From an uncultured Chloroflexia bacterium (GTDB lineage Bacteria; Chloroflexota; Limnocylindria; Limnocylindrales; CSP1-4): DNA of 64,000 nucleotides. The DNA lies in assembly GCA_963734535.1 (NCBI GenBank), contig CAVTHS010000011.1, positions 1 to 64,000 on the forward strand, read 5' to 3'. This document shows positions 1 to 64,000 of the stretch, piece by piece (the stretch's first letter is position 1; each line of letters begins with the position of its first letter). The position numbers were made by a program, and so were the translations under genes. The notes beneath the pieces are model-generated. The model saw only the letters and a list, made by a program, of their open reading frames with translations. It ran no database searches and was not told where the DNA came from.

Positions 1-10
1 CGAGACCGGC

Positions 11-403
11 ATGCCGATCCTGGACCGCCAGCCTCCGTCGGCCCCCCGGCCGTCCTCGCCCGGCGGGGCGACTCCGCGGAGCGTCCCGGAGGTGCGGCCC
101 ACGCCGCTCCAGAAGCACTACGTCCTGCTGTCGGCACCTGCGCTCGTCCTCGGGACCGTGGCGATCACCGCGCTCGAGATGGGCGCCGCGCTGAGCAGCC
201 CCCTCATCAAGGTGTGCGTCCTCGTGGCGGCTCCCCTGCTCGCGGTCGCGAACGCGGACGCCATCGTCCGGATCTGGCGTTCCGCGTGGGCCTGGATGCC
301 CGTCGACGTCAATCGAGGCCGCTTCCGGCTCGCCTGGGTCGTCGTCGGCGTGATCCTGTACGCGCTCCTCGTGACGGCCGCGTGGCTGGTGGTTGCCGCA
401 TGA
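11..403 (+). CDS. small integral membrane protein, unknown function
   Basis: About three hydrophobic helices; stop overlaps the next ATG (ATGA). Confidence 0.7.
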   Translation: MPILDRQPPSAPRPSSPGGATPRSVPEVRPTPLQKHYVLLSAPALVLGTVAITALEMGAALSSPLIKVCVLVAAPLLAVANADAIVRIWRSAWAWMPVDVNRGRFRLAWVVVGVILYALLVTAAWLVVAA

Positions 404-1053
404 GCCACGGGACGCGCAAGCCGCCGAACCCGGTGGGCCTCTCCGACCTCCGCTCCATCGACGAGGCGAGCCTCGTGCCGCCGGGCGTCGACGTGGGCGC
501 CGGTCGCGGCGTCCCGGCCTGGCTCGCGGCCACGCTCAACAACTGCTCGCGGTGCGGTGCCGCGCTGCGCCTCGGGATGGTTCCCGGCGAGGACCGCGAG
601 CGCCTGGCGTGCGCCGCCTGCGGCTTCGTGGCGTACGTCAACCCGCGCCTCGTGGTGACCTGCCTGCCGGTCACCGACGCGGGCGAGGTCATGCTCCTGC
701 GCCGCGGGACCGAGCCCGGCCGGGGCCTGTGGGCCCAGCCGGGCGGCTTCATGGAGGTCGACGAGACGGTCGAGGCGGGCGCCGTCCGCGAGACGCTGGA
801 GGAGACCGGCCTGCTCGTCGAGCCGGGGCGCATCGTGGGCCTGTACACGCGGCCAGAGGCGGCCATCGTCGTCATCGCGTTCGAGGCTCGCATCGTGGGC
901 GGCGCCGTCGCCGAGACTCCTGAGGCGCTCGAGGTCCGGCCGTTCCGCCCGGACGCCATCCCCTGGCCCGAGATCGCGTTCCGGACGAGCGAATGGGCGC
1001 TCCGCGACTGGATCCGCCGGGTCCGCCCGGACCTGGACCGTCCCGGGCGATGA
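400..1053 (+). CDS. NUDIX hydrolase with N-terminal zinc ribbon
   Basis: CSRC...CAAC..YVNP zinc ribbon; Nudix box GGFMEVDETVEAGAVRETLEETG; ATG at 400 coupled to upstream stop. Confidence 0.92.
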   Translation: MSHGTRKPPNPVGLSDLRSIDEASLVPPGVDVGAGRGVPAWLAATLNNCSRCGAALRLGMVPGEDRERLACAACGFVAYVNPRLVVTCLPVTDAGEVMLLRRGTEPGRGLWAQPGGFMEVDETVEAGAVRETLEETGLLVEPGRIVGLYTRPEAAIVVIAFEARIVGGAVAETPEALEVRPFRPDAIPWPEIAFRTSEWALRDWIRRVRPDLDRPGR

Positions 1054-2408
1054 CCGCCCCGCGCGAGATCGACGGCGAGCGCCAGGGCGCCGTCGAGGGC
1101 CGCCGGACCGTCCGTTCGCCCACGCCGGAGTCCCCCGGCGTCCTCGACGCGGTGGGCGTCGTGTTCCTCGGCCCCGGCGAGATGGAGATCGTGCCGTACC
1201 GCGTCGACCCGCCGGGCCCCGGCGAGGTGCGCGTCCGGATGGCCGCCTCGGGTGTCTGCCACTCCGACCTGCACGTCCTCGACGGCGACTGGAGGCGGCC
1301 GGTCCCGACCGTCATGGGCCACGAGGGGGCGGGATGGGTGGAATCCGTCGGGCCGGAGAGAGCGGCCGGAACGGACGCGGGCATAGAGTCCCCGGGTGCG
1401 GATCGCCGCCCGCGAATCGGGGACCTCGTGGTCCTGGCGTGGACCGCGCCGTGCGGCCGATGCGCCTCATGCGGGCGCGGCGAGGGCTGGCTGTGCCTCA
1501 CCCCCGCCGGGTCCGGCCACCGGCGCGCGCCCGGCGACGTCCGGATCCGCCGCCCGGACGGAGCCGCCCTGGGCGCGTACTCCGGGATCGGGACGCTGGG
1601 CTCGGTGCAGGTGGTCGCCGCCGACGCTGCCATCCCGGTGGACCCGCGGACGGACCCGGCCATCGCGGCCCTGATCGGCTGTGCGATCACGACCGGCATC
1701 GGGGCGGTGACCCGGACCGCGCGCGTGGAGCCCGGCCAGACGGTCGCCGTGATCGGCCTCGGCGGCGTGGGGCTGGCGGCTGTGCTCGGCGCGCGACTCG
1801 CCGGCGCCAGCCGGATCGTGGCGATCGACCGAATCGCCGCGAAGCTCGACAGGGCCCTGGAGCTGGGCGCGAGCGACGTCGTCGTCGCAGCGGCCGGCCC
1901 GGCCGCCACGGCCACGGCCGTGCGCGCGCTGCTGGCCGGGAACCCCCACGTCGCCGGTTCCTCCCACGACGCCGCCGGTGCGATGACAGGGGTCGACCAT
2001 GCGTTCGAGACGTCCGGGACCGTCGCCGGGGTCGAGACGGCCCTGGCGGCGGTGCGGCCCGGCGGCACGACGGTCCTCGTGGGGATGCCGCCGCAGGGAG
2101 CCCGGGCGGGGTTCGACGTGTACGCGTTCGTCGAGTCCGGCGCGCGGATCCTCGCGAGCAGCTACGGGTCGGCCGTCCCGGCGGAGATCTTCCCGGAGAT
2201 TGCCGGGTATGCGGTCCAGGGTTCGCTCCCGCTCGAGCGGCTCATCGAGAAGCGGATCGGGCTGCCCGATGTGCCCTCCGCGTTCGAGGCGCTTCGGCGG
2301 GGTGAAGGCGCGCGCCGGGTCGTGATCTACCCAGTTCCTGATGATTACCCAGTTCCTGACCCGTCGTCCGCGGCTCGCCCTGTCCGGCGCCGACGGGCGG
2401 CTCAGTAG
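1050..2408 (+). CDS. zinc-dependent alcohol dehydrogenase (MDR family)
   Basis: GVCHSD, GHEGAG, structural Zn CGRCASC..C, GLGGVG Rossmann motif; ATG at 1050. Confidence 0.93.
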   Translation: MTAPREIDGERQGAVEGRRTVRSPTPESPGVLDAVGVVFLGPGEMEIVPYRVDPPGPGEVRVRMAASGVCHSDLHVLDGDWRRPVPTVMGHEGAGWVESVGPERAAGTDAGIESPGADRRPRIGDLVVLAWTAPCGRCASCGRGEGWLCLTPAGSGHRRAPGDVRIRRPDGAALGAYSGIGTLGSVQVVAADAAIPVDPRTDPAIAALIGCAITTGIGAVTRTARVEPGQTVAVIGLGGVGLAAVLGARLAGASRIVAIDRIAAKLDRALELGASDVVVAAAGPAATATAVRALLAGNPHVAGSSHDAAGAMTGVDHAFETSGTVAGVETALAAVRPGGTTVLVGMPPQGARAGFDVYAFVESGARILASSYGSAVPAEIFPEIAGYAVQGSLPLERLIEKRIGLPDVPSAFEALRRGEGARRVVIYPVPDDYPVPDPSSAARPVRRRRAAQ

Positions 2409-3184
2409 ATCTGCGACGCGTCGGAGGGGATGCTGACCGAGAACGCGCCGTCGGGGATCGAGGCATCGGGTGCGAGCTCCGTCGCGGTGACGAGGCGGCT
2501 GATGACCGTGCCGTAACGCTCCTCGAGTCGGGCCACGAGCCCGGTCTCGCGATCGACGGCGAGCGACAGGCGATAATCGGGACGGTCGCCCGCCATCTCG
2601 ATCGTCCGGGGATGGAGCGACTCGACGACGACCGCCTCGCGGCCGGCGACGAGCTCCGATCCCACGACCCGGCAGGCACCGGTCGCGAGGACGTTCTGGC
2701 ACAGGCCCGCGGGGTGCACGAACGTGTCCACGAGCGAGTTGGCCGGCAGGCTGGTCCGTGGGTGATACGCCCGCGAGGGGCCGGGGAGGTCGCCGCCATC
2801 CAGCCCCGCCACGCGCGTCCGGGCTGGCCTGGTGGATCCCAGGCGATGTCCCGCGTGGTAGGTCCGGATGACGTCGCCGTCCGAGAGCCAGACGTCGTGG
2901 TTCCTCGGCGTGCCGTCCTCCGGGCGGATGGTCGTCACGCGCGCGCGGCCCGGATGCCGCAGCAACAGCTCGTGGAGTCGCAGCGTCTCGCCCGTCGCGA
3001 CCCACGTCCGCTCCTCCAGGCGCAGGCGGAGCGTCTCGAAGCGGAGCTCCGCGTCGCGCATGAACGCGAAGAGCGTCTCGACGTCCGGCAGCCCGGCCGG
3101 GAGCTGGGTGATCTCCGGCCGGCGCGCCCCGTCGACGGCAAGGACGAGCCCGGCGGCAGCGGACCAGCGGGCGGGCGTTGACAT
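2402..3184 (-). CDS. hypothetical protein, LolA/RseB-like beta fold
   Basis: GC-type codon usage; WLSDG, ELVAGREAVVV, VDRETG and terminal PDGAF motifs typical of LolA-like proteins; start uncertain. Confidence 0.55.
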   Translation of the reverse strand: MSTPARWSAAAGLVLAVDGARRPEITQLPAGLPDVETLFAFMRDAELRFETLRLRLEERTWVATGETLRLHELLLRHPGRARVTTIRPEDGTPRNHDVWLSDGDVIRTYHAGHRLGSTRPARTRVAGLDGGDLPGPSRAYHPRTSLPANSLVDTFVHPAGLCQNVLATGACRVVGSELVAGREAVVVESLHPRTIEMAGDRPDYRLSLAVDRETGLVARLEERYGTVISRLVTATELAPDASIPDGAFSVSIPSDASQIY

Positions 3185-3327
3185 GCGCGGCATTCTACCG
3201 TGCGGGTCCGCGCGGCAGAGAACGGTCTCTCTACGCAGCAGTGCGGCGCCTCCGGCGCTCGACGCTCCGTTGCCCCCGCGTAGACTCATCCCATGGACAG
3301 CGGCCAATCGCGGAGGACGCGGGACTG

Positions 3328-4146
3328 GTGACGACGCACGTCACGGCCAATGCCCTCACGGTCGCGTTCCACGCCGAGGGCAGCGGACCGCCGCTCGTGC
3401 TGCTGCACGGCGCATCCTCGACGGGGCGCGAGGACTTCGCTGCCCAGCTCCCGCGCTTCGCCCGCTCGTTCCGCTGTTACCTGCCCGACGCGCGCGGCCA
3501 TGCAGGCACGCGCTGGGACCCGGCACCCGGCCTGCGCTACGGCGACCTGGTGGTGGACCTGGACGCCTTCGCGGACGCCTGCGACCTGGGGACGTTCCAC
3601 CTGCTCGGCTTCTCGATGGGGGCCGCGACCGCGCTGCTCTTCGCGATCCGCCGGCCGGAGCGCCTCCGGACGCTGATCCTGGTCGGGACGTCGCCGGAGC
3701 CCGAGCCGCGCACCCGCGTCATCCGGCACCTCGCCGACGTGGCCCGGATCGATGCGCAGGACCCTGCCTGGGGCGCGGCGCTGGCCCGCAGGCACGACCC
3801 GGTCCAGGGTGCAGGGGCCTGGCGGCGCCTGATGCCGGCGATCATCGAGATGGTCGAGCACCAGCCCGCCGTCTCGGCCGCAGACCTCCGCCGCGCCGAC
3901 GTGCCGGCACTGGTGGTCGTCGGCGACCGCGACCCGTTCGTGCCCGTATCGCAGGCCTGGCAGCTGTCGCGCCAGCTTCCGGACTCGCGCCTGGCCGTGA
4001 TCCCGGGTGCGGGCCACGAGGCGATGGCCGACCAGCCGGGCGTCTTCTCCGAGGCGTGCGCCTCGTTCTGGCGATCGGCCGAGACGGCCGCGGCAGCCCG
4101 TCCCGGACGCCAGGTTGCCGGCGAGGGGCGAGGCGCCGCCCGCTGA
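3328..4146 (+). CDS. alpha/beta fold hydrolase
   Basis: LLHG, DARGHAG, GFSMG nucleophile elbow, GDRD acid, GAGH catalytic His; GTG after GGAGG. Confidence 0.9.
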   Translation: MTTHVTANALTVAFHAEGSGPPLVLLHGASSTGREDFAAQLPRFARSFRCYLPDARGHAGTRWDPAPGLRYGDLVVDLDAFADACDLGTFHLLGFSMGAATALLFAIRRPERLRTLILVGTSPEPEPRTRVIRHLADVARIDAQDPAWGAALARRHDPVQGAGAWRRLMPAIIEMVEHQPAVSAADLRRADVPALVVVGDRDPFVPVSQAWQLSRQLPDSRLAVIPGAGHEAMADQPGVFSEACASFWRSAETAAAARPGRQVAGEGRGAAR

Positions 4147-4228
4147 GAGTCGATACTGTGCCTGGCACGACCTGCGACGCGCAGGAGCGGCCGCGGCACG
4201 CAGTCGCAACCCGGGCACCGAACGGAGC

Positions 4229-5140
4229 GTGACGTTGAGCGAAGGGGCGGACCCGACCCGCCATCCCGGCACCGACCTGGTCGGAGTCGTCTCGCCGGCG
4301 CAGCGGCCCGCGGGGACGCCGGGCGAGGACGGTGTGCAGCTCGATGGCGTCGCCCTCGTGACGCTGACCCGGCCGCGCGCCCTCAATGCCATGAGCTTCG
4401 CCCTGCTCACGGACCTCGCCCGGGTCGTCGAGTCGCTCGACGCCGACCCGGAGGTCCGTGCCATCGTCATCACCGGGGCGGGCACGCGCGCCTTTGCCGC
4501 CGGCGCCGACGTCGGCGAGCTCGCGCAGCAGACGCCCGACTCGCTCGCCGCGGCGGAGGGCCTTCGCGGCTGGGACCGGGTTGCCGCGGTTGGCACGCCC
4601 ACCATCGCCGCGGTTCGAGGCTACGCCCTGGGGGGCGGCTGCGAGCTCGCGATGGCCTGCGACATGGTGGTTGCCGGGAGCGACGCGGTCTTCGGGCAAC
4701 CGGAGATCAAGCTGGGGATCATTCCCGGGGGCGGCGGCACCCAGCGCCTCACGCGGTCGATCGGCGCCGCGCGCGCCATGGAGATCATCCTGACCGGGCG
4801 GCAGGTCCGCGCCGACGAGGCGGCCCGCCTGGGCCTCGTGACGAAGGTCGTGCCGGCCGACGAGACGCTCGCGGCTGCGCTCGATCTTGCGGCCGAGATC
4901 GCGGCCTTGCCGGCCGGTGCCGTGCGTGCTGCAAAGGCCGCGGTCCGAGCCGTCGCAGAGCTGCCCCTGGCAGGCGGCGTCCAGCTCGAGCGAACGCTGT
5001 TCCGGGAGCGCTTCGGCACGGCGGACCAGGTCGAGGGCATGGCTGCGTTCCTCGAGAAGCGCCCACCTCGCTGGGAAGGCAGGCCGGAACCTCCCGGGCG
5101 GCCGATTCCACGCCGTCCCACGAAGGAACGACCAGGATGA
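4229..5140 (+). CDS. enoyl-CoA hydratase/isomerase (crotonase)
   Basis: AFAAGAD, GYALGGGCELAMACD, FGQPEIKLG..PG.GGTQRL, EGMAAFLEKR. Confidence 0.93.
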   Translation: MTLSEGADPTRHPGTDLVGVVSPAQRPAGTPGEDGVQLDGVALVTLTRPRALNAMSFALLTDLARVVESLDADPEVRAIVITGAGTRAFAAGADVGELAQQTPDSLAAAEGLRGWDRVAAVGTPTIAAVRGYALGGGCELAMACDMVVAGSDAVFGQPEIKLGIIPGGGGTQRLTRSIGAARAMEIILTGRQVRADEAARLGLVTKVVPADETLAAALDLAAEIAALPAGAVRAAKAAVRAVAELPLAGGVQLERTLFRERFGTADQVEGMAAFLEKRPPRWEGRPEPPGRPIPRRPTKERPG

Positions 5141-5838
5141 TGCCTCCACGGCCCGAGTCCGATGCGGCGCCCGGCGCGCGGTTCGCGCCAGCTCATCCGG
5201 CCAGGCCGGGCCTCTCCTTCGCTCCGGAACACGACTGGTCTGCCGCGGCCCGGCTCATCTACCCGGTCCTGCGACCGGCCGGCACGCCCGGAAGGTCTCT
5301 CGCCACGCTGGCCACGCCGATGAGCGCTGCCGGGGACACGCAGCCGGTCATCGACGCAGGCCCCGCCGACCTGGTCGTCGCCTACGCGATCTCGGCGGCC
5401 GGGTTCGACGTCCTGGCCAGCGGCGACCACGTCGCAGCGTGGACGGTCGGGCCCTCGACGCTCCGCGAGGCGGCCTTCGGGAACCTCGCGGCCTGGTCGA
5501 GCGGGGCGACCTGGTCGGAGGACGGCGACGGTCGGCGCCGGATCCTCTCGTCCGATACCGGGGACGGCTGGGATGCGGCTCGGATCCTCCTCCCCGAGGT
5601 GACGGCGCACCTGGCTGCGACGCTCGGGGATGGCGGCGCCCGGGTGCTCATCGGGCTGCCGGCGCGCCACCTCCTGCTGGCGGGCGCGCTCCTGCCGGAC
5701 GACCCCGAGTTCGGCGTCCTGTTCGCCGACTTCGTGCTGGACTACGCCGACGACTCGGACGAGGCAATCGACCGGCGGGTCTTCGAGCTGGTGGCCGGGC
5801 GCCTGGCGCCGTTCTCGACGGGCGCACCGCCGACCTGA
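5137..5838 (+). CDS. hypothetical protein, DUF1444/YtpQ-like
   Basis: YPVLR, LVVAYA, LREAAFGNL, DGWDAARILLP, IGLPARH pattern. Confidence 0.6.
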   Translation: MMPPRPESDAAPGARFAPAHPARPGLSFAPEHDWSAAARLIYPVLRPAGTPGRSLATLATPMSAAGDTQPVIDAGPADLVVAYAISAAGFDVLASGDHVAAWTVGPSTLREAAFGNLAAWSSGATWSEDGDGRRRILSSDTGDGWDAARILLPEVTAHLAATLGDGGARVLIGLPARHLLLAGALLPDDPEFGVLFADFVLDYADDSDEAIDRRVFELVAGRLAPFSTGAPPT

Positions 5839-5922
5839 CCCGAGGCGACCGGCATCGCCGTGCCTTGACTCCAACCGAGTATAGGTGCAAGATACACCCG
5901 AAACAGGTAGTAGGAGCGGACG

Positions 5923-6999
5923 ATGGCTATCGTCAGGGGCCCGTTCCCCACCGGCGGCACCGTTGGCCAGGATGACCTCGTCGACCGCGAGGCGGTCGTG
6001 GCAGAGCTCTTCGGGCGCACGTTTGATCGGCTGAACTCCGTCGTGCTGAGCGCGCCCCGGCAGACCGGCAAGACGAGCGTGGCCGAGGAGCTCCTCCGGA
6101 AGGTGCGTCGCGCCGGCGGGTGGGGCATCTACATCGACTGTTCCGCGGCCACGGACGAGCGCGAGCTGGCCGAGCTCATCGCGCGCTCCACGTACGACCA
6201 GGCCAGCGGAAGTCGGGGTGCGTTCACCCGCCTCAAGGACCTCGTCGCAGGAGCCCCAAAACCCGTCTTCTTCCAGAACGACCTCAACCTGTCGCTGGCG
6301 TTCTTCGGTGACCACAAGGACACCCCGGCGCGCCTGCTCGAGCATGCGTTCGGGCTCGCCGACGAGCTGGCGACCCAGAAGGACCGGCGCTGTGTCGTGG
6401 TTTATGACGAGTTCCAGCGGCTGGCGACACTCTCCCCCTCGATCTTCGATCGGACCCGTGCTGCGCTGCAGCATCGAATGACGCACACCGCCTACGTGTT
6501 CATGGGTTCCGAGGTCGGGTTGCTGGACGCGCTCTTCAGGCGGCGCACGAGCATGCCATTCCGCCTGGCCACCCCGATGACCCTGCCATTCCCCAGCCCT
6601 GGAGCGTGGCACGCGTACATCGGGGCGCGATTCCAGGACCTCGAGATCGCCATCGGCGCAGAGGAGATCGACCGGCTGATCGCGTTCACCGGTGGCCACC
6701 CGCGCGATTTGATGGAAGCCTGCGAGCACCTGCTCACGATTCGCAGCGTCAACCCGATTGCCACTGGGGCGCTCGAGCTCGCCGAGACGAGAACGATTGC
6801 TGGGCTATCGGCGCAATTCGACGAGATCTGGACGCAGCGGGCGCGTCAGCGGAACGCGGCCAGGGCGTGCTCGAATGCGGCCAGCGTGCGCGGCGAGAAG
6901 AGGACGAACGTCACCCGTTCGAGCGGTGCTCCCGCCCTGAGCGAGTCCGCGACGGTCGCGACCGCGATACGCGCGGCGTCGTCGAGCGGATACCCGTAG
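5923..6999 (+). pseudogene. AAA/STAND-like (archaeal-ATPase-type) ATP-binding protein, apparently 3'-truncated
   Basis: GPF..G..V..DDLVDRE, Walker A APRQTGKT, Walker B VVYDEFQ, TGGHP; after FDEIWTQ (~6836) the frame reads the antisense of the macrodomain gene. Confidence 0.7.
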
Positions 7000-7382
7000 G
7001 CGCCGGCGCTGATCGCGGGCAACGTCAGCGTCCGCGCGCCGAGCTCGGCGGCGATGCTGAGCGCGGACCGGTAGGCGCCGGCAAGCTGCACGGGCTCGCC
7101 GTGATCGCCGCCGCGCCAGACGGGGCCCACGGCGTGGATCACCCAGCGGGCCGGGAGGGCGCCGGCGCCCGTCGCAACGGCGGTCCCGGCAGGGGTCCCG
7201 TACGAGTGCCGCGAGCGCAGCTCGGCCATGATCTCCGGGCCGCCCGCCCGGTGGATCGCCCCGTCGACCCCGCCGCCACCCGCGAGGGCGGCGTTCGCCG
7301 CGTTGCCGATCGCGTCGGCTGCGATGGTCGTGATGTCGCCCTCGACGAGGACGAGGCGTCCGGTGCCGAACAGCTGCTCCAT
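6846..7382 (-). CDS. macrodomain protein (O-acetyl-ADP-ribose deacetylase, YmdB-like)
   Basis: GDIT, NAAN..L.GGGGVDGAIHRAGG, VIHAVGP, PAISAGAYGYP. Confidence 0.93.
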   Translation of the reverse strand: MEQLFGTGRLVLVEGDITTIAADAIGNAANAALAGGGGVDGAIHRAGGPEIMAELRSRHSYGTPAGTAVATGAGALPARWVIHAVGPVWRGGDHGEPVQLAGAYRSALSIAAELGARTLTLPAISAGAYGYPLDDAARIAVATVADSLRAGAPLERVTFVLFSPRTLAAFEHALAAFR

Positions 7383-7697
7383 CTCGCCTCCGCGCGGCCC
7401 GGCGCGCCGGACCCGGCCGGGCGGCCGCGAATTGTCGTCGCGCCGTCCACGGCCACGGATCACCCACGTGCCGGACATCGCCATTCTGCGCCTCCCCGAC
7501 GGTGCCGGACGCAGCCGGTTCGCGAGGTGCTCGCCGCGACGGGCGGAGGCCAGGCGGTCCCGGATTGCCGCCACAGCGCCTAACCGGAGCCGATTCTTCC
7601 ACCCGGGCGCGATCCCGCCTATCCTGCAGCCCCCGGGCTGGCCCGGGGCCCAGCGGCACCGGTGCCGCCATCAACGGTCTCATCCTGGGGAGGTCTC

Positions 7698-8381
7698 ATG
7701 CGCCGCCATCTGTTCACCCCGCTCGCCGCCCTGGCGGCTCTCGCGATCATGGTCGCTGCCTGTGGCGGCTCCGCCACGGCCGCTCCGAGCGCGGCGGCTC
7801 CGTCTGCCGCGGCTCCGTCCGCCGCCGCGTCGGTGGCGCCGTCGGTCGAGCCATCGCCATCGCCCGAGGCGAGCGCCTCACCCGCAGCGAGCGCGGCCGC
7901 CGACGCGAGCGGCGCGCTGCCGAGCATCGCCCTCCCGTCCTTCAACGCCGACAAGGACCTGGAAGCGCTCCTCCCGTCGAGCTTCGGTGGCGTCACGCTC
8001 CAGAAGTTCAGCATGAAGGGCGCCCAGTTCCTGGGCTCGAACCCGGATCCCACGTTCAACCAGGCGATCGCCGCGCTCGGCCTGACGGCTGCGGACGTGA
8101 GCGTCGCGATCGCTGCCGATCCGACCAGCAAGATGGAGATCTTGTTCGCCGCGATCCGCTTCGCGGGCGCCGACAGCGGCAAGCTGCTCACGGTGTTCCA
8201 GGCGGCCTCCCAGGCGTCGGGCGACCTCGTCGGCTCGGTCAACGTCGGCGGCAAGGACGTCATCAAGACGAAGGACAGCTCGGGCAGCTTCAGCTACTTC
8301 TACGTGAAGAACGACACGGTCCTCGGCGTCACCGCGACGACCGACGCCGCGGCTGCGCCGGCTCTCCAGGTCCTCCCCTGA
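7698..8381 (+). CDS. secreted lipoprotein with Ala/Pro/Ser-rich linker
   Basis: GGAGG RBS, signal peptide with lipobox VAAC, (SAAAP)n linker followed by a globular domain. Confidence 0.8.
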   Translation: MRRHLFTPLAALAALAIMVAACGGSATAAPSAAAPSAAAPSAAASVAPSVEPSPSPEASASPAASAAADASGALPSIALPSFNADKDLEALLPSSFGGVTLQKFSMKGAQFLGSNPDPTFNQAIAALGLTAADVSVAIAADPTSKMEILFAAIRFAGADSGKLLTVFQAASQASGDLVGSVNVGGKDVIKTKDSSGSFSYFYVKNDTVLGVTATTDAAAAPALQVLP

Positions 8382-8537
8382 GGCAAGCCTGCGCATGGCG
8401 CTGGCCGCGTTGCGCATGGGCACCGGCAAATCGCTCCGGCTCTCGACCGGCGCACGTGGCCGTACGATGCTGGGGATCTGCGAGTGCCCAGGCGATCCAT
8501 CCCGGGCCCGCATGACGGAACCCAGGAGGTTGCGACC

Positions 8538-8999
8538 TTGACCACCCTCTCTATCCGCCGTACTCGTCGATTCATTGCCGCGTTGGCGGCAGCTGCTCTC
8601 ATCTGTGTCGTCGCCACCGGCGCCGCGCTTGCCGGAAACAACGGCACGCTGAAGATCCACGAGCAGGGCACGCCCGACGGCACCCCGAACAACGACCCGA
8701 AGGTCTGCACCTTCAACGTCGAGGCGTTCGGCCTCGATGCCGGCCAGACCGGGTACCTCATGTTCGACGTCCAGGGCGGAGATGCCCCGCAGGGCGTGAA
8801 CGCGGGCCCCTTCGCGTTCGGCCCGGCCGACGCGAACGGCTCCTTCGCTTCCGAGTACTTCAGCCCGCCGGCCGGCCACTACAAGGCCACGCTCTACGGC
8901 AAGGCTGACCTGACGGACGTCAAGGCGAAGTCAAAGGTCTTCAAGGTCACCTGCGAAGGTGGCGAGTGGCCGGGCGGGGACGAAGACCCCAATACCTGA
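8538..8999 (+). CDS. small secreted protein, unknown function
   Basis: AGGAGG then TTG start; signal peptide ending ALA; two Cys; high-GC3 codon usage. Confidence 0.72.
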   Translation: MTTLSIRRTRRFIAALAAAALICVVATGAALAGNNGTLKIHEQGTPDGTPNNDPKVCTFNVEAFGLDAGQTGYLMFDVQGGDAPQGVNAGPFAFGPADANGSFASEYFSPPAGHYKATLYGKADLTDVKAKSKVFKVTCEGGEWPGGDEDPNT

Positions 9000-9019
9000 C
9001 GTCGCCCCGGTCAGAACCC

Positions 9020-9053
9020 CTGAGGCCCCACGGAGCGATCCGAGGGGCCTCAG
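9020..9053. terminator. GC-rich stem-loop between convergent genes (probable terminator)
   Basis: CTGAGGCCCC-a-CGGA-gcga-TCCG-a-GGGGCCTCAG inverted repeat just after the 8999 stop. Confidence 0.65.
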
Positions 9054-9341
9054 TCGTGCTGCAGCGAGATCCGGCGCGCTGGATCCTCGGCTCTGCTTCC
9101 CTATCTGACCCGGCGCACCAGTCGGAGGATGCGAGGCGCGCCGGGCGCGGACCGGGGCACGGCGCCGTAATTCGTCGCAGGGCCGCGCATCCGCGGACCA
9201 GGGACCCGGCATGGGTCTCCTATGACCTGACGTCGATCACGAGACGCCCCGACCGCCGGACGAGCCTAAAGGGATCGTACGCTTCGACAGCGCGCGGTCG
9301 CCGGGCGGCCTGACTCGGCTCACTGCGGGGTTTGAATGGCG

Positions 9342-11556
9342 CTATGGGACGATCAGGTGGACCGGGTTGCCCAGGATCTGGACCTTCCAGGTGGTGAGGT
9401 CGGTGCTGTAGCTCGACGTCGAGCCGCCCATGGTGTACCTGATCTTCCACCATCCTCCCTCGGTCTCGCCCGATGGGGTCGGTGCGACATAGTTGTCCGC
9501 GAGCACGATCGTGAGGCGTAGCCAGCAGCCGTTGAACAGGGAGTTGCCGCCCGTGTTGGTCGTCACGGCGTCGATGTCCCGCTTCCCTGCCGCGTGGCGC
9601 AGTTCGAGTGACCCGAATCGGTTGTTCCGACGCTCCCCTTGTAGCTGAATGAATCGGCCACGTAGCCGCCGCTCGTGGGCTCCAGGATCTCGAGAGATGC
9701 GGAGAGTGCCCCAGTGTCGCCCGGATCCCAGAGGTCGATCTGCATCGTCTTCCCCGCATGGACGGCGTCGATCTTTGCCAGGTAGAACTCGGAGGCTTGG
9801 CCGCCGGGGAGGCGGACGTAGGCTTCCATGGCGCCATTGCCGTAGACGCGCGGCGTGCCCCCCGTGGCCGTCGCCCAGATCGCGAACGAGTTGAGCGCGG
9901 TGGTGTTGTTCTGGTCGGCCGCATCGGAATGCGTGTGCAGGCGATAGGTCACGCCGTCGTCGGTGCCACCAGATAGTCCGCCTGCCAGCTGCCACCAACC
10001 GTTGTGCCACGCGAGGCCCTGGCAGCTGCCGGACCCGTTGGAGCCACCGAGCGAGGAGTCGTCGAGGCTCAGATTCTGGAAGGTGCTCCCGGATGCCGCC
10101 AGCGGGGTGTCGTCGGTCAGGTCGTACGGCGTCCCCTTCGTGTCGAGGAGGTCGTAGTAGGAGCTCACCGGTTGCGGGCTCGAGTAGCCGTTGGATCCGC
10201 CGACAGTCCAGTTCTCGCCCGTTCCCTGGCTGGTCGAGACCTCGCAGAACCCCGGATCGAAGATCCAGACCTGGCCGTTCGAGGCCCCGGCGGGGATGTC
10301 GATGCCGTAGTTGTAGTAGTTGGCGGGGTCGAAGAGGCGTCGGGGTCCTGGGCGGCATCGACGATGTTGGGGTGCTCGGGTTCCGGACTGGTACTTGGTC
10401 ATGAAGGCGTCACCCTGGATGTTCGGCGCGCCCTGGCTCTGCATGGCACCCCAGAAGTTCTGAGGCGCCAGCAGCGCTCCGTCCGGCGCGTAGATCGGCC
10501 GCGGCCCGGCGTTGCTCGACACCCGGACTTGGAGCGTGTCCACCTGGCGCGAATCGATCGCTCGTGCAGGCAGGCTTGTTGAACGTCAGGCGGACCATGA
10601 ACAGGCCGTCGGCGAGGTCCGCCCGGGTCCAGGTGTGGCCGGACCAGGCGGCGGTCGAGGTCGCGCTGCCGAGCGTGCTGCCCACCTCGCTCGAGGTGAG
10701 CGTGATCGTCGTGCGCCGGTCGGAGAGGAAGGGGCCCAGCTCGCGCCGCCGTCCCAGGAGAGCTGGACCTGGAGCTTGCAGCCGCTGTTCGTGGGGTTCC
10801 CGACGCGCTGTACCTCGCGCCCACCTGAACCTCGATCCCGTCGATCGGGGCGCCGAGCGGCAGGCGTGGGCGCGCTAGGAGCCCGAAGGTTCCCCACGTC
10901 TCGGCGCTCCCGGTGGAGGAGCTCGAGGAGGCAAACGCTTGTTGTTATGTGCCGTCCGCATGACCGGGGTTCGACCAGCTGCCAGACGGAACTCCGCTCT
11001 TGAGGCCGGTCGTGTCGGCGGCGTCGATGAACAGCCCGACGCCGTAGTAGTTCTGCGGGCTTCCCATCGGGACGGGCAGGACGTACTCGGCCTTCGCCGT
11101 CCTGGTCGCGTTGATCGAGTTGATCCCGAACACGCGCATGAAGAAGGTGGAGACGGGCGCGGTGATGGTGACGTCCAGCTGGCGCGGGTTTCCGCCGGTG
11201 ACCGCCAGCGAGTTCTGGATCGGCGTGACGGCGATTCCGCCCCCGCTGGTGTATCCGTTCTTCGTGGCCTCGTTCGTCGCGCGCAGGTAGGCGTTGTCTG
11301 CACCCGTGTTCACCTTGCCGGGCAGCAGGACCGCCCCGGCGAGCGCCGCGGCGTCGGCGGCGCGCTGCACGCGGAGCGTGTTCGCCCAGTACCAGGCCAC
11401 ATCGACCACGACGGCACAAAGGCCGACGAAGACGAAGGCGCTTATCGCGAAGATGACGAGCACCTGGCCTCGGGATCGAGAGCGTCGCGGTGGCGGCTCG
11501 GGCTGCGCTTCTGCCCCGGCCGCCGTCGTGCCATCGTGCGCGTTCTGCTGCCGCAT
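9342..11556 (-). CDS. tadG: TadG-like pilus-associated protein (frameshifted in this sequence)
   Basis: RGQVLVIFA prepilin motif, Q.AADAAALAGA; continues through several frames to ...ILGNPVHLIVP* at 9342. Confidence 0.72.
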
Positions 11557-11566
11557 CGTCTCGTCC

Positions 11567-12221
11567 TCAGTCCGTTGGGTTCAGGGCCATGACGGTCCTG
11601 TCTGACATCGTGAGGCCGCCGGCGGAGGCGCCGCCGAAGAACCTCAGGATGCCAGCCAGGGGCGTCTGGAAGGTGTACGAGTACGTCAGGCTGACGCCGA
11701 TCGAGTCGACGCCGGATGGCCCGCCATTGGTCCGGCTGCACGGATTCCAGGCCTGGGACTCCTGGGTGAAGCCAATCTGCTGGCCGTCGACCGTCGGGCC
11801 CGTTGCGGGTCCTGTGTACGTCCAGATGTTCACGGAGGATCGGGAGGCCGTGATGACTGGAGCGCCGTTTGCGATCGGCCTTCCAGATCAGGACCTCCGT
11901 CCCGTTCGCCACCAGCTTCACGCGGGAGCCGGGCGAGAGAAGCACGCGCCGCACGGCCGCGATGATCTGGGGATCGACGGTCGCCGCGTTCGGCGATTGT
12001 CCGGTGTCGCAGCCCAGCGCCCCGCCCCCATTCGCGAGCGCCGACCCGACCCGCGCGCCCTCGCGGGTGGCGTACTCCAAGGTCAGGTTCTGGTCGAACG
12101 CGAAGCCGAACTCGAGCATCCCGAGGAGCAGGAGCAGGAAGACGGGGACGAGCATGGCGAACTCGACGAGGCCCTGGCCGCGTGTCCGCCGCCCGCTCCT
12201 CGCCCCGCCGGATCGGGCCAT
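11567..12221 (-). CDS. tadE: TadE family pseudopilin (frameshift ~11850)
   Basis: RGQGLVEFAMLVPVFLLLLLGMLEFG, ATREGARVG; C-terminus YTFQTPL...MALNP in a second frame. Confidence 0.8.
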
Positions 12222-12245
12222 CCGCCCGGATCGTCGCCGCGCGCC

Positions 12246-12861
12246 TCACAGGACCGGCTCCATCCGCATCGCGTTCGACTGCGGTCAGCGTAAAGCCGCC
12301 GTCCCGGCCAGCCCGAAGTTGCCCATCGGCGTGACCCAGGCGTGGCGATAGGTGATCTCGACGCCGATCGTGTCGATCTGCGTTCGACCAAGGCTCACGC
12401 ACATCCGTTGAGGAAGTTGCATCGCTGGTCATAGGTGTACGTGCCGGTCGGCGACGAGTACGGAACCGTGAGCGTTGTCGTTCCCTTGGTGCAGGTCGTG
12501 CTGCCACCGCGCGTGTACGTCAGGGTCGCCAGGCGCGTGGATCCGCTCTGGTCGCGTCCGGTAGATCGTCACCGTCTGGACGTTGGCCTTGTTTCCCGGT
12601 GCGCCGATGGAGTTCTCCACCTGCTGGAGGATGACGCAGTCCGCCAGCTTGTCGCTGCCGGCTTCTGCCGCGGTGAGCGCCGCGTTCCGGCTCGCGTAGT
12701 TCACGCCGAGCAGGGCGCTGAAGACGAAGGCGAACTCGACGAGGAACAGCGTCAGCAGCATGAACAGCGGGAAGACGAGGGCGAACTCGACGAGCGACTG
12801 ACCCGTCTCGCGGCCGTGCCGAACTGGACGCGTTCGCTCTTCGACGGTGCGACGTCGACAC
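12246..12861 (-). CDS. tadE: TadE family pseudopilin (frameshifted)
   Basis: GQSLVEFALVFPLF, ASRNAA; C-terminal DTIGVEITYRHAWVTP...RMEPVL* in other frames. Confidence 0.75.
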
Positions 12862-13076
12862 CCAGTGACCTCCCGACGTGATGACGCACACGCTGCTGAC
12901 GCGGCGACAGGAACGGTGACCCCGCAACCTTGCAGCGCACCTTGCGTCGTCGCCAGGGCGCACCACGCCGCGCTGTCCGCGGACCGTCGCTGCCGCTTGC
13001 GGTACGACCGGGCAGACTCGCTCGGCTCGGCTCGAATCGCCGCGACTCCTCGTCCCCTTGCGCCTAGAATCGAGCC

Positions 13077-14300
<1,224 letters not shown>

Positions 14301-14308
<8 letters not shown>

Positions 14309-15176
14309 CCCGCAGCCGATCGGCGTGGTGGCTGCCCGTCACCAGGGCGGGCTCTCCGGCCTCGTCGGGCGGCTCCGGATCGCGTCGACGATCGGGGGAC
14401 GCGCGGCGCTCGCCCCGATCTACCGCGCCTACACGGCCCGGCTCCGCGCCGAGGTGCTGGCACGGCCGGTCCCGGAGCACGTGGCGCTGATCATGGACGG
14501 CAACCGCCGCTGGGCGCGCCACGTCGGCGGCGGCGCGGGCATCGGGCACCGGCACGGCGCGAACAAGGCGATCGAGCTGCTCGACTGGTGCAGCGATCTC
14601 GGGATCCGCGAGGTCACCCTCTGGGCCCTCTCGCTTGAGAACCTCGACCGGGCGCCCGAGGAGGTGGAGCTGATCACGGAGATCGCCCGCCAGACCCTCA
14701 CCGCGCTCTCCGAGCGCGACAAGGTGAAGCGGCTGGAGATGAGCCTCCGGGTGATCGGCCGGCGCGAGCTGCTGCCCGATCGGCTTCGGGAGGCGGCCGA
14801 GCGCGGCGAGGCCGAGACGCAGGGTCGCCCCGGGCTCCGCGTGACGCTTGCGCTCGGGTACTCGGGTCGCGACGAGCTGGTGGAGGCGGCTCGGGCCGCG
14901 ATCCGGACCCTCGTCGCGGACGGCGTGACGCCGGACCAGCTTCCGGGCGCGCTCACGGCTGAGCAGCTCGAAGCGCACCTGTACACGCGCGGGTCGAGCG
15001 ATCCCGACCTCATCATCCGGACGTCGGGCGAGGTTCGCCTGTCCGGCTTCCTCCCCTGGCAGAGCGCCTACAGCGAGTTCTACTTCTGCGACGCGTACTG
15101 GCCCGCCTTCCGCGAGCTGGACTTCCTGCGCGCGATCCGGACCTACCAGCTGCGCGGGCGCCGGTTCGGCCGCTGA
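14301..15176 (+). CDS. uppS: cis-prenyltransferase (undecaprenyl/isoprenyl diphosphate synthase)
   Basis: [44 protein letters not shown]. Confidence 0.93.
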
Positions 15177-15344
15177 ATGCGCTCGCGGAGGCGCCGCCGC
15201 TGACGAGCCGGTTCGGCCGCTGAATTCCGCGCACAGAGGCCGTGCGGCTGATTTCGGCGCGGTGCTTGTCGAAAATCGCCGAAACGCCTAGGATTTCCGT
15301 GCCTGTTCCCGCACCCCCCTTCGTCCCAAGGAGGACGCTTCCGA

Positions 15345-15725
15345 ATGATCGACAGCGGCTCGACCACCCTCAGCCTCAGCGACGTCGCCGCGGGGAAGCT
15401 TCGCGAGATCACCGCCGGTGAGGCCAACCCGAATGTCGGGCTTCGCGTGTACGTCTACTCGGGCGGGTGCTCCGGCTTCCGGTACGGGATGATGATCGAG
15501 GACGCGCCGACCCCCGAGGACCAGGTCCTCGAGTCCCAGGGCATCAAGGTCTACGTCGATACGAAGAGCCTCGACCTGCTGACGGGCTCGCAGATCGACT
15601 ACGTCGACACGCTGATGGGGGCGGGCTTCACGGTCAACAACCCCAACGCCGTCGCAGCGTGCGGGTGCGGGTCGTCCTTCCGGACCGCCGAGTCCGAGGG
15701 CGCGCCGGGGGCCTGCCACCACTGA
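15345..15725 (+). CDS. A-type Fe-S cluster carrier (HesB/IscA/ErpA family)
   Basis: GGCSGFRY and NPNA..ACGCGSSF; AGGAGG RBS. Confidence 0.95.
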   Translation: MIDSGSTTLSLSDVAAGKLREITAGEANPNVGLRVYVYSGGCSGFRYGMMIEDAPTPEDQVLESQGIKVYVDTKSLDLLTGSQIDYVDTLMGAGFTVNNPNAVAACGCGSSFRTAESEGAPGACHH

Positions 15726-16099
15726 TCGTCCGCCCGGATGGCGGGGCCATACCGGGTTGGTGGTGCATGCCAGGGCCGGCGAACCCGGCCCCGCCCGATG
15801 TGCACCAGGTGACCGCTACGACCGCCGGCGACCCGGACCGGGTTGGATGTGCGTCATGGGCTGCGCCAGCCGACCGGCGAACGGTGGTTTGGGTCACGCG
15901 GTGACCGATCCCGCCGCCGACGGGGTCCTCGCCGGTCGCAGTGCAGAATCTGTGCACGTCGGCGCGGTGACGCCATACCCCGAGGGACCGACGTGGACCC
16001 GCAGCTGGAGCGCCGCTTGACGGTTGCTCTCACCGCTCGTAGCGTCGCGCTCGAGCGTGCGTGCGCCGCCGGTGCACGACGCCGGAGCCCGAGGTCCGC

Positions 16100-16825
16100 G
16101 TGAGCTTCCTCCACAAGGCGAAGGTGAAGGCGTCCGAGGTCGCGCGTGATGCCGCCGACGCGTCGACCCGCGCCGCCGGCGCCGTCACTGCGAAGGCCCA
16201 CGACCCGGAGACGCAGGAGAAGCTCAAGAGCGGGCTGGCCACTGCTGGCAGGACGGCCGCCGACGCCTCGACCCGCGCCGCGGACGCGTCCGCGAAAGCC
16301 GCGAGCGCGGCCGTCGCGAAGGTGCAGGACCCTGCAACGCAGGCGCGGGTGAAAGGGGGCATTGCCTCGGCCGGCCGCGGCGCCCGCACGATGGTGGAGC
16401 GGATCGATCCGGGGATCCTGGCCGAGGTCGTCATCAAGGCGACGGCCCTCCAGGAGCGGGCGAACGCTCGCCTCCGGGCCAAGGGTTCGATCTACCGGAT
16501 CGGCGAGATCCAGGTGACCGCCTCGCTGCCCCCGGGCATCTCGTTCTCGATCGAGCGGATCGGTGATTCCGGCCACGAGGACGCCGGCCACGAGGGCGCC
16601 GGCCACGAGGGCGCAGCGAGCGACTCCCTGCGCAGCTCGACCGAGCTGCTGGCCGAGGAGCATGCCGCGGCGGCCGACGCGATCGTCTCCCTCGACACCC
16701 ACGAACAGGCCGGCATCGTGGAGGAGATTGCCGCAGCCGAGGCGTCCATGGACGCCGCGGTCGAGGTTCTCGAAGACACGTCCCCGGTCGCGACTCCGGC
16801 CGCCGCCGAATCGCCGGCGCGCTGA
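16100..16825 (+). CDS. Ala/Lys-rich hypothetical protein with internal repeats
   Basis: GTG start after GAGG; duplicated N-terminal helical segment; GHE(D/G)A x3. Confidence 0.65.
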   Translation: MSFLHKAKVKASEVARDAADASTRAAGAVTAKAHDPETQEKLKSGLATAGRTAADASTRAADASAKAASAAVAKVQDPATQARVKGGIASAGRGARTMVERIDPGILAEVVIKATALQERANARLRAKGSIYRIGEIQVTASLPPGISFSIERIGDSGHEDAGHEGAGHEGAASDSLRSSTELLAEEHAAAADAIVSLDTHEQAGIVEEIAAAEASMDAAVEVLEDTSPVATPAAAESPAR

Positions 16826-16944
16826 GGCCGCTGGATCGCCCTCGTCCCGGCGCTCCACCCTGGCGGGGCCGTGCGTCGCGGCGCCTGCCGGGCCTCGCAA
16901 CGGCCTGAGATCGCGGGCAGCTGCCGGTCGGGTGGCCCGCCGTC

Positions 16945-18378
16945 ATGACGGCCGGTCATGACGAGGGAGGACGTCCACCGCACACTAGCGCCACGCGGGT
17001 CACGGAACCCGCGGTATCGCCTACCCGGCGAAGGTTCGGTGCCATGCTCGACATCCGGCTCGTCGATGCTCGGGCGGCCCACGCTGCCGCCGACGCCGAT
17101 TCGCGCGCCGGTGCCATGTCGACGGCCACGCCGCTCTTCCGCAACCGCAGCTTCCTGCGCCTGTGGTTCGTCGCTGCCGCGACCCAGGTGGGCGGCCACA
17201 TGGCGCTCTACGCCATGACGATCCTGGTCTTCTCCACGACGCGGTCGAACACCGCGGTGAGCGCGCTCCTGATGACCTACATGCTCCCCCAGGTGCTGCT
17301 GTCGCCGTTCGCGGGCGTGATCATCGATCGGGTGGACCTGCGCTGGGCAATGATCGCTCCGAATGCCGTCCGAGCCGCCCTGATGGTCGGACTCGCCCTG
17401 GCGGGCTTCAGCGTCCCGATGCTGTTGCTCCTCAACATCGGGATCAGCCTCACGAGCGTCGTGCTCATGCCCGCCGAGGGATCGATGGTTCCGCGGGTTG
17501 TCCCGGCCGAGCAGCTCGAAACCGCGCTCGGCATCTTCAACCTGACCTTCCAGGCGTCGTTCGCGGTCGGGTTCGCCTTTGCGGGTCCGCTCCTCGTCGT
17601 GGTCTTCGGGCCATCAATCGTCCTGGCAGTTGTCGCCGCCTTCTACGTTGCCGCGACCGCCGTGTGCATGGGCTTGCCACCTGCCGCGCCCGAGGCGAGA
17701 CGTGCGGACCACCTGCGACGTTCCGATGCGATCCAGCCCATTCGTGAGCTTCTCGACGGATTTCGCGTGATCCGCGGGAACCTCGAGATCGAGCGGCCGA
17801 TCATCGTGCAGGCCGCAGCGGCGGCTGGGGCCGGCGTCCTCGGTGTGCTGGGTCCGGCGCTGGCGATCTCGATCGGCCTCGAGCCCGCCCACTTCGCCGT
17901 CGTCGTGCTTCCCCTGGGCGTCGGGGTCGTCGTCGGCATCCTGGGGCTGCGCCGGCTGCGGCGCACCTCGCACCGACGGGTCGCGGAGCTCAGCCTCATG
18001 GCGTTCGGCGTGCTTGCCTTCGCGCTGGCCCTGATGGCTGCGATCGGAAGCATGCTGGGCGGGTTCGCCACCTCGGTCCTGCCGTTCGTGATCGGCGCCG
18101 CATTCGCTGCCGGCGCCGCCTACGGGATGACTGCGGTGTCGGCGCAGACGTCGCTCCTCGAAGCGATGCCGTCCGACGTTCGCGGTCGTGTCTTCGGCGT
18201 CCTCGCCTCGATCGTGAGTGCCGTCGCCCTCTTGACCTCCGTGGTCGCCGGCCCCGTGGCCGACCAGGTCTCGGCACCCATCGTCGTCGCCGCGGTGGGC
18301 CTTGCGATCGTGGCGGTCGCGACCTGGCTGACCCGCAGCCCCGGTCCGCGGACGACCCTGCACCAGCCAGCCCCGTGA
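16945..18378 (+). CDS. MFS transporter (DHA3/H+ antiporter-like); true start may be 17044 or 17116
   Basis: About 12 TM helices, FRNRSFLRLW, PFAGVIIDRVD, RGRVFG. Confidence 0.9.
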   Translation: MTAGHDEGGRPPHTSATRVTEPAVSPTRRRFGAMLDIRLVDARAAHAAADADSRAGAMSTATPLFRNRSFLRLWFVAAATQVGGHMALYAMTILVFSTTRSNTAVSALLMTYMLPQVLLSPFAGVIIDRVDLRWAMIAPNAVRAALMVGLALAGFSVPMLLLLNIGISLTSVVLMPAEGSMVPRVVPAEQLETALGIFNLTFQASFAVGFAFAGPLLVVVFGPSIVLAVVAAFYVAATAVCMGLPPAAPEARRADHLRRSDAIQPIRELLDGFRVIRGNLEIERPIIVQAAAAAGAGVLGVLGPALAISIGLEPAHFAVVVLPLGVGVVVGILGLRRLRRTSHRRVAELSLMAFGVLAFALALMAAIGSMLGGFATSVLPFVIGAAFAAGAAYGMTAVSAQTSLLEAMPSDVRGRVFGVLASIVSAVALLTSVVAGPVADQVSAPIVVAAVGLAIVAVATWLTRSPGPRTTLHQPAP

Positions 18379-18471
18379 CCCGGGTCCAGCCGCGACGGTC
18401 CCGCTCCTGCGTGGATCGGCCCTGGAGGCTCGTCCCGCGTTCGAGGAAAACGATACGGAACCCCGACGCGC

Positions 18472-19326
18472 TCAGCGCGCCTCGAACGAGCGCTTCGAAA
18501 GCCCGTAGAAGTAGCCCTCGATGGTGAAGTCCGGCGAGTCGTCGGGCTTCGCGACCGCGCCGAGCGTCACGAAGATCGGCGCGAAGTGCTCGACCGTGGG
18601 ATGAGCGTACGGCATGCCGGGCGCCTTCTCCCGGAACGCGAAGAGCGTGTCGAGGTCGCCGCGGTTCAGCGCCTCGGTCGCCCACTGGTCGAAGTCGATC
18701 GACCACTGCGGGGCGCCCGGCCTGCCCAGGAAGTAATCGTGGACGAACGGCAGCCCGTGGGTGAGGAACCCGCTGCCGACGATCAGGACGCCCTCGTCTC
18801 GCAGCGGTGCCAGGCGCCGGCCCACCTCGAAGAGGTGCCGCGGATCCAGGTCCGGCATCGACATCTGGAGAACCGGGATCTGCGCGTCCGGGTACATCGC
18901 CTTGAGGGGCACCCACGCGCCATGGTCGAGCCCGCGCGTCTCGCGATCCAGGACGGGCTCGGTCGCCGGCATCAGGGCCCTCACTCGTGCCGCGAGGTCC
19001 GGCGCCCCGGGCGCGTCGTAGGTCATCCGGTAGTAGTGCTCCGGGAAGCCGTAGAAGTCGTAGACCAGCGGCACGCGCCCGGTGGCGCTCAGTGCGATCG
19101 GCGCGGTCTGCCAGTGCGCGCTCACGATCAGGATGGAGCGTGGTCGCGGAAGCGACGCGCCCCACGCCCCGAGCTGGCCCATCCACGCGTCGTCCTCGAG
19201 GAGCGGCGGCGCTCCGTGCCCGAGGTAGATGGCCGGCATGGGCCCGGCCGCCCGTGCAACGGGCGCGACCGCGCCGGCCGCGGCGACGGTCGGGGGCGGC
19301 GCCTGGATCGAATGCGTGTCCGGCAT
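18472..19326 (-). CDS. DODA/LigB-type extradiol ring-cleavage dioxygenase
   Basis: YLGHGAP, VSAHW, YDFYGFP, RGLDHGAW, GSGFLTH, AHPTVEHFAP. Confidence 0.92.
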   Translation of the reverse strand: MPDTHSIQAPPPTVAAAGAVAPVARAAGPMPAIYLGHGAPPLLEDDAWMGQLGAWGASLPRPRSILIVSAHWQTAPIALSATGRVPLVYDFYGFPEHYYRMTYDAPGAPDLAARVRALMPATEPVLDRETRGLDHGAWVPLKAMYPDAQIPVLQMSMPDLDPRHLFEVGRRLAPLRDEGVLIVGSGFLTHGLPFVHDYFLGRPGAPQWSIDFDQWATEALNRGDLDTLFAFREKAPGMPYAHPTVEHFAPIFVTLGAVAKPDDSPDFTIEGYFYGLSKRSFEAR

Positions 19327-19720
19327 GCGCATGAAGCCTACGCCGCCATGGCGCTGGCCGCCCCGCTGACCGAGGACACCGGGGACGGACCCGGCAGCCT
19401 GCTGATCATCTATCCCCGCCACCGCCGTACCGCCGCCCCACCGCCGCGCCACCGCCGTTCCGAGCTGGCTGACGCGAAGGCCTGAGGCGCGCGCGACGAA
19501 GGCCTGAGGCGGCGGGGCGGCGCCCAATATCGCCCCACCCGATCAGAATCGGTTTTCGCACGCTCGAAGTCGCAGCGAAACCCAGGCGGATTCAAGCGGT
19601 TCGATGCATCACCACGCTCGGGGCGGGTCCATGCGATCGGCTGGCCCGATATCTGCCGCAGGATGGGCGCTGCACACGCCAGCCGTCACCCGACGCGAAG
19701 GCCTGAGGTGCGCGACGTCG

Positions 19721-20310
19721 TCACTCCTCGCTGAAGCGCTCCTCCTTCCAGGGGTCGGCGTCGTTGTTGTAGCCGTAGCGCTCCCAGAAGCCGCGGATGT
19801 CGTGGTCCAGGAACTCCAGCGCGCGGACCCATTTCGCGCTCTTCCAGAAGTAGCGCTTGGGGACGACGAGGCGGAGCGGATAGCCGTGCTCGGGCTCGAG
19901 CGGCTGTCCCTCGTACCGGTCCGCCAGCAGAACGTCCGCATCCGCGAGAACCTCGAGCGGCAGGTTGGTGGTATAGCCCTGCTCGCAGTGGACCAGCACG
20001 TGGGTTGCCTCGGGCAGGACCTGGGCCATCTCGAGGATCGCCTGGATCGGCACGCCCTGCCAGGTCGTGTCCAGCTTGGACCAGCGCGTCACGCAGTGGA
20101 TGTCGGCCGTTACCGCCGCTCGCGGAAGCGCCAGGAACTGGTCACAGGTGAACGTGAGCGGCGCGCGACGATGCGGACGTGAGGTCCCAGGCAGAAGGTG
20201 ACTTGGACGCTGCGAGTGGAGACCGGGAATTTAGTGAGTACTGCGGCGGGCGCGTGAAGCGTGGGGATCTGGCGCGGAAGAGTGCTGAACATGTTGTTCT
20301 GTAGTGGCGG
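19721..20310 (-). pseudogene. degenerate second copy of the sulfite-oxidase-like gene
   Basis: Near-identical to 21571-22010, then decays with indels over 20160-20310. Confidence 0.7.
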
Positions 20311-21430
20311 CATTTGCCCGAGAGATCGCGGGGACGATCGGGTGCTCGGAACGGACGGTCTACGACGTCGTCTCGCGAGCGGGGGGCATCGTGCCGGCGG
20401 CGTTCCGGAAGCCGCCGAAGCCGCGCTCCCCGCTGCGCCTGCGGCCGGCCGAGCGGGAGGAGATCAGCCGCGGCCTGCGGGTCGGCCTGTCCCTCCGCCA
20501 GATCGCCGCCGGGCTGCACCGGTCGCCCTCGAGGCGTGTCCCGGGAGGTGTCCCGCAACGGCGGCCGCGAGCGGTACCGGGCCGTGCGGGCGGGCACCGC
20601 GCGCCCGGGTCCGAGCCCGACGCCCGAAGACCGCGCGGCTGGCCCGCGACCCGCGCCTGGCCGCCGAGGTCGAGGGCCTCCTGCTGCGGCGCTGGTCGGC
20701 CGCCAGCAGATCGCGCAGCGCTCTTCCGCCTGGACGCATCGCTGACGAGCGGGAGCTGCGGGTGAGCCACGAGACGATCTACCAGGCACTCTTCATCCAG
20801 AAAAGCCGGGGCGCCCTGCGCCGGGAGCTCGCCGCCTGCCTGCGGACGGGGCGGGCTCGGTCGCCGGGCGCAGGTGCCCGCCATTCGTGACCGGGGGCGG
20901 ATGGCCGGCATGGTCCTGCTCAGCGAGCGGCCGGCCGAGGTCGAGGACCGCGCGGTCCCCGGGCACTGGGAGGGCGACCTCCTCGTGGGCAAGGGCAACC
21001 GCAGCGCGATCGCCACCCTCGTGGAGCGCCGGACCCGCTACGTCCTGCTCGCGGCCCTGCCCGCCGGGCGAGCGGCCCCCGAGGTCCGCGACGCCCTGGC
21101 CGAACGGATCGGGACCCTGCCGGCGCACCTCCGCCGCTCGCTCACCTGGGACCGCGGCCACGAGATGGCCGAGCACCAGCGGTTCACCGTCGACACGGGG
21201 GTCGCCGTCTACTTCTGTGACCCCCACAGCCCCTGGCAGCGAGGCACGAACGAGAACACCAACGGCCATGTAATAATACGTCCTGCGCCAGTACCTCCCG
21301 AAGGGCATCGACCTCGCGCCCTTCACCCAGGCGGCGCTCGACGCCATCGCCGCCGAACTCAACGGCCGCCCTCGACAGACCCTCGGCTGGATGACACCAT
21401 CTGAGGCGCTCGCCGCGGTGTTGCGATGAC
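20310..21430 (+). pseudogene. IS30 family transposase (multiple frameshifts)
   Basis: EREEISRGL..G.SLRQIA..L.RSPS, VSHETIYQ, RAVPGHWEGDL, TLVERRTR, SLTWDRGHEMA, YFCDPHSPWQRGTNENTNG. Confidence 0.88.
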
Positions 21431-21570
21431 CGGTTGAATCCGCCCACGGTTGGCTGCATCTCCACGCTCGGGGTGGGTCCATGCGATCGGCTGGCCCGAT
21501 ATCTGCCGCAGGATGGGCGCTGCACACGCCAGCCGTCCCCCGACGCGAAGGCCTGAGGCGCGCGACGTCG

Positions 21571-22176
21571 TCACTCCTCGCTGAAGCGCTCCTCCTTCCA
21601 GGGGTCGGCGTCGTTGTTGTAGCCGTAGCGCTCCCAGAAGCCGCGGATGTCGTGGTCCAGGAACTCCAGCGCGCGGACCCATTTCGCGCTCTTCCAGAAG
21701 TAGCGCTTGGGGACGACGAGGCGGAGCGGATAGCCGTGCTCGGGCTCGAGCGGCTGCCCCTCGTACCGGTCCGCCAGCAGAACGTCCGCATCCGCGAGAA
21801 CCTCGAGCGGCAGGTTGGTGGTATAGCCCTGCTCGCAGTGGACCAGCACGTGGGTTGCCCCGGGCAGGACCTGGGCCATCTCGAGGATCGCCTGGATCGG
21901 CACGCCCTGCCAGGTCGTGTCCAGCTTGGACCAGCGCGTCACGCAGTGGATGTCGGCCGTTACCGCCGCTCGCGGAAGCGCCAGGAACTGGTCCCAGGTG
22001 AACGTGAGCGGCGCCCCCACGAGCCCGTGGACGCGGAGGTCCCAGGCCGCCAGGTCGACCTTCGGGACGCTGCCGTAGTGGAGGACCGGGAACTTCTCGG
22101 TGAGGTACTGCCCCGGCGGGACGCGTGAAGCCGTGGCCGGATCCTGGCCCCGGGCGCCGAAGAGTCGCTCGAACAT
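21571..22176 (-). CDS. sulfite oxidase-like molybdopterin oxidoreductase (YuiH-like)
   Basis: [45 protein letters not shown]. Confidence 0.93.
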
Positions 22177-22285
22177 GTTGTTCTCCGTGAGGGTGGCGGC
22201 ATTCTCGCCGATCGGGGTGGGTGCGGTCCATCGCCGCCCCTGCCCGAATCGTCCACGCGTGCCGCCAAGCCGTTACGCTTCGTCC

Positions 22286-23086
22286 ATGGAGGAGCAGGAC
22301 CGCCAGCCGCAGGACGCCGCCGCCCGCGAGGCGATGGCGGGCCACCGCATCGTGATCGTGATGCCCGCCTACAACGCGGCCCGGACCCTGGAGCGCACCT
22401 ACGCCGACATCCCCCACGACCTCGTCGAGCGGATCATCCTCGTTGACGACGTGAGTCGCGACGAGACGGTCGACATCGCCAGGCAGCTCGGCCTGGACGT
22501 GATCGTCCACCGTCAGAACCGCGGCTACGGCGGCAACCAGAAGACGTGCTACGACGCGGCCCTGGAGTTGGGTGCCGAGGTCGTGATCATGCTGCACCCC
22601 GACTACCAGTACGACGCGACCCGGATCCCGGCGCTCGTGGAGCCGATCCTGCGCGGGGACGCGGACCTCATGCTGGGCAGCCGCTTCCTCGGGGATCCAC
22701 GAGCCGGCGGGATGCCGACCTGGAAGTTCATCTCCAACCGCTTCCTGACGGCCCTCGAGAACTTCGCCTTCGGGCTGCGGCTCTCGGAGTACCACACCGG
22801 CTTCCGGGCCTACTCACGGCGACTGCTCGAGACGATCCCGTATCACCGCAACTCCGACGACTTCGTGTTCGACCAGGAGCTGGTCTCGCAGGTCGTCGCG
22901 GCGGGGGGATTCCGGATCGGCGAGATCGCCGTCCCGACGCGCTACTTCGAGGAGGCGAGCTCCGTCGGCTTCAGGCGGAGCGTGGTCTACGGGCTCTCGA
23001 CGCTGCGGGTCGTGGCCCGGTTCGTGCTCCACCGGGTCCGCGTCCGACCCTCGCCCAAGCTGACGCCGCGCGCGCCGCGCGACTGA
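22286..23086 (+). CDS. glycosyltransferase family 2 (polyprenol-phosphate glycosyltransferase-like)
   Basis: VMPAYNA, ILVDDVSRD, NRGYGGNQK, HPDYQY, GSRF, EYHTGFRAY. Confidence 0.92.
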   Translation: MEEQDRQPQDAAAREAMAGHRIVIVMPAYNAARTLERTYADIPHDLVERIILVDDVSRDETVDIARQLGLDVIVHRQNRGYGGNQKTCYDAALELGAEVVIMLHPDYQYDATRIPALVEPILRGDADLMLGSRFLGDPRAGGMPTWKFISNRFLTALENFAFGLRLSEYHTGFRAYSRRLLETIPYHRNSDDFVFDQELVSQVVAAGGFRIGEIAVPTRYFEEASSVGFRRSVVYGLSTLRVVARFVLHRVRVRPSPKLTPRAPRD

Positions 23087-23117
23087 ACCGGCCCGGCGGA
23101 CGAGGCTGCGCGGGCGG

Positions 23118-24092
23118 ATGCGCCGATCGCTGGTTCGCGGCGGGATCGGGATCGCCATCTCGATCCTCGCGCTCGCGCTCGTGGTTCGACAGATCGACGT
23201 CGGCGCGGTCGGGCGGGTGCTCGGGGACGCGACCCCGGCGTGGGTGCTCGCCGTCGCGCTGTTCATCGGGATCGACGTGGCGTGCCGGACGATCCGATGG
23301 CAGGGCCTCCTGGCCCCCATCCAGCCCGTCCGGTTCGTGCCGGTGCTCGGCTATCTGCTGGTCGGTTACCTCGCCAACAACGTCCTGCCGGCCCGCCTGG
23401 GCGAGCTCGTGCGCAGCCACTACCTGGGTGACCGCGAAGGGATGAGCCGCGCCACGACCCTGGGCACGATCGTCGTCGAGCGCGTCGTCGACACGGTGGT
23501 CCTCGTGGCGATCGCGTCGGCGGCGATCCTCCTGCTCCACGTCCGCGGGATCGTGGCGAGCGCCGTGCTCGTGGGTGTGGGCCTCACGGGGCTGCTCGTC
23601 GTGGCGCTCGCCATCGCCCTGGTCGCGCACCGGCTCCCGTACGCGGACCGTGGCCTGGCGGCCGTGGAGCGCTGGCCGTCCGTGATCCGCCTCGCCGGCC
23701 GGCTCCGCGGCGGGCTGGCCGTGGCCGGGCGGCCGCGGACCGTCGCAGTCGCCGTCGGCTGGAGCGTCGTCGCCTGGAGCGCCACCGTCGTCGCGTTCGC
23801 GGCGGCCGGGCAGGCCGTCGGCGTCGAGCTGACCTGGGGGCAGGCTGCCCTCCTGGCCGCCGGCGTCTCCCTGGCGACGGCGATCCCGGCAGGACCCGGC
23901 TACCTCGGGACGTTCGAGCTGGCCGCGGTCCAGGTCGCGGCCGTCTTCGGCGTCGGAGCGGACCCGGCAGTCGCGCTGGCCGTGCTGGTCCACGTCGTCA
24001 TCCTGGTCCTGACCTCGGCCGGCGGCGCAGTCGCGCTCCTGCGGCTTGGCTGGCGTCGGGCACCGGCAGGCGCGGCGCCCACGATCCGGTAG
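23118..24092 (+). CDS. lysylphosphatidylglycerol synthase TM-domain / flippase-like membrane protein
   Basis: RW, GYLANNVLPARLGELVR, VVERVVD, PAGPGYLGTFE. Confidence 0.88.
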   Translation: MRRSLVRGGIGIAISILALALVVRQIDVGAVGRVLGDATPAWVLAVALFIGIDVACRTIRWQGLLAPIQPVRFVPVLGYLLVGYLANNVLPARLGELVRSHYLGDREGMSRATTLGTIVVERVVDTVVLVAIASAAILLLHVRGIVASAVLVGVGLTGLLVVALAIALVAHRLPYADRGLAAVERWPSVIRLAGRLRGGLAVAGRPRTVAVAVGWSVVAWSATVVAFAAAGQAVGVELTWGQAALLAAGVSLATAIPAGPGYLGTFELAAVQVAAVFGVGADPAVALAVLVHVVILVLTSAGGAVALLRLGWRRAPAGAAPTIR

Positions 24093-24207
24093 GCCCGGGC
24101 CACTGGCCGGCGCGGCCCACGGTTCGACGGGACCTGGCGTCCGATCCCGGAATCGACGAGCCCGCCGTTTCCGGCGGGCTCGGACGATGGACTGGCAGGG
24201 CCGGACG

Positions 24208-25116
24208 CTACTTGACCAGGCCAGCCGTCTGGAGCCAGGCCTTCGCCACGGCGCTGATGTCCTTCTTGTCGACCGTGATCTGCTTGCCCAGGTCGGTCAA
24301 CGTCGACGTGTCCATCTTCGCCGAGACGTCGTTGAGGATCTTCTCGAAGGCGGTCTTGTCCACCTTGGCGAGGAGATCGTTGCGGACCAGCGGGGCGATG
24401 TTGTCCGCCGGCTGCGTCTGCTTGTCGTCCGTGAGCACGACGAAGCCGTTGACGGCGATGTCGGGCTGGGTCGAGCAGAGCTCTGCCACGTCGATCGTCT
24501 TGTTTGCCAGGGCCTGCGCCATCGGCGTGTCGCACGCGGCGAGCGGGGTGATGTTCTTGGGGTCGAGACCATAGGCTGACTTGAGGGCGGCCGCGCAGAC
24601 GGCGTTCGTCTTGCAGTCGGTCGCGAGGCCCCACTTGAGCTGGTCCTGCACCGCGGTGGTGTCGCTCAGCTTCGCCAGGTTGAACTGGGTCGCGGTGTCC
24701 TTGCGGACCACGAACGCGTTCTGATCGGCGGCCGGGGAGTAGGTCAGGACCGTGATCCCGCCCCCCTTCGTCGCCAGGACCGCCTGGAGGGCCGTCGCGT
24801 TGGCGGCGGGGTCGCCCGTCTGCTTGCCCGGCTCGTAGAATGCCAGGCCGCTCCCGATGTACTCGGGCTTGAGATCGATCTGGCCGCTCTCGAGCGCCGG
24901 GGCGGAGACCTTGCGGGCACCGATCCCGATGCCGGTTCGATCGACCGTGTAGCCGCCGGCCTCGAGGGCCTGCGCATAGATCTCGGCCATGAGCTTGGCT
25001 TCGTAGAAGCCGTCCGATCCGACCTTCACGGTCGGCTTGCTGCCCCCACCCGTCGAGCAGGCGCTGAGAAGCACCAGTGCCGACGCCCCGAGGGCGAGCA
25101 CGCGGGTGAACCGCAT
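24208..25116 (-). CDS. osmoprotectant (glycine betaine/choline) ABC substrate-binding lipoprotein
   Basis: Lipobox LSAC, E..LMAEIYAQAL, PEYIG, VVLTDDK, NIAPLVR. Confidence 0.9.
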   Translation of the reverse strand: MRFTRVLALGASALVLLSACSTGGGSKPTVKVGSDGFYEAKLMAEIYAQALEAGGYTVDRTGIGIGARKVSAPALESGQIDLKPEYIGSGLAFYEPGKQTGDPAANATALQAVLATKGGGITVLTYSPAADQNAFVVRKDTATQFNLAKLSDTTAVQDQLKWGLATDCKTNAVCAAALKSAYGLDPKNITPLAACDTPMAQALANKTIDVAELCSTQPDIAVNGFVVLTDDKQTQPADNIAPLVRNDLLAKVDKTAFEKILNDVSAKMDTSTLTDLGKQITVDKKDISAVAKAWLQTAGLVK

Positions 25117-25231
25117 GGGTCGCCTCCTTGCTGTTTCCCGTGTCTGGCCTGGGTCAGGCCGCATCGGGTCGGCAGACTATATCGGCTCCGGCCCGAACGC
25201 TCCGATTCGGTCTTCGGGGGCCCGCCCGGCC

Positions 25232-25969
25232 CTACGCCCCGCGCACGGGTGGCGGCGGAGTCAGCTCCGGCGCAGGTCGGATCCCGGGCCCGCGCAGTCC
25301 CGGCGACCTGGCGAGGCGTTCGAGGAGCCCTACCGCGACCTCGGTGGCAATCGCGAGCCCCGCCACGAGGACCACGCCGCCGAAGACCTGGCCGTCGTCG
25401 TTCTGGGCGATCCCGTCGACGAGGAAGCGTCCAAGGCCGCCGCTGCCGAAGATCGCCCCGAGCGTCGCCGTCGCCACGATCTGGACCGCCGCGGATCGAA
25501 CGCCGCCGAGCACGACGGGGAGCGCCACCGGCAGCTCGATCCCCGCGAGGATCTGGCGCTCGCGCATGCCCATCCCGCGGCCGGCCTCGACGAGATCCCG
25601 GTCCACCTCGGCGATCCCGGTATACGCGTTCACGAGGATCGGCGGGATCGCGAGCACGACCATGGCCACCAGCGTCGGCAGGACCGTCCCGCCGAGCACC
25701 GGGTCCACGAGCACGGTCACCGGGATCGCGATCGCGATGACCGCGAGCGACGGCAGGGAGCGCCCGAGGTTCGCCACGCCCGCCGCCACGGCGGCTCCCC
25801 GGCCCGTGTGGCCGATCGCCAGGCCCGCCGGCAGCGCGAGCAGCAGCGCGATCGCGAGCGAGATGCTCGCGATCAGCACGTGCTCCAGGAGCCGGTTCGG
25901 GATCCCGCTCTGGCCTGCCCACTGGGCGGGATTCGTGAGCCACGCCGCGGTCTCCGTCACGAGGTTCAT
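25232..25969 (-). CDS. osmoprotectant ABC permease
   Basis: RSLPSLA, EAGRGMGM..R, ELPVALP, GGLG. Confidence 0.9.
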   Translation of the reverse strand: MNLVTETAAWLTNPAQWAGQSGIPNRLLEHVLIASISLAIALLLALPAGLAIGHTGRGAAVAAGVANLGRSLPSLAVIAIAIPVTVLVDPVLGGTVLPTLVAMVVLAIPPILVNAYTGIAEVDRDLVEAGRGMGMRERQILAGIELPVALPVVLGGVRSAAVQIVATATLGAIFGSGGLGRFLVDGIAQNDDGQVFGGVVLVAGLAIATEVAVGLLERLARSPGLRGPGIRPAPELTPPPPVRGA

Positions 25970-26628
25970 GCGGCTGCCTCGGTCGCTCGCGCCCGGGCCC
26001 ACGGGGTGACGCGCCGCTGCGCCCGAACGAACAGCAGGTCCGCGAGCAGCGCGAGGATGATCGAGGGGACCGCCCCGGCATACATCTCGGTCAGGAAGTT
26101 GCCCCGGTGGTAGCCGTCGAGGATGAAGTAGCCCAGGCCGCCGTATGCGTCGCTGATCGTTCCCGTGATCGTGACGAGACCGATGGTCGAGACGGTCGCG
26201 AGCCGAAGCCCCGCGACGATCAGCGGGAGCGCCAGCGGCAGCTCCACGCGCCACAGCCGCTGGCGGCGGGAATGGCCCATGCCGTCCGCGGCCTCGAGCA
26301 CCTCGATCGGGACGGCGTCGAGACCCGCCACGATGTTCCGGACCAGGATCACGAGGGTGTACAGGACGAGCGGCACCTCGGCCGTCACGACGGAGAACCC
26401 GGTGATCGAGATGAGGGCGGCGAAGAGCGCAAGGCTCGGGATCGTGAAGAGGATTCCGGCCAGCGCGCTGATCGGCGGGTAGAGGATGCGATACCGGGCC
26501 GCGACGAGGGCCAGGACGAACGAGATCGCGAACCCGATTCCGACCCCCAGCGCGGCCAGGTAGACGTGCTGCCAGGTCCGGTAGGCGATCGCGTCGAGGT
26601 GGCCGGCCAGCCAGGCCCAGTCGATCAT
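25966..26628 (-). CDS. osmoprotectant ABC permease
   Basis: TIPSLALF, EAADGMG, VELPLALP. Confidence 0.9.
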   Translation of the reverse strand: MIDWAWLAGHLDAIAYRTWQHVYLAALGVGIGFAISFVLALVAARYRILYPPISALAGILFTIPSLALFAALISITGFSVVTAEVPLVLYTLVILVRNIVAGLDAVPIEVLEAADGMGHSRRQRLWRVELPLALPLIVAGLRLATVSTIGLVTITGTISDAYGGLGYFILDGYHRGNFLTEMYAGAVPSIILALLADLLFVRAQRRVTPWARARATEAAA

Positions 26629-26646
26629 CCCGAGGTTGCCAGCCGC

Positions 26647-27901
26647 TCACGCGTCGGCGCCCGATGGGGAGGGCGCGGACGTCCGGCCGTCGGACGTGCC
26701 GCCCGCGGACGTCCCGCCACGCGGACGAGGCGGAGGCGATGACCTCCGGATCGGCGCTCGGGCGGAGCGCGGCCGCGATCGCCTCCACGGTGAGCACGCC
26801 GCGGAGACGGCCCGTCCGGTCCACGACGATCCCGGTCTGGACATCCGCGTCCAGCATCATCGACAGCGCGTCCTTCAGCGTGGTCCGGCGATCGAGCAGC
26901 GGCGACATCGGCGTCGCGAGCGATGGCGCCAGCGAGCCCGTGGCCGGGATGTGCCCCTGGCTGACCCAGCCGATCGGGCGGTCCGACGCGTCGAGCAGCA
27001 GGAGGTACGGGAACGGGTCCGCGAGCGTCCGGGTCCGCGCGTCGCCCGCCGGGTCGCCGACCCGGGCGGTCACCACCGGCTGGAGCGCGAGCTCGCCCAC
27101 CCGCGTCAGGGAGAGGCGCTTGAGGCCGCGATCGGCGCCGACGAAGTCGGCCACGAATGCCGACGCTGGGGCCGCGAGGATCTCGGCCGGGGGTGCGAAC
27201 TGCTCCAGGTGTCCGCCGACCTGCATGACCGCGACGAGGTCGCCCATCTTGATCGCCTCGTCGATGTCGTGCGTGACGAACAGGATCGTCTTTGCCAGCT
27301 CGGCCTGCAGGCGCAGGAACTCGTTCTGGAGCCGCTCGCGGACGATCGGGTCAACGGCGCCGAACGGCTCGTCCATCAGCATCAGGGGCGGGTCGGCGGC
27401 GAGCGCGCGGGCCACCCCCACGCGCTGCCGCTCGCCGCCCGAGAGCTGGGCCGGGTAGCGGTCGCGGTAGAGCGCAGGGTCCAGCCCGACGAGGGCCAGC
27501 AGCTCCTCGGCGCGCTCGCGCTGGCGAGCCGCCGGCCAGCCGAGCAGGCGCGGCACGACGGCGACATTGGCCCCGATCGTCTGGTGCGGGAAGAGGCCGA
27601 CCTGCTGGATCACGTAGCCGATCTCGCGCCGGAGCTCCGTGGCGTCACGGCCGGCGACGTCTGCGCCGTCGATCAGGATGCGACCGCTCGTGGGCTCGAT
27701 GAGCCGGTTGACCATCTTGAGGCTGGTGGTCTTGCCGCAGCCCGACGGCCCCACCAGCACGCAGATCTTGCCGGCCGGGACCGTCAGCGAAAGGTCGTTG
27801 ACGGCGCCGGGCCCGGCGCGTGCATCCCTGGCCGCCGCGTAGCTCTTGGAGACGTGCTGGTACTCGACGATCGCGGCCCCTCGGGCGGCCTGGTCCGGCA
27901 T
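26647..27901 (-). CDS. osmoprotectant ABC ATP-binding protein with CBS domains (3' end uncertain, likely frameshift)
   Basis: GPSGCGKTT, LSGGERQRVGVARALA, LMDEPF, FVTHD; no in-frame stop, plausible stop at 26647 in another frame. Confidence 0.88.
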
Positions 27902-27910
27902 CCGCGGGCG

Positions 27911-28867
27911 TCAGGCGCGGCCGGCGTCGACGAGCGGCTTCACCTCGCCGATCAACCGTTCCAGCGTCTCGACGTCGTAGGGGGCGGGGACCTCGACCAC
28001 GACCGTCGAGAAGCCGGCGTCGACGTATTCGCGCAGCCGCGCCGCGATCGCCGCGGGCGGGCCGAGGAGCGGGCGCGACGGCTCGAGCGAGTCCTCGAGC
28101 GGGGTCCGGTTGTGCTCCATCCAGGCAGCCCAGGCGTCGCGTGCGGCCGCCTCGGTGGCGCGGATCGAGATCCACAGGTTGGCGGTCCGCTCCACCTCGC
28201 GCTCGTCCCGACCGACACTGGCGCAGTGTGCCCGGAGCACCCCGTCGAGCTCGCGGACCTCGTCGGGCGTCCCGAAGCCGTTCCACATGTCGGCGTACCT
28301 GGCGATGGTCCGGAGCGTCTTCGTGCGGCCGTTCCCGCCGATCAGGATCGGGAGGTGCTCCTGCACCGGGAGCGGCGCGTGGCGGAGCTCGCGGAACGCG
28401 TAGTGGCCGCCCTCCGGGGACGTCACCGTCCCGCCGTCGAGGAGGGTCCGGATCGCCGCGACCAATTCGTCGAGCCAGTCGAGCCGCTGCCCGGGGCCGG
28501 TTCCGAACGGGATCCCATGCGCCGTGTGCTCGGGCTCCATCCAGGCGCCCCCGATCCCGAGGATGGCGCGGCCCCCGGAGACGTGATCGAGCGTCGCAAC
28601 CTGCTTCGCCACGAGCCCCGGGTTGCGGAACGTGTTCGCGCCCACCATCAGGCCCAGCCGGACGCGCTCGGTCGCCATCGCCCACGCCGGGAGCATGCCC
28701 GGACCCTCGAAGATGGGCTGGTACGGGTCGCCGAAGATCGCGTAGAGATGGTCCCACGTCCAGAGCGAGTCGTAGCCGAGCGCGTCGACGCGGCGCGCGG
28801 CCGCGAGGACTTCCGGCCAGGTGGCGGCCTGGCTCCACAGGTTGATCCCGAGGCGAAGGTTCGTCAT
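27911..28867 (-). CDS. LLM-class flavin/F420-dependent oxidoreductase
   Basis: WTWDHL, T.RVRLG, NTFRNP, LDHVSGGRAILGIGGAW, ILIGG.G. Confidence 0.9.
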   Translation of the reverse strand: MTNLRLGINLWSQAATWPEVLAAARRVDALGYDSLWTWDHLYAIFGDPYQPIFEGPGMLPAWAMATERVRLGLMVGANTFRNPGLVAKQVATLDHVSGGRAILGIGGAWMEPEHTAHGIPFGTGPGQRLDWLDELVAAIRTLLDGGTVTSPEGGHYAFRELRHAPLPVQEHLPILIGGNGRTKTLRTIARYADMWNGFGTPDEVRELDGVLRAHCASVGRDEREVERTANLWISIRATEAAARDAWAAWMEHNRTPLEDSLEPSRPLLGPPAAIAARLREYVDAGFSTVVVEVPAPYDVETLERLIGEVKPLVDAGRA

Positions 28868-28925
28868 TTGCGTGACTCCAGTCTGGTGCCAGGGAACCGG
28901 CCGGCGCCGCAGGAACGGGGCCCCG

Positions 28926-29210
28926 TCATGCGTTGACCAGCTCGCGGCCGATTGCCCGGAGGATGAAACGGGCCGCCTCGGCGGACTTGCCGCCCAGCCG
29001 CTCTCCGGCCTCCGTGTCCGCCTCCAGCGCGGCCGCGAGGTCGCGCAGCATTGCGTCGAGCGCGGGCGTGCGCTTCAGGACACCGGCCGCGAAGGCGGCC
29101 TCCAGGCCTTCCGCCGCGGCGCGCGCATTCTCCACGGCGTGACCCGTGGCCGCGGCCTGGTCGGCGAACGCGTGCCGCGCCGCCTCCGCGGCAGCTCCGG
29201 TGCTCCCCAT
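28926..29210 (-). CDS. small Ala-rich hypothetical protein
   Basis: Co-oriented ORF between LLM and GNAT genes; ATG after GAGG. Confidence 0.55.
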   Translation of the reverse strand: MGSTGAAAEAARHAFADQAAATGHAVENARAAAEGLEAAFAAGVLKRTPALDAMLRDLAAALEADTEAGERLGGKSAEAARFILRAIGRELVNA

Positions 29211-29244
29211 CCTCATCGCTCTCCCGGGTGGCGGCGCCTGTCGC

Positions 29245-29847
29245 TCAGTTGACCGGCTCCTCGGCGGGCACGAGGCCCAGCGCACGTTCGCGCGCCGCCC
29301 GCCACTCCTCCTCGAGGATGCTCATCTGGATCTCGTCCCAGAAGCGGCCGCCGCGCCAGATCGCCTCGCGCGATCGGCCCTCCACCGTGAAGCCCACGCG
29401 TCGATAGGCGCGGATGGCGCGCTCGTTGTACTCGAAGACCGCTAGCGCGACGCGGTGCAGGCCCAGCACTCCGAAGGCGTGCTCGAGCATGAGCGCCGTC
29501 GCCTCGGAGCCGTAGCCGCGGCCCCAGCAGTCGGGCTCGCCGATCGTGATGTGGAACAGCGCCGACCCGTTGTCCCCGTCGAGCTGGCTGAAGGCGCACG
29601 TGCCGATCAGCCGGTCCGACCCCGCGACGTGGATGGCGAGCGCAAGCGAGCCGACCCCGGCGACGCGCGCCTCGAAGAACCGCTCCACCTCGTCCGCCCG
29701 CATCGGGCCTTCCTGGTAGCGGGTCAGCCGGGCGACCTCCGGGTCCCCGTACCAGCGCTTGAACGCCGGCAGGTTGCGGGCGGTGTGGGGCCGCAGCACG
29801 ACCGTTTGACCGGGGATCGCGGCGGGAAACCAGCTCCGGGCTCGCAT
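29245..29847 (-). CDS. GNAT N-acetyltransferase (RimJ/RimL family)
   Basis: WGRGYGSEA, LGLHRV.L.V..YNERAIRAYRRVGF..EG..RE. Confidence 0.92.
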   Translation of the reverse strand: MRARSWFPAAIPGQTVVLRPHTARNLPAFKRWYGDPEVARLTRYQEGPMRADEVERFFEARVAGVGSLALAIHVAGSDRLIGTCAFSQLDGDNGSALFHITIGEPDCWGRGYGSEATALMLEHAFGVLGLHRVALAVFEYNERAIRAYRRVGFTVEGRSREAIWRGGRFWDEIQMSILEEEWRAARERALGLVPAEEPVN

Positions 29848-29873
29848 GCCTGCGAGCGTATACCATCCCGCCC

Positions 29874-31694
29874 ATGCGCCGGTGGAGCCAGGTTGCCGGG
29901 CGGATCGCCGCGACGACACGGACGTCCGAGAAGACCCGCCTCCTCGCCGAGTACCTGCGCGACCTGGAGCCCGACGCGCTCCGTGACGCGGTCATCTTCT
30001 TCACCGGTCGCGCGTTCGCCGAGGCAGACGCGCGCGTCGCCGGCCTGGGGTGGGCGACCATCGCCGACGCCGTCGCGCGGGTCGCTGGAGTTGATCGCGC
30101 GGCCCTCGCCGCCGCGTACGATCGGCACTCCGATCTCGGCCTCGCCGTCGGCGACGTCCTGGCCGCTCTGGATCCGGCGGGAGCTCCCGGCCATGTCCTT
30201 GCCGAGCCGGAACCCGCGGGTACCGCTGGCCCGGGCCTCCGTGGCGGTTCCGAGCCGGGTGCGGCCGCTGCGTCGCCGACCCCCCCGGAGGTGTCTCCGG
30301 CCGCGTCGCCGACCATCCCCGAGGTCGCGGCCGCGTTCGCGGCGATCGTCTCCGCGGGGGGTCCCGCCGCCAAGTCGGCCGCCTTCGAGTCGCTGCTCCG
30401 GCGCTGCGACGCGCTGAGCGCCACGTACGTGGTCAAGATCCTGACCGGCGAGCTGCGGATCGGCCTCCGCGACGGGCTGCTCCAGGCCGCGATCGCGCAG
30501 GCGTTCGGGCGCTCCCTCGAGGCGGTCTCGAATGCCGCCATGCTGACGGGCGACATCGGCGAGACGGCCGTTCTCGCCCGCGAGGATCGGCTGGGGACGA
30601 CTCGCCTGCGCCTCTTTCGGCCGCTCCGCTTCATGCTGGCGTCGCCCGCCGAGGATGCCGCCGAGATCATGACCCGCCTTGGGCCCGTCGTCTGGACCGA
30701 GGACAAGTACGACGGGATCCGCGTCCAGCTCCACCGGCGAGGCGCGGAGGCACGCCTCTTCAGCCGCGACCTCAACGACGTGAGCGGGCAGTTCCCCGAG
30801 GTCGTGGAGGCCGCGACGCGCCTCGACTGGGACGGCGTCCTCGACGGCGAGCTCCTGGCGTACCGGGACGGCGTCGTCCTCCCGTTCCTTGCGCTCCAGC
30901 GCCGGCTCGGTCGCAAGGAGCCGTCCGCGGGGCTGCGGGATGAGGTTCCCGTGGCGTACGTCGCGTTCGACGTGCTCGCGCTGGGTCCGCGTGACGGCGA
31001 CGCGGAGCCACTCCTGGGACGGCCACTGGCGGAGCGCCGGGCGCGCCTGGAAGCGCTGCGCCTCGCCGACGCCGAGCCCGGCCGCTTCGTGCTCTCGCGG
31101 CTCGTCCAGGTCGCCTCTGCCGACGAGCTCGAGACGGTCTTCGCGGCTGCCCGCGAACGCCGGAACGAGGGCCTCATGGTCAAGGACCCGACGAGCGTCT
31201 ACGCGCCGGGCCGGCGTGGCTTCGGCTGGCTGAAGATGAAGAAGGCGCTCGCCACGCTCGATTGCGTCGTGGTCGGCGTCGAGGGCGGCCACGGCAAGCG
31301 GCATGGCGTCCTCTCCGACTACACGTTCGCCGTGCGCGACGACGCGACGGGCGCGCTGGTCACGATCGGGAAGGCCTACAGCGGCCTGACCGACGCCGAG
31401 ATCGCGGAGCGCACCCGCTGGTTCGACGAGCACACGCTGACCCGGCACGGGCGATACCGGACCGTCGAGCCGACGGTGGTCGTGGAGGTCGCCTTCGACG
31501 TGATCATGCGAAGCGCCCGCCACCGGTCGGGCTTTGCGCTCCGGTTCCCCCGCATCGCGCGCCTGCGCACGGACAAGTCGGCTGCCGAGTGCGACACGCT
31601 GGCCACCGTCGAGTCGCTCTGGCGCGAGCTCCAGCACGGCGCCGAGCACCTGGTCACGCTCGGGGCGCAGCCGGGACTCCGCGGCGAGCGATGA
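29874..31694 (+). CDS. ATP-dependent DNA ligase (LigB/archaeal type)
   Basis: EDKYDGIR adenylation motif, LDGE, FDVL, EGLMVK, WLKMK, LRFPRI..R.DK. Confidence 0.95.
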   Translation: MRRWSQVAGRIAATTRTSEKTRLLAEYLRDLEPDALRDAVIFFTGRAFAEADARVAGLGWATIADAVARVAGVDRAALAAAYDRHSDLGLAVGDVLAALDPAGAPGHVLAEPEPAGTAGPGLRGGSEPGAAAASPTPPEVSPAASPTIPEVAAAFAAIVSAGGPAAKSAAFESLLRRCDALSATYVVKILTGELRIGLRDGLLQAAIAQAFGRSLEAVSNAAMLTGDIGETAVLAREDRLGTTRLRLFRPLRFMLASPAEDAAEIMTRLGPVVWTEDKYDGIRVQLHRRGAEARLFSRDLNDVSGQFPEVVEAATRLDWDGVLDGELLAYRDGVVLPFLALQRRLGRKEPSAGLRDEVPVAYVAFDVLALGPRDGDAEPLLGRPLAERRARLEALRLADAEPGRFVLSRLVQVASADELETVFAAARERRNEGLMVKDPTSVYAPGRRGFGWLKMKKALATLDCVVVGVEGGHGKRHGVLSDYTFAVRDDATGALVTIGKAYSGLTDAEIAERTRWFDEHTLTRHGRYRTVEPTVVVEVAFDVIMRSARHRSGFALRFPRIARLRTDKSAAECDTLATVESLWRELQHGAEHLVTLGAQPGLRGER

Positions 31695-31697
31695 GCC
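31682..31697 (+). repeat. 16-bp direct repeat, left copy (CGGCGAGCGATGAGCC)
   Basis: Identical to 33114-33129; spans the ligase stop codon. Confidence 0.75.
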
Positions 31698-31752
31698 CCT
31701 GTTCCAGGCTCGACGAGAGTTCGGGCGAGCGCCCGAGGGCGGGGAGCGAGCC

Positions 31753-33126
31753 GTGAACATCGCGTCGATCGCTGCTGACCGAAGGTACCGGCATCGCATC
31801 GTCCGCGCCACGGTCACCCTGACAGGTCGGGACGGCGAGCCGCTGCGCGGGGCGCCCGTGACCATCGGGCAACTCGGGCACGCGTTCGGCTTCGGCAACA
31901 TCGGCTTCGACTTCGTCGGCCTGGCCAACGCCGAGGACGACGCGCTCGCGTCCGGCCCGTTCGGTGGGGCCTCCGCCGCCCGGGCGTCGCGTCTCGCCGA
32001 CCTCTGGTTCGAGCTCTTCAACACGGCGACCCTTCCGTTCTACTGGGGCCGCTTCGAGCCTGTGCGGGGCGTCCCCGACACCCGGCGCCTGTTGCGCACC
32101 GCGCAGTGGTTCGTCGAGAAGGGCTGCACCGTGAAGGGTCATCCGCTCGTCTGGCACACGCTGGCACCGTCGTGGTTGCTGGACCTGGCGAACGGCGAGG
32201 TCACGGAGGCCGTCAGGGGACGTATCCAACGAGAGGTGACCGATTTCGCCGGGGTGATCAGCACCTGGGACGCGATCAACGAGGCCGTGATCATGCCGGT
32301 CTTCGATCGCGAGACCAACGCGATCACCCTCCTCAGCCAGCGCCTCGGCCGCGTTGGCGTGGTCCGACTGGCCGTCGAGACTGCCCGGGCGGCGAGCCCG
32401 GGCCTGACCCTTCTCATCAACGACTTCGACATGTCCCCGGCGTACGAGCGGCTTATCGGGGAGTGTCTCGAGGCGGGAGTCACCCTCGACGGGATCGGCC
32501 TGCAGAGCCACATGCACCAGGGGTACTGGGGCGAGGCGAAGACGCTCGACGTGCTCGGCCGGTTCTCCGAGTTCGGCCTGCCGCTCCACCTGTCCGAGAC
32601 GACCCTTGTATCGGGTGAGCTGATGCCGCCCGAGATCCAGGATCTCAACGACTTCCAGGTGCCCTCCTGGCCGTCGACGCCCGAGGGCGAGGCGCGTCAG
32701 GCCGACGAGCTGGTGCGGCACTACCGGACGCTGGTGGAGCACCCCTCGGTCCGGGCCGTGACCTACTGGGGGCTGACCGATCACGGCGCCTGGCTCGGGG
32801 CGCCCTCGGGTCTCGTGCGGGCCGACGGCACGCTCAAACCGGCGTACGAGGCAATTCGGCGCCTCGTCAAGGACGAGTGGTGGCTGGCGCCGTCGACGAT
32901 CGTGGCCGACGACGAGGGGCGCGTCGTCATCAACGGATTTGCCGGCACCTACGAGGTCGTGGTGGACGGATCGCGGACGGTCATCGACCTGGGCCGCCCG
33001 GGCGTGACGGCAGAAGCGATCGACCTTCGCGACGGGGACGTCCATCGACCGCCGGGATCCCAGGAACGCGGCCCGGTGGGTTCGGATTCGCAGCCAGCGC
33101 ATCCGGGAGACGACGGCGAGCGATGA
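31753..33126 (+). CDS. endo-1,4-beta-xylanase, glycoside hydrolase family 10
   Basis: FNTATLPFYW..FEP, KGHPLVWH, WDAINE, GIGLQSHMH, LHLSET; no signal peptide seen. Confidence 0.9.
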   Translation: MNIASIAADRRYRHRIVRATVTLTGRDGEPLRGAPVTIGQLGHAFGFGNIGFDFVGLANAEDDALASGPFGGASAARASRLADLWFELFNTATLPFYWGRFEPVRGVPDTRRLLRTAQWFVEKGCTVKGHPLVWHTLAPSWLLDLANGEVTEAVRGRIQREVTDFAGVISTWDAINEAVIMPVFDRETNAITLLSQRLGRVGVVRLAVETARAASPGLTLLINDFDMSPAYERLIGECLEAGVTLDGIGLQSHMHQGYWGEAKTLDVLGRFSEFGLPLHLSETTLVSGELMPPEIQDLNDFQVPSWPSTPEGEARQADELVRHYRTLVEHPSVRAVTYWGLTDHGAWLGAPSGLVRADGTLKPAYEAIRRLVKDEWWLAPSTIVADDEGRVVINGFAGTYEVVVDGSRTVIDLGRPGVTAEAIDLRDGDVHRPPGSQERGPVGSDSQPAHPGDDGER

Positions 33127-33129
33127 GCC
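33114..33129 (+). repeat. 16-bp direct repeat, right copy
   Basis: Identical to 31682-31697; spans the xylanase stop codon. Confidence 0.75.
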
Positions 33130-33332
33130 GTCGCCGGCCCGGCGAGCACCCGAGGGGCGTCGGGTCCGCGCCATTCCGACGTCCGTTGCCCCGTTCCGAC
33201 GGCCGTCGCCCCGATTCACGGCGGACGTAGCAGGCCGGCGACCCGTCGATGCGATGTCGCTGACGTGCGTCGGCTCCCACATTTGCCTGTATCGGGGGCG
33301 CTCGGCATCAAACCAGGGGAGAGACGCGCGGG

Positions 33333-33635
33333 ATGGACAGTCTCGGAGTGCTGGCGGCGATCCTCGCCTGGCTCCTGATCCTCGGCGTGGCACTCCTGCG
33401 CATCCCCGGCGTGGGAATGCGCGCCCTCGCGGGGCCCTGGCTCGTCCTGACCGTCGTCTCGATGGGCGGTCTGTTCATGGTGTTCTTCGTGGTCTCGTAC
33501 GGGCTCCTGTTCGCATTCGGGAGGGAAGCGGCCGCGGCGGGCGTGGCAGTGGCGGCCATGGTCCTCGCGGCAACGCCCGTCTTCTGGGCGCTCGTCCTCC
33601 GGCGCCGGGCACGTCGCACGGCCGCGCATGGCTGA
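33333..33635 (+). CDS. small 3-TM membrane protein
   Basis: Three hydrophobic helices; overlaps the next start. Confidence 0.65.
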   Translation: MDSLGVLAAILAWLLILGVALLRIPGVGMRALAGPWLVLTVVSMGGLFMVFFVVSYGLLFAFGREAAAAGVAVAAMVLAATPVFWALVLRRRARRTAAHG

Positions 33636-34416
33636 TCGCATCTCGAGGAGCGCCGACGCCGTCCCGGCGGTCGCCCCCGTCCCGGCGGGCTTTGCCGGCG
33701 GTCACGTACCGACGCTCAACGTCGTCATCGCCATCACCGGATTCCCGCTGCTCGCGGCCGGGTACCGGGCCGTCATCGAGGAGGCCCCGGACCTGCGGGT
33801 CGCCGGCGCCGTGGAACGCCGCGACCGGGTGGCTGACGAGGTAGCCCGGCTCGCCCCCGACGTCGTGGTCATCGACGTGCCGACTTCGCCGCGCACAGAC
33901 CGCCCGTCGGCTGGGACGATCTGGGCGATCCGGGTCGCTCGGCCTGCCGCGCGCATCCTTGCGATCGAGTCGCGGTGCGCCGGGGAAGACCGCTCGCCGG
34001 CGACTGGGGCCGGTGCCCACGGCCTGCTGTCCCGTGAGGCCTCGCCCGGGGACGTGCTGGCGGCCCTCCGCTGTCTCGGCCGCGGCGAGACCTGGTCGAG
34101 CGCGTCGATCTCGACGGACGAGTCCCGCGCGGACGCTGCACCAGGGATGCCCGAGTTCGCCGCGGACCCCGTTCTGACCGTTCCCGGCCCCGCCGGCGAC
34201 GGCGCGTTCGACAGCCTGAGCGAGCGAGCCCGCGAGGTCTTCCGCCTCGCAGCGATCGGCCATTCGAGCCTGGAGATCGCGCGGGAGCTCGGCGTCTCCG
34301 AGGATACGGTCCACGACCACCGGGGGCTGATCATGCAGCGGCTCGGCCTCCATCGACGCGTCGAGCTGTTGCGGTACGCGCTCCGCCACGGCATCGTCCG
34401 GGCGACAGAGCTGTGA
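33628..34416 (+). CDS. NarL/LuxR-family response regulator, atypical receiver
   Basis: C-terminal LSERAREVF..AIGHSSLEIARELGVSEDTVHDHR..IMQRLG HTH; receiver-like N-terminus. Confidence 0.85.
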   Translation: MADRISRSADAVPAVAPVPAGFAGGHVPTLNVVIAITGFPLLAAGYRAVIEEAPDLRVAGAVERRDRVADEVARLAPDVVVIDVPTSPRTDRPSAGTIWAIRVARPAARILAIESRCAGEDRSPATGAGAHGLLSREASPGDVLAALRCLGRGETWSSASISTDESRADAAPGMPEFAADPVLTVPGPAGDGAFDSLSERAREVFRLAAIGHSSLEIARELGVSEDTVHDHRGLIMQRLGLHRRVELLRYALRHGIVRATEL

Positions 34417-35117
34417 GCCGCGTCCGCCGTGCCCTCGGCGGCGGTCGGACCGCCGCTCTCCGGTCCAGGCTTCGCCGCCTCCGGCCGTCGAGCCGGGCCG
34501 GCGTCGTAAGCGGGATGGTCGCCGGCGCAGCTCTCATCGCCGGACTGGCCGTCGTGCTCGTGGTGCTCGGTGCGGCGTTCTCGACCTTCTACGCGGAGTA
34601 CGGGTTCCACCCGCAGGAGAATGCCCGCAGCTGGGCCGCCCTGACGCCGGCATACGCCGACTCGACGCTCTGCGAGCGGTGCCACGAGCCGGAGTACGCC
34701 CACTGGGTCGTATCCAGACACGAGGCCGTCGTCTGCGAGAGCTGCCACGGCCCGCTTCGCGCCCATGCCGCCGAAACCTCGCCGGATGCCCCGGCCGGCT
34801 CCGTCATCCTCGCCAGAGTTCCAGACGGGATCTGCGCGACGTGCCATGCGCAGGTGACCGGCCGGCCGCTCGCGTTCCCCCAGGTGGAGCTGGCCGCTCA
34901 CTATGCGGGAGCCTCCTGCCTGTGGTGCCATGACCCTCACGACGCGAAGGCGCTGCGTCCACCCGACATCCCGCATTCGCTCGACCGGCTTCCAGCGTGC
35001 GTGACCTGCCACGTGCCCGGTGGCCTCAAGCCCGTCCCGGCCGGGCACGTCGAATCGAGCGACGCCGTCTGCCGGACGTGCCACTCGCGGCCCGCCGCGA
35101 TCGTGGGCCGGCCATGA
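34413..35117 (+). CDS. membrane-anchored hexaheme c-type cytochrome
   Basis: N-terminal TM; CERCH, CESCH, CATCH, CLWCH, CVTCH, CRTCH. Confidence 0.9.
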   Translation: MSRVRRALGGGRTAALRSRLRRLRPSSRAGVVSGMVAGAALIAGLAVVLVVLGAAFSTFYAEYGFHPQENARSWAALTPAYADSTLCERCHEPEYAHWVVSRHEAVVCESCHGPLRAHAAETSPDAPAGSVILARVPDGICATCHAQVTGRPLAFPQVELAAHYAGASCLWCHDPHDAKALRPPDIPHSLDRLPACVTCHVPGGLKPVPAGHVESSDAVCRTCHSRPAAIVGRP

Positions 35118-35980
35118 GGAAGACGATGAATGCCGACTCGACCGACGCCGGGCGGGGATCGACGACGCTGTCGCGCCGGCGCGTCCTGCAGCTCGGCCTC
35201 GCCGCCGTGCCCGCCGTGTGCGGGGCGCAGCTCCTCGGGAGCGGGCTCGCGCAGACCACCGACGTGGCCCGCGCCGCGGTGCCGAACCCGGCCGGTGGGT
35301 CGTATGACCCGTCCGCCCATGACTGGGCCTTCGTGATGGACACGACCACCTGCATCGGGTGCGGTCGCTGCGTGGAAGCCTGCAAGCAGGAGAACCACGT
35401 CCCGCCCGAACCCGAGCTCAACCGGACGTGGGTGGAGCTGCATGTCCAGGCGGACGACTGGACCGTCTCCGTGAGCTCGCCCCAGGGCGGCGGGCACGGC
35501 GTGCCTTCCGAGGAGGCTGTCCCGGCCGCGGCCGGGGCGGTGCGGAATGCCTACTTCGTGCCCCGGCTGTGCATGCAGTGCGAGAACCCGCCGTGCACCT
35601 GGGTCTGCCCGGTCAGCGCCACCTACCGGACCGAGGATGGGATCATCCTGGTGGACGAGACGCGCTGCATCGGCTGCGGCTACTGCCTGATCGCCTGTCC
35701 GTACGGCGCCCGGTACATGGTCCCGGCGGGCGACACCACGCCGAAGGGCGTGCCCGGGATCGCGGACAAGTGCACCTTCTGCTACCACCGCATCACCCGC
35801 GGGCTGCTGCCGGCCTGCGCCGAGGTCTGTCCCGTCAACGCCAGGATCTTCGGCGACCGCAACGACCCGGTGAGCCCGGTGAGCGTGGCCCTCGACCAGA
35901 AGCGCGTCCGGGCCATGAAGACCGCCCTCGGGACGCGGCCGCGCGTCTTCTACACGGGCCTCGAAGGCGAGGTGGACTGA
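35114..35980 (+). CDS. Tat-exported 4Fe-4S dicluster protein (NrfC/DsrO/CbcT-like)
   Basis: SRRRVL Tat motif; CIGCGRCVEAC, CMQCENPPC..VCP, CIGCGYCLIACP, KCTFC..PACAEVCP. Confidence 0.93.
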   Translation: MRKTMNADSTDAGRGSTTLSRRRVLQLGLAAVPAVCGAQLLGSGLAQTTDVARAAVPNPAGGSYDPSAHDWAFVMDTTTCIGCGRCVEACKQENHVPPEPELNRTWVELHVQADDWTVSVSSPQGGGHGVPSEEAVPAAAGAVRNAYFVPRLCMQCENPPCTWVCPVSATYRTEDGIILVDETRCIGCGYCLIACPYGARYMVPAGDTTPKGVPGIADKCTFCYHRITRGLLPACAEVCPVNARIFGDRNDPVSPVSVALDQKRVRAMKTALGTRPRVFYTGLEGEVD

Positions 35981-37356
35981 TGTCGGTCCGCATGGCCGGC
36001 AGGGACCTGAGCGCCGACCCGCGGGTGCTCGCATCCGGGCTGCGCCGTGCGATCGGTGCCATGCCGCGGCCGCTGCGAGCGTGGTACGGCCTGCTCATCC
36101 TGCTCTGCCTGGTCGGGGCCGTCGGGGCCGCCCTGAGCATCCCGCCGGGCTGGGAGGTGCTGGGCACGAGTCCCTCCTTCGAGTGGGGGATCCTCATCGC
36201 AGCCTATGTCTTCTTCGCGATCACCACGAGCGGGCTCTGCCTCGCGTCGTCGCTGGGCACAGTGTTCGGGATCGAGATGTTCATCCCGCTCGAGAAGCGC
36301 CATGCGATCCTGGCCCTGCTCTGCCTCGTGACCGCCTTCGGGATCATCGCGCTCGATCTCCACTTCCCGGTCCGGATGGTCTTTGGGGCGGTCCTGAGCC
36401 CCTCGCTCCGATCGCCCATGTGGTGGATGGGCGTGTTCTACGGCGCCTACCTCGTGTTCCTCGTCATCGAGGTGGCGAGCATGTTCACGGGGCGCTGGCG
36501 GATCCACCGGGTCGCCTGCGTCCTCTCCTCGATCACCGCGATCGTCGCGCCGACCACTCTCGGCGCGGTCTTCGGGGTCCTTGCGTCCCGCCCCTACTGG
36601 CACGGCGCGTTCACGCCCCCGGCGATGGTGTCGGCGGCGCTGCTCTCCGGCACGGCGCTCCTCGGGATCGTCTTCTACGGCGTTCACCGGTTCCGCCTCG
36701 CGGGCTACGAGCGGGCCGAGCGGCTCGCGATCCCCGCGATCCGGCTCCTGCTCACGATCACGCTCGCCGTGACGGTGCTCCTCGTCGGCTGGCAGATCGC
36801 GTGGGGGCTCTACGGGGACGTCCCGGGCCTGTCCGACGCGACCGCTGCGATCCTCGTCGGGCCCCTGGCGCTGCCGTTCTGGGTTCTCCGGATCCTGCTG
36901 GGCCTCGCGGTGCCGCTCATCCTCCTGGTGCTCCCCCGGACGCGGACGCCCGCGGGACTCGCCGCCGCCGCCGGCCTGGCCATGGTCGGGCTCTTCGCCG
37001 ACCGGGGGATCTTCGTGTTCGCGGGCCAGGTCGTGCCGAGCACGGCGGTAGCGGGCGTGAAATCCTCCCCCTTCGCGCCGTACGTGCCGTCGCTCGTCGA
37101 AGTCAGCGTCGTCGTCGGGGCGCTCGCGGCGCTCGTGCTGGCCTATACGCTCGCCGAGCGCTGCCTGCCGATGGGCGAGCACTCAGGGCACGCCACCGGC
37201 GCGTTCCTCGGCTCCGCTGACGGTGCGGGAGTCGTTGACGCGAGGCCCGCCACGCCGGTCCCGTCCGCGCCGATCATCTCCGCGGCTCCGGTCGCCTCGC
37301 CGACGCCCGCCTTCGCCCCGGTCGCCCTGCATGACGGCACCGGAGCGGTGCTGTGA
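35980..37356 (+). CDS. nrfD: NrfD/PsrC-family integral membrane quinol-interacting subunit
   Basis: WGILIAAYVFF, DLHFP.R, SPMWW, LGAVFG, PSLVE; about 10 TM helices; directly after the NrfC-like gene. Confidence 0.88.
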   Translation: MSVRMAGRDLSADPRVLASGLRRAIGAMPRPLRAWYGLLILLCLVGAVGAALSIPPGWEVLGTSPSFEWGILIAAYVFFAITTSGLCLASSLGTVFGIEMFIPLEKRHAILALLCLVTAFGIIALDLHFPVRMVFGAVLSPSLRSPMWWMGVFYGAYLVFLVIEVASMFTGRWRIHRVACVLSSITAIVAPTTLGAVFGVLASRPYWHGAFTPPAMVSAALLSGTALLGIVFYGVHRFRLAGYERAERLAIPAIRLLLTITLAVTVLLVGWQIAWGLYGDVPGLSDATAAILVGPLALPFWVLRILLGLAVPLILLVLPRTRTPAGLAAAAGLAMVGLFADRGIFVFAGQVVPSTAVAGVKSSPFAPYVPSLVEVSVVVGALAALVLAYTLAERCLPMGEHSGHATGAFLGSADGAGVVDARPATPVPSAPIISAAPVASPTPAFAPVALHDGTGAVL

Positions 37357-38249
37357 GGGCGCTCCGAAGGCGCGGCGTCGTCCTCGCGGTCGTCGGCGTC
37401 GTCGCCGCGGTGGCCATCGGTGCGGCAGCGGGCGTCGGAATCGTCAACTCGAGGCTGATCGACTCCCTTGTCGCCGGCGTGCCTGTCGTGGCCCCCGCGC
37501 CGGGTACGGCATCGTCCGCGCCGGGTGCCACCTCCGGCCCCGGCTCGACGGGACGCCCCGGCTCGACGGACGTGCCGGCCCCCGCGGTATCCCCGGGTTC
37601 GCCGACCACCCCCGGACCCTCCGCGGCCCGCCCGGGGGCATCGCCGGCCGCACCGGCGCTCGCCCTCACGCTGGAGATGCCGGCCGGGGCCGACTGCCTC
37701 GGCTGTCATACGATGGCTGCGGGCGGCGTGGGCACCGCCACGGTGCCGCCGATCGGCCATCCCCTCGCGGGCTGGACGAGCTGCACGTCGTGCCATGCCA
37801 ACGACAGCCTGGTGAGGACTGCGCCCGGCCATTCGGGCATCCACGCCGATCAATGCCTCCTCTGCCACACCGCCACGACCCCGGCCGCGGTGGACCGCCC
37901 GCACTCCGCCCGCCAGGACGTGCCCTGCCTCAGCTGCCATGGGAAGACGGCGCCGCTGCCCGACAGCATGAAGAACCGATCGGAGACGACCTGCTGGCTG
38001 TGCCACCCGGCGTCGGCCGCGCAGGCCCCGCGCTATCCCCATCCGACGCCCGCCGACGGCATCTGCCTCGGCTGCCACAGCGCCGCCAAGCTGGGTGCGC
38101 TCCCCGCCGACCACGTCGGGCGAACGAACAGCCAGTGCTCCGCCTGCCATGCCCCGGACTCGAAGCCGGCGCCCACCGCGCCCCACGACCTGGCCTCGCG
38201 CGCCGGGATGTGCGCCTTCTGCCACCTCGCGGGGAAGCCGAGCGACTAG
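37353..38249 (+). CDS. membrane-anchored octaheme c-type cytochrome with Pro/Gly/Ser linker
   Basis: N-terminal TM; CLGCH, CTSCH, CLLCH, CLSCH, CWLCH, CLGCH, CSACH, CAFCH. Confidence 0.9.
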   Translation: MRALRRRGVVLAVVGVVAAVAIGAAAGVGIVNSRLIDSLVAGVPVVAPAPGTASSAPGATSGPGSTGRPGSTDVPAPAVSPGSPTTPGPSAARPGASPAAPALALTLEMPAGADCLGCHTMAAGGVGTATVPPIGHPLAGWTSCTSCHANDSLVRTAPGHSGIHADQCLLCHTATTPAAVDRPHSARQDVPCLSCHGKTAPLPDSMKNRSETTCWLCHPASAAQAPRYPHPTPADGICLGCHSAAKLGALPADHVGRTNSQCSACHAPDSKPAPTAPHDLASRAGMCAFCHLAGKPSD

Positions 38250-38710
38250 ATCCGCGAGGGTCACGGCCGCCGAGCGGACCGGCGTGGCCGCGGGCCGCCA
38301 GCCCGATCGGCGGTCAACGACGTCGATGAACCCGCGGGAGTTGGTCAGCACAGCCCGAATGGGGCCTCCCACCCGCGGTTCGAGCGGAATCGCACGTGAA
38401 GTCAACACCCCGGGGCGGCGCGCGCCCTCAAGCCGCGGCGCCGGCCGCGCGGCGGACCAGCGGCGCGAGCTCCGCGGTCCGGCTGAGCACGAGCTCGACC
38501 CGCGACGTCGAGGCGGGCTCCTGTGGAAAGGGTCCCCGAGCGGCGGCTGCCCTCAAGACGTCAGTCCGGCGACTCGCGTGTTCAGATCACGTGCGATTCT
38601 GCAGGTCTGCGGGAAGACAGGCGTGCCACGATCGCCGGAGACGGGCCCGCCACGACCGCCGAAGCTCGGCCCGCCCCGAGGCCCGCCGCGGGCCCCGCGG
38701 GCCCCGGCCA

Positions 38711-39418
38711 TTACAGGTCGGCGACGTCGATGATCCCGCGTCGGATCGCGTACTTGAGCAGCTCCACCCGGTCGTGGAAGCCGAGCTTCTCCATGACATT
38801 CGCCCTGTAGTTGTGAATCGTCTGTTCCGCCAGGTGGAGCGTCAGGGCGATCTCCCGATTGGTGTGGCCGATCGCGGCGAGCAGCATGACCTCGCGCTCC
38901 CGGTCATTCAGGCTCTCGTACGGGTCCGCGAGGATCCCTTGCGGCGCCTTGAGGACGTACGTGTTGACCATCCTCGTCACGATCGCAGGGCTGACGTATG
39001 TCTGGCCGCGCGCCACGGAGCGCAGGGCCGTGACGACGTCGGCTGGCTCCGCCTCGCGCGTGATGAAACCATCCGCGCCCGCCTTGAGGGCGAGCGAGAA
39101 CTGCTCGGAGCTGCCCCGGCACTCGAGCGCGAGGATCTTCGTGGCCGGCCGGGCCGCGCGGATCGACTCGATCGACTCGAACGACGTGCATCCGGCGCGG
39201 TCGAACGGGAGGCACTCGGCGATGACGACGTCGGCGACCGTGCGCGCGATCTCGTCGCGAAGGGCCTCGCGGCCGCCGACCTCGCCGATCACCTTCATGT
39301 CGGGCTCGGCGTCGACCACCTCGCGGAGCCCAACGTTGAGCATCGGGAACTCGAAGATGGCCAGGAGGACGCCCAGCTTCATCCCGTTCCCCGGTCCATG
39401 CCCGTCCGTTCGCACCAT
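38711..39418 (-). CDS. NarL/LuxR-family response regulator, atypical receiver
   Basis: LNDREREV...GHTNREIA..L.LAEQTIHNYRANVMEKLG HTH; receiver lacks canonical acidic residues. Confidence 0.9.
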   Translation of the reverse strand: MVRTDGHGPGNGMKLGVLLAIFEFPMLNVGLREVVDAEPDMKVIGEVGGREALRDEIARTVADVVIAECLPFDRAGCTSFESIESIRAARPATKILALECRGSSEQFSLALKAGADGFITREAEPADVVTALRSVARGQTYVSPAIVTRMVNTYVLKAPQGILADPYESLNDREREVMLLAAIGHTNREIALTLHLAEQTIHNYRANVMEKLGFHDRVELLKYAIRRGIIDVADL

Positions 39419-39423
39419 GCGGA

Positions 39424-39993
39424 TCAGCCCTTCGGGAGGTCGGTTGGCGTGCCGGGAACGCCGTTCCCGCCGAACGTCGCGTCGACCTCGGCCCGGATCT
39501 CGGCCAGGGAGCGGCCCTCCCCGATCCGCTGCTTGGCGAGGAGCGCGGTCTGGACGCATACGTCGCAGAAGGAGGCGTGCTGCTCGAACGCGACCGCCCC
39601 GGCCGTCATCCGTGCTCGCAGGAAGCAGTCCAGGTTGCTGCGGTGCTGCATCGACGCGCAGCCGCAGTAGCAGGGCATCCAGCGGATCACATCCGGCCGC
39701 TCGAGCGCGTAGCGATACGCTTCCTGGACCCGTGCGTCCGCCCCGCGCACGTAGTCGGGCCGCGCCGCCCAGGCGGTCTCGACGGCTGCCGCATCGGTGC
39801 CCGGATCTCGCGAGGCAGCGCCGGGCATCTCCGTCGCCGATGCGACCGAGGCGCCCATCGTCGGCATGACCGTCGCGTTCGCACCCCCGCCGCACGCGGC
39901 CACCAGGCCACCCGATAGGGCTAGGACGAGGACGGCCAGCGTACCGGTGATCGCCCGACGACGGTGCGACCGGGCTGTAGCGGGGACGCGCAT
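39424..39993 (-). CDS. PCYCGC-motif lipoprotein
   Basis: Lipobox VAAC; MPCYCGC...HRSNLDCF...HASFCDVC. Confidence 0.88.
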   Translation of the reverse strand: MRVPATARSHRRRAITGTLAVLVLALSGGLVAACGGGANATVMPTMGASVASATEMPGAASRDPGTDAAAVETAWAARPDYVRGADARVQEAYRYALERPDVIRWMPCYCGCASMQHRSNLDCFLRARMTAGAVAFEQHASFCDVCVQTALLAKQRIGEGRSLAEIRAEVDATFGGNGVPGTPTDLPKG

Positions 39994-40016
39994 GGTGAGC
40001 TCCTTCCCTCGGATCG

Positions 40017-41720
40017 TCATGGGACGGCTCCGGTGGGTGGACGATCGGCGGGCAAGGTCGCGACGGTGGGCGGACGGTCGGCGGGCAGGGCCGCGACCAG
40101 CGGCCAGCTGATCCCCTCGACGATGGCGCCCTCGGGCTGGGTGATGAACGGCGCGGTGACCGGAAGCACCTTCTCCGCGTGGCAGCGGGCGCAGTAGACC
40201 GGCTGGTGACAGTAGGCGCAGGCCCCGTTGCCCTGGTCGCGGATCACCTGGGCGTGGTTGGTCATCATCGTGTCGTGCTTCACGGTCACGGCGCCGGTCT
40301 TGTGGCAGTTGACGCAGTAGTCGCGAGCGTGACATCCACCGCACGACTGGCCGCCCGGGTCCACCGACGTCGCCACGCTCCGATGGGTGAAGACGTACAG
40401 GGGGTCGGCGTGGGTCGATGGCGGCTGGCCGAGCGGCAGGCTGGCGATTGCCGTCCCGATCTGGGGGAACGTGTGGCACGTGTCGCAGGTGGAGGGGATG
40501 ACCTCATTCGTGATCGTGCCGTCCTTCACCAGGAAGTGGCCGCCGTCGTGGCAGCGGAAGCAGCCGGGGAAGTCCAGGTGGCCGAGGTTGTCCGGGTAGG
40601 AGGCTGCCGTCACCTTCATGTCGGGCGTGGCCGCGAGGCGGTAGAGGAGCTTGATCTGGGCGACTGCCTGGCCGATCGCCGTCGCCCGGGTCGCGGCGAC
40701 ATCCGGGTAGTTGAGCGAGTAGAAGCTCGCGAGCTTGTCCGCCTCCGCGTCGGCGGTCGGCACGTCGGGGAACGCGGACCAGAGAATTCGCATCGCCTCC
40801 CGCTTGATGAACGGGAGCGTCGGGTCGATCTGGCCGGAGACGAGCTTCGCGTCCGTGCTCAGGCCAGGGTTCGGAATCGGGTGGCCCACCCGGTTGTGAC
40901 ACGTGATGCAGTCCATCTTCCGGTTCGGCTCGGTGGCCTTGATCTTCGCGATGTCGGGCCTGACGTCCTCCGCGACGCCCACCTTGTCCTGGGCGATGAA
41001 CTCCTCGACCGTCCCGTCGGAACGCGTCACGGCGACGTAGTCGATCTTCTGGGCGTTCGCGGAGGGGGCCCGGAACTGGACGTCGGAGAGCACGTGCCAG
41101 TGCACGCTGCGCCTCACGTCCGCGACGTCCCCCGAGCCGGGCCGGATCATGAGCCCGACGAACTGGCGCGTGTTCGCCTGGTCCTCGGTGAACGTGGTCC
41201 GCGTCACGAGGTTGACGGTCGCCAGCCGCTCGAGCGAGTGACAGCGCAGGCACGTGTCGGCGACCGGAGGAAGGTCGGAGTGGTCCGGAGGCGGCACGGG
41301 CTTCGGATAGAGGCCCGTGATCACCTGGATCAGCTGCTTCGTGCCGTTGAGCTTGGCCTTGATCCAGCCCTCGACGCCCGGCTCCACGTGGCACTCGCCG
41401 CAGGTGACGTCCCGATGCGGGCCCGCGTCGTACGCCGCGAGCTCGGGCCCCATCTGGTGGCAGCGCCCGCAGAAGCTCGCAGTCTCCGTCCACTGGATGA
41501 GCGTGACGCCCGTCCAGACGGCAGCGAACCCGAGAGCGCCGAACACCAGGAGCAGCGCGAAGATGCCCGTCCGCGAGCGCGGAACCCGCAGCCGCGGAAG
41601 GCGGCGGCGCCGACGAGCCGGCTCCTCGGCCGCGGGAGTGGTCGCCCGAGCCGTCTCCGGCGGCATGTCGGACGGCATGGCCGGACCGCCGCCTTGGGCG
41701 TGCGTTCCGGGCTCGCTCAT
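40017..41720 (-). CDS. NapC/NirT-family, ImcH-like membrane decaheme cytochrome c
   Basis: TM + TETASFCGRCH; 10 CxxCH; MDCITCHNR, IDPTLPFIK, NLGH..FPGCFRCHDG motifs recalled from ImcH-type proteins. Confidence 0.85.
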   Translation of the reverse strand: MSEPGTHAQGGGPAMPSDMPPETARATTPAAEEPARRRRRLPRLRVPRSRTGIFALLLVFGALGFAAVWTGVTLIQWTETASFCGRCHQMGPELAAYDAGPHRDVTCGECHVEPGVEGWIKAKLNGTKQLIQVITGLYPKPVPPPDHSDLPPVADTCLRCHSLERLATVNLVTRTTFTEDQANTRQFVGLMIRPGSGDVADVRRSVHWHVLSDVQFRAPSANAQKIDYVAVTRSDGTVEEFIAQDKVGVAEDVRPDIAKIKATEPNRKMDCITCHNRVGHPIPNPGLSTDAKLVSGQIDPTLPFIKREAMRILWSAFPDVPTADAEADKLASFYSLNYPDVAATRATAIGQAVAQIKLLYRLAATPDMKVTAASYPDNLGHLDFPGCFRCHDGGHFLVKDGTITNEVIPSTCDTCHTFPQIGTAIASLPLGQPPSTHADPLYVFTHRSVATSVDPGGQSCGGCHARDYCVNCHKTGAVTVKHDTMMTNHAQVIRDQGNGACAYCHQPVYCARCHAEKVLPVTAPFITQPEGAIVEGISWPLVAALPADRPPTVATLPADRPPTGAVP

Positions 41721-41733
41721 CGGGTGGACCTCG

Positions 41734-42333
41734 TCAGCCCTTGACGAGCTGCTGCACCAGCTGCTCCATGTCGCCCGGCGAGAGCCGGCCGATGCGCACG
41801 TCGCGAATCAGGCCGTCACGCCCGATGAAGAAGTGGATCGGGATGCCGTAGGTTCGGTAGAGGTCGGCGATCCGGCCGGACGGGTCCGCGACCATCGGGA
41901 AGGTGAAGCCGACCCGCTTCGCGTAGTCCTGGACGGCGGCCAGGTCCTCCTGGATGAAGACGCCGAGCACCGCCAGCCCCTGCGGCTTGTACTTCGCGTA
42001 CGTGGCCTCGAGGTCGGTTGCCTCGGCGCGGCAGTCAGGGCACCAGCTGGCGCCGAAGGTCAGCCAGGTGGGCTGACCCTTGAGCGCGGCAATGGAGACC
42101 GCCGAGCCGTCGAGGGCAGTCGCCTGGAAGTCGGGCGGCAGGTTGCCCGCGCGCGGGGGCGAGCCGGCCGCCGCTCCTCCCGGCACGAGGGTCACCCCGT
42201 CGTCTGCGGGCTTGTCGACGACCCAGGCCACGACCCCGACGAGTGTCGCCGTCACGGCCAGGACGAGGAGGGTCCGCAGGCGGCCCGCGGCCAGACCGAC
42301 CGGCCGCGACGCCGGGATCTGGATCACATCCAT
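41734..42333 (-). CDS. resA: membrane-anchored thiol-disulfide oxidoreductase (ResA/TlpA)
   Basis: FGASWCPDCRAE, YGIP.HFFIGRDG. Confidence 0.85.
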   Translation of the reverse strand: MDVIQIPASRPVGLAAGRLRTLLVLAVTATLVGVVAWVVDKPADDGVTLVPGGAAAGSPPRAGNLPPDFQATALDGSAVSIAALKGQPTWLTFGASWCPDCRAEATDLEATYAKYKPQGLAVLGVFIQEDLAAVQDYAKRVGFTFPMVADPSGRIADLYRTYGIPIHFFIGRDGLIRDVRIGRLSPGDMEQLVQQLVKG

Positions 42334-42362
42334 GGCCGTCTCCGTTCGTCAGCCGGCCCGGC

Positions 42363-43248
42363 TCAGGCCAGGCCGCTGTAGCTGTGAAGCCCGCCGAAGA
42401 AGAGATTGCCGAAGTAGGTGAGGAGCGTGGCGCCGAAGCCGACCAGGAGCAGGAGGGCCGCCTTGTTGCCGCGCCACCCGCGGACCACCCGGGCGTGGAG
42501 GTAGGCACCGTAGATGAGCCACGTCACGAGCGATGCGGTCTCCTTCGGGTCCCAGCTCCAGTACGTGCCCCATGCGGTGTCGGCCCAGACGGCGCCGAGG
42601 ACCACGGTGAGGGTCAGGAAGGGGAAGCCGATGACGATCGCGCGATAGCCGATCTCGTCGAGCACTCCGGGCTTCGGCAGGCCCCAGCGGCCGGTCGCCG
42701 GCTGAATCAGGTAGAGGAGCGCCGCGGCGAACGCGATCGTGAACGAGCCGTAGGCGACGATGGCGGTCGCGACGTGAACGGTGAGGAGCATGTTGTTCTG
42801 GAGCGCGGGGATCAGCGGCTCGATGCTCGCCGGGACGGTCGCGGCGTAGGCCAGCAGCGCGAGCGCGACGGGGAGGGCCAGGAGGCCCAGGATGCGCTGG
42901 TGGTATTTCCGCTCGAACCAGTAGTAGGCGCACAGGATCCCGAAGGCGAAGGCGATCGAGAACTCGTACATGTTGGAGAACGGGCCGTGGCCTGTGGCGA
43001 TCGTCCGGAAGACCAGGCTCGCCGCGATGGCGAAGACGCTCAGCCCGCCCAGGAGGGTCGCGTAGTGCCCGATGGAGGCGGTCCGGGGCCCCGACGTGAA
43101 GCCGATCCCCCCGGTCGTCATCGGGACGCCCGCGGCGGCCATCCGGGCGGCCCGGACACCCGAAAGGGCATAGAGGACATAGCCGGCGAGGGCGAGGAAC
43201 GTGCTCAGCGTCCCTGCGACGAAGGCGTATTCGGCGAGCTTTCCCATG
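42363..43248 (-). CDS. ccsA: cytochrome c synthase subunit CcsA/ResC (system II)
   Basis: HGPFSNMYE, PALQN..L.VHV, WWD domain GAVWADTAWGTYWSWDPKET, GLHSY. Confidence 0.95.
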
Positions 43249-43260
43249 GTGCGGCGCTCC

Positions 43261-44778
43261 TCAGCTGCGCGCCGGGCCCGTGACGGCCTGGCGGATGTCC
43301 GTGACGAGAGACGTGAACTCGGCGTCGAGGTCGCTGTCCCGGCGGCCGACCGCCGCGACGGAGAGCGAGCTGCCGCCGTCGGGCCGCGGTGCGAGCTGGC
43401 CCCAGATCCGGCGATAGGGGACGAAGAGGCGGACCATGAACCCCACGACCAGGAGGAGGCAGCCCAGCCACACGATCGGCGTCCCCGGATCCTTGGCGAC
43501 ATTGAGGCCCGTGTACTTGGTCTCGCGGTCGAACGTGTATGTCAGGCCCTCGATCGTCGTCGGCGTGCCCTGGTCAATCGACTTCTGGACGATCGGGTTG
43601 CCGGTGTCGGAGGCGTACAGCTCGATCGCCACCTGGCCGGGCTTGACGCTCGGGTCGTCGGGACCAGTGGTGGCAACCACCCAGACCGCGATGTTCTGGC
43701 CCGGGAGGGAGAACGTGCCGACCTTGTTGCCCCCGTTGTTCGAGGTCCAGGCGAGCGGCACGCCCGCGGAGTAGAGCGTCGCGCCCTTCGCGTCCTTCAC
43801 GGTCACGACCGCGGCCGGCCCGAAGAACGCCTGGTAGAACGAGACGTCGCCGTAGCGCAACGGCTCGTTGACCCGGACCTGCTGCTGGGCCACGGTCCGG
43901 CCGTCGCGGGTGAGGACCACGTCGCTCACGTAGTCGGACGGAGCCCCGGTGTCCGGGTAGTACGTGTCCTTGAAGGAGTTGAGCGTGATGGAAAGGCCCG
44001 GCTCCGTTGGCACGGCCGACGTGGCGCCCTCCGCGAGCATGAACTGCGAGTCGCGGAAGCCCCACATGGAGCCGACCATCGCCCCAGCCAGGATGACCAC
44101 GATGCTGAAGTGGCCTGCGATCCCGGCCCACGGCTGCCAGCGGTTGCGGTCGGCGTAGATGCGGACCGTTCCGTCGTCCTGGGCGACCGTCCGGTAGTGG
44201 CGGCGCTTGAGGACCTGCTCCGTCGCGGCGAGGACGTCGGCCGGGGCGCGGTGGAAGGTCATCTGCTCGTGCTGCGGCGCATGCTCGAAGAACGTCGGGC
44301 CCACGTTCACGTGCGGCTTCGTCATGGTCCGCCACGTGCCCGGGATGCGGTGGAGCGTGCAGGCGATCGTGGAGGCGGCGAGGAGCGCGCCGATGGCCCG
44401 CAGCCAGACCGACTGGAAGATCGTGAAGAACTGGAGCTGGTCCAGGACTCCGGTCCATCCGCCGTACTTCGGGCGGACCTCCGCGAGCCAGCCGGCCCGC
44501 GCCTGCGGGTCGTCGGCGACGCCTGCGGGCATCTGGATCAGGAGCGTGCCGACGAGCCCAAAGGCCGCGAAGGCGAGGATCAGGAGCAGCCCGAACTTCA
44601 TCGAGGTGAGCAGACCCCAGAGACGGTCCAGCGCCGAGTCGAGGGCGCCGGTCCGGCCGGTCGCGGCGATGGTCGGCAGCCCGTCGGCAGGCAGCGCGCC
44701 GGTCAGGGCCGGCACGGCGGCAGCCCCGGACGGCAGGGTGCCGGCCGCAAGGTTCTGGGTTCTCGTCGTGTGTGCCAT
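43261..44778 (-). CDS. resB: cytochrome c biogenesis protein ResB/CcsB (system II)
   Basis: LTSMKFG, GTLLIQ, IACT..R, TM His (GHFS), VRVNEPL...FYQA, KDPG. Confidence 0.92.
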   Translation of the reverse strand: MAHTTRTQNLAAGTLPSGAAAVPALTGALPADGLPTIAATGRTGALDSALDRLWGLLTSMKFGLLLILAFAAFGLVGTLLIQMPAGVADDPQARAGWLAEVRPKYGGWTGVLDQLQFFTIFQSVWLRAIGALLAASTIACTLHRIPGTWRTMTKPHVNVGPTFFEHAPQHEQMTFHRAPADVLAATEQVLKRRHYRTVAQDDGTVRIYADRNRWQPWAGIAGHFSIVVILAGAMVGSMWGFRDSQFMLAEGATSAVPTEPGLSITLNSFKDTYYPDTGAPSDYVSDVVLTRDGRTVAQQQVRVNEPLRYGDVSFYQAFFGPAAVVTVKDAKGATLYSAGVPLAWTSNNGGNKVGTFSLPGQNIAVWVVATTGPDDPSVKPGQVAIELYASDTGNPIVQKSIDQGTPTTIEGLTYTFDRETKYTGLNVAKDPGTPIVWLGCLLLVVGFMVRLFVPYRRIWGQLAPRPDGGSSLSVAAVGRRDSDLDAEFTSLVTDIRQAVTGPARS

Positions 44779-44791
44779 TCGTGCGCCTCCG

Positions 44792-45670
44792 TCAGCCGCC
44801 GAGCGGCGCTGTCAACGCCGCGAGACGCGCGAGCAGGTTGGTGACCATGAGAACGCCGAGGCCGATGAGCATCGCCCCGCTCACGAGCGAGACGACGCGG
44901 TGGTGGTGTCCAACCCAGCCGAGCCGGCGGGCGACCCACGTCGCGCCCATCGCGACGGCCAGGAACGGCACGGCGAGCCCGGCCGCATAGGCGAGGAGGA
45001 GCACGGTGCCCTGGGCCACGCTCCCGGTGGTGGAGGCGAGGCCGATGATCCCGCCGAGGATCGGGCCGATGCAGGGGCTCCAGCCCGCGGCGAAGACGAC
45101 CCCGAAGAGGAGCGACCGGCCGTAGCCGGGACCGCGCAGGCGCACGCCCGCGCCGGGTCCGCCGCCGAGCGTCAGCGTGCCACCACCGGGCAGGGCGCCG
45201 CTCGTCATCGTGCCGGCGCCGGCCATGGCGCGGCTCGCGATCGTGTCGCCGGCACCACTCATGCCGCCGCCCGCCAGGCCGCCGCCCGCCATGGCGCCAC
45301 CGGCCAGGGCGCCGCCGAAGGCGGGCATCGGGCGGGTGTCGCGCCACAGCGCCCGGAGGTTGATCACGCCCGCGACCTGGAGGCCCAGGACGATGAGGAC
45401 GGCCCCGCCGATCTGGCGGAGGTACTTCGCGTTGTCCGCCAGGGCGTATCCAATCGCGCCGATCGATGCCCAGAAGGCGACGAAGACGAGCGTGAAGCCG
45501 GTCACGAACGCGAGGCCGTGGACGAGGCTCCGCCGGCGGTCCGCCGCTCCCGTGGCGCCAACCATGTACCCGATGTAGGCCGGCACGAGCGGCAGGCAGC
45601 ACGGCGAGGCGAAGGAGACCACGCCTCCGAGGAATGCGACGAGGAGGCCGATCCCGGCCCCGACGGTCAT
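44792..45670 (-). CDS. ccdA: cytochrome c biogenesis thiol-reductant transporter CcdA
   Basis: SFASPCCLPLVPAY, GWSPCIGPILG, YAAGLAVPF. Confidence 0.93.
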   Translation of the reverse strand: MTVGAGIGLLVAFLGGVVSFASPCCLPLVPAYIGYMVGATGAADRRRSLVHGLAFVTGFTLVFVAFWASIGAIGYALADNAKYLRQIGGAVLIVLGLQVAGVINLRALWRDTRPMPAFGGALAGGAMAGGGLAGGGMSGAGDTIASRAMAGAGTMTSGALPGGGTLTLGGGPGAGVRLRGPGYGRSLLFGVVFAAGWSPCIGPILGGIIGLASTTGSVAQGTVLLLAYAAGLAVPFLAVAMGATWVARRLGWVGHHHRVVSLVSGAMLIGLGVLMVTNLLARLAALTAPLGG

Positions 45671-46968
45671 GGCCTGGCGCTCGATGACGGCGCGGCGCTC
45701 GACGCAGGCGCGGTCGATGGCGCGGACGATCCCGCGCTCGCGGCGGGGGAGCCGGCCGGCGCCGCGCTCGCGAGGGCGTCGAGGTGCGCCTTCACGGTCG
45801 TGGCGATATCGCTGTCCGGGGCGAGCGCGACGACGCGCGACCACTCGCGCTGGACCCCGACCATGTCGGCCGGCTGGCGGTTCAGGTAGAGGAAGCCCAG
45901 GTCGTAGTGCGCCTCGACGTTCTTCTCGTCGAGCGTCAGGACCTGTTTCCACGCTGTCTCGGCCGTGGTGGCGTCACCCAGGTTGAAGGCCGTCGCGCCG
46001 AGGGCCAGGAAGCCGCGCACGTTGGTCGGCTCGATCGCCGTGACCTTCGAGTACCAGTCGCCAGCGGTCTTGTAGTCGCCGGTCCTGTAGTACTCGTCGC
46101 CGAGCGCCATCAGCGAGTCGGCGTCCTCCGCGTTCGCCTGGATCTTGACCATCAGCGCGGCCACGGCCGCCTGGTCGAGGACCGGCGCGCTCGCGGCGGC
46201 GCTCGGTGCCGGGCTTCCGCCCGCGCCGATGACGGACGCGCTCGTGCCGCCCGCGTTGAAGCCCATCACGACCACGATCCCGATGGCGGCCACGGTGGCG
46301 CCGACGATGGCCAGGTTCCGGAAGGCAGCCGACCCGATGATTCCCAGGAGCTTGCCCGGGCGGGAGGTGGTCCCGGTTCTGGCAGCGGTCGACGCGGCGC
46401 GCTCCGCGGCGGTCCCGACGATCTCCCGGTGCGCGGTCGGATCCACCTCGGCCAGGAGGGCGTCGATCTCGTCGTCGCTGACGATGCGTCGGCCGGTCTC
46501 GTCGACGAGCACCGCCGCGGTCGCTGCCGCCGCGGCTGCCGGGGTCGCGTTTGTTGCCGCCGCGGCCGAGGCCGCGAGCACGGCCGTGTCCTTAGCCGCG
46601 CCCGCCGCTCGCCCCGTCGCGGCAGAGGGTGCCGCGACGGGGGTCGGCGCGAGGGTTTCCCGGCGAGCCGGAGGTGTCGCCGGCTCGCCGGGCAGGACGG
46701 CCGGTCGCGCGCCCGCCCCGACAAGGGCGACGGCACGGGAGAGCGCGGCCGGGTCCGTGAGAAGTGCGTACGCCTCGTCGGCACCGGAGGCCTGGACGCG
46801 TGCCCAGGCCCGCAGGCTGCGCGGCGCCGCCGCGAGATACGCGGAGACCGTCTCGTGGGCGGTGCTCACGTCCTCGGGCGTGGCGGACGGGTCGAGCCCG
46901 AGGCGTGACAGGAGCTCGCGCTCCAGCTTCTCCGGGCCCCTGGGAGTGGTGCTGCCCGGGCCGCTCAT
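45667..46968 (-). CDS. membrane-anchored TPR protein (CcmI/CycH-like) with degenerate N-terminal J-like domain
   Basis: TM then TPRs (LMALGDEYY, FLALGATAF, AHYDLGFLY); N-terminal LGLDPSAT.EDV...EAYALLTDP. Confidence 0.8.
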   Translation of the reverse strand: MSGPGSTTPRGPEKLERELLSRLGLDPSATPEDVSTAHETVSAYLAAAPRSLRAWARVQASGADEAYALLTDPAALSRAVALVGAGARPAVLPGEPATPPARRETLAPTPVAAPSAATGRAAGAAKDTAVLAASAAAATNATPAAAAAATAAVLVDETGRRIVSDDEIDALLAEVDPTAHREIVGTAAERAASTAARTGTTSRPGKLLGIIGSAAFRNLAIVGATVAAIGIVVVMGFNAGGTSASVIGAGGSPAPSAAASAPVLDQAAVAALMVKIQANAEDADSLMALGDEYYRTGDYKTAGDWYSKVTAIEPTNVRGFLALGATAFNLGDATTAETAWKQVLTLDEKNVEAHYDLGFLYLNRQPADMVGVQREWSRVVALAPDSDIATTVKAHLDALASAAPAGSPAASAGSSAPSTAPASSAAPSSSARP

Positions 46969-47229
46969 CGCGCGGCTCTGGCCGGACGCGCCCACCCGGC
47001 GCGTGCTCGTCTTCCGTGCATCTCGGATTGCCCTCGTTGATCGGCCGGGTCCATACCCGGTCCGTGACACCTGCACCGAAGTGTCGGCTCCGCGAGGTCG
47101 TGATCCCATCCGCCGGGCGGCACAAATGCGCCGGCGGACGAATGCTCAAGAGATACGGAAGGTCGGGGGGGGCTCTACCGATCGGTAGAGGGGGAAAGGC
47201 GACGGGCCATTCGCCGGGCGCCGTTGGGC

Positions 47230-50200
47230 TCAGTACGACTCGTCTTCGTGATTCTTGCCATGGCACGTCAGCGTGCACGTGCCCGTCTGCGTGCCGGCGC
47301 GAGTCCAGTCCACGGAGCCGATGTTCCCGGTCACGTTCGGCGCGAAGTTCACGAGACCAGCGTTGGTGCCGCTCTGCGATGGCGAAGGGCTCGTCCGGAA
47401 GTCACCCGCAAACGAGTTCGAGTGGATCCGGAAGTGGCATTCCGCGCAGATCGCGTCGCCGCGGCCCGCCTCGGGCGTGTCGATGGTCCCGTCGACAAGG
47501 CCCCGGTTTCGAATGCCGATCACGTGCAGCCCGTGGTACCGGAAGTTGGTGTCGGTCCTGGTCTTGCCGCTGGCGTCCGTGAACGGCGCTTCCGCATGGC
47601 ACATGTAGCACAGGGCGAAATCGGCTGACCGATAGGGTTCCGTGAAGGGCTTCAGGTCGCGATCGCGGTAGTTCTGCATGAGATCGCCGCGGTACTGGTT
47701 GGCGTGAGGCGCCAGGTCAGAGCCGGGCGCCGGCGGCGACGTGGTGTTGAACTTGCGGGAGTCTCCATGGCAGTTGGCGCAGCGGATCGTGCTGCCGGTC
47801 GTGAACGACCAGAGCTTGTAGGGCGATGTTCCGGCGAGACTGTTGGCCATCGCGGCGGTCGCATTCTTGCCCGGCGCCTCGATCGGGTGGAAGGATCCGT
47901 TGGCAGGATTGAGCTCGATACCCTTGTCCTCGGCCCACCACGAGGGGTGCTGTGGATCCTTCGCCGGCAGCACGGTCGAGCCGGAATGGCACTTCAGGCA
48001 GAGCTGATACTCGAGCGTCGTCTTGCCGGTCGACCCATCGAGGAAGGCATAGCCGGGCGCGCTGTTCGCGGCGCCATTCGTGACCGACACGCCGGTGACG
48101 CCCGTGAGCTCGCCAGGGGCCGTCCAGCCCTGGGTGGTCTGGATGCTTGGCGCGCCCGAGGCGGCGTGGGGATCGTGGCAATCCGCACACTCGTTATGGC
48201 GGTTGCTGACACCCCCGAACTCGACGTCGGTGGCAAGCGTGTGGCCGCTGCCGCCGGCCAGGGCGTCGTGGCGGTAGTAGGAGCCCGTCGCCGGGGAATT
48301 CTGCGGGACGAGCGGGTCCGTGTACTGGGACTGGACCTTGCTCGTGGCCCCCGAACCCAGGGTGTCGTGACACCGGAAGCACAGGGAGGATTGAGGCAGG
48401 CTGCTCACCACGAGAGACGCGGTGCCCTGCGCCGTGTGCGTGCTATGGCAGAACGCGCACTGATCCGCCGCCATGCCATAGGGTCCATGGATGTCGAGCG
48501 CCATCCCCCCCGGTGCCGCCGGGGCGACGAGGACATACCTGGTGCTCCCGACGGCACTGGCCGTGGCGGCCGCTGCCGGGAGCCCGAATAGGGAGCCCGG
48601 CTGGACCAGGCGGTACCTGAGGTCGGGGCTGGTATCCGGCGCCAGGCCTATCGGGAGACCCCCCGCCGGGCCGACCGGCTGGAGGCCCGGCGCGGTCGAC
48701 TGGGTCGAGCCCGGCTGGGCCAGGCGGTACGCGAGCGCTGGATCAAGGTTCGGCGCCGGCCCGACGGAGACCCCGGGGTTCTGGACGGGCGATTCGAGGA
48801 GGGGCGGCTCAGCCCCCATGTGCAAGGTGGCAGCGACCGCACCGATGAGAGCCGTGCCCGCGTCGGTGATCCGGAATTCGTACGATTCCAGGTACTGGGC
48901 GTCAGTCGTCGGCCGGATCGTGAACTCGACCTCCGTGTAGGACATGGCTGGAAGGGTCAGCGGGCCGGCCGGGTTCGGGCCCATGGAATGGCGGCCGACC
49001 GTGCGGACCTGAGACGCGTCGCTGGTGTCGCGGCTTCGAATCGTGCCGACGCTGATCGTGTCGGCGTCCGGTCCGAGTCTTGACCCACCGCCCGGCACGC
49101 CGCTGCTTACCCACTCGGGACCCACGTAGAAGCCCATCCCAATCACGCTCTCGCCGCTCGGCACAGCGACGAAGGCTGTGCCGCACTTCGGGCGATACTC
49201 GAGCCGAGGCGAGATCGTCACGGGGCGATCGCCCTCGTTCCGCACCTGGAACCGAATCCGAACCATGCTGAAGCGCCGGACGTTCGCGAGGGGTTCGTCC
49301 TCGGGCATGTAGGTCGGCGTGAGGCTGAGGTCCGCTACTTCGCCGACGGTCGAATGCTCGATCTCCACGAGCGGTGCGACGAAGATGGTGGCCGAGGGGC
49401 CGATCGCGAGGGCGCCCGCCACCTCCAGGCTGGAGGCGAAGGTCGCCGCGAAGTCGAGGCCGCCGTCGACCGGCGACGAGGTCGGAGCCCGGAGCACCAC
49501 CGACCGGTCCACGGAGATGTCCGCGCCGACGGGATCGAGATCCCAAACGATCCTTTCGAGATTGCCGTCGTACGTCCCACCGCCGGCATCGACGATCGAC
49601 CAACCCGCCGGGATGACGACGTTCAGGCTGCTGGCCGGCTGATCCTCGGCGGTCGTGAATCCGACGGTAACCCGGAGCTGTGTGCCGGGATCGATCCGGT
49701 GGCGGCCCTCGGCCGGCGCATCGGTGGTCAGGTGGAGCCGGACCGTGGCCGCCGGGTTCGGGGCGGGTGCGACGAAGATGGTGGCCGAGGGGCCGATCGC
49801 GAGGGCGCCCGCCACCTCCAGGCTGGAGGCGAAGGTCGCCGCGAAGTCGAGGCCGCCGTCGACCGGCGACGAGGTCGGAGCCCGGAGCACCACCGACCGG
49901 TCCACGGAGATGTCCGCGCCGACGGGATCGAGATCCCAAACGATCCTTTCGAGATTGCCGTCGTACGTCCCACCGCCGGCATCGACGATCGACCAACCCG
50001 CCGGGATGACGACGTTCAGGCTGCTGGCCGGCTGATCCTCGGCGGTCGTGAATCCGACGGTAACCCGGAGCTGTGTGCCGGGATCGATCCGGTGGCGGCC
50101 CTCGGCCGGCGCATCGGTGGTCAGGTGGAGCCGGACCGTGGCCGCCGGGTTCGGGGCGGGCGAGGGGCTCGCGATCGGATCAGGCGAGGGGCTCGCGATC

Positions 50201-50517
50201 GGATCAGGCGAGGGGCTCGCGATCGGATCAGGCGAGGGGCTCGCGATCGGATCGGGCGAGGGGCTCGCGATCGGATCAGGCGAGGGGCTCGCGATCGGAT
50301 CAGGCGAGGGGCTCGCGATCGGATCAGGCGAGGGGCTCGCGATCGGATCAGGCGAGGGGCTCGCGATCGGATCGGGCGAGGCGGAGGCATCCGGCGTGAG
50401 CGCAAGCACCGACGCGGCGTTGTTCGGAACGTACGCGAGCAGGAGCGTCCCAAGGAGCATCGCTGCCGCGGAGAGTGTCCTGGCGCGATGACCCACCGAG
50501 CGGTGCGTCTGCCTCAT
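47230..50517 (-). CDS. large secreted multiheme cytochrome c (7 CxxCH + 1 CxxxCH) with repeat stalk and duplicated beta-rich domains
   Basis: Signal peptide, (SPSPDPIA)9, two 131-aa domains; CAFCH, CFRCH, CADCH, CLKCH, CANCH, CYMCH, CAECH, CTLTCH. Confidence 0.9.
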   Translation of the reverse strand: MRQTHRSVGHRARTLSAAAMLLGTLLLAYVPNNAASVLALTPDASASPDPIASPSPDPIASPSPDPIASPSPDPIASPSPDPIASPSPDPIASPSPDPIASPSPDPIASPSPDPIASPSPAPNPAATVRLHLTTDAPAEGRHRIDPGTQLRVTVGFTTAEDQPASSLNVVIPAGWSIVDAGGGTYDGNLERIVWDLDPVGADISVDRSVVLRAPTSSPVDGGLDFAATFASSLEVAGALAIGPSATIFVAPAPNPAATVRLHLTTDAPAEGRHRIDPGTQLRVTVGFTTAEDQPASSLNVVIPAGWSIVDAGGGTYDGNLERIVWDLDPVGADISVDRSVVLRAPTSSPVDGGLDFAATFASSLEVAGALAIGPSATIFVAPLVEIEHSTVGEVADLSLTPTYMPEDEPLANVRRFSMVRIRFQVRNEGDRPVTISPRLEYRPKCGTAFVAVPSGESVIGMGFYVGPEWVSSGVPGGGSRLGPDADTISVGTIRSRDTSDASQVRTVGRHSMGPNPAGPLTLPAMSYTEVEFTIRPTTDAQYLESYEFRITDAGTALIGAVAATLHMGAEPPLLESPVQNPGVSVGPAPNLDPALAYRLAQPGSTQSTAPGLQPVGPAGGLPIGLAPDTSPDLRYRLVQPGSLFGLPAAAATASAVGSTRYVLVAPAAPGGMALDIHGPYGMAADQCAFCHSTHTAQGTASLVVSSLPQSSLCFRCHDTLGSGATSKVQSQYTDPLVPQNSPATGSYYRHDALAGGSGHTLATDVEFGGVSNRHNECADCHDPHAASGAPSIQTTQGWTAPGELTGVTGVSVTNGAANSAPGYAFLDGSTGKTTLEYQLCLKCHSGSTVLPAKDPQHPSWWAEDKGIELNPANGSFHPIEAPGKNATAAMANSLAGTSPYKLWSFTTGSTIRCANCHGDSRKFNTTSPPAPGSDLAPHANQYRGDLMQNYRDRDLKPFTEPYRSADFALCYMCHAEAPFTDASGKTRTDTNFRYHGLHVIGIRNRGLVDGTIDTPEAGRGDAICAECHFRIHSNSFAGDFRTSPSPSQSGTNAGLVNFAPNVTGNIGSVDWTRAGTQTGTCTLTCHGKNHEDESY
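49373..50160. repeat. in-frame tandem duplication, period 393 bp (2 copies, apparently identical)
   Basis: 49373-49767 matches 49766-50160. Confidence 0.92.
50159..50374. repeat. 24-bp coding tandem repeat x9 (GGCGAGGGGCTCGCGATCGGATCA)
   Basis: Nine contiguous units with no spacers; units 4 and 9 end in G; encodes SPSPDPIA on the minus strand. Confidence 0.95.
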
Positions 50518-50691
50518 GAGCGGGTTCCGACCGCTGGTTCGCCGGGGACGTCTGTTTCGGTCAGCCAGGCGACGCCCAGAGGCGGAACGACCAACGAGAT
50601 CCCCAGCCGCGCGAGGCGCGCGGGAGATCGAGGATTCTCGCACCGCTGGCTGGTTGATCGCATCTCGAAGCTCAATTCCTGGAGGTCTGGC

Positions 50692-50727
50692 CCGATCGGG
50701 GCCGCCGTGGTGGACGACCCCGATCGG
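50692..50727 (-). terminator. stem-loop immediately downstream of the OmcS-like gene
   Basis: CCGATCGGGG...CCCCGATCGG 10-bp perfect stem, 13 nt past the stop. Confidence 0.65.
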
Positions 50728-50740
50728 TGGCCTTCAAGGA

Positions 50741-52108
50741 TTACGGGAAGTTGACCGGCGCAGTCCCCTGCGGTAGCGGGGTTGTGCCCGTGTTGGCGCT
50801 GCCCTTCGTCGGGTCGTGACACAGCTCGCAGATCCCGCGGTTGTCAACCTTGAGGAGGCGGCTGTCGCCGACGGCCGTCGAGCCATCGGGATACGGAACG
50901 TTGGCCGAGTACTGGGTCGTGCTCGAGCCGGTGTTCATGACGGCGTTCGAGCCATGCGCGACGTGGCAGGTCGTGCAGGTTCGGTTCTTGGCGGTCGTGT
51001 GGCGATACATGTAGATCGCATCGCCTGAAGCCACGCTCCGCGAGCCCGAGGGCGCCAGGTAGCGGGTGTGGCATTGCGAGCACCAGTTCGTCATCTGGAC
51101 GTTGAACCCAAGTGGGTCCGCGCTGTTCCAGGCGGCGCTGCCGCTGGCGGACGTGTTCGGCCTCGCGTTAGGAGCGTCGTAGGAGGTTGTGCCGGTGGCG
51201 TTGTACGGGACGTTCTTGTGCAGATAGTCGCCGGACGCGGCCGCGTAGTCCCCGGCGATCCCGTTGAAGGTTCCCGCGGTCCGAGCTGCGAGCACCTGGT
51301 CTGCGTAGAGCAGGTACGTCGATTCGGTTCCGGGGGTGCCGTTCACCTGGATCACGGTGTAGTTGCGGGTCTTGGCCGGGTCGAACGTGGCATCAGTCAC
51401 GTTCACGGCGGCCGCCGCCAGGGTCGTCCCCGTCGTGGCGTCACCGTTGGCGTCCGGGATCCCCTGTAGGATCCGGTAGTTTCCATTCCCATGCGGATTG
51501 TGGCAGGCCGTGCACTCCATCTCGGAGGCGAGATCGCCGCCGGCGCCGGTGCTTCCATCGCCATTCCCGAGGGCACCGCTGCCCCAGACGATGTTCTTCG
51601 AGGTGAGCCCGTTCCCACCGGTCCCGGCGATCGCGATGTGGGCTGAGGTCACCTTGGCTCCCGCGGCCGAAGTGTTCGCCACGGGGACCTTTGCGTTCGA
51701 GACGCCGCCGGTGTTGCTGACGAGTCGATAGGCGGCACCCGAGCCGATGTAGGCCGTGATGAAGCCGCCGCCGCGGAGGGCTCCGACGACGGTGCTCTTG
51801 TCGCGGGCGACCCCGCTCAGGTTGTACTGGACACCGCTGTCGACGTCGGTTGCCGCGCCGGTCCCGGAAGCCCCATGGCAGGAGCGGCAGTATTCCGTGA
51901 CGGTCGCCTCGCTCGAGACGAGGAGGTAGCCCGTCGGGCTCTTCGACGTGTGGAGGCGATGGCACGCGGCGCAGCCATCGGCCGTGATCCCGCCGGTGGA
52001 TCCGTTGTTGAACTTCATGACGTGCGGCCCACCGTCGGCGGCGGCAGGCAATGCGGCGAGGATCAGCCAGACGGCGCCGCCCACGAACAAGAGCGCCAGT
52101 CGTCTCAC
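50741..52108 (-). CDS. secreted hexaheme cytochrome c, OmcS-like (nanowire/cell-surface cytochrome candidate)
   Basis: Strong RBS AAAGGAGGTGA + GTG; signal peptide ..PAAA; CAACHRLH, CRSCH, GGGF, CTACHNPHG..YRIL, MTNWCSQCH..RH, CTTCHVAHGS, CELCH. Confidence 0.85.
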   Translation of the reverse strand: MRRLALLFVGGAVWLILAALPAAADGGPHVMKFNNGSTGGITADGCAACHRLHTSKSPTGYLLVSSEATVTEYCRSCHGASGTGAATDVDSGVQYNLSGVARDKSTVVGALRGGGFITAYIGSGAAYRLVSNTGGVSNAKVPVANTSAAGAKVTSAHIAIAGTGGNGLTSKNIVWGSGALGNGDGSTGAGGDLASEMECTACHNPHGNGNYRILQGIPDANGDATTGTTLAAAAVNVTDATFDPAKTRNYTVIQVNGTPGTESTYLLYADQVLAARTAGTFNGIAGDYAAASGDYLHKNVPYNATGTTSYDAPNARPNTSASGSAAWNSADPLGFNVQMTNWCSQCHTRYLAPSGSRSVASGDAIYMYRHTTAKNRTCTTCHVAHGSNAVMNTGSSTTQYSANVPYPDGSTAVGDSRLLKVDNRGICELCHDPTKGSANTGTTPLPQGTAPVNFP

Positions 52109-52243
52109 TGTCTCACCTCCTTTCGCTAGTGCTACGGAACTCCAGTAGTCGCCCGCCCTGCGGGTGTCGGCGTGGGCCGATGGCCAACCTTCCTTTCCTT
52201 CAATGACTGGATTCACAGCCCATCAGCGCAGGTCCGGACCTGC

Positions 52244-53362
52244 TCAGTAGGTCCAAACCTGGATCCGGTTGTTGCGCCAATCGGCCACGTAGACACGTGA
52301 GCGGCCGTCCACGGCGACGGCGTTGGGCAGCTTGAAGCCGCCATCCCCCGAGCCCCCCTCGCCGAACGCGCCGATGTTCTGGGGGCGGGCGTCGCCTGCC
52401 GCGAGCACGTGGTAGACCTGCACGCCCTGGAGAGAGAGGTCGGCGACGAAGACGCGGCCCGAATCGTCGATCGCCGTTCCGCGTGGCAGCCCGAGGTTCC
52501 CGGCTCCCGCGCCGCGCCCGATGACGCCAAGCTGGCTGCCATCTCGGCCGAACACGACGAGCCGTCCGTTGTTGCTGTCCGCCACGTAGACGTTGCCGCT
52601 CGCGTCGACAGCCACGCTATTCGGGAAGCTGAACTCGTTCGCGCTCCCGAAGGTCTGGATGAACCTGCCGTCGGGCGCGAACTCATGGACAGCCTGGAAC
52701 GGTGCCCCGACGCTCGTGACGAAGAGGTCCCCCTTCGTGTCGAACGCCAGGCCGAGCGGTGCCCAACCCGTGAGGTCGGGCCCGGGGTCGAAGGCTCGCA
52801 GGTAGGTTCCGTCGGCCGAGTAGATGTAGATGGTCGCTGCGGGCCGGTCGCTCACATAGACATCGCCGTTCGTCGGGTTGACCGCAACGTAGACGGGAAC
52901 GTGGGTGCCGCCCGCAGTTGTCGGTGCCCTGAGCGAGCCGACCACGCTGCCGGATCCGTCGAACACGACGACCTGTGGGTCGCCTTCGGTCTGCGTGGCG
53001 TAGATCCGGCTTCCGTCGGCGTTCACGGCCACGCCTGTCGGGGCGACCACGTCGTAGATGCTGTACGAGTAGTGCGGCACCGCCTCGATGGTGATCCCTG
53101 GCAATGGGAGCTCGGCGATCGGCTTCCGGTTGAGGAGGTACCAGCCTCCGATCGTCAGTAGAGCGACAGTTGCGGCCAGAAGAAGGAAGAGGAGCACGAT
53201 CCGTCGGCGCCGGGCGCGCTCGGGCGACGCCTCGCCCCCGGGAGCGACGTCGCCGTGGGGCGCGCCGTCGTCTTCGGGAGCATCTGCGTCGGCGGGGATC
53301 GAGGGTCCCAGCACGGAGCCGTCGATCGATGTCATTCCCTGTGCCGTGACTTCACTGGTCAT
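52244..53362 (-). CDS. membrane-anchored NHL-repeat beta-propeller protein
   Basis: One TM; repeats P.GVAV/PNSVAVD..GNVYVADS.N.R, GGFKLPNAVAVD..VYVADW.NNRIQV. Confidence 0.92.
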   Translation of the reverse strand: MTSEVTAQGMTSIDGSVLGPSIPADADAPEDDGAPHGDVAPGGEASPERARRRRIVLLFLLLAATVALLTIGGWYLLNRKPIAELPLPGITIEAVPHYSYSIYDVVAPTGVAVNADGSRIYATQTEGDPQVVVFDGSGSVVGSLRAPTTAGGTHVPVYVAVNPTNGDVYVSDRPAATIYIYSADGTYLRAFDPGPDLTGWAPLGLAFDTKGDLFVTSVGAPFQAVHEFAPDGRFIQTFGSANEFSFPNSVAVDASGNVYVADSNNGRLVVFGRDGSQLGVIGRGAGAGNLGLPRGTAIDDSGRVFVADLSLQGVQVYHVLAAGDARPQNIGAFGEGGSGDGGFKLPNAVAVDGRSRVYVADWRNNRIQVWTY

Positions 53363-53363
53363 G

Positions 53364-54338
53364 TCAGCCACCGCTCGTCGTGCCGGAGGAGGGCGACGCG
53401 GCCGGGCTGCCGGATGGCACGCCACCCACCCGGGCCAGGCCCGTGTTCGCGGCGAAGTTCTGCGGATCCTGTGTCAGCACTCGGCTGTAGGCGTCGACCG
53501 CGGCGGCCGCGTCGTTCTGGACCTCGGCGACGAGCCCGAGGCCGATGAGCGCGTCGACCGCGTAGGTTCCCGACGTCAGGGGTCCGAGCTTCGCCCGGGC
53601 GTCGTCGGGACGCTTCTCGCACAGGGCAACCATCCCGCCCGCGTACTGGGCACCGGCGAGGTCACCCAGCGACGTGTAGGCCGTCTCCATCTGCGCGTAC
53701 GGTTCGCACCAGTCGACCGGAACGAGCGCGGTCGCCTGGCGGAGCGCGGCCACGGCACGCTTCGGTTCACCTGCCTGCATGAGCGCCGTGCCGAGGAGAT
53801 TGAGGGCGTCCGCGTCGGTCCTCTTGATCAAGATCGCCTTGGAGAGCGAGATGACCGCATCCTTGGGCTGGCCCTTCTTCACCTGGATGACGCCCAGGCT
53901 GAAGTAGGCGGACTCGAGTTGGGGGTCCACGTTCGCCATCTCCCCGCCCACCGCCGCATCGATGACCTTCGTGAAGTCCGCCGCGGCGGCATCGAGCTTG
54001 CTGAGGGCGATCTCGGCGCTGCCCCGGCCGAGGAGGGCCGCGTTGGAATCGGGTGCGGCCTTCAGGATCTCGTCGTACTGGGAAACGGAGTCAGCGAACC
54101 GACCTTTCTTCATGTACGCGGCCGCGAGGGTGAGCCGGGCATTCAGGAGGTTCGGGTTTCCGGTCAGCGCCTCCTCCGCGACCTGGATGTCACGGTCGAC
54201 GATTCCCGGACCCGGGGTGCGGTACTGGTCCAGGACGTAGAGGACTCCGACCAGCGGGATCCCGATCACCAGGATCATCGTCAGGCTGACGATCAAACGG
54301 TTGAGTGACCTGTTGGGCAGGGACGTGACCCGGAGCAT
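53364..54338 (-). CDS. membrane-anchored tetratricopeptide repeat protein
   Basis: N-terminal TM; multiple TPRs (ARLTLAAAY, ALLGRG, AYFSLG, ALNLLG). Confidence 0.88.
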   Translation of the reverse strand: MLRVTSLPNRSLNRLIVSLTMILVIGIPLVGVLYVLDQYRTPGPGIVDRDIQVAEEALTGNPNLLNARLTLAAAYMKKGRFADSVSQYDEILKAAPDSNAALLGRGSAEIALSKLDAAAADFTKVIDAAVGGEMANVDPQLESAYFSLGVIQVKKGQPKDAVISLSKAILIKRTDADALNLLGTALMQAGEPKRAVAALRQATALVPVDWCEPYAQMETAYTSLGDLAGAQYAGGMVALCEKRPDDARAKLGPLTSGTYAVDALIGLGLVAEVQNDAAAAVDAYSRVLTQDPQNFAANTGLARVGGVPSGSPAASPSSGTTSGG

Positions 54339-54562
54339 GTTGTGCACCTGCTGCTGCAACCTGAACGCGAGGCGTTGCGGCCGAGGGCGCACCCGCAGGC
54401 ACACCCCACCGGGTTCAATGGTGGTTGGCGGGCGTGCGGGTTCCAATCCGCCGGGGGGTAGAACATCGATACAGCCGGGCGGTCGTGTCGGCCCGGGGGG
54501 CATGTATCGCCCGGACGATGTATCCGCCGCCGCGCCGCGCCGGGCCGCCGCCAGCGCCCGCG

Positions 54563-55102
54563 TCAGGCGGCGGGGCGGGGCGTCGAGAAGTCCGCGGGGA
54601 CCTCGAGCTCGATCGGGCCGTCCGTCTCCCGGACGCCGAACCGGTCGAGCGGTCGCGGGGGCGGGCCCGAGATCACCGAGCCGTCGATGCGAAAGAAGCC
54701 CTTGTGGCAGAGGCAGGCGAACGAGGCCTGGTCGGTCCAGTCGTAGGCGCACCGCGCATGCGTGCAGCGGGGGTCGAACGCGACGAGATCGCCGGCGCTC
54801 CGGCGAACGAGCCATGCCGATCCTGCGACAGTGGCGCCGCCGACGGTCCCGGCGAAGCGGACGGGGACTGGCTGATCAGGGATCAGCCCGGACGGGTCGA
54901 CGTCCGCGCGCACCCATCCGCCGGGCGCGGAGACGGCCGCCGATCCGCACGCATCGAGCAGGACGATGCCGGCGACGGTCGACCCGATGACGGCGAGTGC
55001 CCGGCGCCGGCTGATCGGGGCGGCCAGCGGAAGACCGCGGGGGACCGTCTCGGGCGGGGCCGCGTCAAGCCCGGCGGCGTCGCGCGGAGCCCTGTCGTCC
55101 AT
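54563..55102 (-). CDS. Rieske 2Fe-2S protein with Tat/lipoprotein signal
   Basis: SRRRAL, LDAC, CTHARC and CLCHKGFF..DG.VISGPPPRPL. Confidence 0.9.
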   Translation of the reverse strand: MDDRAPRDAAGLDAAPPETVPRGLPLAAPISRRRALAVIGSTVAGIVLLDACGSAAVSAPGGWVRADVDPSGLIPDQPVPVRFAGTVGGATVAGSAWLVRRSAGDLVAFDPRCTHARCAYDWTDQASFACLCHKGFFRIDGSVISGPPPRPLDRFGVRETDGPIELEVPADFSTPRPAA

Positions 55103-55628
55103 GGCCGGGATCGTACGCCTGCGCGTCAGGGGGTCGGAACCGCCGCCTACGCGAATACGATGCGGGCTGCGAGGGTGCCGTCCACGGTCGACGGCCCATC
55201 TCTCTTGCCGTCCCACTCCCGGGACCGTGCTCCCGTATCAGTGCCAGTGTTAGCGAACACAACGGCCGCATTCCCAGTGCCCGGAGCTACCCCGAGACGA
55301 CGCGTCTCCTGGTCCTCGGCGCGGCGATCTCCCTCGACTCGAGCGTGAACCCATCTGCGCAGGTCCCGGGAGCAGCGCCGGAGCCCGTCCCCTGGCTCGA
55401 ACCGCCCGGAGCCGAACCGGAATCGTATCGGCGAATGATGGGAGTGATACGGCGGCGGCCCGGGTCCCGACCGGTCGCGCAGTGAAGCCGCGCCGCGCCG
55501 GGTTGAAGGCTCGCGCCGCGCCGACGGCCCGCGCCGTGCTGAAGGCCCGCGTAACGCCGCGCCGACGGCGCCGGGCGGAAGCCGCTCGTCCGTCGGCTTC
55601 ACTTGCCTCGGCAGGGTCCCGGCGATCC

Positions 55629-56000
55629 TCAGCCGACCACGGGGAGGGGAGCAACCAGGCGACGGTCGCCCAGACAGGCGCCGACGATCCGGTCGATCAG
55701 GGACTCGGGGTCCGTCGAGATCTCCTCGCGGCGGATCGACCACGCCTGCGACGTGCTCATGCTCACGTCGACGATCGCCCGGCAGCGGCTGCCTCGAAGG
55801 ACGTCGAGGAGCCCGACCGGTCCGCCTTCCTCCAGCACCACGACGTCGGGATCGGCTGCGATCGCCCGCTCCATCGCGTCCGGGTCGCACATCGAGATCC
55901 GTTCCACGTGGAGGTCGGGAACGGAGGCCATGAGTGCGCTGAGCCCTTCGCCGAGGAGCGGATGGTCGTAGAGGACGAGAACGCGGACTGGGTCCGCCAT
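55629..56000 (-). CDS. stand-alone receiver-like protein (atypical)
   Basis: VRVLVLYDHPLLGEGL...PDVVVLE resembles a NarL receiver N-terminus; no HTH. Confidence 0.6.
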   Translation of the reverse strand: MADPVRVLVLYDHPLLGEGLSALMASVPDLHVERISMCDPDAMERAIAADPDVVVLEEGGPVGLLDVLRGSRCRAIVDVSMSTSQAWSIRREEISTDPESLIDRIVGACLGDRRLVAPLPVVG

Positions 56001-56219
56001 GGCCCGGGCTCCTGCGATGGGCGATCCCCCACTGGTCTCGCTCGGCCGCGATCGTACGAAGGGCAACGACGAGCTGCCATCCGCCCGAGGGCACAATTCA
56101 GGGGCCATCCGGTCTACCGAACGGCACCGAACGGCACACGATCGACAGGGGTGCGTCCCTCCGGCCCGCCCTGTCTGCCGGCCCACCCTCCCGGACCTGC
56201 CCGCCGGCGCCGGGCGGCC

Positions 56220-56921
56220 TCAGGTTCGGTGGGGATTCGACGGCCGCGGCGCGGACAGGCCCTGGGCGACCGTGAACGCGGCCGCCTGCGTCCGGTTGGA
56301 CAGGTGAAGCTTCTCGAGCGTGTTGTGGACGTGGTTCTTGACCGTGCCCTCGGTGATCGTCAGCTGGTTGGCGATCTCCTTGTTCGAGAGGCCGGCCGAC
56401 ACCAGCTGGAGGATCTCGGTCTCGCGCCTGGTGAGCGCCGTCTCGCCTTCCCCCGGGGTGGTCGAGGCATGTGCGCGCGGCGGCCCCTCGCGCAGCGCGT
56501 CGAGCAGCTTGTGGGCGATCGCGGGTGCGATCGGCGCCTCGCCGCGCATCACGCCGCGGAGGTCGTCGAACAGGACCTCCGGCCGGATGTTCTTCAGCAG
56601 GTAGCCGTTCGCCCCTGCCCGGATCGCGTCGAAGAGGTCGTCATCCTCCTCGGAGATCGTGAGCATGACGATCTTCGTGGGGTAGCCCGCCCCGCGGATC
56701 GCGCGGACGCCGTCCACGCCGCTCGCAACGGGCATGTTGACGTCCATCACGACGACGTCCGGCTCGAGTGTCCGCACGCGTTCGAGCGCCTCCATCCCGG
56801 TGTCGGCCTCGCCGACGACGGTCATGTCGACCTGGGCGTTGAGGAGTCCGGCGAGCGCCTTGCGAAAGAGCGGCTGGTCGTCAACCACCAGCACGCGCAG
56901 CGTCGGGGGCGTGTGCGGCAC
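56220..56921 (-). CDS. NarL/LuxR-family response regulator (canonical)
   Basis: VLVVDDQP, PDVVVMDVNMP, GANGYLLK, LTRRETEIL..GLSNKEIA...TVKNHV. Confidence 0.95.
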   Translation of the reverse strand: MPHTPPTLRVLVVDDQPLFRKALAGLLNAQVDMTVVGEADTGMEALERVRTLEPDVVVMDVNMPVASGVDGVRAIRGAGYPTKIVMLTISEEDDDLFDAIRAGANGYLLKNIRPEVLFDDLRGVMRGEAPIAPAIAHKLLDALREGPPRAHASTTPGEGETALTRRETEILQLVSAGLSNKEIANQLTITEGTVKNHVHNTLEKLHLSNRTQAAAFTVAQGLSAPRPSNPHRT

Positions 56922-58695
56922 GCATCTCCTCCTGTTGGAGCCGGACGACGACACGGGTCCCCGTGCCCGGCGCAGTGTGCACCTCGAGCGTACCGCCGAT
57001 CTGCTCCACTCGCTCGCGCATCGCCGTCATGCCGAAGCCGTGGTCGAGGGCATCTTCGACCCGCGCCGGGTCGAAGCCGGACCCGTCGTCCGTGACCTCG
57101 AGCGTCATGACGCCGCCGTCCTCGCCCAGCCTGACGGCTGCGTGGTAGGCGCCGGCGTGCTTCCGGACGTTCGTGAGCGCCTCCTGCACGACGCGCAGGA
57201 GCTGGACCTCGCTGCGTGGCGTGAGCGCCCGACTCGCTGCACCATCGCAGCTGAGCGTCGTCTTGATCCCGGTCTGGCGGGAGAACTTGCCGAGGTATTC
57301 GCCCAGGGCACCCTCCAGCCCCTCGGTCGATGCGGTCGAGTTGCTGAGCCCCAGGATCGCTTCGCGCACATCCTTGTAGCCCTCGTCCGCGATATCCGCC
57401 AGCCCGGCGAGCTCGGTGGCGGCGTTGTTGCCGGCCACGAGGCGTATCTTCGGAACCAGGCCGCGGAGTCCGAGGTGGAGCACGCCGAGCACCTGGGCGA
57501 TGGTGTCGTGCAGCTCGCGGGCGATCCTGTCCCGTTCGGCGACGATCGTGTACTGGTGCTCGGCGTCTCGGAGGCGGGCGGTCCGCACCCCGATGGCGGC
57601 CATGTAGGCGAGCGCGCCCAGGAGGTTTCGCTCCCGGTTCGCGAACGGGACCCCGTTCGTGCGCATCACGCAAAGCTCGCCGAGGAAGCCATCGGCGCCC
57701 CGCATCGGCTGCGCAAGGACGATCGCTCGCGGCCCCCCGTGCTGGATCGGGCATGCCGAATTGTGCCGATGCTCCTCGTGGGTATCGGCGCTGTGGGCCA
57801 GCAGGCAGGTCGATCCGTCGTCGGCGAGCGCCAGGCGATCCGTCCAGTCGTACGTCCGGCCGTCGTCGCGGGGGTTGGCCAGGCAGGCAACCGCCCGCTC
57901 CGCGCCGAGCAGCTCACGGGCGTGGCTCGTGATCGTGTCGAGGACCTCGCGCAGCTCGGCGCTCCCGGTGAGCTGGAGGGCGACCGAATGGAGAGCCTCG
58001 CGCTCGTGCTCCTCGCGGCGGAGGTCGGCCAGCGTCGTCGTCAGGGTCGCCGCCGTGCCGATCGCGCCGGCAAGGTCCACCAGTGCCGCCATCGAGATGG
58101 CCGGATCGCCCGACGGGTGGAAGACCAGGCGCATCGTCCCGACCGTGGCGCTGCTGCCAGCCAGCGGGAGATCCAAGACCGTCGCGTCGACCCCGGGGAG
58201 CTGCGCCTGGGCGGGACGCGCCGTCACGGCCGGCGTCTCGTCCAGGATGGCGTGGGCCCACAGCATGCCCGTGCTATCGCCGAGGTCGCCCGGCCGTCGA
58301 GCCGCCAGCGGCTGGCCGCCCGGCCCGTTGACGCTGATCTGGCCGGCGAGCGCGCCCGTGTGCACGAGCACGCGATCGAGCGCGGCAGCGAGCATCGCCG
58401 GGAGCTCCTGGTCGCCTTGCAGGGCCGAGGCAACGGCATGGGTGGCGGCAAGGTCCCGGTTCGTCTCGACGAGCTGACGCTGGGCGCGATCGAGGAGCGC
58501 GAAGATGCCGAGGGCGAAGAGCACCGCCCCGCCGCTCATCACCAGGGCCGCGAAGAGGTGGGCGGAGTCGGCCGGGACGCGGGGATCGATCACGAGGTAA
58601 CGAGCCAGCTCGAAGCCCCAGATGAGGCCGATCGGAAGCAGGACGCCAACCCACTTCGCACGCACCAGCAGCCGAACGTCGCGCTCCGGATTCAC
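56881..58695 (-). CDS. membrane sensor histidine kinase (2 TM, GAF domains, HisKA_3/NarX-like)
   Basis: ERDRIARELHDTIAQ, QEALTNVRKHA, DDGSGF, GFGM..MRER, PGTGT. Confidence 0.93.
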   Translation of the reverse strand: MNPERDVRLLVRAKWVGVLLPIGLIWGFELARYLVIDPRVPADSAHLFAALVMSGGAVLFALGIFALLDRAQRQLVETNRDLAATHAVASALQGDQELPAMLAAALDRVLVHTGALAGQISVNGPGGQPLAARRPGDLGDSTGMLWAHAILDETPAVTARPAQAQLPGVDATVLDLPLAGSSATVGTMRLVFHPSGDPAISMAALVDLAGAIGTAATLTTTLADLRREEHEREALHSVALQLTGSAELREVLDTITSHARELLGAERAVACLANPRDDGRTYDWTDRLALADDGSTCLLAHSADTHEEHRHNSACPIQHGGPRAIVLAQPMRGADGFLGELCVMRTNGVPFANRERNLLGALAYMAAIGVRTARLRDAEHQYTIVAERDRIARELHDTIAQVLGVLHLGLRGLVPKIRLVAGNNAATELAGLADIADEGYKDVREAILGLSNSTASTEGLEGALGEYLGKFSRQTGIKTTLSCDGAASRALTPRSEVQLLRVVQEALTNVRKHAGAYHAAVRLGEDGGVMTLEVTDDGSGFDPARVEDALDHGFGMTAMRERVEQIGGTLEVHTAPGTGTRVVVRLQQEEMRAAHAPDAARAGG

Positions 58696-58890
58696 CTGCC
58701 AACCCTACCCCCCCGAGGGGTGCCGAATGGCAGGGCCGATCGGCCCCATGCGTGTGTGCGCATCGGTCCATATACGCACGTGAGGTTGCGCGCACGCCGC
58801 GCGAGCGTGCCGCGGTGCGAATCCCCGGCCCAGCGGGGTCCCCGGATGGCGTGCGTTCCGCCAGCCCGCCATTCTCCGTACACTGCGGCG

Positions 58891-59496
58891 GTGGTGTTCG
58901 AATCGAGCTACCGGACCATTCCCATGACGCTCTACACCGAGCAGTTCGTCGTGCGGGGGACGATCCAGACCCGCCAGCATCGCGTGACGGACATCCTCAA
59001 CGACGCGGACCAGCGGTTTCTCGTCCTCGAGGACGTGTCGATGGAGGAGCTCGGTTCCAGGGAGCTGCCGACGCGCGCCGACTATGCCCAGGTGAACCTC
59101 GCCTCGATCCTGTTCGCGGTCTCGCTCCAGGCCATCGAGCCGACGCGCGAGCTTCGAACGCCGAAGATCACCGAGCGAGCCCTCGTCTCCATCCCGCCCT
59201 TCCGGGTCATCGGGAACGTCCACCTGCTCCTGGAACGAAGCCTCCGCGACTCTCTCGCGGAGCTGCAGGCCCAGTTCGTGCCGGTGACCGACGCGGTCTT
59301 CTGGTCCGAACGCCTGGGCGAGGCGCGCCGGAGCGCGGCGATGGTGGCGGTCAACCAGGCCCGCGCGGAGATCCTGGCTCCTTTCCGGGAGGTCAATCCG
59401 TCGGCGGACCCGGCCGGCACCGCGCCCTCGGGGTCACCGACCCGCCTGCCAGGCGTTCGGGAGGATCGCGATCCGAGGCCGCCCGGCTCGTTCTAG
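58891..59496 (+). CDS. hypothetical protein (DUF6812-like)
   Basis: Two-fold internal repeat (RGTI..R.TDILN...FL.L.D / GNVH...L...FVPVTDA..VN); start may be 58924. Confidence 0.6.
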   Translation: MVFESSYRTIPMTLYTEQFVVRGTIQTRQHRVTDILNDADQRFLVLEDVSMEELGSRELPTRADYAQVNLASILFAVSLQAIEPTRELRTPKITERALVSIPPFRVIGNVHLLLERSLRDSLAELQAQFVPVTDAVFWSERLGEARRSAAMVAVNQARAEILAPFREVNPSADPAGTAPSGSPTRLPGVREDRDPRPPGSF

Positions 59497-60339
59497 CGGT
59501 CGACCGGGAGGTCCAGGCGGCCGCCCCAGTCGGCCCAGCCGCCGTCGTAGACCGCCACGTCGTCGTGGCCCATGAGCGCCAGCACGAACGCGAGCTTCGC
59601 GGCCCCGATGCCCGATGCGTCGTAGCAGACGACGCGCCGCCCGGACGTCACGCCGGCTCGATCGATGAGGGCGCGAAGGCTGCCGCCGTCGACGAACCGT
59701 CCCGAGCCCGGCTCCGTGGTCAGTGCGACCGGCAGGTTGACGGCGCCCGGGACGTGACCGAGCCGTCGGCCGTTCCCCTCGAAGCCGCGGTACTCGGCGG
59801 GCGCCCGCGCGTCGAGGATGACGGCCCCGGCCGACCCGACGAGGGAGCGAAGGTCGCTCGTCGTCAGCCGCGTCCGCAGCTGGGCTCGCGGGGTGAATGC
59901 AGCGGGCACCGGCTCGTTGGCGGCGTGGCTGATCGGGCGACCCGAGTCGACCCAGGCCCCGTACCCGCCGTCGAGGACGCGGACGGATTCGATGCCGTAG
60001 GCGCGCAGGCTCCACCACGTCCGGGCCGCGTACAGGCTGGCCGTGTCGTCGTACACCACGACGGTGCTCCCGTTCGAGATCCCGGCCCCGGCGACGGCGG
60101 CCGTGACCTGGTCGGGGGGCGCGAGGAGGAGCAGCGTGTCGGCGTCCTCGGGATCCACGAACGCCGACGCGCCAGTCGACGTAGGTCGCGTTCGGGACGT
60201 GGCCGGCAGCGAAGGCGAGCCGCCCGGTCCCGTCGGGACGCCACCGGACGTCGAGAATCCGGACCTCGGGCCGGCCGAGGTTCTCGGCCAGCCAGTCGGG
60301 GGACGCGAGGAGCTCGGGTCGAGCGTGGGCGCCTGGCAT
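59493..60339 (-). CDS. two-domain rhodanese/sulfurtransferase (frameshift ~60170)
   Basis: LDVR..GHVP.A, VVYDD..AARTWW, LDGG..AW, DARAPAEY, GHVPGA, YDGGWADW; the active-site position reads CYDASG rather than the usual YC.SG. Confidence 0.88.
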
Positions 60340-60361
60340 CGCCGCCTATCATACGGACCCC

Positions 60362-61631
60362 ATGACGCATCCGATCGAGGCGCCGGCCGGCGCCGACCCC
60401 GACCGCGAGAAGGTCGCCGCGCTCCGGGCATCGCTCCCCGCGACGCGCGCCGGGATCTACCTCGACACCGGAACCAGCGGGCCGATCCCCGCCGAGAGCG
60501 CCGCTGCGATGCGTCCAGGCCGAGGAGCGGGAGCTCGCGCTCGGCCGCGCGACCCGCGACGCGGACGAGGAGCTGGCGGACCGGATGGCGGAGGCGCGCG
60601 GGGCGCTCGCGGCAGTCCTCGGGACCGACATCGACCGCGTGGCCCTGACCCACTCCACGACGGAAGGGATCGGGCTGGCGGTCGGGACGCATCGACTGGC
60701 GTCCGGGAGATCGCGCGCTGACCACGAGCCAGGAGCATCCCGGGCTGCTGCGGCCAGCTGGCGGCCGCGCGGGACCGGCACGGGGTCGAGGTGCGCGTCG
60801 CCGAGATCGGCGACGGCGGTGACGATGACCGAACGCTCGCCGCGCTCGAGCGCGAGCTCGTCGGCGGGACGCGTGCGGCTCGTCGCGCTCTCCCACGTGC
60901 TGTGGACGACCGGGGCGGTCCTTCCCGTCGCCGAGATCGTGCGGCGCGCCCATGCGCACGGCGCCGCCGTCGTGCTCGACGGCGCCCAGGCGGGCGGCGC
61001 GATCCCGGTCCACGTGGACGACCTCGGTGCCGAGTTCTACGCGGTCCCCGGCCAGAAGTGGCTGCTCGGCCCGGCGGGCACGGGCGCGCTCGTCGTTCGT
61101 CGGGACGTCGCGGCCGCGGCCGTGCCGCTGGCGCGCGGCGACTTCAGCTCGGCCACGCCCGATGGCGTCGGCGGCGACGACCTCTGGCCGGACGCCCGCC
61201 GTTTCGAGGTGGCCGGCTACCATGGCCCATCGCTCGTCGGCCTCGCCCGAAGCGCCGGGTGGCTCGCGATGTACGTCGGCCTGCCCTGGGCGCACGCGCG
61301 GGCCGGCCGCCTCGCTCACGCGGCCGCGATCCGCCTCCAGGGCACGCCGGGCGTGAGGCTCGTCACCCCGCCGGAGCGGATGGCGACCCTCGTCACGTTC
61401 CGGCTCCCCGGCTGGCCGGCGGAGCGCGTCGCAGAGGAGCTGGCACGCCGCGTCTTCGCGAGCGTGCGCGCCATCCCCGTCCTTGACGCCGTCCGTCTCT
61501 CGGTCGGCTTCTTCACCACCGAGGAGGAGCTCGGCCGCGTCATGGACCTCGTCGCCGAGATCGCGCGCCACACGCCCGCGACCCTGCCGACGCGTCCCGC
61601 GATCGAGTTCCTCGGGCAGTCGTCCGCGTGA
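60362..61631 (+). CDS. class V aminotransferase (cysteine desulfurase/lyase-like), frameshifted
   Basis: YLDTG..GP, THSTTEG, SHVLWTTG, LDGAQ, PGQKWLLGP.GTG, RLSVGFF. Confidence 0.88.
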
Positions 61632-62024
61632 CGGAGCCGGATCCCCGCCCGGTCCCGCAGCGATCCTGGCTCGAGGTTCGCTGGCGCCAGGCCCGAAACG
61701 CGCCGCCGCCAGTCTTCCGCGCCGTCCTCAGCAGCGTCACGGTCGCGGTCGTGCTGGGCGGGCTCTACCTTGCCTACGACCTGGCGCTGGCGGACGGGGC
61801 TCGGCTGCCGGGCGGGGACCTGCGGACCCTCGCCGGGATCGTCTTCGTGGTCGCGGTCACGGGCCTGGGTGCGTGGATCACGTATCTCGTGGTGCCGCAG
61901 CCGGGTCGGCCCGGCGTTCGAAGCCGCGTGGAGCGCGGCGCTCGGGCTCTTCGCGGCCCTGCCGATCGCCTACCTGGCGCTCGTGATCCTGTTCCAGGTC
62001 GTGAAGCCGCTCCTGGTCCGGTAG
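61628..62024 (+). CDS. small membrane protein (frameshift ~61920)
   Basis: Hydrophobic helices continue in a second frame ending KPLLVR*. Confidence 0.55.
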
Positions 62025-62196
62025 CCGTCGGAGCAGCCGGGCCGCCGGGATCGGTGCATCGCCGCACCGTCGATGCGCACGGCGCACGAGATTGGTACTG
62101 GTACGATCGGCCGTGCTGCGGTACCCTCGTCCGGCATTCATCCGCGGTGCGCGGCAGTATCGTCGCTCCCGTCAACCCAGCACGATCGGAACTCCA

Positions 62197-62541
62197 CGTG
62201 GCTGTCCAGCCGGACCCATACTTCGCGCTTCCCAGCCTGTACGGCGCCCCGGCGTATTCGCGCCCGCCGCGCCCGCCCGTCGAGGTCGCGCGGCCACTCG
62301 ACCCGGACGACCTCCCGATCTCGAGTCGAACAGACCGAGGAGGAGCGCCGGCTCGCCGATGCGCTCCTGGCGTCGAGCGGTCCGTGCCGGTCGGCACGGG
62401 TGTCGGGCGCGAGCTCCCCGGCGGCGGCGACCCCGGCTACCAGGCCGCCGGGCGCGGCCGTGCGCTCGCGGTGCGTCCGAGCTGCTCCCGCGCCGCCTGA
62501 GCCTCCGCGTGCTCACCGATCGCGTCCGCCCCCGCGGCTGA
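62197..62541 (+). CDS. hypothetical protein (likely frameshifted)
   Basis: PSLYGAPAYSRPP...LDPDDLPI then EQTEEERR in an adjacent frame. Confidence 0.4.
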   Translation, partial: RGCPAGPILRASQPVRRPGVFAPAAPARRGRAATRPGRPPDLESNRPRRSAGSPMRSWRRAVRAGRHGCRARAPRRRRPRLPGRRARPCARGASELLPRRLSLRVLTDRVRPRG

Positions 62542-62627
62542 GACGCGATCCGGCTCGGCCGGATCGGCCCGCTCCGCGCGCCCATCTGTTCGACATGCCG
62601 ACTCACCCGACGTCATCATCTGCAGGG

Positions 62628-63049
62628 ATGAGCACGCCAACGATCCGGATCGGACAGGCCGCCGAGCTGCTCGGCGTCGGCGTCGAGACGCTGCGACGCT
62701 GGGAGCTCGAGGGCCGGCTCGCCACGACCCGAACCGACGGCGGACAGCGGCGGGTGGCGATCGCTGAGGTGACCCGGCTCCTCGCGGAGCGGCGCCGGAG
62801 CACGCAGGACCGGCCGATCGTCGCCCAGTCGGCACGCAATCGATTCGCGGGAATCGTGACCCGGATCGAACGCGATCGGCGTGGCGGCCGTCGTCGAGGT
62901 GATCGCCGGCCCGCACCGGCTGGTCAGCCTGATGACCGCGGAGGCGGTCGAGGAGCTCGGGCTGAAGGCCGGGCGACGAGGTCGTGTGCGTCGTGAAGGC
63001 GACGAACGTGATCGTCGAGGTCCATTCGTCGCGAGAGTCGCGCGCGTGA
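62628..63049 (+). CDS. MerR-type HTH + TOBE molybdate-binding regulator (frameshifted)
   Basis: IRIGQAAELLGV..ETLRRW, SARNRFAG.V, SLMTAEAVEELGL, VKAT.V; upstream of modA. Confidence 0.85.
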
Positions 63050-63873
63050 GATCCCGCCTCCCCACGCTCGTCGGCGTCGTCGCCCTCCTCCTGGGCGCCT
63101 GCGCGGGAAGCCCGTCGCCTGCGTCCGGGCAGCCTGCCGCGGGCGTCGCCGCATCGGGTGCCCCACGCGTCGAGGTCACGATCTACGGCGCGGCGTCGCT
63201 GCAGGGCGTGCTTGCCACGGTCAAGTCCGTCTACGAGGCGGCCGTTCCCGGCACCGGCCTGACCATCTCGACGGACTCGTCGGCCGCCCTCGAGACGAAG
63301 ATCGAGCAGGGCGCCCCGGCGGATGTCTTCCTCTCCGCGGACACGACGAACCCGCAGAAGCTCGTCGACGCGGGTCTCGCCGACGGGGAGGCGGTCGTGT
63401 TCGCGACCAACAGGCTGGTTGTCATCGTGCCGACGAGCAACCCCGCCGCGATCACATCGCCGGCCGACCTCGCGAGGCCCGGAATCAAGGTGATCGCCGC
63501 CGGCGACAGCGTGCCGATCGCGAAGTACGCGGCGCAGCTGGTCGCGAACCTCGCCAGGGAGCAGGGCTATCCGGCCGGCTTCGTCGCCAGCTACACCACG
63601 AACATCGTGTCCAAGGAAGACAATGCGAAGGCGGAGGTCGCCAAGGTCGAGCTCGGCGAGGGCGACGCCGCCATCGTGTACGCCACGGATGCCAGGGCCT
63701 CGAGACGGGTCGCGACCATCGAGGTGCCCGAATCGGCCAACGTCCTGGCGCGGTATGCCGGCGTCGTCGTCAGGCGGCCGGCGAACGCGGCGGCAGCGAC
63801 GTTCCTCGCCTGGTTCACCGGACCGGACGGCCAGGCGATCCTGGGCAGCTTCGGGTTCCTTCCCCCGTCATGA
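63046..63873 (+). CDS. modA: molybdate ABC transporter substrate-binding lipoprotein
   Basis: Lipobox LGAC, AASL, SS..L..KIEQGAPADVFLSA, N.LV, VP, GEGDAAIVYATD. Confidence 0.92.
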   Translation: MRSRLPTLVGVVALLLGACAGSPSPASGQPAAGVAASGAPRVEVTIYGAASLQGVLATVKSVYEAAVPGTGLTISTDSSAALETKIEQGAPADVFLSADTTNPQKLVDAGLADGEAVVFATNRLVVIVPTSNPAAITSPADLARPGIKVIAAGDSVPIAKYAAQLVANLAREQGYPAGFVASYTTNIVSKEDNAKAEVAKVELGEGDAAIVYATDARASRRVATIEVPESANVLARYAGVVVRRPANAAAATFLAWFTGPDGQAILGSFGFLPPS

Positions 63874-64000
63874 TCGAGGACGCAGTGGAGCTTGTTGGCA
63901 GCGCCGCAGCCGAGGCCCGCGCACCGGCGCAGGCTGCGACGCGGCGACCAGCGCGGGGCGCGGGCCCGATTGTCGCGATGGCCGCCCTTCTCGCGCTATT
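63870..64000 (+). CDS. modB: probable molybdate ABC permease, 5' fragment (runs off the window)
   Basis: ATG overlaps the modA stop; first hydrophobic segment begins at the window edge; call mostly from position. Confidence 0.5.
   Translation, partial: MIEDAVELVGSAAAEARAPAQAATRRPARGAGPIVAMAALLAL

What the first reader, a model, noticed from the sequence alone, without database searches (positions are those of the whole stretch)
50741..52108. OmcS-like hexaheme that retains the inter-subunit His motif
Seen: 455-aa precursor, cleavable signal peptide, six CxxCH, and six extra His in the order GPH, CHRLH, SAH, CHNPH, YRH, CHVAH, plus GGGF, YRIL and MxxWCxxCH. Recalled from G. sulfurreducens OmcS: FH..CEGCHTMH, LL..CLNCH, GGDF, KGH, CSSCHDPHG, YRIL, MSEWCANCH, LRH, CLSCHRAHAS, terminal CNKCH. 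The CxxCHxxH His (His16 in OmcS) ligates a heme of the next subunit and is present here. Inference: a polymerising cytochrome nanowire subunit. Caveat: related hexahemes are known in Gram-positive metal reducers such as Thermincola, so the family itself is not new.
Basis: partly seen in the sequence, partly recalled or inferred. Interest (0 to 1): 0.9.

Follow-up and report, generated by a model that had tools for sequence, protein, structure and literature searches.

The report
OmcS-family hexaheme cytochrome in soil Chloroflexota
This gene encodes a secreted six-heme protein that is a true distant relative of the Geobacter "nanowire" protein OmcS, found in an uncultured soil bacterium lacking an outer membrane, where it probably carries respiratory electrons across the cell wall; whether it forms a wire is still unproven.

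Summary
The gene lies on the minus strand at 50741-52108 and encodes 455 aa with a signal peptide, six CxxCH and the listed motifs. Homology to OmcS is now tested rather than recalled. A family profile against a genuine OmcS-family profile aligns the whole mature protein (score 174.7). Shuffles that keep only the CxxCH motifs give 44.6 +/- 8.2. All six non-CxxCH axial His of the OmcS family have one-to-one, near-invariant counterparts in the same order. A confident AF2 model (pLDDT 85.8) has OmcS as its best structural match among 48,161 chains (Z 8.1).

The gene sits in a module conserved across 76 Limnocylindria loci, next to the genome's only NHL-propeller gene; a paper reports the same pairing for omcS. 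No Omp85 or LpxC was found. Transcript contigs occur in three metatranscriptome studies.

Polymerisation is not shown. CxxCHxxH is generic to paired-CxxCH domains, co-folding was unavailable, and covariation was inconclusive. The closest published concept is Thermincola CwcA.

Verdict: a new member of a known kind, with polymerisation about even odds. The scan noted this stretch before in another window (e1-4375739).

The parts
50741..52108 (-). Hexaheme c-type cytochrome precursor, 455 aa, OmcS superfamily. CxxCH at aa 46, 74, 199, 343, 378, 427; conserved further His at 29, 53, 157, 206, 370, 385.
52037..52108 (-). Sec signal peptide (aa 1-24), predicted cleavage AAA|DGGPH; no lipobox Cys.
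   Evidence: read from the sequence; helix 2-19; positions 24-29 nearly invariant
52113..52124 (-). Shine-Dalgarno GAAAGGAGGTGA, 4 nt before the GTG start.
50692..50727 (-). 15-bp GC-rich hairpin starting 14 nt after the stop codon, without a U-tract; possible attenuator or mRNA-stabilising element before the next cytochrome gene.
   Evidence: -38.5 kcal/mol, z -4.55, 0 of 200 shuffles; no consensus terminator
52244..53425 (-). NHL-repeat beta-propeller protein with one N-terminal transmembrane helix; the only NHL gene found in the genome. Candidate assembly or anchoring partner.
   Evidence: (70 of 76 loci)
53364..54815 (-). Membrane-anchored TPR protein (true start probably downstream of 54815).
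   Evidence: 65 of 76 loci
54563..55216 (-). Rieske [2Fe-2S] domain protein.
   Evidence: 45 of 76 loci
47230..50643 (-). Large secreted multiheme cytochrome: SPSPDPIA repeats, a duplicated ~190-aa domain, and a C-terminal heme domain (7 CxxCH + 1 CxxxCH) that is a divergent paralogue of the hexaheme.
   Evidence: (67 of 76 loci)
45667..47109 (-). Membrane-anchored TPR protein with a weak CcmH/CycH-type TPR match.
   Evidence: 59 of 76 loci
41734..45952 (-). System II cytochrome c maturation set: CcdA/DsbD_TM (44792-45952), ResB (43261-44778), CcsB (42363-43502), thioredoxin-like AhpC/TSA-Redoxin protein (41734-42333).
40017..41720 (-). NapC/NirT-type membrane multiheme cytochrome (567 aa); candidate quinol-side entry point.
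   Evidence: seen in 13 of 76 loci, but it often lies beyond the 8-kb flank
56220..58695 (-). Two-component system: GAF/HisKA_3 histidine kinase (56881-58695) and LuxR/NarL-type response regulator (56220-56954).
   Evidence: 50 of 76 loci each

Best explanation
The gene encodes a secreted, unanchored hexaheme c-type cytochrome in which all six hemes are His/His-ligated. It is a genuine but distant homologue of Geobacter OmcS. It belongs to a conserved gene module of Limnocylindria (Chloroflexota), a lineage in which no outer-membrane markers were found. The module comprises a two-component regulator, a Rieske protein, TPR and NHL-propeller proteins, the hexaheme, a stalked multiheme paralogue, a second TPR protein, System II cytochrome c maturation genes and a NapC/NirT-type membrane cytochrome.

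Shown: the homology, the conservation of the ligand His, the synteny and the presence in RNA libraries.

Inferred: after Sec export and heme attachment by the adjacent Ccs system, subunits stack head to tail as in OmcS. The N-terminal module of one subunit docks on the heme-5/6 end of the next, and one of its His (most likely H53) completes the coordination of a heme of the neighbour. This would form a short or long heme wire that carries electrons between the membrane quinol-side cytochromes and the stalked surface cytochrome through the cell wall. The membrane-anchored NHL and TPR proteins would act as assembly or anchoring factors. The direction of electron flow (reduction or oxidation of an external substrate) is not determined.
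For: Homology to OmcS:
- Family profile A2 against a verified OmcS-family profile A4, mature parts only: 247 aligned columns, score 174.7, all six CxxCH collinear. GGGF/GGDF, SAH/GH, CHNPHG/CHDPHG, YRIL/YRIL, WCxxCHT, YRH/LIH and CHVAH/CHRAH are paired.
- 15 shuffles that keep the CxxCH motifs, spacing and composition score 44.6 +/- 8.2, maximum 59.9.
- OmcS is hit by all three family profiles in the PDB: E 8.5e-4, 1e-6 (rank 1) and 3.2e-4.
- An AF2 model with pLDDT 85.8 has OmcS 6EF8 as best match of 48,161 chains: Z 8.1, rmsd 3.8 A, 208 residues, model 27-434 against chain 1-407. Only 3 chains reach Z >= 2.

Ligands: exactly six strongly conserved non-CxxCH His (116-121 of 121), in the same interleaved order as the six invariant ones of the OmcS family (14 of 14). 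In OmcS all hemes are bis-His and the heme-5 His comes from the adjacent monomer (passage in PMC7096707; passages in PMC9473688 and PMC12954529).

Hints for assembly:
- The mature N-terminus DGGPH is nearly invariant, as is AFHxGG in the OmcS family.
- The only low-confidence part of the monomer model is residues 23-70, which carry H29, heme motif 1 and H53.
- The sequence has no anchor, lipobox or sortase motif. No Omp85 or LpxC was found in the 89.9 %-complete genome, while the diderm controls were positive.
- The genome's single NHL gene is adjacent. An NHL gene lies next to omcS in G. sulfurreducens (passage in PMC9070056) and next to OmcS-family genes in 4 of 24 metagenome loci.
- Synteny across 76 loci: NHL 70, large cytochrome 67, upstream TPR 65.
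- Precedent: the Thermincola hexaheme CwcA, an OmcS homologue, was insoluble on expression and modelled as a wall-spanning polymer (passages in PMC7911101).

Expression: contigs 95-97 % identical cover most of the CDS in four metatranscriptome runs of three studies.
Against:
- CxxCHxxH is generic to Paired_CXXCH_1. The non-polymerising MtrA matches that module at similar E-values (3e-4, 7.9e-6, 3.6e-5).
- An all-intramolecular assignment is arithmetically possible, because each of the six conserved His precedes one CxxCH (my inference).
- The surroundings of heme 5 differ from OmcS. H370 lies 8 residues before C378, whereas its OmcS-family counterpart lies about 77 residues before the heme-5 motif. 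The target also carries an extra insert of about 110 residues between hemes 3 and 4.
- Foldseek ranks OmcS first but without significance: E 2, TM 0.17-0.19.
- Mean-field DCA on 217 sequences (Neff 123) shows no coupling between residues 25-72 and 372-455 among the top 60 pairs.
- The stalked paralogue could reach outward without any polymer.
- RNA-library contigs can contain DNA, and the runs were chosen with this gene.
- The gene is patchy: 15 of 201 genomes sampled in the class and 7 of 301 in the phylum.
Confidence: 0.5

Rival explanations
1. It has the same ancestry (OmcS superfamily) and the same pathway role, but it does not polymerise. It acts as a monomer, or as a fixed hetero-complex with the NHL/TPR proteins or the stalked paralogue, and relays electrons in the wall zone between the membrane cytochromes and the surface cytochrome. 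All six hemes are ligated within the chain.
For: - The CxxCHxxH motif is a general feature of paired-CxxCH modules, including MtrA.
- Six conserved His are enough for six hemes within one chain.
- H370 sits only 8 residues before the heme-5 motif, unlike in OmcS.
- No N-terminal to C-terminal couplings appear among the top 60 DCA pairs.
- The 1137-aa paralogue with a long stalk already provides reach.
- Foldseek similarity to OmcS is not significant.
Against: - All six axial His of the OmcS family, one of which is donated to the neighbour in OmcS, have one-to-one counterparts.
- The mature N-terminus is nearly invariant.
- The N-terminal 23-70 segment is the only part the monomer model cannot place.
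- An unanchored soluble protein in a cell where no outer-membrane markers were found needs some means of retention.
Confidence: 0.4
2. It is a catalytic multiheme enzyme (for example a nitrite, hydroxylamine or sulfur-compound reductase) or a purely intracellular-side respiratory subunit, unrelated to extracellular electron transfer.
For: Weak, sub-threshold NCBIfam matches to NrfB, NrfH and QrcA (E 0.027-0.078, far below the cut-offs). A Rieske protein and NapC-type and NrfD-type genes lie nearby.
Against: - Twelve conserved His for six hemes leave no open coordination site.
- No catalytic family reaches its cut-off.
- Full-length homology is to OmcS.
- A signal peptide is present.
- The conserved partner is a stalked secreted cytochrome.
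Confidence: 0.05
3. The resemblance to OmcS is only a coincidence of CxxCH motifs and composition in an unrelated hexaheme.
For: - Single-sequence phmmer against the PDB does not list OmcS at E <= 10.
- Motif-only shuffles still reach hhalign 'probabilities' of up to 93.5 %, so such probabilities are inflated for cytochromes.
- Foldseek E is 2.
Against: - The real profile-profile score is 174.7, against 44.6 +/- 8.2 (maximum 59.9) for 15 motif-preserving shuffles.
- OmcS is the top structural match, with Z 8.1 over the full length.
- The NHL neighbour is shared.
Confidence: 0.02

Closest known systems
Geobacter sulfurreducens OmcS (PDB 6EF8/6NEF), hexaheme subunit of a cytochrome nanowire
   Same: - Secreted protein of about 400-430 aa with six CxxCH in the same order.
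- Six further conserved His in the same interleaved order.
- Shared GG(G/D)F, CH(N/D)PHG, YRIL and WCxxCHT motifs.
- Full-length profile alignment and best structural match.
- An adjacent NHL-repeat gene.
- Tandem paralogues in some relatives.
   Different: - About 23 % identity at profile level.
- An insert of about 110 aa between hemes 3 and 4, and loss of about 80 aa between hemes 4 and 5.
- A beta-rich region at 93-140 in the model.
- The N-terminal His is at mature position 5 (DGGPH) rather than 2 (FH).
- No outer-membrane markers were found in the host.
- The partner set is different: a stalked paralogue, a Rieske protein and its own System II maturation genes.
- Polymerisation is shown for OmcS and not for this protein.
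Thermincola ferriacetica/potens CwcA (Tfer_0075), cell-wall hexaheme of a Gram-positive metal reducer
   Same: A hexaheme described as an OmcS homologue (18 % identity) in a bacterium without an outer membrane. It was proposed from a homology model to polymerise across the peptidoglycan, with heme 5 ligated by a His of the next subunit (passages read in PMC7911101). That is the same concept as proposed here.
   Different: A different phylum (Bacillota against Chloroflexota) and a different gene context. I had no CwcA sequence, so direct similarity was not tested. A language-model search lists a related cluster whose commonest phylum is Bacillota, at score 0.93, which is a lead only. CwcA polymerisation is itself a model, not an observation.
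MtrA/DmsE-type decahemes and the Paired_CXXCH_1 domain (PF09699)
   Same: The doubled CxxCH module with CxxCHxxH occurs three times in this protein. MtrA (6R2Q chain A) is hit at E 3e-4 to 7.9e-6 and at Z 5.0.
   Different: The similarity is confined to one repeated module. The DmsE-family NCBIfam score is 36.5 against a cut-off of 192.2. There are six hemes rather than ten, and no porin partner.
OmcE and OmcZ nanowire subunits
   Same: They are extracellular polymerising multiheme cytochromes. OmcE also receives a His from the adjacent subunit.
   Different: OmcE matches only through its C-terminal paired-CxxCH module (E 0.19, 0.0024 and 0.0083) and weakly in structure (Z 2.5). OmcZ was not hit at all.

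Membership tests
OmcS family (hexaheme nanowire cytochrome, PDB 6EF8) | Secreted protein of about 400-450 aa with six CxxCH heme-binding motifs | tested here: met
   455-aa precursor, signal peptide, six CxxCH
OmcS family (hexaheme nanowire cytochrome, PDB 6EF8) | Sequence similarity over the full length, beyond the CxxCH motifs | tested here: met
   hhalign of mature profiles: score 174.7 over 247 columns, against 44.6 +/- 8.2 (max 59.9) in 15 motif-preserving shuffles. PDB profile hits at E 8.5e-4, 1e-6 and 3.2e-4. Single-sequence phmmer found nothing.
OmcS family (hexaheme nanowire cytochrome, PDB 6EF8) | OmcS fold | tested here: met
   VIA-align over 48,161 chains: 6EF8_A ranks first with Z 8.1, rmsd 3.8 A, 208 aligned residues, model 27-434 against chain 1-407; the next are MtrA at 5.0 and OmcE at 2.5. 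Caveats: Foldseek also ranks it first but at E 2 and TM 0.17-0.19, and the model has no hemes.
OmcS family (hexaheme nanowire cytochrome, PDB 6EF8) | Six conserved non-CxxCH His (bis-His ligation of all hemes) in the family's order | tested here: met
   H29, H53, H157, H206, H370 and H385 are conserved in 116-121 of 121 sequences. The OmcS family has six invariant counterparts, 14 of 14. Five of the six are paired in the alignment; the N-terminal one lies outside the aligned range.
OmcS family (hexaheme nanowire cytochrome, PDB 6EF8) | Head-to-tail polymerisation, with one heme ligated by a His of the adjacent subunit | not testable with these tools
DCA was inconclusive.
OmcS family (hexaheme nanowire cytochrome, PDB 6EF8) | NHL-repeat companion gene next to the cytochrome gene | tested here: met
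   The adjacent NHL gene is the only one found in the genome and is conserved in 70 of 76 loci. GSU2505 lies next to omcS (PMC9070056). NHL genes lie next to OmcS-family genes in 4 of 24 metagenome loci.
Thermincola CwcA-type cell-wall hexaheme | OmcS-related hexaheme in a bacterium without an outer membrane | tested here: met
   OmcS relatedness as above. No Omp85 or LpxC in the 89.9 %-complete genome, with positive controls; absence in an incomplete genome is not proof.
Thermincola CwcA-type cell-wall hexaheme | Direct sequence similarity to CwcA | not tested
DmsE/MtrA family decaheme cytochromes (TIGR03508) | Score above the curated family cut-off; ten hemes | tested here: not met
   36.5 bits against a cut-off of 192.2; six hemes.
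OmcE nanowire family | Tetraheme OmcE fold and sequence | tested here: inconclusive
   Only one module matches (E 0.19-0.0024); Z 2.5.

The most novel reading that the evidence does not exclude
Limnocylindria, uncultured Chloroflexota known largely from soil metagenomes, build an OmcS-type cytochrome polymer through their cell wall. The free hexaheme would be the repeating subunit. The stalked paralogue carries the same N-terminal docking module (with both His) in front of its own heme domain, and would plug onto the heme-5/6 end of the polymer as a terminal or anchoring subunit. The single NHL propeller and the TPR proteins would be the assembly machinery. This would be the first cytochrome nanowire system outside diderm bacteria and archaea, with a built-in cap.
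Probability: 0.3. Interest if true: 0.8.

Novelty: new member of a known kind. Interest (0 to 1): 0.6.

Why it matters
All cytochrome-nanowire structures matched in these PDB searches come from a few Geobacter-type bacteria (OmcS, OmcE, an OmcE-like chain), and the papers read add two archaeal filaments. For bacteria without an outer membrane the idea rests on one homology model (Thermincola CwcA). This work shows that a large protein family is truly OmcS-related and keeps every heme ligand: 1,890 hits, or 808 clusters at 50 % identity, and the named members are mostly Limnocylindria. The family sits in a compact, conserved and apparently expressed gene module.

That gives a concrete, clonable test case for two questions. 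Do OmcS-type wires exist in monoderm bacteria? And which accessory genes (NHL, TPR) are needed to build them? It also suggests that extracellular electron exchange may be part of the lifestyle of some uncultured soil Chloroflexota. If the protein turns out to be monomeric, comparing it with OmcS would show which features make a hexaheme polymerise.

Tried and rejected
1. Single-sequence phmmer against the PDB: OmcS was not listed. This was superseded by the profile searches.
2. First AF2 model from 40 sequences: pLDDT 43.5. It was discarded and no fold search was run on it.
4. First regional hhalign script: file names with parentheses broke the shell calls, so rows labelled N(and C(repeat stale output. 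Only the mat, mid and pos rows are valid. It was redone.
5. Mean-field DCA on 217 sequences, Neff 123. No pair between residues 25-72 and 372-455 appears among the top 60. Couplings 119/121/150 with 387/388, and 127/135 with 446/452, are real-looking, but without coordinates I cannot assign them as intra- or inter-subunit. Inconclusive.
6. The 12-heme homologue P0253 as a possible tandem fusion: it is one hexaheme unit followed by six differently spaced hemes, not a head-to-tail duplication, so it gives no Rosetta-stone evidence.
7. Consensus promoter and terminator scan: none found.
8. Metatranscriptome contigs: the flanking NHL and large-cytochrome genes have little or no cover in the four RNA runs.
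9. Literature:
- A search for 'omcS-companion', 'OscD' and 'osc cluster' returned only unrelated papers. My recollection of a published OmcS assembly cluster is therefore unverified and not used.
- The searches 'OmcS + Limnocylindria' (0 papers), 'OmcS + Chloroflexi + nanowire' (17 papers; I read passages of one, which reports no Chloroflexi OmcS homologue) and 'Limnocylindria + multiheme' (2 papers; passages of one read, no OmcS) found no description of this family.
- The original OmcS structure paper (PMC6720112) is not held.
- Searches for 'His16' did not show the residue number.
10. The control genomes of the genome search do not include Geobacter, so OmcS-family sequences were obtained from metagenome contigs instead.
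Full report
THE OBSERVATION

The feature is a real gene on the minus strand. The longest ORF runs 50741-52216. The N-terminus is a typical Sec signal peptide ending AAA|DGGPH. The protein has six CxxCH (Cys at 46/49, 74/77, 199/202, 343/346, 378/381 and 427/430) and seven further His. The seventh, H297, was not listed and is not conserved (62 of 121). GGGF, YRIL and MxxWCxxCH are present. Pfam sees three stretches of the Paired_CXXCH_1 domain plus generic multiheme families. No curated NCBIfam family reaches its cut-off.

THE FAMILY

A word-indexed search found 1,890 proteins at E <= 0.001 among 7,999 scored candidates. An exhaustive search of 50 %-identity representatives found 808 (552 at E <= 1e-10, 175 at E <= 1e-30). 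The few source names are 'cytochrome c3 family' from Chloroflexota and Candidatus Limnocylindrales. All 76 related loci fetched from named genomes are Chloroflexota/Limnocylindria MAGs, apart from four binned as Actinomycetota or Actinomycetes. In a 121-sequence alignment filtered at 80 % identity, the six CxxCH His are 121 of 121 conserved. H29, H53, H157, H206, H370 and H385 are 116, 120, 121, 121, 120 and 121 of 121; four of the H29 misses are N-truncated rows. That makes twelve conserved His for six hemes, that is, bis-His ligation with no open site.

IS IT RELATED TO OmcS?

- A single-sequence search of PDB sequences did not list OmcS.
- Family profiles did. E was 8.5e-4 with 40 sequences. 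It was 1e-6 and rank 1 with 68 more diverse sequences, as one collinear stretch over hemes 3-5. It was 3.2e-4 with 121 sequences.
- MtrA scored similarly, but only through one repeated module.
- To make a fair test I obtained real OmcS-family genes by scanning metagenome contigs for a nine-residue motif printed. This gave 24 loci.
- One of them, L096, matches 6EF8 at E 2e-139 over residues 1-407. Fourteen of them form alignment A4.
- Profile against profile, with signal peptides removed, the two families align over 247 columns covering the whole mature proteins.
- Cys/His motifs inflate such scores, so I ran a control. I shuffled every OmcS-family column except the CxxCH columns, within each inter-motif segment. 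Fifteen shuffles scored 44.6 +/- 8.2 (maximum 59.9).

STRUCTURE

- AF2 with 40 sequences failed (pLDDT 43.5).
- With 121 sequences it gave pLDDT 85.8 and pTM 0.85.
- Foldseek ranks 6EF8_A first, but without significance (E 2, TM 0.17-0.19).
- An all-against-all alignment to 48,161 representative chains gives 6EF8_A Z 8.1 (rmsd 3.8 A, 208 residues, 26 % identity, model 27-434 against chain 1-407). MtrA follows at 5.0 and OmcE at 2.5, and nothing else reaches Z 2.
- As far as I recall, the AF2 weights predate the OmcS structure, so this is independent of it.
- The only low-confidence part of the model is residues 23-70 (10-residue block means 50-63), the segment with H29, heme motif 1 and H53.

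LIGANDS AND THE POLYMERISATION QUESTION

The OmcS family has exactly six invariant non-CxxCH His, at mature positions 2, 16, 109, 146, 256 and 340 in L096 numbering. They are interleaved with the CxxCH motifs exactly as H29, H53, H157, H206, H370 and H385 are in the target. Five of the six pairs are aligned. [quoted passage not shown] If ligand topology is conserved along with the fold, the target would also have a heme that needs a neighbour's His.

This is an inference and it has weaknesses:
- The CxxCHxxH motif is generic to paired-CxxCH modules and occurs in the non-polymerising MtrA.
- An assignment in which each conserved His serves the next heme in the same chain is arithmetically possible.
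- The region before heme 5 is about 70 residues shorter than in OmcS.
- DCA on 217 sequences was inconclusive.
- That the donor is residue 16 is recalled, not shown by any search.

I put polymerisation at about even odds.

CONTEXT

On the minus strand the gene lies in this module:
- histidine kinase and LuxR-type regulator
- an ORF with no Pfam match
- Rieske protein
- TPR protein
- NHL propeller
- the hexaheme
- a 1137-aa multiheme protein
- a second TPR protein
- CcdA, ResB, CcsB and a thioredoxin-like protein
- a NapC/NirT-type multiheme protein

tblastn at E <= 1e-8 on the 76 related loci (8-kb flanks) finds these partners, in nearly all loci in the same order and orientation; many misses are at contig ends or beyond the flank:

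| Gene | Loci with a match (of 76) |
|---|---|
| NHL | 70 |
| Large cytochrome | 67 |
| Upstream TPR | 65 |
| Downstream TPR | 59 |
| CcdA | 51 |
| ResB | 51 |
| CcsB | 49 |
| Histidine kinase | 50 |
| Response regulator | 50 |
| Rieske | 45 |
| Thioredoxin-like | 33 |
| NapC-type | 13 |

Further points:
- The NHL gene is the only NHL gene found in the genome, and the hexaheme is single-copy.
- Paired-CxxCH domains occur only in the hexaheme and its large neighbour.
- In G. sulfurreducens an NHL-repeat gene (GSU2505) lies next to omcS and was suggested to be needed for OmcS assembly or expression (passage in PMC9070056).
- NHL genes confirmed by Pfam lie next to OmcS-family genes in 4 of my 24 metagenome loci, which come from 22 contigs, many of them short.
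- The heme domain of the 1137-aa neighbour is a divergent paralogue. It shows 37 % identity over the first 87 residues, including both N-terminal His. Its hhalign score is 115 against the target family and 70 against the OmcS family, the latter only just above the shuffle maximum.
- No Omp85 and no LpxC were found in the 89.9 %-complete genome, while 7 and 4 of the 14 control genomes were positive. This is consistent with a cell without an outer membrane.
- The hexaheme has no anchor, lipobox or sortase motif.

DISTRIBUTION AND EXPRESSION

The gene is patchy. At E <= 1e-20 it was found in 15 of 201 sampled genomes of the class (12 of 60 in the same family, 3 of 7 in the same genus besides the window's genome) and in 7 of 301 of the phylum. 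Some relatives carry two tandem copies.

Twenty of 24 listed public runs hold part of the gene, six of them RNA libraries. In four metatranscriptome runs from three studies, contigs 95-97 % identical cover most of the CDS: 1138 nt with 29 differences, 1061 with 39, 733 with 22, and 611 with 20. This suggests, but does not prove, transcription of close relatives in soils and sediments.

A 15-bp hairpin follows the stop codon (-38.5 kcal/mol, z -4.55).

COMPARISON WITH WHAT IS KNOWN

By every feature I could test, the protein is a member of the OmcS superfamily. The one defining functional feature, polymerisation with inter-subunit His ligation, could not be tested.

The closest published concept is Thermincola CwcA: an OmcS-homologous hexaheme (18 % identity) of a Gram-positive metal reducer. 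It was insoluble on expression and was modelled as a polymer crossing the peptidoglycan (PMC7911101, abstract and passages). I could not compare sequences with CwcA.

In the held library I found no paper that links OmcS-type proteins with Limnocylindria. A preprint on the Chloroflexi supergroup discusses large multiheme cytochromes in Anaerolinea only (passages). Supplements of these papers were not read.

VERDICT

- The OmcS homology is established.
- The nanowire reading is plausible but unproven.
- It is a new member of a known kind. It has real value as a test case for cytochrome wires in bacteria without an outer membrane, but the idea itself is not new.

Noticed in passing
window 50692-50727 (-): A 15-bp GC-rich hairpin starts 14 nt after the hexaheme stop codon (-38.5 kcal/mol, z -4.55, 0 of 200 shuffles). 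It has no U-tract and lies before the large cytochrome gene. It may set different expression levels for the two genes.
   Followed up: partly
window 47230-50643 (-): The 1137-aa neighbour has about ten SPSPDPIA repeats and a near-exact internal duplication of about 190 aa. Its C-terminal domain has 7 CxxCH plus one CxxxCH, and its first module resembles the hexaheme's N-terminal module (37 % over 87 aa), including both His.
   Followed up: partly
G038:C1:307113-309713 and G005:C41:2397-5055: Some relatives carry two full-length copies of the hexaheme gene in tandem. As I recall, this resembles the omcS/omcT pair of Geobacter.
   Followed up: no
proteins P0127-P0242: Many family members are 570-870 aa long with the same six CxxCH but a large insertion between heme motifs 3 and 4. 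The target has its extra ~110 aa relative to OmcS at the same site, so this looks like an insertion hot-spot, probably on the surface.
   Followed up: no
protein P0253: A 726-aa homologue with 12 CxxCH: one hexaheme unit of this family fused to six further hemes with different spacing.
   Followed up: partly
window 55629-56186 (-): A 185-aa ORF between the Rieske gene and the response regulator has no Pfam match at E <= 1e-4. It is unclear whether it is a real gene.
   Followed up: no
L078:9997-10575 and L080:1322-2026: GC-rich metagenome contigs with an OmcS-family gene carry a second open frame about 4 kb away that matches the target's residues 35-214 at 23-25 % identity (E 1e-7 to 2e-6). 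This may be another OmcS-superfamily paralogue.
   Followed up: no
model of window 50741-52108: A method note. The same protein went from pLDDT 43.5 (40 sequences at 47-96 % identity) to 85.8 (121 sequences filtered at 80 % identity and reaching down to 35 %), so heme-free AF2 can fold this family given enough diversity.
   Followed up: yes
window 35359-37356 (+) and 40017-41720 (-): An NrfD-type membrane protein and a NapC/NirT-type multiheme protein lie within 15 kb. They are candidate quinone-pool links for the module.
   Followed up: no
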